The translations under genes and the position numbers were made by a program. A stretch of 63,995 bases of DNA, counting the filler, from Dugesia japonica (lineage: Eukaryota): assembly GCA_001938525.1 (NCBI GenBank). It is 6 parts of 6 records of this genome, joined end to end, with 100 filler letters (N's around TTAATTAATTAA, not from the genome) between each part and the next. Parts side by side here need not be neighbours in the genome. Positions count along the whole stretch, not along the records: positions 9,950 to 23,049 come from MQRL01262468.1; 5 more parts are not named here. One strand, written 5' to 3'. Below are positions 1-63,995 of this stretch, piece after piece; the stretch's first letter is position 1; every line of letters starts with the position of its first letter. Under the pieces are notes generated by a model. It made no database searches. It was not told where the DNA came from and saw nothing but the letters and a program-made list of their open reading frames with translations.

Positions 1-345
1 AGAAATTACTAATACTGCTAATTGATGGTAGTTTTGTTGAATAGTCAAAAGATCTTGGACAATTTGATCATTTTCCACTATGTCTTTTGCTTGTGATACC
101 AAGGAACCTTAATCATCATTAAGTTAGTTAAATTGACATAAAAATGCAGTTATTGACTTTATTGACCTAATAACTCTTTATAGAAGAGGCGTAAATAGTT
201 ATAAATCACATATTTGAGTTTTTCTCAAAAAATTAAATCTGAATTTTCAAGTTGACTTTATTGACTTTTTGTGGCCCTAGTAATTATATTATAATTAATA
301 ATAATAATTTATAATTATAATTTATTATTTAAATTATATTATTTA

Positions 346-381
<36 letters not shown>

Positions 382-599
382 TGCATTGTATTACAATTGT
401 TGTTTTATTATATTTCAAGATAAAAAAATTAAAATTCCGTGACAGAATGATAGAAGAATTCAAAAAATATATTAATTTAAATACCCAAAATAATTTTAAA
501 ATTTATTAAATCTAAAAGTGGAAACCAAACTAAGTTTATCTTTTTTTCAAACGTGTCAGTATACAAAATAGCATTTTTATGCGTTTATTTACAAAATGC

Positions 600-807
600 T
601 ACTTTTTTGTTTTCTATTTTTGTTTTATTAAACTATTTTAATTCTATTTTGTATATTTTCCAAATTTTAATTCTTTTTTGTAAATAAACGCAAAAAAAAC
701 AAAATAGCATTTTTTGCGTTTCTTTACAAAATAGAATTAAAATTTTGAAAATATACAAAATAGAATTAAAATAGTTTAATAAAACAAAAAGAGAAAACGA
801 AAAAGTA
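600..807. repeat. Long imperfect inverted repeat (fold-back, ~98-bp arms, ~11-nt loop)
   Basis: 600-698 is the reverse complement of 710-807 with about 5 mismatches. 563-597 is also a direct repeat of 699-733. Confidence 0.9.
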
Positions 808-1217
808 CACATTTGATCAATATTTATTGAAAAGAAATTACCAACTGCTTTCCCTATAATCGTATCAATGCATCAAATAGTTTTGGTTCAAAATAGTCGT
901 GTAAGACCAATTTACTTGTTAGGAAATAACAGAGTTTGTCCAATCTTTGTAAAGTTTTAACTATTTTAATGCAATTNNNNNNNNNNNNNNNNNNNNNNNN
1001 NNNNNNNNNNNNNNNNNNNNNNNNNNNNNNNNNNNNNNNNNNNNNTTTTGAAATATACGAAAAATAAAAAAATAATTTTAATTTTACTATCGATATTCAT
1101 TGTCAAACAATGTTTCTAGAATTGTCTTACAAAAGATAAACTGAGTAGTATAGTTCACATTTGAAATATAAATTTACAAATAAAATAATCAATATTTAAA
1201 AGTATTAATAATCTTAC

Positions 1218-3406
1218 TTGTATGAACCTTCTGTATTAATACAATTTTGTTGACAAGATTTCTTATATACTTTACACTCATTTATGTCTTCATCACAACG
1301 AATTCCTTTAAAACCAGGTTTACAAATGCATTTTGAATTGGAACAATGACCGTGAACACAATCTAATTCTGCGCAAGTGTTCTTTTTAATAGGAATACAT
1401 GATCTACTATTACTAGTCAACTGATACCCAGATTGACAACCACAATGAAATGAACCAAATGTATTTATACAAAATTGTTGACATAACGTTTTATTGTCGC
1501 ACTCATTGATATCGTTTTCACATCTGGCACCAAAAAATCCAATTGGGCAAATGCAATTTCCATTAATGCATTTACCTCGGACACAAATTGGACATTGCAG
1601 TTTTTTACATGATTTGTTATCTGGCATTAATTGAAAANCATCAAAACATGAACATAAATATGAGCCATCAATATTTTTACATATTTGATCGCATTTATGA
1701 GTTTTATTATTACATTCATCGATATCAATTTCACAATTACTTCCGGTATATCCTTCATTGCAAATACATTGATCTTCTTGGCAAATACCATTGACACATT
1801 TACAGTCTTTTGTGCACGATATACCGTCTGATAATAATTTATATCCCGACCAACAAGAACAAACCATACGATCGTTTATATTTGTACAATTGTGTTGACA
1901 TGGTGAATAAAAATGACAAAAATTTACATTTTCACAATTGGCTCCAGTAAAACCCGGTTGACAAATACATTTATTATTTTCACACCATCCATTGTTTTGG
2001 CAGTTGTTTTTACATGGTTTCGACAAACAAGTTTTTCTGTCAGCTTGTAAAGAATATCCTAAATGACATTGACATTCATATTTTCCTGGTAAATTTACAC
2101 AAATTTGTTCACATTTGTGACTATATTTACATTCATCAATATCAATAGAACAATCCTCTCCATGCCAACCTGAAAAACAATAACAAATCCCATTTATACA
2201 ATCTCCATTTTCACTACAACTTTTCAAACAGTTTTTAACGCACTTTCCATTGGATAATAAATTAAATCCATTTAAACAACTGCATTTGTAAGAACCAATT
2301 GTATTGACACAAATTTGTTGACATTGTTGTAATTTACATTCATCAATATCTTCATTACAAAGTTTACCTTGCCATCCTGATTTGCATTCACATGTATTGC
2401 CATTAATATTCAATGTACCAATATTTGAACATTGATCTTTCTCACAGGATCTTCCATCGATTTTTAAAAAGTATCCAACAGTACATTTACACTGAAAATT
2501 ATTTTTATCTTGACTAATACATAGTTGTTCACAGGTTTTATTTCCCATTTGTCCGGGAGAGCATGAATTGATTTCCGATTGACAATCATCTCCTTCAAAA
2601 CCTTCAGTACATTGGCATTTGCCTAGTATGCAAATACCGCCATTTTTACAACTAGGTTTACAGGTTTGTACTTGAACACAATTTCTATTGGTTTCTTTTA
2701 ATCCACAAACACAATTAAAATCGTTAATTCTTTTATCGAAAATACAACCATGCACACAAAATATTAGTTTTTTTCGCTTACATAATTCAGCTTCTAATAT
2801 TGAACATTTTTCTCCATACCAACCCGTTTCACAGTAACATTTACCTTTAATACAAATTCCATTCTCTCCACAACTTGGAATACAATTGTCATCTGCCATT
2901 TCATTTACACATACAACTTCTGATCCAAATATTACAGATTTTTGTCCTACACCACACTTTGAATTATTTATTGGACAAAGTCTTGAATTGGAAAAACAAT
3001 TTGATTGACTACACGGGTCGTGATTACATCGTCTTGGATAACAAAACGGTGGTTTGCAAGGCGAATTTGGAAATTCATTAGGAAAATAATTAGGATATGA
3101 TTCTATCCGATTCTTATAAGTCCAATATTTTCCAATATCATCCCAAACATATTCATTAAATTGAGATTTTTTCTGTTTTCTAACTAATTTTCTTTTTCTA
3201 AATGACAAAATCGTAACTGGATTCTTTGTTGACAATTTCTCATTAATTGGAAATTGAATTAAATCGAATTTGAAAAATCGATTTCGATCCGATATAATTT
3301 TCTGATTTTTTCCAGCTTTGAAATAATTATTCAAATCATAAGTAGAAATTAAATAGACATTCAACAAAATTAAAGTGAAAATACAATTTTTAAAATAACT
3401 TTTCAT
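1218..3406 (-). CDS. Secreted multi-EGF protein with alternating tenascin-type and calcium-binding EGF modules; first large coding exon, 3' end incomplete
   Basis: 730-aa ORF with a hydrophobic N-terminus (MKSYFKNCIFTLILLNVYLIS). Repeated DIDEC/DINEC...C.N..GSY.C.C and C...G.C..G.C.C..G..G..C modules. The ORF stops mid-module at a GTAAG splice donor (1217). Confidence 0.9.
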
Positions 3407-4259
3407 TAAAATTATGATTAATTTAAATTTATTTTGTAGAAAAATAAAATTGTAAATTAAAACTTACATTAACATATGGAATGAATTGACTCTGTAAAAG
3501 CAAATGAAAATTGTGATTGATTTTATTTATTAATTCGTTGGGTTGATTACTGATTCAGATTTCACTGCCGATTGAAATTGTGGTGTGGTTTTTTTCTGGA
3601 ATTATTTCATGCTATCAATTTTAACATCACCACACATTGATCTGTTTTATTTTTGTTTATATTAAATCAATTAATCATAGGGCTCGTAATTTCTTTTTTT
3701 TTAATATAAACGATTATTGAACGTAGATTTCATTGAAACAACATTCCAATGCGTATTTTGTTTTTGAAAAAATTAATAATTTTATTAAATTTATATAATC
3801 AATTGTAATTGATAATTAAAAGAATTTAATTATAATTTTTATTTTGAGATACGTTTTAAAGTATTTTTGTTAAAATGAATTCATCACGTAATCATTCGGG
3901 TTTTTAATATATTAAACTTATTAAGTAGAAAGACCTTCCCTAGTGGCAAAATTTAGGGTGCTATGAAAACAGATGTTTTAAATGCTGATCCAGAATTTCA
4001 TTGTAAAAACGGTAGTGTAATTTGCATTTAAGTCACACGTAACAGTAAAAAATTGTTGGAGATTTAAAATTTAAAAGCGGTCTAGAACCTCCATTTTGAA
4101 TTTTTTGAACTCTAAACCTATAGACATTTAAAAGTTACCTATAATTGTCTTAAGAACTACTAAAGTAAAGTGTTCCGTTACCGAGAAATTTTAAATGACA
4201 AATAAGATATTTTGTGAATTACACACAAAAAAGCGTAAACTATTGGTTGTTTAATATAT

Positions 4260-4700
4260 TAATTTTTAAAAAAAATTTTAAATTATTATCATTGAAGTTG
4301 GCCATTTTTGAATAATTTTGATGGTCATTTTCTGAATATGTTTTATTAAATCATTCATATTTTTAAAACATTTTAATCTTTAATAAATTTTCAATAAAAT
4401 AAATGCAAATCTGTGTCATCAGTTTTGAAATTTAAAATTCAAAATTTTGAGAATAATACTCAAACAAACAAATAAACATACACCATTTTATTTTTAATAT
4501 ATTAATTGAAATTTTAAATTTCAAAATTTTGAGAATAACACGCAAACAAACAAATCAACATACACCATTTTGTTTTTAATATATTAATTGAAATTTTAAA
4601 AATTATAATAAAAAACTGCAATTTTTGAAATTTAAAAATTTGAGCAACACGCACAAACAAACATACCTCTGGGTTTTTGTAATTATATTAATAATTAAAT
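4260..4700 (+). repeat. Dispersed AT-rich repeat with tandem AAACAAACAAACATACACCA subunits, copy 1
   Basis: Three internal ~75-100 bp units at 4440-4700. Clear similarity to 42480-42970 and 45465-45880. Confidence 0.75.
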
Positions 4701-5699
4701 TGCCAACAACTCTCGTATACTTTATTTGCCTTGTTTTATGAAATTTAATTTATCTGAATTTAATCACTCAGGATTTTTTGGTGAATTCTTACAGAATCAT
4801 TTATTAGAATGATTTGGCATCATTTGAAATGATTTGTGGTTTTTACTTTTTTTTAATCTACCGCATTCATTTAATGTCATTATTTTAGGGTATTATCGGA
4901 TTTACAAATATTTGAATTTACTTAGGTACTTTTTCAATTTTGCATTAATTTTAGTTCAGAAAAAATATTTTAATTAATTATTTGGTGGGTAATTCGAATA
5001 AAGTATTTGGTTAATATTTTGGAGGGCAATTAATAAAAATTACTTTTAGTTTTGTAAATTCATCTTGAGTGTTTTAAATATTTTTTTTTNACTATTGAAA
5101 TGTTTGAACCGGAAGAAGCAAATAGTGAAGAAGACATTGATTCGGAGGCTGTAAATGAATAAATAGTGAAAAATAATGAAGACTGAAATTATTTTAAAAT
5201 AGTTAAAGAAATTAAGAAAATATGTTTTCCAAAAAGAAAAAGAGTTCTTAAAAAAGGTATAAGTTGGTAGATCATCAAACTTACCAGAAATTAAAACTAA
5301 CTTGTACAGATACCACTAGATTTTGAAATTAAATTTATCTCGTTGGAACACCAAAGAAATAATTTTATTAGAAAGTTTGAATCTTATTTAAAAAATGACC
5401 CCACGGGTAGAATTTTAACATGTGTTTTTAGTGTTATTTTTGAATATGTATGTCGGGGTATACACTACACCTGAGCATCAAATTTCGATTAAATGTAATT
5501 TAACACCTGACTGATTTCAGAACAGTTAAGTCTCTGTGAATTGATTTTTATTAAATAAATAAACATTACTGTTATTTGAATTTAATCAAAGCTCTTCTCA
5601 ATAACCAAAATATATTTGAATTTAATCGCAAATTATTATCTTTAAAATTTTCACCAATTTTCGCAAAATCATAAATTTTCATTCTTTAGCAAATCTGCA

Positions 5700-6640
5700 A
5701 ATTTTACATAAAACTGCGCTCGTTTATATATTGCTCCAAACACACCCACATGCAACTTGACTTTTACAAATATTCACCAATAAAAACGTATCAAATAAAA
5801 TTCAAGAATGATTTGGCCACATTGAAATTCCATTGGTCGCACATCAACTTTCAATTCTCGCTATCAACAGTGGGTTTAGGATTGAAGCGCTTATAATTTT
5901 AAAATAACTCAATTTTCTTTCAAAATTGTTACGTGTAAAATGTTTTATGTTCAAATTAATTATTTTATCTAAATTTAAATATCCAAAGTTTTCAAAATTT
6001 TTTTAACTACCTTCTCATCTAAAAAAATAATTTCGCATTATTTATTATGATTTGTGATGTAGTTCCACAGTGGATCTTAAAACTTGTTTGGAGATTTAAT
6101 ATCGATGGACAGTTGAAGATAGTATTTGTCATATTAAACAGCCGATATCGATTGCGTCATCTACCCTAGTTAAGATCTTTAAACTGTTGAGAACCTATGA
6201 CTCCAACTTTTTTTTGAGGCATCCAATTAAATTCGGAGGGGGAAATGTTGTATTTTAAATTAATGAAAGCTCATTTTGTCATAAACAAAAGTATCACCGA
6301 GCCAGTTTCAGATTCTTAAATATGGGTATTTAAGATTGTTAATTGCAGTCCAGGTAGCATTATCTATAGTGATGAGTGGAGAGCTTCTTGTTCACTTGCT
6401 TCACTGGGATATATAAACCTAACAGTTAACCATAAAATGAACTTAATTAACCCTCGAATAGGAGATGATACCCAGAATTTCGAATCATATTGGAATAAAC
6501 AAAAATATACCGTTGTAAAAATATGCTAGGAATTAGAAAAGAATGTTTACAAGATTATCTTAATAAATTTATCTGGCTAGATAATGTCATTAGAGATCCA
6601 TTGGATAAATTACTTTAGGTAATAAAAGAAAATTGGAATA
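5700..6640 (+). mobile_element. Merlin (IS1016/ISXO2-like) DDE transposase remnant
   Basis: Frame-disrupted motifs FGGGNVVF*INES..HKQKYHR, PGSIIYSDEWRA, TVNHK and DTQNFESYWNKQK. Possible partial TIRs (ttaaaaaatgaccc) near 5388 and 6700. Confidence 0.8.
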
Positions 6641-6779
6641 AATAAACTGAAATAAATAACGTTTTTCGTTTAAAAGTTTTTTAACATTTGTAATTTTTAG
6701 GGTCATTTTTTTAACATGTGCACTTTTAACATCGATTTTAAATTTGATCCGAAAGTTTGATATGAAAGTAAATTATTCG

Positions 6780-7135
6780 ATAAATTGAAACATGTCAAGA
6801 TGCAATTCGGAATTAGTTTTGAAGTTATGTAGGACGGCGAAACTACAATTTGTGGAATCTCAAATCGTGCTGTTCTTCTAAGCAAAGCATTTGAAGACTG
6901 AATTAAATCTTCTAATGAGAAAATAACGATTAAAAATAAAATTGGATCAAGTCGGATACTCAGTCGTATTTTGGAAATCGATTTCAAAATTATTAAGTTA
7001 AAATTATCAGTTGGCTTTTTAAAAATAGTTATATTCCGACCGCAAAAACCATATATAATAAAAAAAGCAATTCTTAATGTCAAGAACAGCAACAATAGGT
7101 GCTTCATATTCAGAATTATTGGTATTGATACATCC
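6780..7135 (+). pseudogene. Maverick/Polinton-type protein fragment (region usually found N-terminal of pPolB)
   Basis: LKHVKMQFGI...GSSRILSRILEIDFKI...KKAILNVKNSNNRCF matches the KKAxINxxNxDxxCF motif. Homologous to 45140-45360. Confidence 0.6.
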
Positions 7136-7408
7136 AAACTAGTATTCAATGAGAATGAGTTTTTTAAGAAACTTTTTATAGAACTTTGTCATGTTACACA
7201 TCATTGGAAGCTGGATTTTATGTTTATCAAGAATATTATAGTTAAACAATCGCTGGAACTTATCCATAACAAATTAAATGGAAAACATTAACAAGGCAAA
7301 TATAATAAACAATAAAATAACAATATTACTTATAACAAGATAAAAAAAACAATTCTTTTAAAAAATTTTATTGTTTTTCAAAAATATTTACCACCAAAAA
7401 ATAAATAT

Positions 7409-8430
7409 TTACAAGTAATGTCCATATGCTACACTGCAAAACCTTTTGTAATTGAAGGGATCTAATGCTTTCTTTTTTGTTTGAATGGTAAACATTTGAT
7501 GGTTCACTGTTCCAATTCTGCTTAGAGCTACCTGTTTTTCTTTACCCTTCTCATATGCATCTATATAGTCTTGATGGCTGACATTGATTTGCTTTCCTTT
7601 TCGACGTTGTTGTTTCATCTGTTTGAAAAGAATATGATTTTTGGCGAAGAAATATAAATTCTTTGAAATTGGACAGACTTATTTCCATCCTTGAACTTTT
7701 CAATGACTGGTGTTAACTGTGTTGAATAGAAGATCGTCTTTCTGAAAATTAGTACTACCTTAAAGCTTGTCTTGAATCATTGCTGGAAGGAGCTGCAGTC
7801 TCGGATCAACATTCTTGCATTCAAAAAAAGCTGTCTGTTTCAGCGACTATGTTAATTTCACAATTAAATCTTTTAATGTACGACTATAATTCCTCATATT
7901 GTAACTTATACATTCTGTACATATGTCCAGAACAGCTTGTNNNNNNNNNNNNNNNNNNNNNNNNNNNNNNNNNNNNNNNNNNNNNNNNNNNNNNNNNNNN
8001 NNNNNNNNNNNNNNNNNTTGAATCTTTGAATTGTGGTTTGCTGGCAAATGTTACAAGCTTCTTTTCATTGTTAAACAGCCTAGGATTTATACGCTTTTTA
8101 ACAGTTTTTCCATACAAACTGTTCTTTAATTTGAAAAAATCTTTCTCAAAGTTATTATTTGATTGAGATCGTTTTTCTGAATTTAAACCGATGTACGACT
8201 TGAAAACAAAGCAGTGATTAAACGCTTCAGCCTGATGAACTTTATCCACTTTTGCACCCAATTCCTAAAAAATAGAAGAAATCTATAATGTATTACATAA
8301 TTATTCTTCACTTCTTGTATTAATTGGAGCAAGTGGCAGTTCGTCTAACTTGTCATGCTCTTCTGAAGGAATTGACAAGTCAAACCCAAAAACAAGTCCA
8401 CATTTTTCTTTCTCTGTATTCATTTAACAT
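7409..8430 (-). pseudogene. Maverick/Polinton-type protein-primed DNA polymerase B, C-terminal remnant
   Basis: Motifs HDKLDELPLAP, YIGLNSEKRSQSNNNFEKDFFKLKNSLYGKT and KG...HQDY...NHQMFTIQTKKKALDPFNYKR...YGHY, with frameshifts and an N gap. Confidence 0.85.
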
Positions 8431-8556
8431 TAACAGTCAACATAATTCTAAGATGAATTTATCTTTACTTTATATCATGATCGTTGGATGATTTTAAGAC
8501 AAGAAAAATGTTAATACGAAAACTATATTGCTGGTATTACATTCATCACCTACAAA

Positions 8557-9090
8557 TCACACGAAAGTCTCTTGAATCTCTACAGTTTCATCCAATCATA
8601 TTAAAACCTGCTGTAACGCCGACTCGATTTTAGTTGTTAATCTCTCAGACATTTTATTGTACTCCTCCACTTCAAATTGCGTAGACCGTACTTTCTGCAT
8701 TAGTTTTTGTTGATACTTATTCAGCTCGGTAGACCGAATAAGCAAAGAGATCAGCTCTTTTTCTAGTTGCTCCTGTTGAATCGTTATGTCCGCTATTCGA
8801 TCATTAAATATCTGTTCTTGTTGGTATACTTTTTGTTGTAGATCGTCGAGTAGAATTATCTTCTGCTTGAGTGCCTCCTCATGCTTATGCATTAACTCTC
8901 TCATTGTTCAAAGCTCTTGTTCCTTTTGCCGCATGCAATCCTGTGTGATCCACCACGGATCTAAATCAGTACCGTATTCTGCAATTGAATCACATAGGCT
9001 CGGCATATCGTTTGCAAGGTTTGATTGGAAGACTGATCCATCTGGTTTCAATGATTCTTCAGCCACAGTTTTAGTAATTGCGTTAAACAT
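8557..9090 (-). pseudogene. Unknown coiled-coil gene ORF-A, copy 1 (in-frame stops)
   Basis: MFNAITKTVAEESLKPDG...MPSLCDSIAEYGTDLDPWWITQD...KELISLLIRSTE...KIESALQQVLI aligns by eye with 21344-21877 and 40368-40889. Confidence 0.8.
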
Positions 9091-9849
9091 TCTAAGTAAC
9101 AACAAAATTTATTGGCATTTATTAACTTTCAATAATACATAATACTCCTAACAATCTTTAATAATATTAACTTATCAAAACCAAATGTAATTTAAGAAAG
9201 AAGATATAAAATTACTGTTGACCAATCGACGATCCTTCATTATTGCGAATGAGGTTGGATTCTCTGTCACTACTCACAATAATTTTCACCTTCAATAAAT
9301 TATTAGATCTTTCATATTGATGATTCCTTTCTATTATCTATTAATAATCTTTGTTCAACTTTATTATCATGCGCATATTCGTGTATTTTATTGAGAGACA
9401 TACATCTTCCTCCGAATAACGACTGATCCATTAGCCAGCTTTGTTATCAATGATATAATCATTTTAAATATTGGTATCATAATTTCTCTAGAATAATAAA
9501 TAAATAACGATTAATAATAAAATGAGTAATATTTTCATAAACATTAACAATATACGTAATATAATAATTAACATAAGCAGTTTAATAAATATTTCACCAG
9601 AGTCAAGATTAATAAGAGTCAGAATNNNNNNNNNNNNNNNNNNNNNNNNNNNNNNNNNNNTCGTAGTCATAGACATTCCACTTTCATATTTTATAACCAT
9701 TTATACACACTATCATTCGTTCATAATTCATCTCTCATATCCTTTTAGATGATCACTTCATTTCACTTCTCGAAACATAATACAACATCTTTCATCTCTC
9801 ACAACTCTCAGTCTTTCATAAACATTTTTCATAAATATCTCAACTTTTT

Positions 9850-9949
9850 NNNNNNNNNNNNNNNNNNNNNNNNNNNNNNNNNNNNNNNNNNNNTTAATTA
9901 ATTAANNNNNNNNNNNNNNNNNNNNNNNNNNNNNNNNNNNNNNNNNNNN
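9850..9949. other. Artificial contig-joining spacer (44N-TTAATTAATTAA-44N); also at 23050-23149, 36772-36871, 45363-45462 and 53656-53755
   Basis: Identical 100-bp layout occurs five times. The 12-mer gives stop codons in all six frames. Confidence 0.97.
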
Positions 9950-10289
9950 ATATATATATATATATTACTTGTAATTTAATAACGATTTCAGTAATATCTT
10001 GGATACGTCTGCAAAGATTCGATGTCACGTTTAGCAAACAGGAATTTTACTAGGTTTAATAATCTTTTTCGCATAATAATACAATACGATTATCTATAAT
10101 ACTTAAATAAAGTATTGTGACTGTAATGAGTTACTATTGTTTATATGAAATAATATTCTCCGCAATAATTATTCATTCTTTATAAATCTTCTTTTATTAG
10201 CATACATAAGTATAAATAATGCAGGTTCATTATTTCAACCGGTCCAATTATTAGTGATTAAAATTATGGCTTTTCTTGCTCAATACTTT

Positions 10290-10740
10290 AATAAAATTTA
10301 ATTTGTTTAAAATTTCATCCAAAGAATTGAAGAATGGTTTCAAAATAATGAACGTAAATGATAAAGAAATGATAAAGCTGATCAGGAAAAAACTTTAGTA
10401 TGATGAATGGATTGGCATTTCTTCCAATTGAAGATGCAATGAATGCATGCTGATTCTTTAAAGAGTTGCTCCAGCGAAACAGAAGGTTTATTATCAAATT
10501 TTGTTAATTAAAAAATCGACCATATACTCACTCCACAAGGGGGTATGACTATTGAGCACATTAGTCCTAAGTTCTCACCTCAAATATGGAATATCCATGA
10601 AGTAACCATCAATGATATTTCAAGAACTAACAATTTTCTGAATGATGAAATCGAATGTTTTCAAGCTTAATTGGGCATCATTCCCTTTAATCTAGAGAGT
10701 TGCAAATCGTAATTTCACAGGCTCAAAATTAATTATTTTA
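10290..10740 (+). mobile_element. MULE/Mutator transposase C-terminal remnant
   Basis: LAFLP-like segment followed by SPKFSPQIWNIHEVTINDISRTNN, matching the PxFPPxxWN...RTNN motif. Confidence 0.7.
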
Positions 10741-11084
10741 CTTGTCATAAAATATTTGACTCCGGGACCACGCTCGCTATTAGCAACATATGCAAGTAAG
10801 TTTATTGTAAAATAAATATACCTCTTATTAACAAATTATTAAAAGTTTCAAGAATTGCATTTAGCTATGAAAAATGATATCATTATTAAACATGCTCAAA
10901 AATAATATGCAGATATGGATGAAAACATAATTCAATTTGTTAGTCTAATTTGAAATTAATATACAAAATATTTTGTATTTTGAATATTTAGCTTTCAATT
11001 TGTGTTAATATTTCTGAAATACTTTTATAAAATTTAAAACTGATCCATACGCATTTTAAAATATAATGGACAAAGAAATAAGTA

Positions 11085-11190
11085 CACTCAAACCTGTTTT
11101 TGTGGGATCTTTTAAATGCAAAATGTTATGCATTTTAATGGTTCGCATAAAAAATACACATAAAAAGTCGCACAAAAACAGGCTTGAGTA
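11085..11190. mobile_element. Small MITE with ~20-bp TIRs (pogo/Tigger-like)
   Basis: cactcaaacctgtttttgtg at 11085 and cacaaaaacaggcttgagta ending at 11190. Preceded by TA. Confidence 0.7.
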
Positions 11191-11307
11191 TGTTAACAAA
11201 TTGTCATTTAATTATTTCCATGTCAAAATACGGTATTTTGTAACAACGTGCAACTGGAAAATTAATAAAACTAAATTATCTCACAAGCTGTTAAATAGAA
11301 AGATCAT

Positions 11308-11583
11308 TTATTCGATTCGAAGTAATTCGATAATTTTAAGTCCTTGTAACTCAGTGCATATATCATTGATAAAGGATAATATATGCCTATCTTTTTCATT
11401 TTTGTTTGATCCAAAAATAAGTGATAAATATATTCTGAGTTCTACTTTACAGACGAAATACGATATTGATCGATGATTATGACCATTTTGTATTAAATGA
11501 GCAACTTTTTTCTGTTGGCCGTCAATCTTTTCTCTGACTAATGACACAGTTAGATAGAGTTCATCTTGGTTAAGAGGAGTGGT
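11308..11583 (-). CDS. KICS2: KICSTOR subunit KICS2/C12orf66-like last coding exon
   Basis: TTTAG acceptor at 11584, then ...SYFVCKVELRIYLSLIFGSNKNEKDRHILSFINDICTELQGLKII*. This resembles the C12orf66 C-terminus as recalled (TYFLTRPEPHFTIVxIFESKKSERDSHFISFLNE). Upstream exons (11620-12240) do not splice cleanly. Confidence 0.5.
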   Translation of the reverse strand, partial: TTPLNQDELYLTVSLVREKIDGQQKKVAHLIQNGHNHRSISYFVCKVELRIYLSLIFGSNKNEKDRHILSFINDICTELQGLKIIELLRIE

Positions 11584-13055
11584 CTAAATAAAATATAAAA
11601 TAATTTTCTTTTATCAAAACTTAGAAATTGGTTGTAAATCGCTCATCAGTAAACGATAAATAAAGTTTTGGAGGTTATGGTTTATTTCTAACAAACAAAA
11701 TATGTAAATTAAAAATAATAATTTTCTATTTAAACTTGAACAAATGTTTAATGAGGGATTGGCTTAGAGATTTGATTTTATCACATGACCAGGGCGTATG
11801 TGGAATTCATCTCCACCGTGTGGTAACAAGGGAAACAGTGGTGTAAATCAATGGGAGCAGCAAGTCAAATAAATTATAACACGATACAATCCATATTTTT
11901 TGTAGAAATCGGCTGGAAGAGCCACAATTATAATTTTTAACTAAATCTTCAGTAACATAACCGAATTTGATATTTGTTTTACGAATTATTATTATTAAAT
12001 TCACAAGAATGAAACAATGGCTCAGACAATCAGGTAGGAGGAAAATGACATTAGTAAAATCCAATTTTAATTAAGGTAAGTTATTAGAGCGAAACCTGTA
12101 CCCATTCTCATATGGGACCAATCTCTCGGGAACTACAGTTTTTGTTCTATGGGTAGAAATCAACCTATGGTTACTATTGTAAAGCTCCTTGAGTCCAATA
12201 ACTATCTTTAGAGAAGATAACCCAATTAGGATGTAAAACTATTAAATTAAAATTCGATTGAGTTTAGAATTTACAAAAATCAACAATAGAAAGTTTAATA
12301 CTCCATTAATAAATAATAAAATTCAATATAATAAACAAATATTCTTTTTGGCTGTAATCATTGCATATGCATCATTTTCATGCATTTTTTTGATGGAACC
12401 AAAAAAATCATTCAATGAAATAAAAAAAACAATGCAGTCAAATAGTTGACAAATGCGGTACAAGATCTTTAAAAAATTTTTAAAGTTTAGTTAGGTTTGA
12501 TTTTTCTCAATTTAAAAGAAGATTTTAAGTGAAAAGTGCAACTGATTAGCTAGAAAGTATAATATTTTCAAATGCATTTCCAATGAGCTATAAATTATTT
12601 ACATTCGACAAGTAGTTAAAAAATTATGAAAAACATATAATATCAACGAAATTTTATTTGAAACCATAAATTTAAATAATTAAAAACGTTAATTTTATTC
12701 AAGGTATTTGAAAAGTTTAGGTCAAAATAAATTTAATGATTAGCTTCTTAAAATTGGATCAAGAAATCAAAATTTTTTTTTTGAAATATTTATTGTTTGA
12801 TAAAATTTCTTTTTTTATTATGTTAGGTAACGCACGACAAGCGAAGGGAGGGCAATTACTATTAATAATAGAAAACATTAATACTCCTTAATAATAATCA
12901 AAAACAACTTTAAGAGGTTCAAAATTTACAAGATCTGAGAACACACTGTATTTCTTCGAAAGCAATACAATTCGAAAATAGGACGATAAGTTTATAATAG
13001 GCTTATTTTCGAAGAATATTTTAAATTAATTAAAAGTTAAAATATTTATTTAAAA

Positions 13056-13430
13056 CTAGTGAATAATCGGCATGTGTTGCAATGTTACTCAAAGAAAGAA
13101 AGTGCTTGTATTTTAATTGTTTATTGAAGTGCTTTTGAATACAAAATATTTTTTTTGTTTTTCTGTCAGTGCGTATACGAATAAATCAGAACGTTTTCCA
13201 ACACGTAAGCAGACCATATACATCTGCCCATGTGTTTTGCTGATGGTCATTGCAAATGCGATCCGCACCAGAAACTACAGAGATTTGAATTCTAATGGCA
13301 TATCTGTCAGAATCATCGGGATGTGGGGCAACAGTACATCTTCTTTAAATTTTACATTTAAAATTGAAGCTTCGATGAAATTGTTCGTTATTTTATCTAC
13401 TGAAAGCCTGGTACCGTTGTAAAGTCGTGG
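13056..13430 (-). mobile_element. Helitron 3' end with PIF1 helicase C-terminal remnant
   Basis: NGTRLSV...IEASIL...LPHIPMILTDMPLEFKSL*FLVRIAFAMTISK..HGQMYMVCLRVG. Terminal ...ttcaCTAG|t ends at 13056. Confidence 0.85.
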
Positions 13431-14084
13431 TGGATTTATGTATGGGAAAAGAAATCTTTGTATACGTGCTCACAACATCTCACTAAACTTTTATCGCAAT
13501 CGGATGAATGGTATAAGAATGCATGAGACAAACATTTATATAAGTAGGTGGAAGTATTCACTCTGCCTTACTTGTGAAATTTATTCTATTACATAATTAA
13601 TGCATACCTAATAAACATGGCATATGACCTAATACATAATCGCCCTAATGGAATTCGAGATTACATAAATCAATACACAATTACTATGTTACATTATTAT
13701 TATCATTGATAACTATAATTATTACCATTGTCATTATTAATCTTATTTTAGAATTATTTACCTTTTCTCTTTTCAACACTTATCAATTAAATTATTACCA
13801 TACAATTACAATATTACTTATTAAATATTTTAATACTACAAATGCATATTTCTTATTATTAGTATCATTCTGGATAAATCTAAGATTTAATATTAATAAA
13901 TCGTAATTTATTATTAACATATATATACTCTATAATAAAAAATAACAAATATGTAACACCATTTATTTCAACATTTAAACACAAAATCACAAGAAATTGT
14001 CAAATAATCATCGTCTTCCTCTTCTTTTTCTTTGACAATCAAAAGTCATTAAAACATAGCGATCAAATACTTATTATTTAATTA

Positions 14085-14620
14085 TTAATTGTATAATGAC
14101 CACATGCCATACCAGTATTTCTTTCGCTCCAAAAGCGCTTATTCATACTCTCTATTGTATAAACCTGATGGTTTATTGATTGGAAGCATAACTTTGTAAA
14201 AGTTTGTTTGGTTTTTATTTTTCCGTCTCCATCTTAGTTGTACGCATTTAAATAATTTTGATGATTAATATCTGTTTGTTTTAAATTGATCCCTTTTGAT
14301 TTCATTGTCATATTAGCTCTGCTTTCTTCATTTTGGCCTGAGGAATACCCATTCAGTATAATCTTCACCTTCACATTCATCTTGAAACAATCAAATTATG
14401 TTGGCCACACTGTTGGAATAGAGTGGATGATCTTTTGGGTAATTGCTTGTATCCAAGAGACCATCCGATTTCATGTGAGACAAAAATTAGTTTTTATCTA
14501 CTCTGGTACATGATAAGGAAAAACTACCCGTATATCCAGCAATAATATCAATTTTGCATTATACATTCGCAATTTACTCAAATCTAGAACCACCTGGTCA
14601 GAATAACTCATTTTCTATTT
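14085..14620 (-). pseudogene. Second Maverick/Polinton-type pPolB C-terminal remnant
   Basis: LDTSNYPKDHPLYSN...FKDECEGEDYTEWVFLRPK...KSKGINLKQTDINHQNY...SINHQVYTI...CGHY, with frameshifts. Confidence 0.8.
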
Positions 14621-14739
14621 GTGCTTGCGTTGGACACAATCCTTTAGTCGGGTCAACTGTTTGCAATAGGAGTCTACTATAATTCTTTTGTCAGGTACTA
14701 GCAGTTCATAGTAGGTAATTTCATATATAACCCATCAAA

Positions 14740-15445
14740 CACGAAGCAATATATTTTTCTCGCGGATGTTCGATTTCTGAGTTGATTTCAAAGTTTGGCT
14801 GGGTGAAAACCATTGCTTTTCTCATTTAGACTTATCGTACTGGACTCATTTCTCATCACCAGTGACAATCCGATTAAGAAAAAGATATTTTTCGAGTTAT
14901 TTTATTCATTTCAGCCATAGATGACTCACGCATTTCCTTTCAAGGACTTTTTTCCACTTGTTTTTAGATGATCAAATTTTGTAGATTTAGGTGCATTTAA
15001 TTTTTCTACGATATCATCCAAGGTCATCCAATGGTCTTCCTTCACCAAATCGCAAAGAACGTGATCGTCTAAGTCCAATAACCGTCCTGATCTTGGCTCA
15101 TATTCCAGTTCAAAGTTTCTTAATCTAAACTTCACAAACCATCTTCTTACCTTACTTTTATCCAATGCTGCTTCGTAAACGCTATTAATTTTAAGCGTGG
15201 CCTTTGCTCCTGATTTATTCTACTTAAATTCATAGAACATGCAATTGTGCAAATGTTGTACTGGTTCTTCGAAGATTGCTATATTTTAATAGGTCAAGAC
15301 ATTTTATTCATATTTCACACAAACAAACGTGTAAAAAAAAGATTAATTTCGTAACGATTGATTCATAATTGATTATTAAATTATTGCACTTAAATTTTTT
15401 AATTTATTAAACAAAAACGGACATTACTTTTCGGACGACATAATA
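14740..15445 (-). mobile_element. mariner element, 5' half (TIR, HTH and first catalytic D)
   Basis: TIR tattatgtcgtccgaaaagtaatgtccg ends at 15445. Motifs VRRWFVKFRLRNFELEYEPRSGR and FLNRIVTGDEK. Confidence 0.85.
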
Positions 15446-17002
15446 ATTCCCACCCTTTCCATTTTTTAAAATATTTTCTTCAATTTTATTCTGTCTGCTT
15501 TGGTTAATAACTATTGAACCCCAATTTAATTTGTCTTTATGTTTTGTTAATGCAGTTACTCCCAAATCCCATTTATGTTTCATAAAAATTTAATCATATT
15601 CTTGAATTAATTTTTAACAGTTTTATTATGACTCTAAATTTTTTGAAATATAATTCCAAATTATTTTTTATTCTATATTTATAAATTTAACAATACAAAA
15701 AATGAGTTGATCTTTAATTTAATTANTATATTTTCAAAAACATTATACTTTAAATTTTTAATAAAAATATTTCAAAATTCTAAACAAATTTTTATTACAA
15801 ATTTTATATATTTTTAAAAGTAATTCAACAAACTTATTTACTCCAATTTTTCCATATATATATTAAAAATTTTAAAAATTGACGTTAAATTCTCAAAAAA
15901 TTTAAACCCTGTACTTATCCTCATCTTACATGGTCTACTATTTATTTGATTATGATTATCAAATTATAAAATTTTATCTAAATCAGTGATTCGCAAAATT
16001 TTTTGCTTCGCGGCACCCCTAGTATATAAATTTTTTTCACGCGCCCAAAATCAAAATATCTGTCTATTATATGTAAGTTTTTAATTTATGGACTCATTAT
16101 ATCTTTCCAAATTATTAATTCTTCGTTACTTCCCTGAGCTCCACTGGGATAAGCCTCACAAAACTTATCAACCGTTTCATTGATGACTCCTTATCAAATT
16201 ATCCCGTCCTTGATATGCCTTTAATACTAAAGAAAAACAATCTCAAGTCGGTATGAGCACGACAGTCCATTATTATTATTTATATAATTTTTGCAAAGTA
16301 TAGCAGCTACACAATAAAAATTTTTTTATAGTTTATAGTTAGTTGTCACAAAAGATCGCAGACTTAAGTCAATGGATTTTGATTTTTATCCTTTGAATTT
16401 GCTACTTTTATAGAAGGTGCCTAATATATATTGTTAAATTTTAAATCATATTAGTATCATACAGAATACAATTACAATAATTCGAAATAAAATTATAATT
16501 TTGTTTTTCATTCATAAATTTGTAATCATTAGACCAAACACAGTTAAACTACCAACAATATCAATAGGAATCATTAACTAACCCATATTTATAGTTAGGA
16601 TCATTCTCCTCAAAATTGGAACTTTGGTTTTTAAAGTTTGATCATCATCTATTTCTTCTTTTCATTTCGAAAGCTTCCAATATCCGGACTCATTTATGTT
16701 GTTTACTTTCTTTGATATTTCTTGTTGATTCCAAAAGATGTTCTTATCATCCATATATCTTCTATCCTGAAATCATCAGTTACTTCAACAATGTCCTAGT
16801 CTGTTCTATAAATTGCATTAGAGTTTTTGACAAAAAATCCTAATATGCCATTAATTTTTTAGAACCAGAATGTTTTGTTAAAAACTCTGAATTTATTATT
16901 AAATTTAGAATTAACATTGATAAACTTTTGATTGTTCATCACAAAGAGCCTAAAATTAAATTAATTAATAAATCGAATAATTACTTAATTAATCTTTGGG
17001 TT

Positions 17003-17704
17003 TAGAGAGGTCAGTAAGAAGTATTCATTGCTCGACTACTGGGCTTTTTGACTGAGCTTCGAGTACTTGACTATTCGAACTTTTCCGAGTAACTAGTCGA
17101 GTATTAAATTTTAAGTTTGAATGAATCAATTTTTCGCCAATATAAAATATACAATAAACCCAAGATGTTTTTTTATTAACTGAACGTAACCAACAAGATA
17201 TTTAACACAAATTAAAACACGATAGTGAACTATTCCAACAAATTAGAATTTCGAATTTTTAATATATTATGTTAAAATTAATTGATTTAGTCGAAAGTCA
17301 AAACACTATCATTGAATTTATGTTGCTTACCAGTTATCAAATGTTAAAGTTTCACTTATTTAAAAAGATTTTCAATTCTGCTTCCGATTTATTTCTTTTT
17401 TCTATTTAACCTTTCAGATCAGTGACAACTTTGATTTATATTAATCAGTACTAAAACCGTCTTCCTTTTTGAATAAGAAATTAATTCCAATTTGAAATTA
17501 GTTTCATTTAGTTTCTTCAATGTTTATGTTTTTTTTCTAAAATGACATGACTATTCTTTCCAAAATATTTTGATCATAAACAGAAAATTCAGTCTCTGAA
17601 AATTATTCGAAATTCAAAAAGGGTAGTACTAGCGAGGTCAGTTTGAGTTACTCGACCATATTTATTTTTGAGTGCTCCATTATTCAAGAAATTTGACCTT
17701 TCTA
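17003..17704. mobile_element. Non-autonomous hAT element
   Basis: TIRs TAGAGAGGTCA and TGACCTTTCTA (10/11 match). 8-bp TSD tttgggtt / tttggatt (7/8 match). Subterminal gagta/tactcga motifs. Confidence 0.75.
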
Positions 17705-17789
17705 TTTGGATTCTAATTTTCAGTTTATTATTAANAAACGAAAAATATCACTATAAATAATAAAAATAAATCTAACTTAAAAAGTTATA

Positions 17790-18560
17790 CACCTATCCCC
17801 CGATTTACATGGCACTTTATTTACACGGTTTTCAATATGGTGTTTAAAAAGAAAAAATTTCGGCATTCATTTTTTAACGCGGTCTCCATACAGAATTTCA
17901 TTTTTTTGTTTTTCTATTCGGAATTTTTTCAAATTTCATATTTACTGAGATTAAGTACTTAACGCCCAGTTCCTGCTGTAAAAAAATGGCCAGATATAGT
18001 TGAAGGTCAGAATTCTAAATTACTTTTGAAGCATGAATATTCTCAGATAACAGAGATGGCGCATAAAATGGGAGGAGAAGGTTTCGAGGATTTTTCTAAA
18101 ACATATTTTAGAACTAATAGCGGCCAAAGAACTAGATAAGGATAATTTAGTTGACATTGTTAATGAAACAAATGATTGTGACAGTGATCATGATTAAAAG
18201 GAGTCTAAACCAGTTGCGTTCACAGCAAAATTCATCCGTGAAAGACTTGAATTAGGACGAAGGTTGGGTAATCATTTTCTACAGCATTACCCGATTGAGA
18301 TCTCCTATTTCAGCAAAATATTAATAAACACTTTACTCAATTTTAGGTCTATAAAGATCTGACCAAAAACAAACACAATTGTTAATTACGAAATTTTCGT
18401 ACAAGGTTCGACGATCTGAATTTGTTTCTAATTGAACTTGAATCTATTTCTAACATTGAACTTGAATCGCATCAAGTACTATCGAGTGATGCAAGTGACA
18501 TCATACCAATCAGGAAGAAAAGATTAATAGTCTACGAAAGTGATATCAGTAAATAAATTT
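17790..18560 (+). mobile_element. Internally deleted pogo/Tigger (TIGD1-like) element
   Basis: TA|cacctatcccccgatttac terminus. C-terminal motifs KK.WPDIV and MAHKMGGEGFEDF. Confidence 0.7.
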
Positions 18561-19120
18561 TCGGTTAAATTTTTTAATTTTTATTTCTTGTAAAATGAAT
18601 TACATAAATATACCTTTATGTTTGGCTGAACAGCCTCGAGTAAAAAGTGAAAAACTGAGAACGAAACAAATAATCGAGTAATAATAAATTAAATAAATGA
18701 AAGGAAAGAAAATAATTAGAAATAAAAGAAATATTAATTGATGAAATAAAAAGGAAATTATTATTAAATAAAACGAAAATGAATGATGATTAAAATCAAA
18801 GAGCAAAAAAATAGCGAGCAAAATCCAGTATAAAATGGTAAAAAGAAAATAAATATTAAGTACTTAAGAAAATTAGGAATTGATTATTATTAAAAGAATT
18901 AAATATAATTAAAGAAGAGTTAATAATTGAAATTAAACAAAATGCTCAAAGAAGAAAATGAATAAGAATTAATAATTAAAACATATATAGTGCTCAAAAA
19001 ATAATAATTAATTAATCAAAGAAATGCCCAAATTGAATATCAGAAAAAGAATTGAACAACTAAAGATGCTCATGAAATAAAAAGATTAAATAAATAAGAA
19101 AATAATATGGAGTTAATCGA

Positions 19121-19228
19121 ATTTATTGTGTTTATATATTGAATAATTGAAAAGCGAGATCATTCACTCTTCGTTCGAATATACGGCAGCAATTAAGCGC
19201 TAATGCTCAGTGAAAAGTGAATGACATC
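19121..19228 (+). repeat. 108-bp copy of 20361-20468 inserted between a ~45-bp duplication
   Basis: Near-identical to 20361-20468. Flanks 19078-19122 and 19229-19271 are duplicated. Confidence 0.9.
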
Positions 19229-19899
19229 TAAAAAAAGATTAAATAAGAAAATAATATGGAGTTAATCGAATAAATTATAAAGAAAGAAATAATAAAAGTG
19301 GAAAACGATAAATAAAGTTAAAGCCGAAAGTGAAAATCAAATCATAAAAATGACACATTATTTATAATTTATATAAATGTATTAAAAGTAGAAATATAAT
19401 AAAACAATGATTATAATAATGTAGAATTTAAGCAAATAATTATTGAAAAAGGGTTTACGAAATATAATAAGAAAGGGAAAATAGGAAATAAATGTTTAAC
19501 ATTATAATTTTAAAAAACCAAATTATTAGCAGAATCTGACTAAGAAAATTATATTATTACTATAATTTTAATAAAAGTATTAAAATGTAAATTATTATTA
19601 TTTTGAGATAAATATTATTAAAGTTATTATTATTGCATACATATTATTAATTATACAGAAATAAGTAGAATCAAGAAATAAAAGTTATATGCAAAGAAAG
19701 TGTATGAAAAATTAGATTATATTTACTTATTTATATTAAATTATTTATAAAGATACTTGTATATATCCCTATCTATAGAATGTTGCAAAGTTTCTAAAAT
19801 TATTATTTTCGACGATAAATATAATTTATTTTCAAATTGATTCTTTCCTGTTGGGTGACCTGAAGTTTTCAAGTAGAAACACAGCTGTATTATCTACAA

Positions 19900-20260
19900 A
19901 TATACAAGCACCGCACAATATTCACAAAATGTGAAATCTGCGCATCAGGTGAACTTCGGGTGATGCCGAAAGAGATAAAAATTACTATATGAGCAGGTGA
20001 ACACCGTGCACAAATAACATCGAAGCAAATGTGATGCCGAGTAAGCATCGGTAAATTCACAGAAAGTACAAAGAAAACTACCAAAATAAATTCATATCCA
20101 AATTTAGACTTTTCTGTAGAATCTGCGGGTAAGCACCACACGATTCACTGCACTTACAGAAAAGTTGATGTGGCCTCCCAATGTAGCTGTCAAATTTTGA
20201 CGATACAGGAAGGTATAAAAGACAGCCGAAAAATCATAAATTTATTCTCTTGAAAATCTT
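19900..20260 (+). promoter_or_regulatory. Conserved non-coding block with TATA box, upstream of ORF-A copy 2
   Basis: Colinear nucleotide similarity to 41060-41333(-), including tgatgccgagt, acgattca and caaattt(t)gacgatacag...ggTATAAAAgac (TATA at 20214). Confidence 0.6.
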
Positions 20261-21343
20261 TAAAATGTTTTGTAGCTCTTATTAGTCGATTGAACCGAAC
20301 TTTTAAGCAGCATTTATTATTAAACTATCATTCAAAAGGAAAAGGAAAGAAGTAAAATTTATTTATTGTGTTTATATATTGAATAATCTAAATGCGAGAT
20401 CATCCACTCTTCATTCGAGTATACGGCAGCAATTAAGCGCTAATGCTCAGTGAAAAGTGAATGACATCATGAAATAAAAACGCGACCACAAATTGTGTGA
20501 AAAGTCGATAATAAAATTATTGCGATTATGCGATGAAATAAATATGATCTAAAGTGGAACGGAGTTAAATATTGGTTGAAACAGAAATGATATGATGAAA
20601 TAAATCTGATATAAATATTAGATGTTGAGACGAAAAGAGTAGAAAAGTTGCTGATTATAACATTATTGTAAATGAAGGAGATTGGCGAAGGAGAAAAGCA
20701 ATTGAGACTGAATTACAAAAGGTAATGAGTACGAGAAGTGGTTGGTTGAATCTTCTCCACTGAAATTCATGGTTGTATTGTTGAGATGAGATATAGTTGT
20801 GTCATTTCGATAAAAATAACAATTCGATTTAATTCACTTCTTGATTCTAACTGATTAAACTATGAATTTTGTTATTATAATCTTTTATATTTTGTTTGTC
20901 CATAATTATTACATTAGTACTATTCCATATATGATTAATTTATAGTTGATAATTAATAAAATTATTTCAATTATAATTGTTATATTTAATAATATCTATT
21001 AACTGTTTATTCGATAGAGAAAAGTGCCATTGTGATATGAAATGGCGGGAGGATCATTCATGACAGCGAACAAATCTAGAATATCTTGAAATGACAATAA
21101 AAGGAAATTAACGATCACGCTCTGTTCTATCAAACTGTTAAATTGAAAATAAAGTCATGCGCTCTCGATTCGGTGGCGTGTAATGAATGCTCAGGTATCT
21201 GCTTAAAAATGAACTAACCTTATAGTAAGAATGATTTAATCAATGTAAAATTTTTATAAAGATCATTATGCTCGAATTAATTATCGATTTTGAAAACCTT
21301 ATTTTACTAATTTGATGATCATGATTAAAATCATGTTATGCAG

Positions 21344-21877
21344 ATGTCACGCCCGATCAAGCTAAGAAAAGTCAAAAAGAGTATGAATGACGACGGTTGG
21401 AAATTACGGAGAAATGCACCAAATGTCATGCCGAATCTATGGGACTCACTAGAGCTAAAAAGTATTCATACTGAGCCCTGGTGGGTTATTCAAGATAAGT
21501 GTAAATAAAAGGATGATTATATACGAACATTGGAGAAAAGGATGTCTCGACAAGAACGGCAACATGCCGAGAAATTGGAAAGACTTGATGACTTGCAGAC
21601 ACGCATCAATAATCAGGAACAACGATACAATCAACAGCTGACAACTCTTGTAGCAACGCAAGAGAAACGCGAAAAGGAATTAATAAGGTTGCTCATCCGG
21701 ACTGTGGAAGTCTCAAGGCAACAACAGCATTTAATAAAGACAATGAGAGTCGCTTAACTCGAAGCCCAGGAATACACGAAATTGACTGAAAAGTTATCCG
21801 CAAAGATCGAGACAGCGCTCGAACAGATGCTCATTCCTCTGGATGATGATATTATTACTATCGAAATGACAGTGTGA
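21344..21877 (+). pseudogene. Unknown coiled-coil gene ORF-A, copy 2 (two in-frame stops)
   Basis: MSRPIKLRKVKKSMNDDG...MPNLWDSL...EPWWVIQD...EKELIRLLIRTVE...KIETALEQMLIPLDDD. Preceded by a possible GTAAG (21226)...CAG intron. Confidence 0.8.
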
Positions 21878-22069
21878 TTGTGTAAATTCGACAATATAAT
21901 ATTTATCTTAGCAGTTTTGTTCCTAATAAAATTAAGTTGCTAAAATTAAGATGCTAAAATTAAAAAAAAAGTTTTGAAATAAATTTTGAATTCCTTATCA
22001 TTGCGATAATTAGATTAAGTATTCAAATGTTCTAGCAATCGATTAATTATCTAATTTTGATTCAGTGTC

Positions 22070-22400
22070 TAGTGAAAGGAAAATCAAGGCCAAAATCTTC
22101 CTGGGGGATTTATGTAAGTGGTGCTCAATGCAAAAGAAATTCCAAAATGAGATAATGGAGCTCCAGCGTAATAAAACACTGCTTCGAGAGAAGAACACCA
22201 AATTGAGAGAGCGAGATCTAGCCCTTTCGTAGACATGTCAAATGATGGCTGAGATCAACAAGTGCTATGCAGATCGAGAGTGTGCTCATCGCAACGATAC
22301 GTACTCTAACTCAGGCATATAAAATGAACAATAAAGCGGAGAAGAAAGATATAAAGGAGGTAATCGACCTGGACGGATGACGAATTATTTATTCGAATGA
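22070..22400 (+). pseudogene. Unknown gene ORF-B, first of two copies
   Basis: SMQKKFQNEIMELQRNKTLLREKNTKLRERDLALS*TCQMMAEINKCYAD is homologous to 39880-40130(-). Confidence 0.75.
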
Positions 22401-23149
22401 AGTTTTATCATGAAATGTCTTCCGAGTTTTATATCCATGATAATTAAGGGAAAGTGATGAGATTAGAAAGTACAAGAGTAACTTTAGACGATTAAATCAA
22501 AATTTAAATCACAAGATGGGATAACTCATAGTCCCCCATGGACTCGGAGTAGATAATCCAACACGTGTAGTGTTGCTAAATTTTTGCCGGCTTCGGGGTA
22601 TCTGCCCTTAGAAGATATCAAGATGAATTTAACAACGAGGACAAAAGAAGAATCAAGAGATAGGAAGGGAACAATATTAAAACAACAAAACCTCGAAGCC
22701 CAATATTTATATTTTTGTCATTTTATAAATAGACCGTTATTTTTGTGTTTTTAAAGATATATTTAGTTTTATTTAACGTTGAAATAAATGTTTGAATTAT
22801 AGATCAATAGATATTTAACTATATTTTATTAGAAAATTTGTAAATCAATTTTTATTGTATGTACAATCAAATTTGTAATTTATTTTGAAAGAATCCTTTT
22901 TCTAAACAGTAATTATATTTATTTACGATATATTTTATTCATAAAGTTCTTTTCATTTATAAATGAATAATATAATAAAACTAATTTTTAAATAACGTTT
23001 ACAAAAGAAGAACATATCATTGACGAAGTGCATATTCTTCACAATCGAANNNNNNNNNNNNNNNNNNNNNNNNNNNNNNNNNNNNNNNNNNNNTTAATTA
23101 ATTAANNNNNNNNNNNNNNNNNNNNNNNNNNNNNNNNNNNNNNNNNNNN

Positions 23150-23863
23150 AAACATTGAGGAATTATCTGATGTTTCATATATTGTATTTTCAAGTCTGTG
23201 TAATTGGCATTTGAGACTATAAAAAGAAGCTTCAATCATTGCATTATTGGAGTAGTCAGAGGCTCCTGAATTTGTAGGGATATAGCTCAGTTCTTTATTT
23301 AGTAATTCAATTGGTTTGTCAGTAAATTTATATGCTGTTAAATTTTGGAACGGAAAAACTGTTGTATTTTCACTATCATCTGAGTGTAGAATTGTTTTCA
23401 TTTTAATTTTTTCTTCTGTTTTAGTTTTTTCAGAAAGTAGAGTTCTCAATTTCTTTTGTTTGTTGAGATCATTAATGTTTTTAAATTTTCTATATAATTC
23501 CTCATCTTCTTCATTTAGACGAAATGGTAGTGGTTTATTTCATTTCAGATAATTGAGTTCGCTATAGAGTCTTTTACGAAGAATTGTAATCCATTGAAAG
23601 CTCTGACGTTTAGATAGTTCTTCGGATTTATGACATTGAAAGGTATTCTTGAGTTTGTTTTTAGTACTCAAACCAAATGGTATTAATTCTCTTCTTTTAG
23701 ATTCACTTAAAAATTTGAAATGATTTTGAATTTTGTAAATTTTTATTGCATTGAATAAATCAAAACGTCCACGGTTGATGGCGCCAGCCATAAGAATTTT
23801 ATAATTACAATTATTGTGAGAATAATTGTTGGACTTAACCATTGATCGCATTTGAGATTTCAT
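23150..23863 (-). mobile_element. Penelope-like retroelement, 5' ORF portion (truncated at contig end)
   Basis: PLE N-terminal motifs HFKFLSESKRRELIPFGL and NLTAYKFTDKPIELLNKELSYIPT. The ORF start matches the pLTR-like copy at 54340-54407. Confidence 0.7.
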
Positions 23864-23884
23864 TGTTGGTTATTGTTTATTAGG

Positions 23885-24440
23885 GCTCCTCTGTAACTGG
23901 GACGTATTGCATTTATTTAATTTTTATCCTCAATTCTATCAATGCTTCGTATAAGCGTAATAATGCCATCCGAATCTTTAATGTTTTGAATTGCTACATC
24001 TTTTTTAATTTCGCCGTTAATACAATAATGCTTATGAAGTTCTTTCCTCATTTCTTCCTTATCGTTGTATGCCATCAGTAACTCAACCATCTTGTCAATT
24101 TCTTCCACAAAGCTGTCAACATCCTTTTCTTGTCGTCTGTATGACAATACACTTTCAATATCCCTTACTAATGACCTTTCATTGACGAATAAACGTCTTA
24201 GTTTATCTTCATAACTATGTCCATCATCGATTTTTTCGAATCTTCTTCTCAATTTATCATCAAGTAGGCCTACAATTACCAGTTCTCTGGTACTTTTGGA
24301 TACTTTTGCTGCATCGAAATACTTTTAGCATTCGATTATAAACGTCTCAACGTCATCTCCTTTATGATATTTTTTGCCTCAAAGCTTGTACGAGCAGGTC
24401 CTTTGTCGCACTTGTGTGGAACACCATGTTAGCCACTGCT
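23885..24440 (-). mobile_element. Ty3/gypsy gag remnant with PBS-like start
   Basis: ...aaca-TGGTG junction near 24425. KGDDVETFIIEC*KYF...SYEDKLRRLF is related to the gag at 44132-44365. Confidence 0.6.
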
Positions 24441-24719
24441 ATAATTTCTGCAGTTTATATCTATAAATATTTATTAATAAATTACAATTAAGTCTAATGA
24501 AAAATTTATTCCAACAAAATAGCAATATTAAAACAATTAATTATTTTAATTATTTTCTTTTTTTAATTGAAATTTCTTCAATTATTATTAAATGAAATTT
24601 TTATGAAACTTTTCAAAAATTTTTATGTATAATATTAAAACATCCTTACAGATTTCATCTGAAATTTTCACATTGATTTACTAATGACATTTTTTAATTT
24701 TTAATTTAATGAGATTTAA

Positions 24720-26081
24720 TATGGTAATTTTTCTAAAATGTAACGTTAAATGAGTTTTTGAGTCTTCATCAAAATTGATTATTTTTCAACTATCATCACG
24801 TATATTGATTTCTATATTGTTTATATATGATGAAGAAATAGTTAAATACATTAAATTTTTAATAATTATTTGAACTACTTTATCATTCTCATGTTCTTTT
24901 ATCCATACTGATTTCAATAGATGGACATTAACATCACCTACAACAATGGGTTCAAAATTACTAAAATAGATGAACATTTCATTATGAAACTTTAATATTT
25001 TATGTTTCTTGATATTTTCATATCGTAGTTGTTCATCCTCAGTAAATATTTGAAGAGTATTTTTATTTAATATTTTCTTCGATAAGATAAACAAAATCAT
25101 TAACACAATGAAAGATTTGCCGATTTTCAGTTACATTCAGATGTAAGTGTTTTCAAATCAGAAGATTTAAAAATAATATTTGAAATTCTAATTTTCATAA
25201 ACTTAAATTTATATATTATCATTACAAAAATTCATTTCTAAATTTATTTATTTAAATTATAAATTTATTTAAATAATAAATTTATTTAAATAATAAATTT
25301 ATTTAAATAATGAATTATTTGTATTGAGAAATTCTTTTAATTTCTGACTTCCAAAAACAGTATAAACAGCTGAAAAAACCGTTGTTTACTGGTTTTTGAT
25401 TTTCACCAAAAAACGGCTGTTTTGCTGTTACTGTTTAACAGTTTTGAAAAGCCCTAGTTACAATAGCATATTATTATTTAATTTTTTTTTCAACGGAATC
25501 ATAGGTTTTAAATTCATGAAAGCTAATTGAAAAGTTTTATGATCATCAAAACTATACTATACTTTTTCTTAACTTCCCTTCAACAATATGTAAATCTTAC
25601 CAAATTTTATAAAGTATCAAATGATAAACTGTGGAATTCAATATCACTACTAAAGGTTATCTTATTTGTCTTGAATGTTATATCCGTTTCTGTATTATTT
25701 TTATATTTATCCTGAGAAATAACAGTTAAATGCACTGTTTCTTCTATGTTGTTAACATCAAGTATTAGTTCCTTCTCAATTAGTTTAAATAATTTATATT
25801 TAATTCTAGATTGACTGTAAATTAGTATTGTTGTTAGTATTTTCATTATATCCATTTACGATAGATTATCAGTATTATATGCTTTATATACTATTGTTGG
25901 AAATCATTTCAACATTAATTTGTTCAGGCTGTACACTAGTTGGTTCGATAACTATTTTTGGTCTTTTGTTTTCCATTTTTGAGTTGCTTTCATTAATTTT
26001 ATACTTTTCATAAACCTGCCGAGGTTTTGGATACGTCCATATTATCTTCATTTTTGGCTCCATTTCAACAATTTGATGCAA
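24720..26081 (-). pseudogene. Maverick/Polinton minor-capsid (penton)-like gene remnant, interrupted by an insertion
   Basis: C-terminal motifs MFIYFSNFEPIVVGDVNVHLLKSV and YLTISSSYINNIEINIRDDS...FDEDSKTHLTLHFRK. Upstream same-strand ORF pieces at 25607-26081 are tentatively included. Confidence 0.55.
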
Positions 26082-26289
26082 ATTTCAAGTCAAAATAAGG
26101 AAATGATTTCAGTCCACCCAATTGTTTATTTGAGTTAATTCTATTGCAATTATAATTAATGACACTATAAAAGTCAACCATTGATTATTTCAAATGAGTT
26201 AAATCTAATACAGTTACTGCAATTGGTAGTAATGCTGCTATAAAGCCACCTCTTTGATTATTCATTACTCGCCTCATTAGTAACTTTGT

Positions 26290-27030
26290 TTGGTCTTTTG
26301 TTTGCTTAAAAACGTTGCTGATGATGGTCTTAACAAATTAAATAGTAGTCTTCGAGCTAATGGATATAATCAAAAAATGATTTGTAATAATATAAGGAGT
26401 ACTCTAAAAAAACTGTGCTCAACATCAAAAAATGACCAAGAAGAAAACATGAAAAATAATGAAGAAAAAGAAGAAAAAAACTATATAACTACCATTCTCG
26501 GAAAGATCTAAATCATTTAAATGCTCTCAAATAAAATATTTTGATGATTATAAAATTAGATTCATTTACACTTCAAGGAAAACCTCAAGTTATTTACGCA
26601 AAAAATCTACTACACTCGCTAACTTAGTTTACCAATTTAAGTTGGATAGACAAAACGTCATCTTTGTACACGTGTTAGCGAGCATATGCAATGGAGTAGG
26701 AAAAGTTCGGTTTTAGATCATGCCTGTTCCTGCAAAAAATAGAAAAGACAAAATAATCATCGATGAGTTTACAGTTTTTAACAGCGGTTTTGGTAACTAT
26801 TTTGAAAGAATTGCGTGTGAGGCTTTGAGAATTGGGTTGCATAATCCGATTTTTAATACTCAAATTGACACACATTTACTTTTAAGTTTATTTTAATCTT
26901 ATTTTATTGAATTGATTACGTAACGGATTTTATTGGCGAGTATATAAACCATTTCCTTCTTATTTTCACGCATTAACTGATGATGGACATAGATTTGTCC
27001 GAAACATCTCTTACGAATAAATGTTTTAAA
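26290..27030 (+). mobile_element. Penelope-like retroelement 3' end (GIY-YIG remnant plus pLTR)
   Basis: LRANGYNQKMI, VG*TKRHLCTRVSEH and EALRIGLHNPIFNTQ, then a TATATAAA box (26941), a hammerhead motif and AATAAA (27016). Confidence 0.8.
26971..27015 (+). ncRNA. Minimal hammerhead ribozyme motif of the Penelope pLTR
   Basis: CTGATGA (26977) - t - GGACA - tagatt - TGTCC - GAAAC (27001) - atctc. Stem II is a perfect 5-bp helix; stems I and III are weak or mutated. Confidence 0.65.
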
Positions 27031-27837
27031 AATTGCTTTTTTTATTTTATTTAGATCAAAGCCGTACATATGTTTTGAGCCACCTTGTAAAAATGCACAT
27101 AATAGTAGATAACTAATTAAATTAAAAGTTTTATGGTTTGAAATATTTAATTTTTAGATATATGTTTGTCAGTATGTTTTAAGTGAGTTGAAATTTTTGT
27201 GTGATTGGTGATGGTTTTTCTTGAAATCTTTTTTGAAAAAGATTTAAATTGAAATGAAAAATTAAATTACGAATAAATAATTGCTTTAAATTTTGAAATT
27301 AAATTTTAATAAATAAATTGAAAATTTATTTTAAAAACCTGAATAAAAAATCAAATGACTAATAAGTAATTGTTAAATTCTGAAATTAAGTTTTAATAAA
27401 TATATTGAAATTTTATTTTTAAATCTGATTTAAAAAATCAAATGACTTTAAATAGATTTTCAAAAATCTTAGGAAACAATCACCAATTTAAAACAGGAAT
27501 TTAATTTGTTTAAAAATGCAATTAGTGTTGTCATAGTTTTTATTTTAATAAATTTATGGAGTTGAATTCTTAATGTTGAATGTTTATGTTAATTTCCAAA
27601 CTCACCTAACAATGTTGATGTTAGCTTTATATTTCAATAAAAAATTATTACAAATAATTATTGTAGAATTATTAAAATACATTTGTTATAAAGGCGTTTT
27701 TTTAAAATTTTGATATTATTTAAATATATAAAATATTTTAAAATATTCATTAATTTTTAAGTAAAAACCATATTTAAAATATTTTACTCACTGTTACATA
27801 ATATATTCCTATAATTTTAGAAATATCTTTCTTAAAT

Positions 27838-28450
27838 ATGGCTAAGATATCTATAGATATTAGGAAATAAGTCATTCCAAAATTGAAAGAGGGTTTGTCT
27901 CCGAGGAAAGTTGTAATTCAACTTAATATTTAAAAGCATGCCATACAACATATTATACTCAAGACGAAACAACATAAAATATTGGGAACATTTTTTAAAA
28001 GTAGTCGTAAGCCGAAAAATACACATAGATCTGAAATATCACTTATTCGTATGTCAAAGAAAAACCCACAAGAAACAGTCAGTTTTGATTGATTGGAAAA
28101 CAAGCCAAACGTCCTCAGTTAGTACTGTCAAGCTTATTCTGAGAAAGTACGGCTTGTTTGGACGGATTGCAGCGAAGAAACCATTATTAAATGGGCGACA
28201 TATCAAGAATCGCTTAAAGTGGTGCAAAGACTTTGGCAAACTGCTTTCTTCTTTTTAGAATGACGTCATATTTGCTGACAAATGTAAGATAGAAGAAGAA
28301 TATACGTTTGTAAACCAAAACGATCCAGATATATTCCAAAATATCCGGCAAAAACTGTGAAATTCGTAGGTAATAGTTTAATGGTTTGGGGCGCAATCAA
28401 AAAATATGGCATCAGAGTTCTTAAAAAGATGTCCGGATTGGATGAATTCT
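27838..28450 (+). mobile_element. Tc1-like transposase remnant
   Basis: SVSTVKLILRKYGLFGRIAAKKPLLNGRHIKNRLKWCK...VIFADKCKI...LMVWGAI. A possible left TIR lies near 27060. Confidence 0.85.
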
Positions 28451-29821
28451 GTAACCCATAAATATTTAAGAAAAATTAAGTGATAACCGAAAAAAATTCA
28501 AGAACAGTCTAAGGTTTACTGCTACGGGGGTACCTGATAAAGGGTACTGTGCCCGTTCACTACTAACTACCTACTGAGATTATCTCCCGTATGCTCAAAG
28601 TCAGAAGTTTTAAATAGTCAGTTAAGCAACTCGTACAACACAAGGATATTATTGCGATATTTGAGTCAAGTTGGAGGAAGTAAAAAACAGATAATGGAGC
28701 AAATTCATGCAATATGCAGTGGCATGCCAAAGAAAAAGACAAAGAAAACTTCATATTTTGATGTATTCAAAACATGAAAACGATAAGACAGTAGTAGTGA
28801 CGATATCTATGATAACTTCTATGGTAAAAGACAAATGGCGAGAAGCTGTACCAACACACGAATAATAAAAAGTTCAAAGGCAGTGTCAAACAAACTGTTA
28901 GAATGAGTGGTTNNNNNNNNNNNNNNNNNNNNNNNNNNNNNNNNNNNNNNNNNNNNNNNNNNNNNNNNNNNNNNNNNNNNNNNNNNNNAAAGGAGGACGA
29001 CAGTGCGAAAAAAACGACAGATTTGATAAATATCGAAGCGACAATGAAAGACAATAAAGAAACCAAGAGAAATTGGACAAATATCGAAGTCATATAGTAT
29101 GATGTCATTTTTAAATTCCCATCTAAAAACACTATGATTAAGTTTCATTACATTACTAATCTTGGGGGTACTGAATGTGTGCTGTTCTACTTTTGTATTT
29201 CATAAAAATATTAGGAATTTCATAAATGGATCCAATTCGTTTATTTAAGGACAAACATTTNAATTTTCAATAGAATTTTCGATAATATCTTTGGCAGAAT
29301 ATGATTAGGGAGAAAATTCGTTTGTTATTATTGTAATCTGATCCTAATATTTTAAAATGGCTTATGAATGTTTTAGATTCGTCAAATTGTTCATATCTCT
29401 ATATAAAAGGTTTTAATAAATATATTGAAACATTTATCGATGGAATCTTTTGACGTAAACTGATAAATTGGAATTAATACTTATCCAGATTTATAATATC
29501 GGAAACACTTATAACAACAAAAATCCTTTGTAAATCATTAAATATTATCTTTTGAAGTGTTCCTGTAAATATAAACTAATTATAATATAATTACATATTT
29601 TATAAATTATACTTTACAGAAAAAACTTTATATTTTTATATTTTTTACTTTATGTTATTATGATAAAAAATAATATTAAAAGTTTTGTTAAATTGTTTGT
29701 TTAATTGCTGCTTTAATAGTGGATTTTTAAACAATAATATACGGAAATTTTTGTTAATTTAATAACCTTTGAAATTTATTTAAAATCAAATTAGATGTTT
29801 TTGTTACTTAATTGACATTCT

Positions 29822-32800
29822 ATGTATCCCGGTGGTAATAATAATAATTTTTTCCATAATAGCCTTAATCAACCGCCAAGTATTTTTTATTCTCTTTTCA
29901 AACAATATAAAATTTTTAAGTTGGCTTTAATGATTCGCAACATATTAGATATCCAATATATTCAGGCCAGAATTTAACAGGTAATTTAATAATTATGTAA
30001 TTTAAATTAATTTTATTAAGGACTTCCAATTGGATTCAATGTGGGTCAACCGGAATGTAACTACGATAATTTTTTGACTTAATATAACTTTAGAACTAGT
30101 CGCTCAACAACATTCTGGATATCAGCCACCTTTAAATTCTAGTGGTTACAATCAAATTTCTAATATGCCTTCATATCAGTCATTGTCAAATTTCGATCAT
30201 ATTGGTCAACCAACTCCTATATATAATCAAGAATATTATATAGAACGACCCCAGTATCAAAATAATTATTCTGTTACTCAGACTGGTGGTTATAGTATAC
30301 CATTTAGTGATGTGCATTCGAATCAACAATCGCCATCCAATTATGGAAGAGTATACAGCCAAGTATTTTATTGTTTTTATTTTAATTCATAATTGTTGAA
30401 TTAATAGCAAGAATGTTATCCTTCCGAAAATCTTTCTAATATATCACTAACAAATCAGTCTAAAGAAGTGCGTATTATTATTGAATTTAAAATTAAAGTT
30501 ATATATAACTATTTATAAAAATTCACATAGGAACTTAGTCAATATTACCTAATTTAAGATAATGCAACTAATGACGCTACCTTGTTATTAGTGCAGTTGT
30601 AGGGCATCACATAGCAAATCAGTAAACATATTCTTTGTGTTGTACATAACATCCNNNNNNNNNNNNNNNNNNNNNNNNNNNNNNNNNNNNNNNNNNNNNA
30701 TGTATTTTTAAATCATTATGACTTCAATTTCACTAATATTGATCAAGAATTAATACCAATTTCATATATTGATGATTTAGAATTACTTATAACTTGAAAC
30801 TGTGTCATTGACACAGTTGCCTGAAAGATCTGCTAATGAACTGACTATTAAAATTAGATAGATTAACAAAATTGAAATCAGTGTATTGACGAATTTCCAG
30901 CGATTATTATTATTAGGGTGGATAAGTATTCAAGTTGATTTCTATCACTAACAAAATTTGTCAGACACTACTCAACAGGCAAATCAAAAAGTCCTTTTTA
31001 CATCGCATTGTTACTTGTGATGAAAAATGTATTTCTCATGAAAATTCGAAACTAATAAAATCATGGGTGAAGCCTGGTCAAGCNNNNNNNNNNNNNNNNN
31101 NNNNNNNNNNNNNNNNNNNNNNNNNNNNNNNNNNNNNNNNGTTATCCATTTTTTTGGGATCGAAGAGGGATTATTTATTTTGAGCTTCTGAACAAACGTG
31201 AAACAGTTGATGGTCGGCGTTATTAACAACAATTAATAAAATTGAGGCAAATATTACGCGAAAAACGTCCAGACTATTCTAATAGACTTCAAACGGTGTT
31301 GCTACAGCATGATAATACTCGACCACACACTTCAATTTTAGTGGGGAATACGATAGCAGAATCTAGATGGGAAGTTTTACCTCACCAGACATCGCACCAA
31401 GTGATTATCTTCTTTTTCGCTCAATGTAATATGGCCTTTGTGAACAGCATTTGAACAATCATTATGATATCCAGAAATGGCTTGACTATTAGGTCAATTC
31501 CAAGGAATTAAATTTTTTTTATCGTGGAATTCGTTTGTTGCCAAAAAATGGGGAAATGTTGTTAGCAATAATCAATGCTACTTTAAATGTAAAAGTTATG
31601 TAAAAATAAATCTATTTTGAGTTTTTATTTACAATTATTATTAAAAAACAGCGAGAATTAATGCAATTACCTAATAAAAATAATTAAAAGATAAAATAAT
31701 TAAATAATGATCAGTTTTTGAAATAATTATTGGGTTTAATCATTATACTATAAGATTTACTAAATTAATTAGAATTCTAATGTTATTTACGTATTTAATG
31801 CTAATACGAATGTACTCCTAGGTGAACGTTTGGTGACGCGCTTTCTACGAGGTTATTTATAAGTTATGTTTTCATGCATTTAACGTAATGTGGATTTTTA
31901 ATACAGATCTGGCGTCGACATCATGAATTAAGATATCTTAAAACCTTGTTTATCAATTTAAGTGTAATAGATATAATGCTGTCATATCTATACAAGGGTT
32001 TAAGAGTAAAATCGTATTGGTAGTGGTAGTAAAATTGACAAGCATAAAATAAAAATAGATGTAATGACATTTTTGAATTTTAAAATTTATTGGGNGAGAA
32101 TGTTGCATGAGGCATTAATGATTAAATTTCATTATCCAACCATTAATATGCAGATAACTCTTTTGACTAAATTAATAGAAAAGTTTTAATTAAAATTTGT
32201 ATTTCTATACTATAAATATTTTCATCAGATTTTTAAAAAAATTTTAAATAATTTTGATTTGTGTATATTTTTAAATATTTCGAAAATTTCAATATAGGTA
32301 TTAATTATATAAATTCTCATTATTTAGATTTTTCAACAGAACATGTCATCTTAAGATACAATATTTAATCCATTTACAAAGTTCTTATATTTTAAATGTT
32401 ATCAGTATTAAATGTTGTTTTGATTGAATTAACTAGAACTTTTAGTATATAAGAACTTCATAAATAGATTAAATATCATGTTTGAAGATGACAGATGTTC
32501 TGTTGGAAAATGTTAGAAAATATATTTTGAAATGGTGTTTAAGAATTTTCATTGAAAAAATTGCTATTCTTTGATTATATAAAATTTAAAAATAATTTCA
32601 CAATATAAAATTATTTAAAAATACTACAAATTACAATTGCTCAATTTAAAATTTAAGATTAATTTTCCAAAACATCTTAGGGCAACAATAACACAGAATA
32701 CACATAGGTGTGTGTTATGTAACATCAATTGTTGATTATTAATTTTCTACTTTGACATATTTAGTGAAATGAAATAGATATGCATAGAAATGCATAGATT

Positions 32801-33356
32801 CATATAAGAATTTGTTTATTCGAAAGGAAATACTTTGCAGAAGTGGATTTTATTAACTTTTTTTGTTTTGTTTTGAATTTTTACCGTGAAAAAGTTGAAG
32901 TGTTTCTTGTTTCTTATATTTAGTTTATCATAATTTTGTTCAATTCCCGTTACTTCTACTTAACCACGTATTTTCTCTTATTCACATCTTATCCTAATTT
33001 TTCCAAATTTATATGATTGAATCTAGTTCTTCCACAACATTTAAATTTTTAGAAAGTTATTCAAATTTATATATACGTTTTTTTACTTAGATTTGCTACG
33101 CGATTAATGTAGAAAGCATTGGTGCCTGTGGTGAAATCTATAAAGGAACAATTAAACCTTTTCTGAATTTCAATGCAGAGCAAGACTGTAATGTTTTAAG
33201 AAAGGCAATGAAAGGAATAGGTGAGAATCAGTGTTATGAAGTAATTTAAAATAAAATTTAGGAACCGACGAAAAAGCAATTATAGAATGCCTTGGTCGGC
33301 GTTGCAATGCCCAAAGACTTGAAATAAAGAAAACATTTAAAACTATGTTTGGAAAA
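29822..33356 (+). CDS. Annexin with long P/Q/Y/G-rich N-terminus (ANXA7/ANXA11-like), 5' part; exons 29822-29879, 29921-29980, 30021-30056, 30100-30362, 30408-30467, 33091-33220, 33262-33356
   Basis: GT-AG introns splice in frame: [10 protein letters not shown]...[59 protein letters not shown] (annexin repeat 1). The remaining exons were not found before the contig end. Confidence 0.88.
30935..31676 (+). mobile_element. mariner element, 3' half, inside an annexin intron
   Basis: [21 protein letters not shown] and SDYLLFRSM (D,D34D-type). 3' TIR ...gcaattacctaata ends at 31676. Confidence 0.85.
31920..32170 (+). mobile_element. Penelope-like GIY-YIG C-terminal fragment
   Basis: [19 protein letters not shown] resembles the EALxIxxxxPxxNxQ tail also seen at 26820. 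Confidence 0.45.
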
Positions 33357-34139
33357 GTATTTTGCTTTGTTTGTATAATATCGAAATTTTAAAATTGTTT
33401 AACGGTTTTTATATTTATTTATATTTTTTGTTAATGTTCTTCAGTATTTTTCATAAAAATGTATAAAGCTACATATTCTTGCTTCTTTTCTTCATCTCTT
33501 ATTAATTTCATCATTTTTGAAATTCTAATTACTATCAAATTAAATTGTAAGTGTCAAAATTACAAACTTTCGTAAACATCAAATAATTTTAATACCATAA
33601 AGTATATTTATTCAATCTATTGAAACTAAAGGTAATACAGATTATATTGGTAATTTAAAAAATAAATTTGAAAATGTTAAACAATTTCTTTCAAAATTTG
33701 AAATTAATCAAGATTTCAAAAACATCGAGCACAAAATTTCAATAAGTGTAAAAATTTCAATAAAGAAAATGTAGATTTAATTTCCAAAATAAATATCAAT
33801 AATGTAAAAATTTCGAATTTATGCAATTTGAAAAAACTAGAAAATTTGTATTTAAGCCAATTTAAATTAGAAAAACAATTAAATTACCAACAGATTTTAG
33901 ATTTAATCAGAAAAAATTACCAAGAAAATGGATGTTATGATAATAATATTGAAAAAATACTCTCGCTTTATGGAAAATAAAGGATATGATATTATGTAAG
34001 AATATATTTGCATAAATTCGTCTATAAAAAAAATTTTGAAAGAGCCGCGAAAAAATTTGAAATGAGCTGCATGTGGCCCTTGGGCCGCGATTTGGACATC
34101 ACTTGATTCTTTTGATATTTCCCGAAAAGTATCTATTTA

Positions 34140-34990
34140 TAATGAATTTAATGGAGGCTTGTTTAACAACCTCCTAATTGAATTAAATAACACAAATGAC
34201 AATGCAGTAAGGCTCGTTAATGATTCCAAAAAGATACCAAAATTGGAAATCATATTATGAATCAAAATACAGATTTGGCAACATTTTTGTTGCATTTCTT
34301 GTGGGATTTTGACACTGGTCTGTTAAAAATAGAAGGGAAAATAAATTAATATGGAACGCTACCCTCAATAACAGTCTTAATTAAGTTTTTAGAAACAATC
34401 CAAATGTTGAGACGTAATTTGCTAATCATGTGAACAATGGTTTTGTTACTTATGCCATTATTAAAAGAATTATTCACGATCAATGCCTTACCAATATCAA
34501 AATGCCAAAAGTTCGAGAAAAATTGGTATCTTTAATCAGTTTACCCAATAAAATTGATGTCGATAGTAGGTTTGCTCCTACTCGTTTTTCTAAGAAACTC
34601 TCACACTTCAGGAAAGAATTACTTTTCTGGCTAAACTGTTGTATGATTATCAATATTCTTATCCGGAAGAAATCAGAAATGCATTTAGTAATTACATTTC
34701 GAAAACCAGAAATATCAAACCAAAGAAAATAAATAATACTAATCGTTTTAGAAATGAGAGATCAAAATTTGATTTTTCTTTACGAAAAAAGTTTAAACAA
34801 TATTCTAAATTTGTGTTTGAACTTATCAAATGTGATACTAATGTCAATATTTCTCCAACTAAGAATGATTTTGAAGGTTACTTCGGTTCTAAATCTATTG
34901 ATGCTCAAAATACTCCTTTGGACATTTTACTTCGGATTCGCCACGGTCCCAATTTTAATTTTGAAGGAATCAATCAATGCCAACTCATTC
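34140..34990 (+). mobile_element. Degraded non-LTR retrotransposon (R2/R4-like pre-RT region), tentative
   Basis: RFRNERSKFDFSLRKKFKQYSKFVFELIKCDTNVNISPTKNDFEGYFG resembles the region before the RT of RLE-clade elements. It is preceded by a hAT-like end at 34040-34105. Confidence 0.35.
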
Positions 34991-35059
34991 AAATTCTCAA
35001 TTTTATGTTAAATATTATTTTTAATTAAAGTAATTTGAGCAATAACCAACTTTTATAAT

Positions 35060-36292
35060 ATGCCCAAATAAAAATTTCTATCACAGGAAGAAATTGGGAG
35101 AATTTCTGCATATAAACACGAAGGTGTGTCAAATCGAATGATTGCAAAATATCTAAAACTATCTCCATGTATTTCAATATCTCCATTTTAACTTTTTAAT
35201 TTTAACAATTATATCAACAATACAAGTCAATATAATAAAATTATGAGAAAAGAGCGTCAAACAGTTATATATTAAATCGTGATAAAAAACATTATTCAAG
35301 TCGAAAGTAATAAATCAATCTCTTCCAATCAAATTATTTGTGACTTGTCGTTAACTTGCTCTTGGTGGACTGTTAATAGGTACATTAATAAATCAGGCAT
35401 GCTTAATTATATGAATAAACAAATAACTCAGCAATTGAGAGTGCACCACAAAGTGATGATACTAGCCTGGGCGAATGAGTACATGCCCTAGAATCTTGAA
35501 TGGCAAAAAATGGTGTGGTCCAATGAGCAAAATTAAATTTAGATGGCACTGATGGTTTTAATTATTACTGGCATGATATTTGCAAAGAGAGAATTACATC
35601 AATTCAAAGATCAACGGGTTATGATTCGGGGTGCTTTTGGAAATTTCAGGAAAATTGATATTAGTTTTATTGATACAAAACTTAATACGGAGGGTTATTG
35701 AGAAATACTTAAAATACATTAGCCAACATAATTGAAAGATTTGGCGGTTCAGGTTCAAGATACCGTGCAAAAGCTAATTATCTCTGGTTCCATGAAAACA
35801 AAATACAATTATTAGAATGACATCACTTTTTCCAAACTTCCCATACATTTTCAATGGGAAATGTATGGGAAATGATGGGTAGAAATGTGTGTGCTGGAGT
35901 AAATGAATTTTTCAATGTCAACGACTTGAAATCAGCAATCATCACAGCATGGAAGAACCTTTCACTTGACGAATTAAGAAAACACTCGGACAGCATGCCA
36001 AGAAGAATTTTTTGAAGTTATTATAAACAAAGGGATAAACCAAATATTAGTGTTAATATATGTATACATGTTTTTTTAATAGAAACTTGTNACGAGGTTA
36101 TAATTTTGTACCAATCATTTTTAAGCAAATTCTTATTTAACTATGATACAAATTTCGATTATTTTTTGAAATGTTGAACAACCAACTTATAATTGATTGT
36201 AATATTAAATAAAAATTTTTTTTTAATAATTGTTAATATATCTTAATAATAATTAGAGAAATCGGATAAGGTTATAATTTTGCACCTCACTG
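35060..36292 (+). mobile_element. Tc1/Tc3-like element, decayed
   Basis: MPK*KFLSQEEIGRISAYKHEGVSNRMIAKYL; WQKMVWSNE..NLDGTDGFNYYWHD; LKSAIITAWKNL...DSMPRRIF. 3' TIR ...ttttgcacctcactg ends at 36292. Confidence 0.85.
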
Positions 36293-37196
36293 TCTATTTA
36301 GAATTATTATTATAAGGAAAGAAAAGTGTATGAAAATTTGTATGAATTTAAAAAGCAATTATTATTAATTAAAAAAATTGTTATTTAAATATTGCAGAAA
36401 TTAGAGCAGAATTTTCAAAATAAACATCTTAACCAAAAAGAAGACAAGAAACATTTTACTGTTCAGTCNTAGTTAATTGTATTTCATTTGTTATAATTTT
36501 TACTAGTAACATTTTGATTTTTGTGTAAACAATTTTGGTTATTTGATTTAGTAACTTTTTGTAAATCTTTAATGTATCATTAATATAATTTATTTAGCGA
36601 ATTGTAATTTAATTATTTATTATTCAATAATTACATTTAACTTTTTTATTATTATGAAACCATGTTCTGAATTTAGTTAAAAGGTGTTTAATCTTCACAA
36701 TTATTATTATTGTTAGATTTGTAATTAATAGGGCAATTTTTGTCAATAAAGTCAATTGAATCTTAAATTACNNNNNNNNNNNNNNNNNNNNNNNNNNNNN
36801 NNNNNNNNNNNNNNNTTAATTAATTAANNNNNNNNNNNNNNNNNNNNNNNNNNNNNNNNNNNNNNNNNNNNTTTATTAAAAATGTAATTATAATTCTTTG
36901 AAAAAAAAAAAAAAAATTAATGCACATTTAATTTGAAAATGTTCATACGAGAGAGAGGGTTGGTAATTTATTGGTTTGTGTGTCTAGAGAGTTCGATTCT
37001 AAAATGAGTATGCACAAATTGAGTCTGTCGACGTGATACATGAGATGCACACGTAGAGCTAAAATGTCATCCGTCCATTAATGAAAAAGCGAGAAATAAT
37101 CTGTCATGTGTTTGTTGTTTTTAATGAATTTGATTATGTAAAATTTCAATTAGTAAAACCTTTGATAATTGAAAAATAAAATTGATATCAACTTAC

Positions 37197-38311
37197 ATTG
37201 ACTTCTCTCGGTATGAATGATGTGTCGATTTCATTTTCCGCTTCACTTGTTCCTCGGAAATTCGATTTTTTACTGCCGTTCTGAATGATTTTCTTACGTT
37301 TAAATAATCTTGAACCTGAATTATGAATAAAAGCCGATAAATTCGTATCGTTCGGATCGGAAGTGATTGTGTTGTAAAGATTCGAGTTGTCGTCCGATGG
37401 CAAGTTTACAGTTGAATAGGTCGATTGGTAATCAATCGAATTCGGGGATTTTTGCGGTTTATTTCTTTGTGGTGATGCTGATTTACGTTTGAGATTGATA
37501 TTATTACTATTGTTGTTGTTATTGTTATTATTATTGTTGTTGTTTTTATTGGTATTATTATTATTATTCGTATTATTATTACTGTTACTAGTTTTCGGAA
37601 GAGAATTTTCATCTTGAGATTGTTGAATATTTGTGAGTAGAAGTGGATTTAAAAGAGATTTTTCTTGAGTTTTCAAAAACGCAGAAATAAATAGAATGAA
37701 ATACTGTTCGAGTAATTTATCTAATGAAACACATGTATTCTGAATATTGGCATAAAGACTGTGAAGAGATGAGAAACTAACAAGAGAAGAAGTAGGAGCT
37801 GGCAACTGTTGTAAAATTGATGTTAAAGCAGTTTTCGTTGATAGCCATGGAGCCATTACGTTATTTGGTGATGATGTGAGAATTGCAGCTAGAATTGATT
37901 GAAGATGAGAGATCTGTTGTTGCTGCTGTTGTTCTTGGTAAGCTTGCGCAAAATATTCTGTTAGTTTTTCATTTGATCTCAATCCGGTTTGATTGACCAA
38001 TCTAGACAAATCGTTATCTCCATCATTGACCATATTGAGTATTCTTGATGTATCCAGACAATTAACCGGAAATGCAAGATTATGTTCATTTTGAGGAATG
38101 GAGAATTGATTAATGATTTCATTTGGTCCTACAATTTGCTCGTTTTTTATGGAAAACGGACTTTCGTTTAATTTTGAATCAGTTTTTATTGATAATTTCA
38201 TATTTGATCTGTCACTGATAGAATTTGGATGTTTCTGTAAAACGAGATTGTTATTGATTATATCATTTGAAAGATCTAGCGCTTCTTCACTGATGATTGA
38301 CATGGCTGGGT
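37197..38311 (-). CDS. Large exon of an unknown low-complexity (N/Q/S-rich) probable nuclear protein
   Basis: 412-aa ORF in AT-rich DNA, bounded by a TTTAG acceptor (38312) and a GTAAG donor (37196). Contains poly-Q, poly-N and basic clusters LKRKS and KRKK. Confidence 0.7.
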
Positions 38312-39879
38312 CTAAAATTAATTTAAAATAAATTAAGTTCAATTTTGTGTTATTAACAAATAATAAGTTGAAAATTTTATAAAATATATTCATACAATCA
38401 TACCAACTATTTATTTTCAAGGACATTATTTTGATTCAGTGAAACAAATTACATTAATTATTGCTAAGGATGGAACTTTGTTTGATAATAAATTATAAAA
38501 TAAGTTCCTTATTGAAGAATATTAAGAATGTCAATTTTTTAGAAATAACTTAATAACTAAATTAAGGTATTATAATTTTAATTTTTTATTTGAACTGGAT
38601 TTTTTCCAAACATTTCTATATTTCGAAATTTTTTGTAATTCATTAACTGGAATATCAATTTATTCGCAATTTCTATTATAAAATTAATAATGAAATTAGA
38701 ATCCATATGAAATCATTTATATTACTTTTGGATAAGTATAACTGTAAATTTTGATCATTTCGTTAAAAAATTAAAGCATAGATATTGCATTAAAATTTAA
38801 AAATAACCTCGTTTTAATAATATAAATAATATAATTCAATAAACTTCGATTTACTCGAATCCCCTTACTCGGATGTTCTTTTAAACGGGACGAAATTTCC
38901 TGCACGGATATAGAATCTTGTGGTTATATAAAATATTTAATTAATACGGATACAGTTATTCTGGAAATCCTGTGAAATGAATTCCGAAGCATTATAAAAA
39001 TAAAACTGTTAATCTGAAATCTTATTTTAATTTAGTAAGTAAACAAGTAAATTTTATATTGTGTTGCAATACTACTGTCATAAATGGGTTCCAAATCTCC
39101 TAAAGAGCGTATTACTGTTCTGATGTCTATCATTATGAAGGGCACTGAAAAGTCGCCATTATGGGTTATAGATAAGTGGTTAGAAACCTTTTGCGAACGA
39201 TGTGTCGACATTTGCTTCCAAACTATATAAGTAATTTAAACCAGTTGATTCAATTTACCTGTTGCACAATATATAATATATAGAAATTTTATGTAATAAT
39301 AATAATTAAACCATATTGAAAGTTTATATTCATATTCAAATTTTTGCTTCATCACCTTTGCTTAGTGTGATACCTAGTAACCACAGAAATTGTTGATGCT
39401 TTCTCCTACATCACGATTCACCATTCCTGGATTCAGCGTAGCTAGTGTGTTTGGAGCCCGGTAACAAGATTCATATTTTATTTTATTTATATTTCTGGTC
39501 ATAGGTTACGAAATCTGTATTCTATTGATTATGCTTAGCAATATTAAATTCACACAATAATATTGATAGTGCATAACAAAAGTTGACTGAAAGAGAGTGT
39601 CGAACCTTAAATCTTAATAGATATCATATTAAAACGATACAAAAAATACACAATACAAATATTTCAAACCCTATTTTGGCGTCCCACCCTAGCTACGCCT
39701 CTGGCTGTATCCCGTCTTATGTTTTCTTTTCCAATTTTATTCGGCTCTATAATTATTGTGTATTGTCTGGTTACTGGAGATAAAATTCGAACAACTTTTA
39801 CATAACAAATTTTATTTTATAGTTAATCACATCACACATCCAGATCAATTATGTCGCTGTTTTTTTTTAATTCCTCCTT

Positions 39880-40130
39880 TTCAATCTTTGAGGACTGATT
39901 AAAGGCCCGTACTGTAGCTATCATGACTCATTCCAAGTCTACATATGCCTTATTGATATCTGTAATCATTCTGCAGGTCTGAGACAAGGCGAGATCACGT
40001 TCTTTTGATTTTGCGTTTTTCTCTCGTAATGCATTGTTCTTTCTCTGCAACTAGCTTATTTCGTTCTGCATCCGCTTTTGCATTGAACTCTATTTCTTCT
40101 TCAAGTCCGTTACGGGGACATCACTTGTTC
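39880..40130 (-). pseudogene. Unknown gene ORF-B, second copy
   Basis: SMQKRMQNEIS*LQRKNNALREKNAKSKERDLALSQTCRMITDINKAYVDLE is homologous to 22070-22400. Confidence 0.75.
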
Positions 40131-40367
40131 GTTTCTGTGGATTTACCACTAATAGAATATAAATTGAATCTATAGCATATCCTGTTTTAATAATAATTTA
40201 TAATTCATTAATATAGTGATATTGTTTGATTATTGTGAAATTTTTATCAAAGAATAATTTCATTCATTGTTTAATTTGTCGTTAAGTTATTTCTATTGCT
40301 ACGGAGTCTTTAAGCGAGTCAAGAGAAATATAATCAAAATGAAGTTATATTGATGTAGTACTACAAA

Positions 40368-40889
40368 TCACATGATTGTTTCCTTAGTATCACTCGCTTT
40401 ATTCAGTGGCACGATGCTCTGCTGCAGAACTCTTTCTACTTTTGATGTTAAACGCTCGGAAAATTAAGAGTGTTCTTCGGCTTCGGTGTGTGCCAGTCAC
40501 AGAGTTTGGATCAAATGTTGTTGATGTTTGTGTACTTCCGTTTTTCTGATCGAGAGCGCAATCAATTTCTTCTAACGCTGTTCTTTCCAGATCGTGGTCT
40601 TCATAATCTGCTGTTCATGTAGGTCCATGCGATTCTGAAGCTCATTTATCCGATCTAATTGTGTGGCTTGCCTTTCTTGCTGCCGTTGCACCTCATTCGT
40701 TAAGGTCTGGATTTCTGCATCTTTATTTCCCAGCCGCGCTTGCGTGACCTACAAATGTTCCATATCTGTTGCATAGGATCCGATCGAATCCCACAACGTT
40801 GGAATATTGTTGCAGGAGTCTGTACCAAAGGATCATCCGTTTATCTCCAGCGACTGCTAGGCTTATTCATTAGAAATTCTCCTTGACAT
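40368..40889 (-). pseudogene. Unknown coiled-coil gene ORF-A, copy 3
   Basis: MSRRIS...NNIPTLWDSIGSYATDMEHL*VTQ...KLIALSIRKTEVHKHQQHLIQTL...LTSKVERVLQQSIVPL. Confidence 0.8.
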
Positions 40890-41059
40890 CAAGCGCAAAA
40901 TAATAATGTTAGAATTTTCGCTTATGAACAATTATATATTATCAAATTAAATAAATAATAAACGAAATCTAACAATACAAACAGGATCAAACACTCGTCA
41001 AATTCGACGGAGTTGGAGTTTTTGCTCTGACTTTTTTTAAAAATACGTTAACAAGAGCG

Positions 41060-41333
41060 TAAAATGAAAATTTTTTATCAGAAATTCTGAAATTTGGTTC
41101 GTCTTTTATACCCAGCTGTATCGTCAAATTTGTCAAGTACAGTTCAGGCGACTTCAAATTTCTGTAAAACTCAATGAATCGTACGGTACTCAGCGGTACA
41201 TTCTATACACATCTCCAAATTTGGACATGTTAATTTTCACTACTCATTTGATTTGGCGGTGCTCACTCGGCATCATATATTTTATTAAATTCTCAATTCT
41301 CTTTGTGCAATGCTCAACCGACACAAATTTGCA
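41060..41333 (-). promoter_or_regulatory. Conserved TATA-containing block upstream of ORF-A copy 3
   Basis: ggTATAAAAgac on the minus strand at 41101-41112. Colinear with 19900-20260. Confidence 0.6.
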
Positions 41334-42479
41334 NNNNNNNNNNNNNNNNNNNNNNNNNNNNNNNNNNNNNNNNNNNNNNNNNNNNNNNNNNNNNNNNNNN
41401 NNNNNNNNNNNNNNNNNNATAATATTTTTGGCGAAAAATATTAATTTTTGGAAAGTTTGTTTTCCACAGATAAATAGCAATATATACAAGAACTAATATA
41501 AATAAATTAATACCATTAATAAATTCTTAGATAAAACTATCTCTTCTTTCTTTATATATAATCTTTATCTTCATATTCTATTTCTTTCGCTAAATTTAAT
41601 AATATTTATTTGATAATAATATTTATAAAAATAATAAATTTACAAGTTTAACTACCGTTATTATACTAATATTCTTCTTTTAGATTATAATTTACTGGAT
41701 TTATACTATTTTATTAAATATGGTAATAATAATGATTATATACTAATATTTATTGTAATAATTTTCCATTTTTACACTTATTATAATAATGATTTCTATT
41801 TATCTTACATCCCTTAATTCTATCAAGAAATTTTAATCTGCTTTTGTTTTAATTCTACTTTTAGTAATTATTATTTTACTATGTTATAAATCATTTTATT
41901 ATACCATAGATAAAATTATAAATAATAGTATATGTTCTGTTTAATTTTTCTTCCATTTAATATTTCTTTCGTTGTTAGTCTTTAATTAATTTATTTAATT
42001 ACTCAATATTATTCCTTTTATTCTCTTTTTATCGTTTTCTGAATTATTAAATTTGTATTTATATTTCATATATCCAATGCAACCCTTTTCTTTAATTCGG
42101 TGCGCATTAATTTATCAGAGCCTTGTTAGTTTAATTTGATTATCGTTTTCTTTGATTTCCGTCGATTAATTATTGTTGATCCTTTTATTTACTGCGCTTG
42201 TTTTATCGTTTGTTTTTTTATTATTTGATCTTATTTTAATTAATTATTATTTCGTTGAGCATTATTGTTTCGTTGAATACTATTCTATGATCTTAATTTC
42301 ACAATCTATTCTCCTTACATTTATTTCGTTATTATTTTATTTCCATCATTTATTGATTTATTTTAACCGCTCTTTTATTATCCTTGATATTTTTTCATTC
42401 ACATACTTATTGTTTCGTTTAATTCTCGACTTTTTCTTATTTATAATTTCTTTTGTTTTAATGATCAGTTGTTAAATTT

Positions 42480-42970
42480 GTGCTGTTTAAACATTTTCAA
42501 AATTTATAAATGTTTTTTTTTAATTTTTAAATTATATGCTTTCATAAATTTTTCTTGTTCCTTTTTAAAATAACTTTCATTTAAAGATTTAAAATTTATA
42601 AATATTTTTAAAATTATCATCTTTGCAGTTAATTATTTTCTGAATAACTTTCATAAAATTTTTCAATTTTTTAAACTTTAATAAATTTTCAAACAAACAA
42701 AGATTCAGCACTGTATGCTATAATAATTAAAATTTTTAAATTTTAAAAATAACAATTTTTGAAAATTTCTGAATAATATTGAACATTAAGCATAAAAAAA
42801 CAAACCAACTTACACCACTGGGTTTTGAATAAATGAATTGAAAATTTTAAAAGGTATAATAAAAAAATTATTATTTTAAAATTTTGTAGAAATGTTATGA
42901 ATAATATTGAGCATCACGCACAAACATACAAACAAAAAAACATACATCACTGGGCTACTCATATAATTAT
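42480..42970 (+). repeat. Dispersed AAACAAAC-type repeat, copy 2
   Basis: Similar to 4260-4700 and 45465-45880. Confidence 0.75.
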
Positions 42971-43559
42971 TATTTCTAATTGAGAATTCAGTTTAAAATT
43001 TAGTTTTTAATTTTATTAATATATAACATGAGATTCACAATTAGTACATTCATATATCTACCGTAGTTCACATTTCCTAATCGTTAAAAAATATTTCTAT
43101 GTTTATTTTATTACTTCTGAAACATGATATCTATTTAGTTATTTAGTAGTTATTCAAAAATAGTATAATTTTTAAAAAAAATTACTAAATACAAAAAATT
43201 TGAATCTTTTCTGATTGAATATTCGTAAACTTTCTATGAGGAAAGAGGTTTTTTATTGAGCTACTTAAATAAATATTTGTATTTGACTATATCATGCTTT
43301 GTACAAAAATAAGATAAATAATCAATATTTTTAAACATAATTTTTACATTGATCAGAGAATTAAAAGTTCTTCATTCAGCTGAAATAGGAACTTAAATTG
43401 ATATCTAAAAGTTTTAAATATTACCAAAAATCAGTTACTTCAGGTAAACGGAATCAAACATAATGCATGATTTCCATCAATTCCACTGCTTCAAATATTG
43501 TTCCTCGAAATTCTCTTCTTGATCTATACGTTTCTTATTTTTACATCATATTTCCTCGT

Positions 43560-44460
43560 TATTGAGGTCACTGATAATCTTATTCCACATTACTGACATA
43601 TTTCATCACGCCATTTCTATTATTGTTTCTATCTTGTAACTAGTCATTGTTCTTATTGTTATTGTTTTCAATACATTTTCTCAGTGATTTTATCGTCTTT
43701 TATTATATCTTATTATATCTTGTGTGCCCATAACTATGGCATATCCAACACTCTAGTTCTGTTCTTTTTGCAACTTTCTCAATATTTTGTCTCCTGTCGC
43801 CGATAAGTTCTCCACATGTTACACTCACGAAACTCTTTACTACGTTAATATGTGCTCTTCTTTCTATTTTTTAAATTAGTGATAGTGTATCTTTTCTATC
43901 TTCTACTTTTTTCAATTTTTTTATGATTATCTCTTTTTCTGCTATTCTTTTTCCTGTGCAAATCACTAGTATTTTTATTAAGAGTTTTTCTTTCGTCAGT
44001 TCTTCATTTGCTAAAGATTTATCGACCAAATCTGCTACTTTTTAAAAGAACATTTTATGGTCTTCACCACCACGTTGATAGTTTACAAGATTCTGGAGAT
44101 CTTTTATTACATCTCTCTTGCTCTAAAACAATTATCGCAATCGCCCTTGATATCCGTCAGCTTTCTTCAATGTTTTCACATATGCCTCCATTAATTCAAG
44201 TATACATGTTATTAGGCGTTTTTGATCTTTCTTAAAAACGATGTTCTTCACCTCGAAGTTTATTTCACACCGTTTAATAAACTTTTCTAGATCATCGCCT
44301 CTGCAAAATATTGTTGGCAACAATNTCTCTGTGATTGCTTCGGTGTTTACCGCTGCCACCATGTTATATGAGTTTGAAATACCCATCGGATAATTAATGT
44401 CAAAACTCGTTTCCATAAAATATTTATTCACAAAACAAAACTACATTCATCACAATTTGT
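43560..44460 (-). mobile_element. Ty3/gypsy 5' remnant: LTR end, PBS and gag with zinc knuckle
   Basis: taaca-TGGTGGCAGCGG PBS at ~44350-44366. RGDDLEKFIKRCEINF. Degenerate knuckle ECWICQ*LWAH near 43730. Confidence 0.7.
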
Positions 44461-44874
44461 TTATTTAAACAAATTAAAACTCTATGCTTTAATTGGAAAT
44501 CACTTTTCAATAAATTTCAAATTTTAGAGTTTTATGGGATTTTATAGGTTATCCATATAGTATTATAGAGTTTTAAATATTCTTATAGAGTTTTATAAGG
44601 TTTTAATGTTTTTAAAGTTCATAAGTTTTTAATTAATAAATTTTTAATTAAAAATAAATTAATTTTTGTTTAGGTATATTAAATTAAAAATGACTGATAA
44701 TTAATTATTGTTATATTTATTTCTTTTTGTTGTTTAACTGAGCTAAATAAATAAAATGGTAGATGACCTTGAAAAATCCATAATTCGTCATTATTTCATA
44801 AGTCAATAACAAAGTAAGTGACTATATATTTGTTAATTTATTTTAGTGATTTGTTTATTTTATATGTAAACAAA

Positions 44875-45362
44875 ATGAATTCAAAGAAAAATATTTCAAC
44901 AAACATGACGAGAAGCTTTAACATGGTAAGTTGAAATTATTAATTTATTGTTATTGATTTATATTTTAGACTGAAAAAATAAATGATACGCAACTTGGCG
45001 CTTCTATTAATGAACCTACAATAGAAAGTGACCTTTATAAGTGTCATCAAATATTGAAACTTGACGATCCCAAATTAAATATAAAACAAATAATTTTAAC
45101 TGATATATTAATAGAAAAATTATTGAAGATACTCGAAGAATTAAAGAGTGTAAAAATACAATTTGGAATACATACGGCATTTGCCAAGGATGAATAAATA
45201 AAAACATGTAGATTATCGAATAGAGCACTTCCTTTAAGTGATAAGTTTTTCGAAGAAGGTATCAATTCAATGAATGAAAAGATAATTATTAGGTCACAAT
45301 TAAGAAGCAATTGGACATTATCTCGTATCTTAGAAATAAGTTTTAAGATAACAAAAACTAGT
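44875..45362 (+). pseudogene. Spliced Maverick/Polinton-type gene 5' end (exons 44875-44925 and 44970 to contig end)
   Basis: A GTAAGT...TTTTAG 44-bp intron joins MNSKKNISTNMTRSFNM in frame to TEKINDT...LKSVKIQFGI...SNWTLSRILEISFKI. Homologous to 6780-7000. One in-frame TAA. Confidence 0.6.
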
Positions 45363-45464
45363 NNNNNNNNNNNNNNNNNNNNNNNNNNNNNNNNNNNNNN
45401 NNNNNNTTAATTAATTAANNNNNNNNNNNNNNNNNNNNNNNNNNNNNNNNNNNNNNNNNNNNAA

Positions 45465-45880
45465 TCTGTACTAAATTTTCAATAAAATAAATATAAATCT
45501 GTATTATTAGTTTTCATATTTTAAAGTTAACATTTTGAGAATTATTTTCAAAATTTATAGATGTTTTATTCTCATTTTTTAAATTATCTGCTTTCATAAA
45601 TTATTCTTGTTGTTTTTAAAAATAACTTTCATTGAAAGACTTAAAATTTTCATTGAAATTTTTTAAATTATTATCATTGAAGTTAATCATTTTTAAATAC
45701 TGATTCTGGTCATTTATTAAATAACTTTCATTAAACCTTTCAATTTTAAAAACTTTTATAAATTTTCAATAAAACAAACAAGCAAACATACACCACGGGG
45801 TTTTTAATACATTCATTGAAATTTTTAAACCTATAATAAAAATTCATAATTTTTAAAACTTTATGAATAATATTAAGCAC
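45465..45880 (+). repeat. Dispersed AAACAAAC-type repeat, copy 3
   Basis: Similar to 4260-4700 and 42480-42970. Confidence 0.75.
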
Positions 45881-48015
45881 GTAAGGAAAAGAAATTTGGA
45901 TCGAAAGTTTTAATTTAGTAAAATCTCAAATACAGGCCTTGTCGTGAACGTTTAAGCTTTGTTCTGTTCCAGACACATGTCTGGCAGATTGATTGATACC
46001 ATGTCTTCTTTTTTTTAAATGATTTCTTTAATTCCTATTGATTTCTATTCATTTTCTTCATTGAATCATCCTTTTTCCTTGATTCTTTCAGCTCCTCTTC
46101 TTAGCTATCTCCTAAACTGTAGTCATTAGTCAAGTGTTACGGTTGCTTTCGTTGGAGGTGATCAATCTTCTGATTACAACTTACCTAATGGGTATTCCTA
46201 TTTTCCATAATTTTGTAAATTGACTTATCAATCAGTCAATAATAAAGATTNNNNNNNNNNNNNNNNNNNNNNNNNNNNNNNNNNNNNNNNNNNNNNNNNN
46301 NNNNNNNNNNNNNNNNNNNNNNNNNNAAATAATAAAACACAAAAAATGAAAATAAATATAAAAAATTAAATGTCGTTTTTCACAAAACAGTAATTACTAA
46401 ATTTTGCAAATAAACAGTTTAATTGTATCATTGGCAAATAATTGTCTTTTAAATGAGGATACAAAGAAATATTTATAGGAATAGTGATTGTCAGAGATTA
46501 TTATAATTGCCAAAATGATCATTGATTGTTGAGCTGGAGATCTGAGAGGAATAATATCTTTATATATATCTTTATGAGGGGTTCTATAGGAATTCGCTCA
46601 CATAACTTTATTAAGTTAATCACTAAACGATTCTCCATCTAGTAAAAATTCCTTTATTAACTCCGTGAATGGCTCAACATGTTCTTTCCGCAGTCGTTCC
46701 TGTTTTTAGGATTATTCAGCTGATTCGCTGAACGCTTTGCATCTCCGTTTATATTGTGCAGTCTTGGCTCTGAAATTTGCTACTTGAGCCTTGGTTCGCC
46801 GTTTGCTTAGCTTATATAGTTCTCGTTCATTTCCTAGTCCTCGTTGTCCTCTCGGCAACAATTTTTAGGAGCGGAAGATTTTGTGTGTAAACCAGACACT
46901 TAAAAAAATTAAATACGTCCATATGGCATTCTTAACACTTGTGTTTAAAGCAAAATGTCATCCTCAGTCGCATACTTCCGTAGAGGTAATGGTACGAGAG
47001 GCCAAAGGAGAAAAAACAGTTTCACGTGTCACTTGACCGGCCCCCATTGAATTGGTAGATTATGCGCAATTTAAAATAGTTAAATTATCCAAGGAAAAGT
47101 AAAAACTCTGAGATCAATAAATTACTGCTTCACCCCAACAAATAAGATACAGATCCAGGAGAAGGTGGCATGCAGCGAGAAGTGATTTAAGTAGTAATTT
47201 AGGAATAAAGCGAAGTTAATGATAAACAACCATGAAGGACAGAAGTAAAAATAGAAGAAAGAAACAAAGGATGCGATGAAATAATGAGAAAACCGACGGG
47301 AATAAGAACAGAAAGAAAAGAATACAAAGAAAAGGAAAGACAGAATAAGAATATAAGGAAGGTAGAAATAGTGAATGTGTCGAATACTTCACTAAAAAGT
47401 ATAAAAATTTGAAATTAAATTAATAATTAGCCACAGAAAAAGATTGTTAAATGAATTATGTACGAGATAAAAAGGCGGAAATATGAGAATCCAATTTAGA
47501 AATAAATTGTAAAAAATAAAACAAATAAAGTAAGATAAATCATTCAAACTAAAATGAATTATTATTAAAACGGAATTAATTTTTTAAGAAAGCTAAACCA
47601 GAAGAAAATAAAGGTTTCCCATAAATTAAATATTGACAAGAAAATTATGGCTCAGGAAAATACGTATATTCAAAAAACCAAAGTAAGAAAACTATAAATT
47701 AATCGGGAAGAAATTTACAAGGGTTTAGGAATTCTAAATAATTAGCCAGTAGAATGAAGCGGTACGATATGGCGTGATGTTTTTGATAAATTAGAAAAAT
47801 TTAACAACGCAAATGATTGGTTCACCACCACTATAAATACAATGGCGATTTACACAAAAGCATCATAAAAAATTCATTTCTAAGTTTATAGCTAAGTGTT
47901 ACTAAACCTTGTAACGTGACTTATCGGACTAAATTCGCAACGGTTTTTGCTGATGGGTTAAATTATGAATAGATGAATTTATGCTTATCATGCTACATGC
48001 TTCGGATTGTTCTAA

Positions 48016-51000
48016 TGTTGATACATCACCAGAGGACAATAGTAATTACTAATTATCTTTTCCTTTTGTAATATTATTTATACATAGTTCGCTTTATTTA
48101 AATATAGTATAGTACATATTAGCAAGAAAAACGCTATCCTCATCTAACATTTATTTAAGACAAAGTTGCTATCAAATAAAAATCTAATTAGAAAAGTTTT
48201 AATATTCAAACAAATATGCGCAATAATTATTTTAATTATTTTCTTGAAATGTTTTAAATTTCAAAGATTTTATAAATATTTTAATTGCGCATATAAATTT
48301 GAAATTAAACAATTCAAATATCATTCTCACATCCCCTTTCTTTAAGAAAACGTCTGATCTTTTCCACATTTCTTTCCTTTGTCCGGCGCAGATAAACTTG
48401 AACCAGATATCTTCGGTCATATATCTTTTTTACTACAAAGAATGGACCTACAAAAAGATCCTGATCCTTATTTCTTGTTTCCTCCTTGATAAGCACTGTA
48501 TCTCCAATAGTGAAAGTTCTTTTGGTTGGGTACGTAACCTTTGGTTTATTGTCTACCTTCTCGAACTCTAGTTTTCTAGGTAGAAACCACCTTTCTCTGC
48601 TAATATTTCTACCAAACACCGTTTCCGCCGGGCTTTTACCTGTTGTTTTCATCGCAAATTCAATCTCTGGTAGAATTTCTGCCCAATTCTTTGCATTTCT
48701 GTCTGCTATTGATGCCCCAATCCAGTCTCTGATAGTCCGAAATTGCCTTTCTACCTGTCTATTCGTATTGTGGTGATAAGGACTTGAAAAACATAGCTTA
48801 ATATTCATCTCATTTGCAAATTTCTTCATTCTTTGAGATTCAAATATGAATACAACCTGTATGAATATATATCGGAGCTCCTACCTTTAATATCCAGTTA
48901 TCTTTCAATACACGAGTTATTGACTCTTCGTCTTGTTTTGCTGTTGCTGTCAATGATATATATTTACTATTCTGCTCGATAATAGCTACAATTTATTTCT
49001 TTTTATGAAACGTTTCTGGCCATGGTCCTGCTATATCAATATATATTCTCTCAAACGGTCTCGCCAACTCGGATTTTATAGTTTCTTTTTTAGTTTTAGT
49101 TGTTACCACCTTCACACACTGACATGCTTCGCATTTGTCCACGATTTCCTCTACAATTCCCCACAACCTAGTCATGTCATAAAGATTCCTAATATATTTG
49201 GCAACTTTTTTTGATCCTGCGTGTGCTAGCAACTGATGCATTTCTCTGAACATATCCGATTTTCTATCTGTCGGTGTCCAAATCTTTCCGTTTTGTGTTA
49301 ATATCTGACCGTCTATCCATTGAAATCTCGCTTCCTTACTATCTTTGATTTGTTCTCGTATTATTCATATCTCTTCATTCTCTCTTTCCCATTTTGATGT
49401 CTCCGTTATTGTATTCAATCGTATCGTTTTTAATTTGCCTCCTACAGGATTTTCGTGTGACATCATGCATTATACATAAGTGCCACATGCCTCCCTTGAG
49501 AGAAAATCCGCATTGCCATGTTTCTCGCCTTTGCGATACTGTAAATCATTGTCTAATGCACTTAGGTAACTGATCCAATTTTGAAACTGTGCCGTTATAG
49601 ATTTTTTTGTCGTTAACATAAACGTAATTGCCTTATGATCTGTTCGCAGAGTGAATCTTTGCAGTGACTGAAATGGTTGCAAAAATAGAATATCGCCAGT
49701 AGCTCTTTTCTTGTCATAAAATACCCAAATTCGTGGTTATTCATTGCGTGGGATCCATACTCTATCACCTTTTCTTGTCTATTGTTGTCAATTTGTGATA
49801 ATACAGCACCGATTGTATTGTTGCTTGCATCCGTATNCAGTATGAATTCTCTCCTGACATCCGGAAACACTAAAATTGGCGGCTTCGTTAACGCTTCTTT
49901 CATATCTCTGAATGAATGTTCGCAGCTCTGTGTCCGTATTAACTTCTTATTATTTACACTGCACAGTTTTTCTAGTTGCCAAGCCTTCTTTGCGTAATCC
50001 TTTATGAATCTTCTGTAATAGCAACATATCCCCAAGAAACTTCTTAATCCCTTTACGCATTTGGGCCTTTTGTAGGTCTGTATTGCAAACAATATGACTG
50101 GATTGGTCTGAACTACTTGATCACTTATGATGTGTCCCAAAACTTTGATCTCTTTTCTTAGCAATTGACATTTTGAGGGGCTCAAACGTAGTCCTGCTTG
50201 ATGTATTTCACTAAATACTTCATCCATTGTTTTATAATGCTCTTCTAAGTTTTCTGAATATATTAGAATATCGTCTAAATACANCATTGTTCCTTTTGTT
50301 GTACCTAAAACCTTTGTCATGAGTTTCTGGAATGTCCCAGGTGCTGCAGCTATGCCAAACGGCATTCTATTGACCTGACTTTGCTGAAAAGGTTGTTTTA
50401 TCTTTTGACTCCTCTTCTAGCTATACCTGATAGTAAGCATTACCTAAATCTAACGAGCTGAAGAATTTTGACCCGCCTAATCTATACAGAATCTCTTCTA
50501 CATTTGACATTGGAAATGCTTGTTTTTACTTAATGGCGTTCCCTTGTCGAAATTCCAGACAGAGACGAATATCTGCTTTTTCTTTTTCCAGATACATATC
50601 AACGGGTGTTCCATGTTGAATTGCACTTTCTTATAATTCCATTTTCAAAAAGATTACGTACCATTTCGTTTATCTTATCCTCAAGGTTCATAGGTGTCCT
50701 CCATGGCTTAACATTTATAGGTCTTCCTTTTGTTACTATTTTATGCTTCACCAGTTTTGTGCATCCTATGTCCGATTCGTCTGCTATAAATATATTTGAA
50801 TGTTTTCTTATCAACTCCTTGATTTTGGAATTTTCCAATGTATTTATCTCACTCATAGCTTTTTAACATTTTACTTCATCTGTAATAATCCTTCCAAAAT
50901 ACGGCTCAATATTGCAAATCCGATCTTGATTATGTTTTTCTGCTGTATCTATCCAATGTAGTACTAATCCAAAACTGGTCTGCAACTCAATGCCACCAAT

Positions 51001-52030
51001 TATGCTAGGGATTACCTTTTCACAACTTTGAAATTAATCCATTTAGTCGTATTGCCGATCCTTACTTCCACCTCAAATATTCCTTTGGTACTTAATGAAC
51101 TGTCGTTAGTGCACCGTAGTCTGTCCTTGGTTGTTAATTACGGGAAATCCTTGAACTTGTTAAACACATCCATACCCATCACATTAATTCTTGCTCCGGT
51201 ATCCAGTAGGCATTCAAACTCTATGTTTTGGATTTTTATCGCAATGCTCGGTCTACCCTGCATTATATCATATCTAACCACACCTTCCCCCCATTCTTCT
51301 AGTGTTTCGATAGTTGGTTCCACTGATGTTCCTCCCTTGATTACTGATATTTCTTTCTTTTAAAAATTATAAACTCGTTCTTTGAAATCATCCCCTATAT
51401 TATTTATATGACTAGTTTTACTATAACTATCGATATTTTGGGGATCACCCATTAGATTTTGAGTTCTACAGCTCCTACCATCTCCCTTGTTGGTGGAGCT
51501 TTTCCGTTTGGGTTTCTCATTGATTCAAATACGTTTGCGTCATATCTGTTGTTACCATATCTAACGTCTTCAAATATGTCGTCCTCATAATTCTTGTTCC
51601 TTGTCTCATCATCTTCCACTGCATTGATGTTAACATATCTAACTGGATATGGGAACCCTTTTTACCTCATTTCTCTTATATTCCTAAGGATATTTGTTCC
51701 ATTTCTTGTACTCCATCTTTGTGAAACAGTCTTCGGTTTTATGACCGTTTTTGTTGCATTTTCCGCTCTTTATATTATTGCACTGTCTTCTGATATGTCC
51801 TACACTTCCACATACATATCATGTAGAAGGATTTCTGTCTGGGCACTCCCGACTTATGTGACCCAATTTGTGACAGTTCCAACATTCTACTTTCCCTGTT
51901 CTGAACTCTCTACTGGTATTTGGCCATTTGAAAGTTGATTCCTGCATCCTTGGTGTCGTTCTTTTCGGTTCATTATATAATGCCTCCTTGTAGCTACGCA
52001 TCACGGTTATTCCTTCTATCTTTTTGGCAA
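48016..52030 (-). mobile_element. Ty3/gypsy LTR retrotransposon, decayed: gag knuckle-PR-RT-RH-IN-PPT-3'LTR
   Basis: CWNCHKLGHISREC; LLDTGA; MPFG...YLDD; TDAS...TDHKA; H..AH..C..C and IDIAGP...SPYHH...VER; GPF motif. PPT aaagaaagggga, then a putative LTR TG (48331)...CA (48016). Confidence 0.92.
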
Positions 52031-52039
52031 TTCTTGAAA

Positions 52040-53655
52040 TATATTGTATTTATTGTATTTATGTAGATAACATAAAAGTAATAGCCTTATTATCCGTTCG
52101 AAGAATAAATTTTTTACCATACAAAAAATGATTGAAGTGTTCAGTGAAATAAAAAATAGATAACAATTCCTTTCTTGTAATACAATAACCTCTTTTGTGT
52201 GAACTCATTGCATGTGATCCATAAGCAATAACTCTTTCGTTTCTAATTGTGAGAGTATTGCTCCGATTGCATCAAACCTAGCGTCTGTGTCCAAAAAAAA
52301 CTTTGTTGAAATCCAGATATGCTAACACTGGAGTTTTCTGTAAAGCAATTTTTATTTGATTAAACGACTCATCACACTGATCAGACCAAATCAACGTTTC
52401 ATTACTTTTACCACACAATGACTCTGGAATTCTAGCCTTTTCTGAGTACTTATTTATAAATTTTTGATAATAATTACATAATCCTAAGAAACTTCTCAAA
52501 CTCTTAATAAATTTTGGCATTTCAAATTACTTATTGCTTCAATTTTACTTTGATCTGTGTCTATTTCCTCACTTGTAATAATATGTCCAAGAAATTTAAC
52601 TTCTTTTTTCAATAACGAACATTTTTCTGGATTAATTCTTAAACCTGCAGTTTTTATTCTACTTAACACATTATTTAAACAAATCATATGCTCTTCCAAG
52701 AAATTAGAAAAAAATAAGATATCATCCAAATAAACCAAGGCTTTGACACCAATTATCCCGATTAATACTTTATTCATAAGTTCTTGTAATGTTCCTAAAA
52801 CAGCAGCAATACCAAATTGCATTCTTATAAAACAAAATTGCCCTAATTTTGTTGAAAATGCTCTTTTCTCGTAATTTTTCATCCAATTCCACTTGATAAT
52901 AAGCATGTCCAAGGTCAATTGAGCTAAAATAACGTGCACCATGTAAAGTATCCAACAATTCTTCCACATCTGGCATCGGGAAAGCTTGTCTAACAGTTAT
53001 TTTATTTAGTTGTCTAAAATCTTATATTTTTTTATCTTTCTTCCATACTCACACTAATGGTGTATTCCACGGTGAATTACATTTCCTGATAATATTATTT
53101 TCATATAAATTTTGAATAGCATCGTTGATTTTATTTTTNCAAATTTACAGGTTGGCGTCTAGATTTCATTAAAATTGGACCTCCTTCCGTTATTATCGAA
53201 TGTTTTATCAAATTTGTAGATCCCATTTCCCACGCGTCTACCATGAAAGCTGCCTTGTCTTTACTTATTATATGTTATAATTCAGAATTTTTGTCTATTT
53301 TAAAAGTTTTCATAGCCTTCTCAAATCTTTGCTCTACAGTTACTTCCTTAACAAAATTTGCAATAATTTAGCATACTTGATAATTAATTTGTTCTTCTTT
53401 TACCGATTCTATTTTAAGCTTAATATTAAATTTCTTTTGTAAATCAATCCCACCAATAACAGTTGGAGATAATTTGTCCACTACAATAAATTCAATTCAT
53501 TTGGTACAACCATTAATTTCAGTTTTCAATTTTGCCTTTCCTAAAGTCTTAATAATACTGTCATTTGCTGCTCTTAATCTATCATTTGTCCTTTCAATTT
53601 TTACATCCACCATATTTTAAAGTATTTTACCATCAATAACATTTACTCTAGCTCC
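52040..53655 (-). mobile_element. Second Ty3/gypsy pol remnant (PR-RT-RNase H)
   Basis: GARVNVID; NSPWNTPLV; FSSIDLGHAYYQV; VYLDDIL; LRSFLGLCNYY; DA.FDAIGAIL; YCITRKELL. Confidence 0.9.
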
Positions 53656-54157
53656 NNNNNNNNNNNNNNNNNNNNNNNNNNNNNNNNNNNNNNNNNNNNT
53701 TAATTAATTAANNNNNNNNNNNNNNNNNNNNNNNNNNNNNNNNNNNNNNNNNNNNGACCATTTTTTGGAATTTCGAGTATACTTATTGCCATTTTTATTT
53801 TCGATACCAGGTGTTTCACCCCAACAATAATAATAATGGTCAGAATGATCAAAATAGTTCATGGTGCAATTAATAGTTCATAGTGTGAATTCACTCTGAA
53901 TTTGGATTGCAAATCGAATATTAGTTTGTTTGGTTGATCTGGATTTNNNNNNNNNNNNNNNNNNNNNNNNNNNNNNNNNNNNNNNNNNNNNNNNNNNNNN
54001 NNNNNNNNNNNNNNNNNNNNNNNNNCTGCATGTATATTTAATATTGGTTATAAGGTTGAAGGTTAGTTTTCCTCATCAAATAAAGTATTACTAAAATAAT
54101 TACTTATTCAATAACGCAGGAGCACTACATAAATTATATATAGTTTAGCATTTACTA

Positions 54158-54410
54158 TTCATTAAAATAAAAGCTTCGATCAAATTTTTTAGCTTTTGAT
54201 AATTTTTCGAATTTTTGACTTAGTCTTCATCAGGAATGGATTTTTGGAAAGTCACTTAAAGTCAATTCTTGACGAAGACTAAGTCAAAAATTCGAAATAT
54301 TATCAAAAACAAAAAAATTTGATCGAAGCTTTTATTTTAATGAACTCTGAAAAACGATCAATGGTTACGTCCAACAATTATTCTCGCAATAATTGTAATT
54401 GTAAAATAAT
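54158..54410. mobile_element. Solo inverted Penelope pseudo-LTR insertion with 8-bp TSD
   Basis: 80-bp inverted arms at 54158-54237 and 54265-54344. 54340-54407 matches the first codons of the PLE ORF at 23863(-). ATTTACTA is present at both 54150-54157 and 54411-54418. Confidence 0.8.
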
Positions 54411-55388
54411 ATTTACTAGTTATATATTGTAAGTTAAGTGACACGGAAACTTTTTTTTAACATTTTATAACTTAAATTCATATAGTTGTTGATTTTGGTT
54501 ACCAAAATTCAGTAAACTATCTCAACAGAAAGCTGGTAAATACAATTTTAATATAATGTTTCATAGAGGGTTTTATTAGTGATTTTTTGACTGAATTAGT
54601 TTGGTCGCATTAATAAGTGGCTTACATACTCCAAGTAGTAGCAGAACCGATTCATATACAGGAACCCAAAGTAACAGATAAGGAGTCATGTGCCATCTGT
54701 ACAGATTGAAGGATACCAGATTCTTCGAAAGACAATGGGAATTAATATACTTGAAATTTACTGTTTAAATATTTTTAACTTATCATTATACTGAGCTATA
54801 AATTAAATTAAAATTTGATATAGATAAAAATGGATATTATTCGTCAAATTTTAAGTGACTTAGTAGCATTCTAATTTTGTAAGACTACAACTTCTATCAA
54901 TCGTTTCCATACAAAAGAGTTTAAGGATCATTGATTTTTTTCACTGTTTCATTAAATTAAAATCAAAATTTCAAAAATATAATTTTCTATTTTACAAAAA
55001 ATCGCTTATTTTAAACCTTTTTAAATTTATTAATGATTGAAATAATTTTTGAAATAAATTTTTTAAAATGATGAGCCAATACTTGAATTTCTTTATAAAT
55101 GGTCTTATAACAAAAATTCACAAAAAAGGTCTATGATTATGTATTACATTTATAATTGATATTTTCATAATTTCAGTTAAAATTAAATTTTCATATTTTA
55201 AGGTTTTTATTTTGAAGTAAATTTACAGAGTGATTAAATAAATTTTGAACTAATATTGTTATTTACATAATAGAATATGGAAATATAAATTAAATTAAAT
55301 TAATTTAAACTATAAGCTTAAGAATTTTGAATACTTTTGTGTTTTAATCAATTATATTGTTTCTTTAATTAAATTTTGTCGTGGCAAT

Positions 55389-56123
55389 ATGCGAAAAATT
55401 TCTTTAATATTGATATTATGTCAATTTATTTTTAAAGCTAGAGCATATTATATTACTGTCGATGCAAATTCAGAAGATTGCTTCTTTGACAGATTAGTTT
55501 CTGGTGCTAAAATGATGCTAATGTTTGAAGTTGTCGAAGGTGGATTTTTGGACATAGATGTTAAGGTTAATTGTTGCTCAATATTTTTTTCCAATTTAAT
55601 AATAACAGGTTTATGGACCTGATAGCAAGTCAATTTATGCTGGGGATAGAGAATCTAATGGTAAATACGCATTCTCAGCTCATGTTGACGGCATTTATAA
55701 GTATTGCTTTAGTAACAAAATGAGCACAATGACACCTAAAGTAATAATGTTTTCTATGGATATTAGTCAAAAGCAAAGAGAAACTAAAGAAATGAACACA
55801 GATGGTATTGAATTTTAATTTTTTAATATCGTTATAAATATTTTAGCTCATCAAAATAAATTAGAAGATATGGTTTATGAATTAAGCAATTCTCTTTTAA
55901 ACGTAAAGCACCAGCAAGAATATCTTGAAGTTCGAGAGAAAGTTCATCGATCAAGTATGCAAATTAAAATGATCTAATAATTATATAATTTAATTAAGTT
56001 AACGAGAACACAAATTCCAGAGTTGTTTTATGGTCGGCTTTTGAGGCAGTTTTGCTTTTATCCATGACAATTGGTCAAGTTTATTATTTGAGAAGGTTTT
56101 TTGAGGTTCGACGCGTTGTTTAG
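55389..56123 (+). CDS. TMED2: p24 beta / TMED2, complete; exons 55389-55565, 55609-55804, 55847-55954, 55999-56123 (201 aa)
   Basis: Signal peptide, GOLD domain ([15 protein letters not shown]...[13 protein letters not shown]...[13 protein letters not shown]), coiled coil, TM segment and C-terminal FFEVRRVV*. Three GT-AG introns of 42-44 bp. Confidence 0.97.
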
Positions 56124-56268
56124 TATAAATTGTAATACATGGATCATTTTCAAATCTAATGTCACAAAGTTTATGACTAACTTCAAATTAATTAAATTTA
56201 ATTAATTAATGTAAATCTAACTTATTTGAAATGCTTTTGTACAATTATTATTCAAGTCAAATATCATA

Positions 56269-56320
56269 ATGCCACCTAAACGTGTTAAATCTAAATATTT
56301 TCTATTTGAATTGGTTTCTG
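56269..56320 (+). CDS. Possible first exon of a mitochondrial ribosomal protein L33-like gene
   Basis: MPPKRVKSKYFLFELVS followed by a GTGAGT donor. Resembles the KSKxILVxxxS start of bL33m. No downstream exon found. Confidence 0.35.
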
Positions 56321-58039
56321 GTGAGTTGTGATTTTATTTTTATTAAAGAAATTTGTTTTGATGTTTTTTTGGCTTTTACTTTAAAACTTTAATTTACTGC
56401 AAACAAGAATTTTAAAATATTTAATTTTGAAGTTGAGGTCGCACAATTTCCGGAAAATTTTAAGTAAGCGTTTTTGGTCATCGATGCTGATGTTCTTTTC
56501 AAAGTTTGCTTTAATTTAAATAAAACTAAAATTTATGAATTTACCAATTATTAATGATTGGAATTAATCTTTGTCAAATTGTTGTTTATTATCTCTGAGT
56601 TGTATGAATAATTCAAATAGATTAGAAATTTCGTTCAATTATTCGGCATAACCATCTAAAAGTGATTCTTTGAACTTATTTTATTAGGCCTTTGCTAATC
56701 TGTAGATTTCTTTTGAGGTTGGTAAAAACCGCTTAATTGAGCTGCACCTGAACTGCGACTTCTTGGCCCGATAGAACGGTTCCGATTATCCGAAGTAACA
56801 CGAAAATGTTAATTGATTTCGTTTTCCATGTTTTCGGCCAAATATGCGACTGGATCGAATATTCGGTTATCTAATTAAGTGGGTTTAACTGTACTTGTTA
56901 CTTCAGTTATCCTCATTGAGCATGTCAAGTTTATGTCGAAATTCTTGAGTACAGTGAAATTAGTCTTTCAATTTAGATAGCCGTTACTGATTAACAAGAT
57001 TCTCAATGAAGTGGTTTGTATTAGATAGATATTAAAAGAAATTACAACATGGTTCTATCCTATAATCATCAAAATGATCGCAATACAAATTATTAACCTT
57101 ATTTTTAGGCTATATTTTAGCCGATTTTTTTGAATTCTTTTAATTAAAAACCCATTTTACGGTCTCTGCTTGTAATTATATCGTTACGTAGGCTAAATAT
57201 AAATTTATGCATACATACGTATTTAGTCAAGACTCCGCCATCCGTACGCAAAATCCAATTATTCTGCCTATCCAATTATCAGTGCCTACNTGGTATATGG
57301 ATTACCTCTAATCGTGCAACTTGCAACCAATCATATTGCTTCATAAAGTACGAATATCTTTGTATAACGTGAAACCTGGAACCAATAATTTGCTATGCTG
57401 TCATGGTATTTCATAAAATGATATCAAACTATTAATTATTGTGATAAAAATCTAATAATAAACTAACTCGTCGTGATTTATTGAGGGAATACGATATAAA
57501 TTAATTTCTCATTAAATCACAATATACTCGAGTTCATGAAGTCCATCGTCATATAATACCAATTTAACCAAGAATTTTAGAACAAATTACATTAAACGAT
57601 GTTACGAGGATGACACAGATGATATAAAACCAACTACTCTCACTAAAGCTTTCCTTGTTCCTTTATTGACCTATATGAGTAACTGAGACAAATTGTTGAC
57701 CGTAGCCTGATAAATTATCATTGTCTTAGTAATGAATGTCGGGTGGTACGAAGCCGGAGAAACATTACGATGTTGTTACTTTTGAAACCCTTATAATAAA
57801 TATGCTAGATTCCTGATAATTCGACAAAACCAACACTTGCCAGAGCATATAGACCAGAAGGCCAAGGTCACCTTTGAACGGTAGACGTATTAATAGTGGG
57901 AACCGGAACAAGAAATACAATACATTTCTTCATAACCTCCAACATTTCCCATTCCTTCATTTACTGAAAAGTTCGACTAGGGTTAGAGACAGTAATAAAT
58001 AAAATTAACAATTATAAACTCTGCTTCTTTTATTGCGTT

Positions 58040-58690
58040 CAATCGAATTTGGAATTAACTAAACGTTTATTTATCATTGATAAGTTAAACATTGTAGTGA
58101 AAAATCGTTGGAGTAAGTTGTCCGTCCCGCTAAAGAAAGTCCCGGAGGACAGTGAGGTCAAATAAATGTTCTGTGAGTTACATCTCATGATCAAGCAACA
58201 TAATGAGGCCCAAATATCTACTGCATTTGACAAAGTTAAGCATTACCGAAAGTGGTGTATAAAATATAAGTAACTCGCAGATGAGACCCGTAACTAGGAA
58301 AGGTTCTGTAAATCCCAATTCGATACTTTGACCGAGCTGATAAGCTAGTCCTCTGAACGATAAGCACAATTGGCCTAAAGTATTGCCCAATAATCACTAT
58401 TCACATTAACCTGAATCTTGAGTTAATTTTCTGTATTTTAGTAAATAATAATTATTTACTATCGACTCTAAACAAGGCCCCAATATATGATTCGAAGGTT
58501 ACGGGCTGAACGGCGTATCCGCGTCTTACAAGAAGCCCAAATAAAACGAACTCTGCCTAGGAAAGAGGTGCACAGAAAGAGCTGAAGACAATCCAGAAGC
58601 TACAATTGGATATCCAGTTTAGACGATTACACCACAAGATGGGGTTTTTAATACATTACATCACCGATTTGGCCAGCGTTCGTTATGTCT
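58040..58690 (-). mobile_element. Highly degraded BEL/Pao LTR element (RNase H/integrase) remnant
   Basis: EPFLVTGL, IWASLCCLIMR...LTSLSSGTF...LQRF and ASGLSSALSVHL...WASCKTR loosely follow Pao motifs. Confidence 0.4.
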
Positions 58691-60028
58691 TAATATGTTT
58701 GGTATAGTCAATTTACTTTCCTGAGCTTTCAAATCAATATCTATTTTGGTTTCTAAGATATAAGTCTTTCCTGATTTTCAACTTTCTTTTCTGAATCCTC
58801 TTCATCAATTACTATTACATTTTCAAAAACTTTTAATTGAAAATAATAAAATTTCTTTTATTAATTTTATTCTTGATCTCTTATTCTTTACCAACTCCAG
58901 TTTCTCTTGGTTCCTTACCGTACTATNTTAATATATGACAGCATATTTGGGTAATCGTTGATTTTTTCCTGAATCTCTTATTTTTTTACGCATTATCGAT
59001 TTTATTTTTCGAGTTATCACTTATTTTGTTGATAAACTTCTTAGATAACTCTCTTAGATTTTTAAATTCAGACTACTGTAGCACATAGTTGAAAACCTTA
59101 TACTACTAATAAAGGAAGTCCACAAACTGTCCCTTTCTGAATTTGATGATATTTGGTATATAGTTAGTACACCGTGAGAATAGCATATTTTTAAAATAAT
59201 ACGCTCCATTTCGAAATAGAAAAAAAAGTTATATAACTTTGAAAAATTTATTCGATCAGGTAATGATTCTAGTTAATGAAATAAACGAAAACNTTCGAAA
59301 TTATAGATTTAAGAATACATTTAATCTGAATTTGCAAGCTAAAGAACTTCATCAAATTAACGAGAGAAATCAACAAATTTACTTGTAATTTCGAAACCCA
59401 ATTTTTATATAATCACGTGAATAATATCTGCTGATTGGAAATAATTATCTCCTTTATTACTATGCTAGCAAAATGTTTCAAGCAATTTTGGTCTAAAGTT
59501 AGTAAAAAGCTGATAAATCAAGCTAAGGAACCATCCGTAACTTACGTACGCACTGAGGGGTAGTGGTTAGATTCAGGAGATTATGCGTATGGAGAGCGGT
59601 CTCTGCTGAATGCAAACGTATGCATTTAAACACGATATTAAAAATAGTATAACAAATATCTAGGGACGTTGGATAAAATTTTGGTAGAAGCATAGTAGGG
59701 GGTGTTCTAAAAAATGCACTGGGTGCAAAAGGGAGATCGGTAATGAAAATGAATTTTTCCGTATTAATACATGGATGCCCTATATAAATTAGTTCAATAA
59801 ATTATGTTCTTCAATTTGATTGGTCAATCAAGAATGAACATAATTGTTGGGAATTGTATGACTGATTAAGTTCAAGGTTATTACGGAAAATTATACAATC
59901 AATAATGATCTAGATCTTCTTTATCTTGAATTAATTAATATCAAATTAAATAAGACAAAGCACGAATTCTCAAATTTTATTTTACCAAAATATCTAATTT
60001 CTGTTTATAAATAATAATTTTGTACACA

Positions 60029-60457
60029 TCATCTCACATTGTCATTCAAATGCAAAACATTGGTATTTATATAGTGCCACCCTTCACAATCGATCATATG
60101 ATCCTTTACTATGACTACTGAAGTCGATACTACTTTTCTAGAATTGCCATCATCATCTACACGCCGAAGACCAGAAATTTCCCCTAACCTGTGCTTTGAA
60201 GGAAACTAAATAATGTAAAAATTAATAGTTCAACTAAAAAAAACAATATAAATCACATGAATAAATGGAACATTATTATTAATGCAAAGACTTTGAATTA
60301 ATGAAATTATTGCACGTTCTTCTGTGTCGTCAGCTCCAACACATAGAACTGCTGATTGTCGCTCTAGTGACTTAACACTTTCCTTAAGTCCACGACATAA
60401 AATGTTTAATGCGAAAGCTCGATGAAAAATATCGGTAAGAGCAGAGTCAAGATTCAT
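60029..60457 (-). CDS. RPS12: Divergent 40S ribosomal protein S12 (eS12); exons 60257-60457 and 60029-60205 (125 aa)
   Basis: MNLDSALTDIF...LCRGLKESVKSLERQSAVLCV...SLC, then a 51-bp GT-AG intron, then RLGEISGLRRVDDDGNSRKVVSTSVVIVKD. The true start may lie upstream. Confidence 0.85.
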
Positions 60458-61064
60458 TTTTTCATCGAAAGCGAAAATCTATCTCTGAATAATGGAAATA
60501 AATTGTACAAAAATAATTTTTTTTTATAATTATAAAAATTATTGTAATTAGAATGTATTTAACAATAGACTAATTATTCTAGCACAAGAACTTACAATCC
60601 ATATTAAAGCATGCAAAAATTTTAAAAAGTGATGTAAAAGCAATATTTAAATAAATTCATAAAACAAAATCAAGTAATACAAATATTAAGTGAAATATAG
60701 TTAGTTACTGAATTAATTTTTGATCTTATTTTTCAGTTATTTTATTCACATATTTTAATATTACTTTACAATTATAAAATATGGGAATGTCAAAAATATG
60801 TCCAACATTCCAAATTTTAATAATTAAGAGTTAAAAAGTAGTAATTGCTTGAAGAATATAATTTGCATCGATAATATAATCATATACTCATGAAGAAAGG
60901 CTAAGAATATTCATTAAATTCTCAAAGATAATCTTGTTTTTAGTACAAATGAATACAGAAGAAAGAGAATAGTATTAACTTATACCATTTAGTTATATGA
61001 GTGTCTTCATGATTACTACGCTTTATGTTATATTTACGTTTTTCTACAATTATAAGTAATATGC

Positions 61065-61980
61065 CAGGGATGGCAAATAAGATTTGATCGCCGTGCCAAA
61101 TTTAGATAAAAATTTATAACAATTTTCTTCGCGTACCAGTATTTATGTCTAATATTTATCATATCTAAATAGACATATTGCTATAAGTTCATGTACTTAT
61201 ATTTATTGAATAGAAAGAAATGGTACAAAATTAAAATATAAAAGTTAATGTTCTAATAAATTAATTTTTTTATTACAAGTTTTGTGCTTCATGCTAGCTG
61301 CAAGGATTTTAATATCAGGCTGGTATGTTGTCTATTGCAAGGTAATGCATTCTGCCGAATCTGCCTCTGCCAATCTGTTCCTATTCTTTGAATGTACTTG
61401 ATTTAAAACAGAAAATAGACTTTTGCAAGAGTAAGCGGAAGAGAAAATGGTTAACAATGAGATTGCTAACTTTTTAATAGAACCAAAGTCATCTGGCATA
61501 CTGTTCCATGCTTCTAGAATTGAGTTTTCAATGCGACATTCAGATACTTCATCATATAATAATCGATGATATTCCAATTGTTCGATATGTTTCCGCATAT
61601 TTACAAATTTTTCTACCCAAATGGGACTAGATTGGAGATCCATAATTTGCATTTCTAAATTTTCTAATTCCATCCAATTAAGAAGATTACTATCAAAATC
61701 CTGCATATCAAATAAGTCAGGATAATTCACAATTTTGATTAATTTCTCAATTTTTTAAAAATCTTTAAATCTTTGTGAGAACTGTTGTTTAATAGAATCA
61801 AGAATTTTTAAAAATTCATCAGTAAAGTTCCAATTTGTTTTTCAAAAATTTTCTGTTTCATTCATAAATATTTTAAATTTTGAGATATATTTAAATATGC
61901 TAGATTCGATATTTCTAACAAAAATATCCAATTTAATTTCAAATGCCTTTATTAGCCCAAGCATATTAAATATGCGCACA
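61065..61980 (-). mobile_element. hAT (SPIN/GTF2IRD2-like) transposon 3' end
   Basis: AWNSMPDDFGSIKKLAISLLTIFSSAYSCKSLFSVLNQVHSKNRNRL (hAT dimerisation domain). TIR CAGGGATGGCAAA at 61065. Confidence 0.88.
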
Positions 61981-62459
61981 TTTACAATCTGTGGTGCACA
62001 CTTTAGTTTGTTTTGATTTATTGAGTCTAATTCTTTTATCAGTTAATTCTCTGCACCAAATTTTATAATAATCAACATATTTTGTTTTGTTAACATGAAT
62101 AAAACAAAGACTTCATTATTTATGGCTTTTATATCATTTAAGCTATATTTATTATTTACTAACACAGTGGATTGATCCATGTTAGTAAAATCATAAATTT
62201 TTAGTGGGTATATTCAAATCGTTCAAGTTCATAATCATAATAGAAATTGTCATTTGAGATTTTCTAAAAAATATTTAAGTATCACGACCCTCAGATCTTA
62301 CTCCCTTTAATATGGGGAACACTATGAAGGAAAGTGAAGGATTCTGTCAAGTTCTTAGAATTTTAGATTTTTAAAAAACATTTGAAATTACAACATAAAC
62401 AAATTTTAATTTATATGATATTGTTTCCTTTCTCAGTTGAGATATTAAGGTTTCAATAA

Positions 62460-62770
62460 ACGACGAATTCAACAGATATTTAATCATTAGTGGTTTAAAA
62501 AATCTGAGGCATACATTTTGAACGATTTATTCATTTGAAATGATCAAAATAAAAATAAAATAAGGAAATCATTTTGGTTGTTTGGTTTTAGCTCTACCGT
62601 ATCTAACTAATAACAAGTTTTGCTATTTTGATTCTTGCGGATTACCTCCAACAAATGAAATTGAAGAATTTTTGAATCGTGAAAAATTAAAATATGATTA
62701 GAATAGAATCCAAGTTAAACAAGATAATACAAATATTTATGAAGTTTTATCAATTAATTTTTTATAAAAT
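62460..62770 (+). pseudogene. Maverick/Polinton adenain-like cysteine protease remnant
   Basis: GNHF...CYFDSCGLPPTNEIEEFL...NRIQVKQDNT resembles the GxHW...YFDSFG..P...Q.Q..CG pattern; the catalytic Cys is lost. Confidence 0.65.
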
Positions 62771-62849
62771 GAAAGAATTTCTTTCGTCGAAATAATCTCC
62801 CCAGGAAATAAATCTAGAAACTAACGCTAGTATAAAAAGAACAAAAATA

Positions 62850-63995
62850 ATTTTTCACTTGATAAACTATAGACATGGTATCAGATTGTTGGGGTTCCAC
62901 CTAATCTAGATGTTTTCTTTTATTACTGGTGTTGTGGTAACCTAAGAGAACCCCGCTAATAATTTAATTTAGCTTCCCAATGCTAGATCTTCAGAATAAG
63001 ACCGGTGACGCAACCCATAGTTTGAGTGCATGTCCATATTCATTTGGTTTAGGTTCTTTCTCTTCCGTAGTAGAGTTTTACCCTACGCTGGTCCAGGTTT
63101 GTTCAATTATTTAAATCCAATTCCTACTCGTTATATGATTTTGGTCTTATTTTTTAGCCTATATCAATTTTCTTCTAATGCTATTTATTCTTGGATTTTA
63201 CATAATGTATTTGAACGACTAAAATTAATAATTAATAACAGTCTTATTAGGAACTAATCCTTAATTTCATCCTTCTGTAAATATTATTTTTCACCGGAAA
63301 TACTTATAATAGATTCAAAATTCTTCCTATTACTTTAAATATCCGTTGATGAGTGATTTTTATTGAATGTTTTTTATTTTGGTTGGCTGTATTTTAATTG
63401 TGATATATGAAAATTATCAACTGAGTTAGTCGCTAAATTAAGAATAGTTAATGGATAATTTTATCTCGATTAACCGCCTAAAGTATTTAGCAGCGTATAT
63501 ATTAAATTTGAATGTATTATAATAACTTTCCTTGAAGTTATGGGAGTTCTGAATTATTTGTCATAGTGGAAGTAATGTTGGGATACTACCTGAGTTGGGT
63601 GAAAGAAAACGTGGCTGGGGGAAAAACAGCCCTCAGGGGACCCTTTCAAGAATTTAAATCCAACGCCCCTTAGTTGGATATTCAGTGCANNNNNNNNNNN
63701 NNNNNNNNNNNNNNNNNNNNNNNNNNNNNNNNNNNNNNNNNNNNGGTTCATTACTTTCCCTTATAGACATAGATACAAAATTAGACAATAGTTATCAAAA
63801 CATCTATTAACATCACAACTTATAGGTCTTCCAATACACCAGGATCTAGCCACTGATTCGGGTCAGTCTCCCAAAAGTCAAACGCGGCTATATCGTCATT
63901 GTCATCCCACTGTACCCAAGCAGGGTTTCCCATTTGGCTTGACAGACCAGCTATATATTGCCTTAAGAAATCTATCTTTCGTTGTAATATTTATT
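62850..63995 (-). mobile_element. Degraded non-LTR reverse transcriptase remnant
   Basis: DVNRCFDN (DxxxAFD-like) and KGSPEGCFSPSHVF (GxPQGxxLSP-like) motifs, plus a downstream YGLR. Confidence 0.45.

Follow-up and report, generated by a model that had tools for sequence, protein, structure and literature searches.

Two coiled-coil genes in an inserted unit

The window, a 63,995-nucleotide stretch of Dugesia japonica DNA (GC ~27%) made of six N-linked pieces, holds three copies of a gene, ORF-A, on three different pieces, and two copies of a second gene, ORF-B (Table 1). As the sequence-only reading had claimed, an ordered cassette occurs twice. Copy 2 repeats the order of copy 1 (A-rich tract, TA-rich block, an N gap, promoter block, ORF-A, ORF-B).

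The limits of copy 1 were defined by at least nine matches spanning the joint, which linked 18590-18623 to 22703-22756 (5 of 15 and 4 of 12 rows among the matches listed); all came from one DNA run (X1), and the shorter side of one of them was 98 letters long. Since contigs of this run join both flanks directly, copy 1 is a 4,087-bp insertion into another repeat. Both termini, which the earlier reading had proposed to look for, and a target duplication were found, and the unit runs to 22705 rather than to 22420 as first proposed. A 5-bp duplication, TTTAT, fits the reads as well as the 4-bp TTTA. The ends, TGTTTGGCT and AGCCCAATA, match in inverted orientation at 7 of 9 positions, with a TG start and a TA, not CA, end; each departs by one base from the TGTNR rule. 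The 4-bp direct repeat, TG start and 7/9 inverted match that coincide at the read-defined limits were found together in 1 of 380,894 random position pairs. A long inverted repeat was absent from the terminal 300 bp (the best inverted alignment scored 18, the shuffle mean being 18), as was a terminal direct repeat (score 27; the shuffles made for the inverted test reached up to 28). No polymerase, integrase or capsid gene was seen within copy 1, ORF-A and ORF-B having been read with Pfam and the remainder by eye in translation. Both ends are known for copy 1 only.

Table 1. Features of the inserted unit and of its relatives in the window.
Feature	Position	Strand	Remarks
Copy 1, whole inserted unit	18619..22705	+	4,087 bp; likely solo LTR; limits from joining matches and end sequences
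Target-site duplication, left copy, TTTA	18615..18618	+	joint 18614->22706; 5 letters fit both sides
Target-site duplication, right copy, TTTA	22706..22709	+	host repeat resumes here
A-rich, C-poor tract (~50% A)	18619..19560	+	likeness to copy 2 mostly compositional
TA-rich block	19560..19830	+	homologous to 41419-41690(-), ~65% identity
Short AGCACC-type motif, 4 copies upstream of TATA box	19906..20160	+	3 in copy 2
TATA box GGTATAAAAG in conserved block	20212..20221	+	
133-bp duplicate of 19096-19228	20336..20468	+	86%; core of 108 bp at 94%
ORF-A, copy 1	21344..21877	+	177 codons, 2 internal stops
ORF-B, copy 1	22128..22381	+	one stop, one frameshift
Copy 2	39703..42493	-	TGTTT start at 42493
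ORF-A, copy 2	40368..40889	-	173 codons, 7 internal stops
ORF-B, copy 2	39832..40083	-	83 codons, 2 internal stops
ORF-A, copy 3	8557..9090	-	177 codons, 2 internal stops

When the DNA of copies 1 and 2 was compared, four blocks exceeded all of 200 shuffles (19560-19830, 20030-20300, 22116-22390 and 22390-22530). The alignment of 18619-19350 was no better than shuffles (65/200 reached its score), and that of the spacer between the two ORFs was at shuffle level (174/200). The A-rich tract that had been described as shared is therefore alike in composition only over 18619-19350, and it is the neighbouring TA-rich block that is homologous. The proposed conserved promoter block held up: the TATA block with its repeated upstream motifs is 69% conserved, and the TATA box recurs just once within the window, at 41112(-) in copy 2. 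The AGCACC-type array may provide enhancer sites. The leader of copy 1, which holds the 133-bp duplicate, is ~900 bp longer than that of copy 2. The TGTTT start of copy 2 coincides with the end of a different repeat; likeness to copy 1 ceases near 39703, with no right end detected. Thirteen AATAAA hexamers lie downstream of the TATA block in copy 1, the last 226 nt of which show no folding beyond shuffle level (z -1.1). Rfam and tRNA searches gave no match. A decayed gene in the A-rich tract was also considered but is unsupported, codon periodicity being absent (342/500 and 31/500 shuffles reached the observed values).

Past selection on ORF-A and decay of the copies

Each ORF-A copy could be read in a single frame. 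Their translations are 34-37% identical in pairs over 163-177 aa (tblastn E 1e-25 to 1e-33), with local scores of 264-316, whereas 1000 heptad-preserving shuffles reached no more than 95. The likeness extends beyond the coiled coil, as the first 62 residues, which mostly precede it, scored 60-98 versus shuffle maxima of 39-45. Among the motifs listed earlier as kept in ORF-A, PWW is present in only two of the three copies. The two ORF-B copies are 63% identical over their first 52 codons, copy 2 is predicted to be all-helical, and no relatedness to ORF-A was detectable. All five ORF copies (three of ORF-A, two of ORF-B) are broken, and the internal stops noted previously in every ORF-A copy were confirmed.

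Synonymous sites of ORF-A are saturated (pS 0.82-0.91 versus pN 0.38-0.40), and identity at the first, second and third codon positions is 0.49-0.53, 0.66-0.71 and 0.30-0.34, respectively. The resulting position bias (0.32-0.41) was never reached in 2000 neutral simulations (maximum 0.27). These comparisons of coding sequence show that ORF-A was formerly under purifying selection, in agreement with the sequence-only reading.

An acceptor-like AG lies immediately 5' of the ATG of ORF-A copy 1, and another lies at 22065, ahead of ORF-B copy 1. Direct splicing from ORF-A to ORF-B, with the GTGATT that closes ORF-A as donor, was rejected by eye since the phases do not fit. Introns, as read by eye, measure ~45-55 bp. 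No RNA run was listed as containing this stretch. In two RNA runs, of which 6% (X21) and 25% (X22) were read, the bins covering both genes had a mean depth no higher than 0.81, and neither a start nor an end of RNA was seen.

The ORF-A family and its abundance

Intact relatives of ORF-A, a search for which had been advised, were found in public assemblies: four unnamed proteins of 164-176 aa that have a common N-terminal motif ahead of a predicted coiled coil. A profile HMM scan with ORF-A gave five matches, of which three were kept; a repeat protein (P0001) and a coiled-coil envelope protein (P0005) were discarded, their matches being confined to the coil. One relative (P0004) fell in the protein atlas into unnamed clusters only, with low recognition.

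The earlier statement that no domain is recognised was borne out. Neither ORF nor the intact relatives gave anything near the Pfam cut-off except generic coiled-coil rows, PHROGs and NCBIfam likewise contained no family match, no PDB sequence fell below E 0.07, and no BFVD or PDB fold matched at E<=0.001. A word-index protein search with the three ORF-A copies retained none of 2014 candidates, and with the intact family, only three query clusters were recovered among 1349. Among 7996 longer proteins none contained ORF-A, a result that argues weakly against a fused form. Relatives of either ORF were absent from IMG/VR viral contigs, no locus with them was detected in metagenome contigs, and a phage tblastn search gave no match. 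The sole prokaryotic locus matched (L001) was set aside as a chance 16-residue match within an efflux-adaptor-like ORF. On its sequence, ORF-A appears to represent a protein family with no described name or class.

Summed contig depth, which is not a true copy number, was 594-1035 for the promoter block and 689 for the right end, versus ~10 for unique contigs, and suggests tens of relatives.

Origin of the unit

We favour the interpretation that copy 1 is a solo LTR of a large Gypsy-type retroelement, with two coiled-coil accessory genes read from its own TATA promoter; this is probably correct, the assignment resting on the anatomy of the unit and the gag-pol parent being postulated. The fit comes from the 4-bp duplication, the TG...TA ends, their 7/9 inverted match and the lack of long terminal repeats. 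Since two terminal direct repeats are missing, a TRIM or LARD non-autonomous retroelement was discarded. The arrangement of the genes speaks against a solo LTR, as reading the plus strand places both of them in an R/U5 of 2.5 kb, far longer than usual, and reading the opposite strand would make both antisense in U3. ORF-A copy 3, around which neither the promoter block nor ORF-B could be detected, stands ~140 bp before a polymerase-like remnant.

Alternatively, copy 1 could be a whole non-autonomous element with very short TG...CA ends, moved as DNA by an integrase-like transposase of the Ginger type acting in trans and carrying the genes as cargo. Ginger1 and Ginger2 likewise have TG-type termini and duplicate 4 bp of target, and TGTNR ends are common to Ginger and Gypsy LTRs (PMC2836005). 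With its promoter, two ORFs and tail, copy 1 also has the look of a transcription unit complete in itself, no full-length parent was seen, and selection on ORF-A implies that this protein mattered to the unit that moved. However, Ginger elements encode a Gypsy-like DDE transposase and need inverted repeats of 40-270 bp (PMC2836005). Copy 1 has nothing longer than the 7/9 match, and no transposase was recognised in it, by Pfam in the two ORFs or by eye in the rest. Furthermore, a long A-rich tract and a motif array ahead of a TATA box are how a U3 region looks, and copy 1 has both. We consider this explanation unlikely, and a new gene-carrying, integrase-moved element with no retroelement parent at all quite unlikely.

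The sequence-only reading had proposed the cargo or regulatory module of an undescribed large mobile element or of an endogenous DNA virus. A mobile element with selected genes of an undescribed family was indeed found; a DNA virus is unsupported for copy 1 because long inverted repeats, polymerase and integrase are missing from it. An origin of both ORFs as accessory genes of a Maverick/Polinton-type endogenous DNA virus or some other large DNA element, with the copies as its deletion derivatives, is in our judgement very unlikely. A decayed reading at 7409-8420(-), whose motifs we take to be those of a family-B DNA polymerase, lies downstream of ORF-A copy 3 with the same orientation, and this remnant is the only hint of a DNA virus. 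Its identity was unsupported by Pfam, PHROGs, NCBIfam, PDB, atlas, viral-contig and phage tblastn searches, and a nested insertion accounts for such a neighbour. Polintons are active in planarians, according to the available portion of one report (PMC8532177). Their inverted repeats are long, however, and copy 1, complete and bounded by its target duplications, has neither such a repeat nor a capsid gene; neither viral contigs nor viral folds include a relative of its genes.

It is still more doubtful that copy 1 arose from a retroelement by internal deletion or recombination, in which part of an LTR, the leader and upstream accessory ORFs from the internal region were joined to a 3' LTR end. 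Accessory ORFs do lie upstream of gag in a Burro-like element (PMC6431247) and in Retrosat2 (PMC3485330), as far as the accessible text of both sources goes, and the difference in leader length between copies 1 and 2 would be in keeping with such events. On the other hand, a terminal direct repeat is lacking, and no TGG resembling a primer binding site was seen by eye in the 220 bp from TATA box to ORF-A in copy 2. Independent deletions would hardly have left the very diverged copies 1 and 2 with an order that agrees through the tail that follows ORF-B. Finally, pseudogenes of a host coiled-coil family, to which the acceptor-like sites and the intact relatives in other datasets could point, are almost certainly not the explanation, as the copy 1 genes lie within a duplication-flanked insertion in another repeat, which largely refutes this for copy 1, all ORF copies are broken, and no Pfam, NCBIfam or PDB family matched.

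Under the solo-LTR interpretation, a full-length parent would have been reverse-transcribed and integrated by its own integrase into another repeat, and gag-pol would then have been removed by LTR-LTR recombination. RNA may start near 20240 and be spliced to the acceptor ahead of each ATG, giving protein A or protein B. Protein A may be rod-shaped, its coil serving for self-association and its conserved N-terminal motif for binding a partner. The three copies would represent three long-separated active lineages that decayed after insertion.

Burro-type giant Gypsy-like elements of planarians are possibly the likeliest parent. In the consulted part of their description, they exceed 30 kb, with an internal region of up to 25 kb and accessory ORFs, and Ogre LTRs measure 1.9-6.5 kb (PMC6431247); the rice Retrosat2 LTR exceeds 3.2 kb and has 429 solo copies, as stated in the excerpt available (PMC3485330). 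Solo LTRs of the Ogre/Retrosat2 type are likewise multi-kilobase, start with TG, have short imperfect inverted ends, a short target duplication and an internal promoter, and lack enzyme genes. Their extra ORFs, in the portions of those sources at hand, belong to the internal region, whereas copy 1 holds two selected ORFs inside the putative LTR, downstream of the TATA box. Burro1/GYPSM1 and Burro2-4, compared by partial description only, occur in thousands of copies in a >70% AT genome and share the very large size class and accessory ORFs, including an Smc-like coiled-coil motif, but their MATH, BIR, BCL2, ankyrin and env motifs are absent from copy 1. The retroviral genes that overlap LTRs, MMTV sag and HIV nef, lie in U3, upstream of the LTR TATA box, whereas the copy 1 genes lie 3' of it. 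Plant accessory ORFs (Grande gene23, PvRetro13 ORF2) are also small, selected and of unknown family, one with an SMC-like coil and some with their own promoter (PMC7264820), but are located between pol and the 3' LTR. The literature searched did not describe ORFs within the LTR of a planarian element; Grohme 2018, Lee 2026, supplements and Repbase fell outside its coverage and may describe them.

A solo LTR is a known kind of remnant, and its interior is likely an unusual place for two genes. If the unit is the known LTR of an annotated Burro/Gypsy family, the novelty shrinks to the two genes and their protein family. More tentatively, there may exist a giant retroelement family with two selected genes inside the LTR, downstream of the promoter, so that each LTR, solo ones included, forms a transcription unit of two genes that is complete in itself. 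The ORF-A family may mark such elements beyond this species. If our reading holds, solo LTRs would be leftover gene cassettes and not promoter relics alone, and many diverged lineages would have kept the same two accessory proteins, widening the view of LTR cargo. ORF-A would then be a marker with which to classify a common unannotated repeat. The same reading would also supply two candidates for accessory proteins in a group where an effect of giant elements on host stem cells is reported, as the accessible part of a study of Burro1 describes (PMC13465017).

Limits and copies of the unit

Sequencing runs X1 (DNA), X7, X21 and X22 (the last two RNA) were aligned to 17800-23049 at 80% likeness. 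Contigs of X1 jumped from 18590-18623 to 22703-22756 in at least nine rows (5 of 15 and 4 of 12 among the rows listed in two tables). These contigs, which span the empty site, were diverged in letters from the window and are therefore other copies of the repeat into which the unit inserted. The sequence-only reading had placed an element at 18600..22420; the element is real, but its limits are not those, since the joints place the right end at 22703-22756. The unit begins with TGTTTGGCT and ends with AGCCCAATA, each end abutting TTTA. The TTTA duplication is 4 bp long, and a 7/9 inverted match lies in register with the unit ends, a combination found in 1 of 380,894 random position pairs; a 5-bp duplication is also compatible, but the inverted match is then out of register. 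Each end is one base off TGTNR, and neither a long inverted repeat nor a direct terminal repeat was found there.

Copy 2 starts with TGTTT where another repeat family stops, and its likeness to copy 1 ends near 39703; its right end was not found, and both ends were located in copy 1 only. In both copies a TA-rich block is followed by a promoter-like block containing a TATA box and repeated motifs, then by ORF-A, by ORF-B and by a short tail, and every shared DNA block tested scored above 200 of 200 shuffles. The same ordered cassette had been proposed for both copies, which holds from the TA-rich block onward but not for the first 730 bp of the A-rich tract, whose score was reached by 65 of 200 shuffles. 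That of the A-B spacer was reached by 174 of 200, and the A-rich tract had no codon periodicity. Copy 3 consists of ORF-A alone.

Summed depth in X1 was about 10 over unique contigs; it rose to 594-1035 over the promoter block and to 689 near the right end, and lay at 24-61 over most of the genes. Although summed depth is not a copy number, this suggests that the non-coding blocks have tens of close relatives and that the gene variants are many and diverged; the peaks over AT-rich bins may be low-complexity noise. Depth over the genes was at most 0.81 in X21 (6% read) and X22 (25% read), with no start or end sites in these runs.

The window, made of six short pieces with N-linkers between them, has a GC content of about 27%; the S. 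mediterranea genome is >70% AT (PMC11410931). It contains genes of animal type whose introns are very short (p24 and an RpS12-like gene). Relics of transposons are numerous and include RT/RNase H at 49.6-53 kb as well as mariner HTH and hAT domains. Near-identical DNA was present in six runs, from three studies of one organism, with 678-933 million contig letters. A triclad planarian would be compatible with these traits.

Features of the unit, its copies and their surroundings
Feature	Position	Remark
Unit (copy 1)	18619-22705(+)	4,087 bp
ORF-A, ORF-B of copy 1	21344-21877, 22128-22381	
Copy 2	39703-42493(-)	ORF-A 40368-40889, ORF-B 39832-40083
Copy 3	8557-9090(-)	
Polymerase-like remnant	7409-8420(-)	decayed
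Host repeat	17850-18618, 22706-22900	multi-copy; some RNA reads
Part of host repeat	17990-18540	resembles C-terminus of a Tigger/pogo transposase; no Pfam match
11-bp inverted pair	22588-22600, 22690-22700	stem closing the unit's last 120 bp
End-block junction	near 22578	different upstream sequence in RNA reads and relatives' contigs
AT-rich repeat family (three copies)	4276-4666, 42493-43100, 45463-45900	internal repeats of ~80-130 bp; one copy adjoins left end of copy 2
GC-rich stretch	39670-39703(-)	starts where copy 2 likeness ends; a further inserted transposon may end here; no matching terminus found within its piece
GTGATT(T/G)	21874, 40371, 8560; near 60256	terminates ORF-A; apparent RpS12-like donor
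EGF-like frame	1214-3463(-)	long, open, tandem repeats, intron-free in this stretch; host extracellular protein
L7Ae/S12-family ribosomal gene	60000-60478(-)	appears unusually diverged; perhaps a paralogue
Two decayed Gypsy-type pol regions	48314-53655(-)	side by side, 35-55% alike; RT and RNase H matches
Gag-like remnant	43600-44440(-)	zinc knuckle, read by eye
Palindromic elements	32328-32511, 54158-54344	each ~190 bp; second matches 23796-23864, whose adjoining sequence we take to be Penelope-like

The ORF-A and ORF-B proteins

The three ORF-A copies are related, as the sequence-only reading had held, with 34-37% identity and alignments far above both plain and heptad-preserving shuffles. 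The N-terminal part was significant on its own, and the loss of signal named beforehand as a ground for rejection did not occur. ORF-B is 63% identical over 52 codons in its two copies.

Past purifying selection on the ORF-A protein, also proposed earlier, was borne out. Synonymous sites are saturated (pS 0.82-0.91 vs pN 0.38-0.40), bootstrap intervals for the difference exclude zero, and identity is 66-71% at second and 30-34% at third codon positions, a gap reached in 0 of 2000 neutral simulations. All copies carry internal stops (2, 7 and 2), as had been noted. The copies thus descend from separate protein-keeping lineages, each broken after insertion. The same short motif terminates every ORF-A and serves as an apparent donor in the RpS12-like intron, and the ORF-A stop may overlap a splice donor.

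A three-copy ORF-A profile gave five hits at E<=0.001 among 1.84 billion representatives, three of them 164-171-aa proteins matching the ORF-A N-terminus. None of these relatives has a name; their contigs measure 1.4-2.0 kb, and one of the proteins has a near-twin of 176 aa (P0006). They have in common the motif W-S...GTD..PWW followed by a heptad-patterned stretch (hhalign 96%, E 2e-9), and in the reverse search with the intact-protein profile the window copies were the top three hits. With 1000 shuffles for each pre-coil comparison, the score was reached by none in eight of nine and by one in the other. AlphaFold predicted a single 90-residue helix with a low-confidence N-terminus for the intact relative P0002 (pLDDT 74, pTM 0.37) and an all-helical ORF-B. 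Neither model had a fold match in BFVD or PDB, and no family library searched (Pfam, PHROGs, NCBIfam) names either family, in agreement with the earlier statement that no domain was recognisable. Locus scans for the ORF-A family in viral, metagenome and prokaryotic contigs were empty or gave chance matches.

Nature of the element

The unit stands alone, is several kb long and contains no enzyme gene; its ends are of TG type and flanked by a short duplication, and an A-rich tract at its 5' side precedes a motif array and a TATA box. This is the anatomy of a solo LTR. TGTNR termini are common to Gypsy LTRs and Ginger ends, and Ginger TIRs measure 40-270 bp (PMC2836005), whereas the unit has no long TIR, though its TG-type ends are alike; LTRs >3 kb are described as uncommon (PMC3485330), and planarian Burro elements as >30 kb, with an internal region of up to 25 kb and accessory ORFs (PMC6431247). 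Given this anatomy, the contrast with Ginger, and the size and accessory ORFs of Burro, we lean towards the view that the unit is what a large Gypsy-type element left behind as a solo LTR. Several points count against this view: no parent retroelement was seen, both ends were located in one copy alone, neither end follows TGTNR exactly, and the RNA runs gave almost no depth over the genes.

A non-autonomous element that is complete in itself, and is mobilised by an integrase acting in trans, would have the same anatomy; we consider this second reading unlikely. A DNA-virus origin of ORF-A and ORF-B is more doubtful still: a remnant that lies 140 bp beyond the end of ORF-A copy 3, on its downstream side, has motifs that we take to be those of a family-B DNA polymerase of Maverick type, in its C-terminal half, but no library confirmed this identity. 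Of the mobile element or DNA virus originally suggested, the former stands, as a real element with its own ends and duplication, and the latter, drawing on that unconfirmed remnant, is improbable.

What is unusual for the putative solo LTR is that ORF-A and ORF-B both lie downstream of the TATA box, within the unit. With the LTR on the + strand, both genes would lie within an unusually long R/U5; in the opposite direction, they would sit antisense in U3 under a promoter of their own, like the extra ORFs of some plant elements, although those adjoin the LTR and are outside it (PMC7264820). An acceptor-like AG stands immediately before ORF-A in copy 1 and in copy 3 but is absent there in copy 2; another lies ~60 bp before ORF-B in copies 1 and 2. 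Judging from these motifs, alternative splicing of one leader would yield either protein A or protein B.

The literature searched does not describe genes within a planarian LTR; this repeat may already be listed in Grohme 2018, Lee 2026, their supplements or Repbase. Occurring three times in 64 kb, it is probably already in some repeat library under some name. The unit is real and is most likely an element of a known kind, carrying an unnamed accessory protein family.
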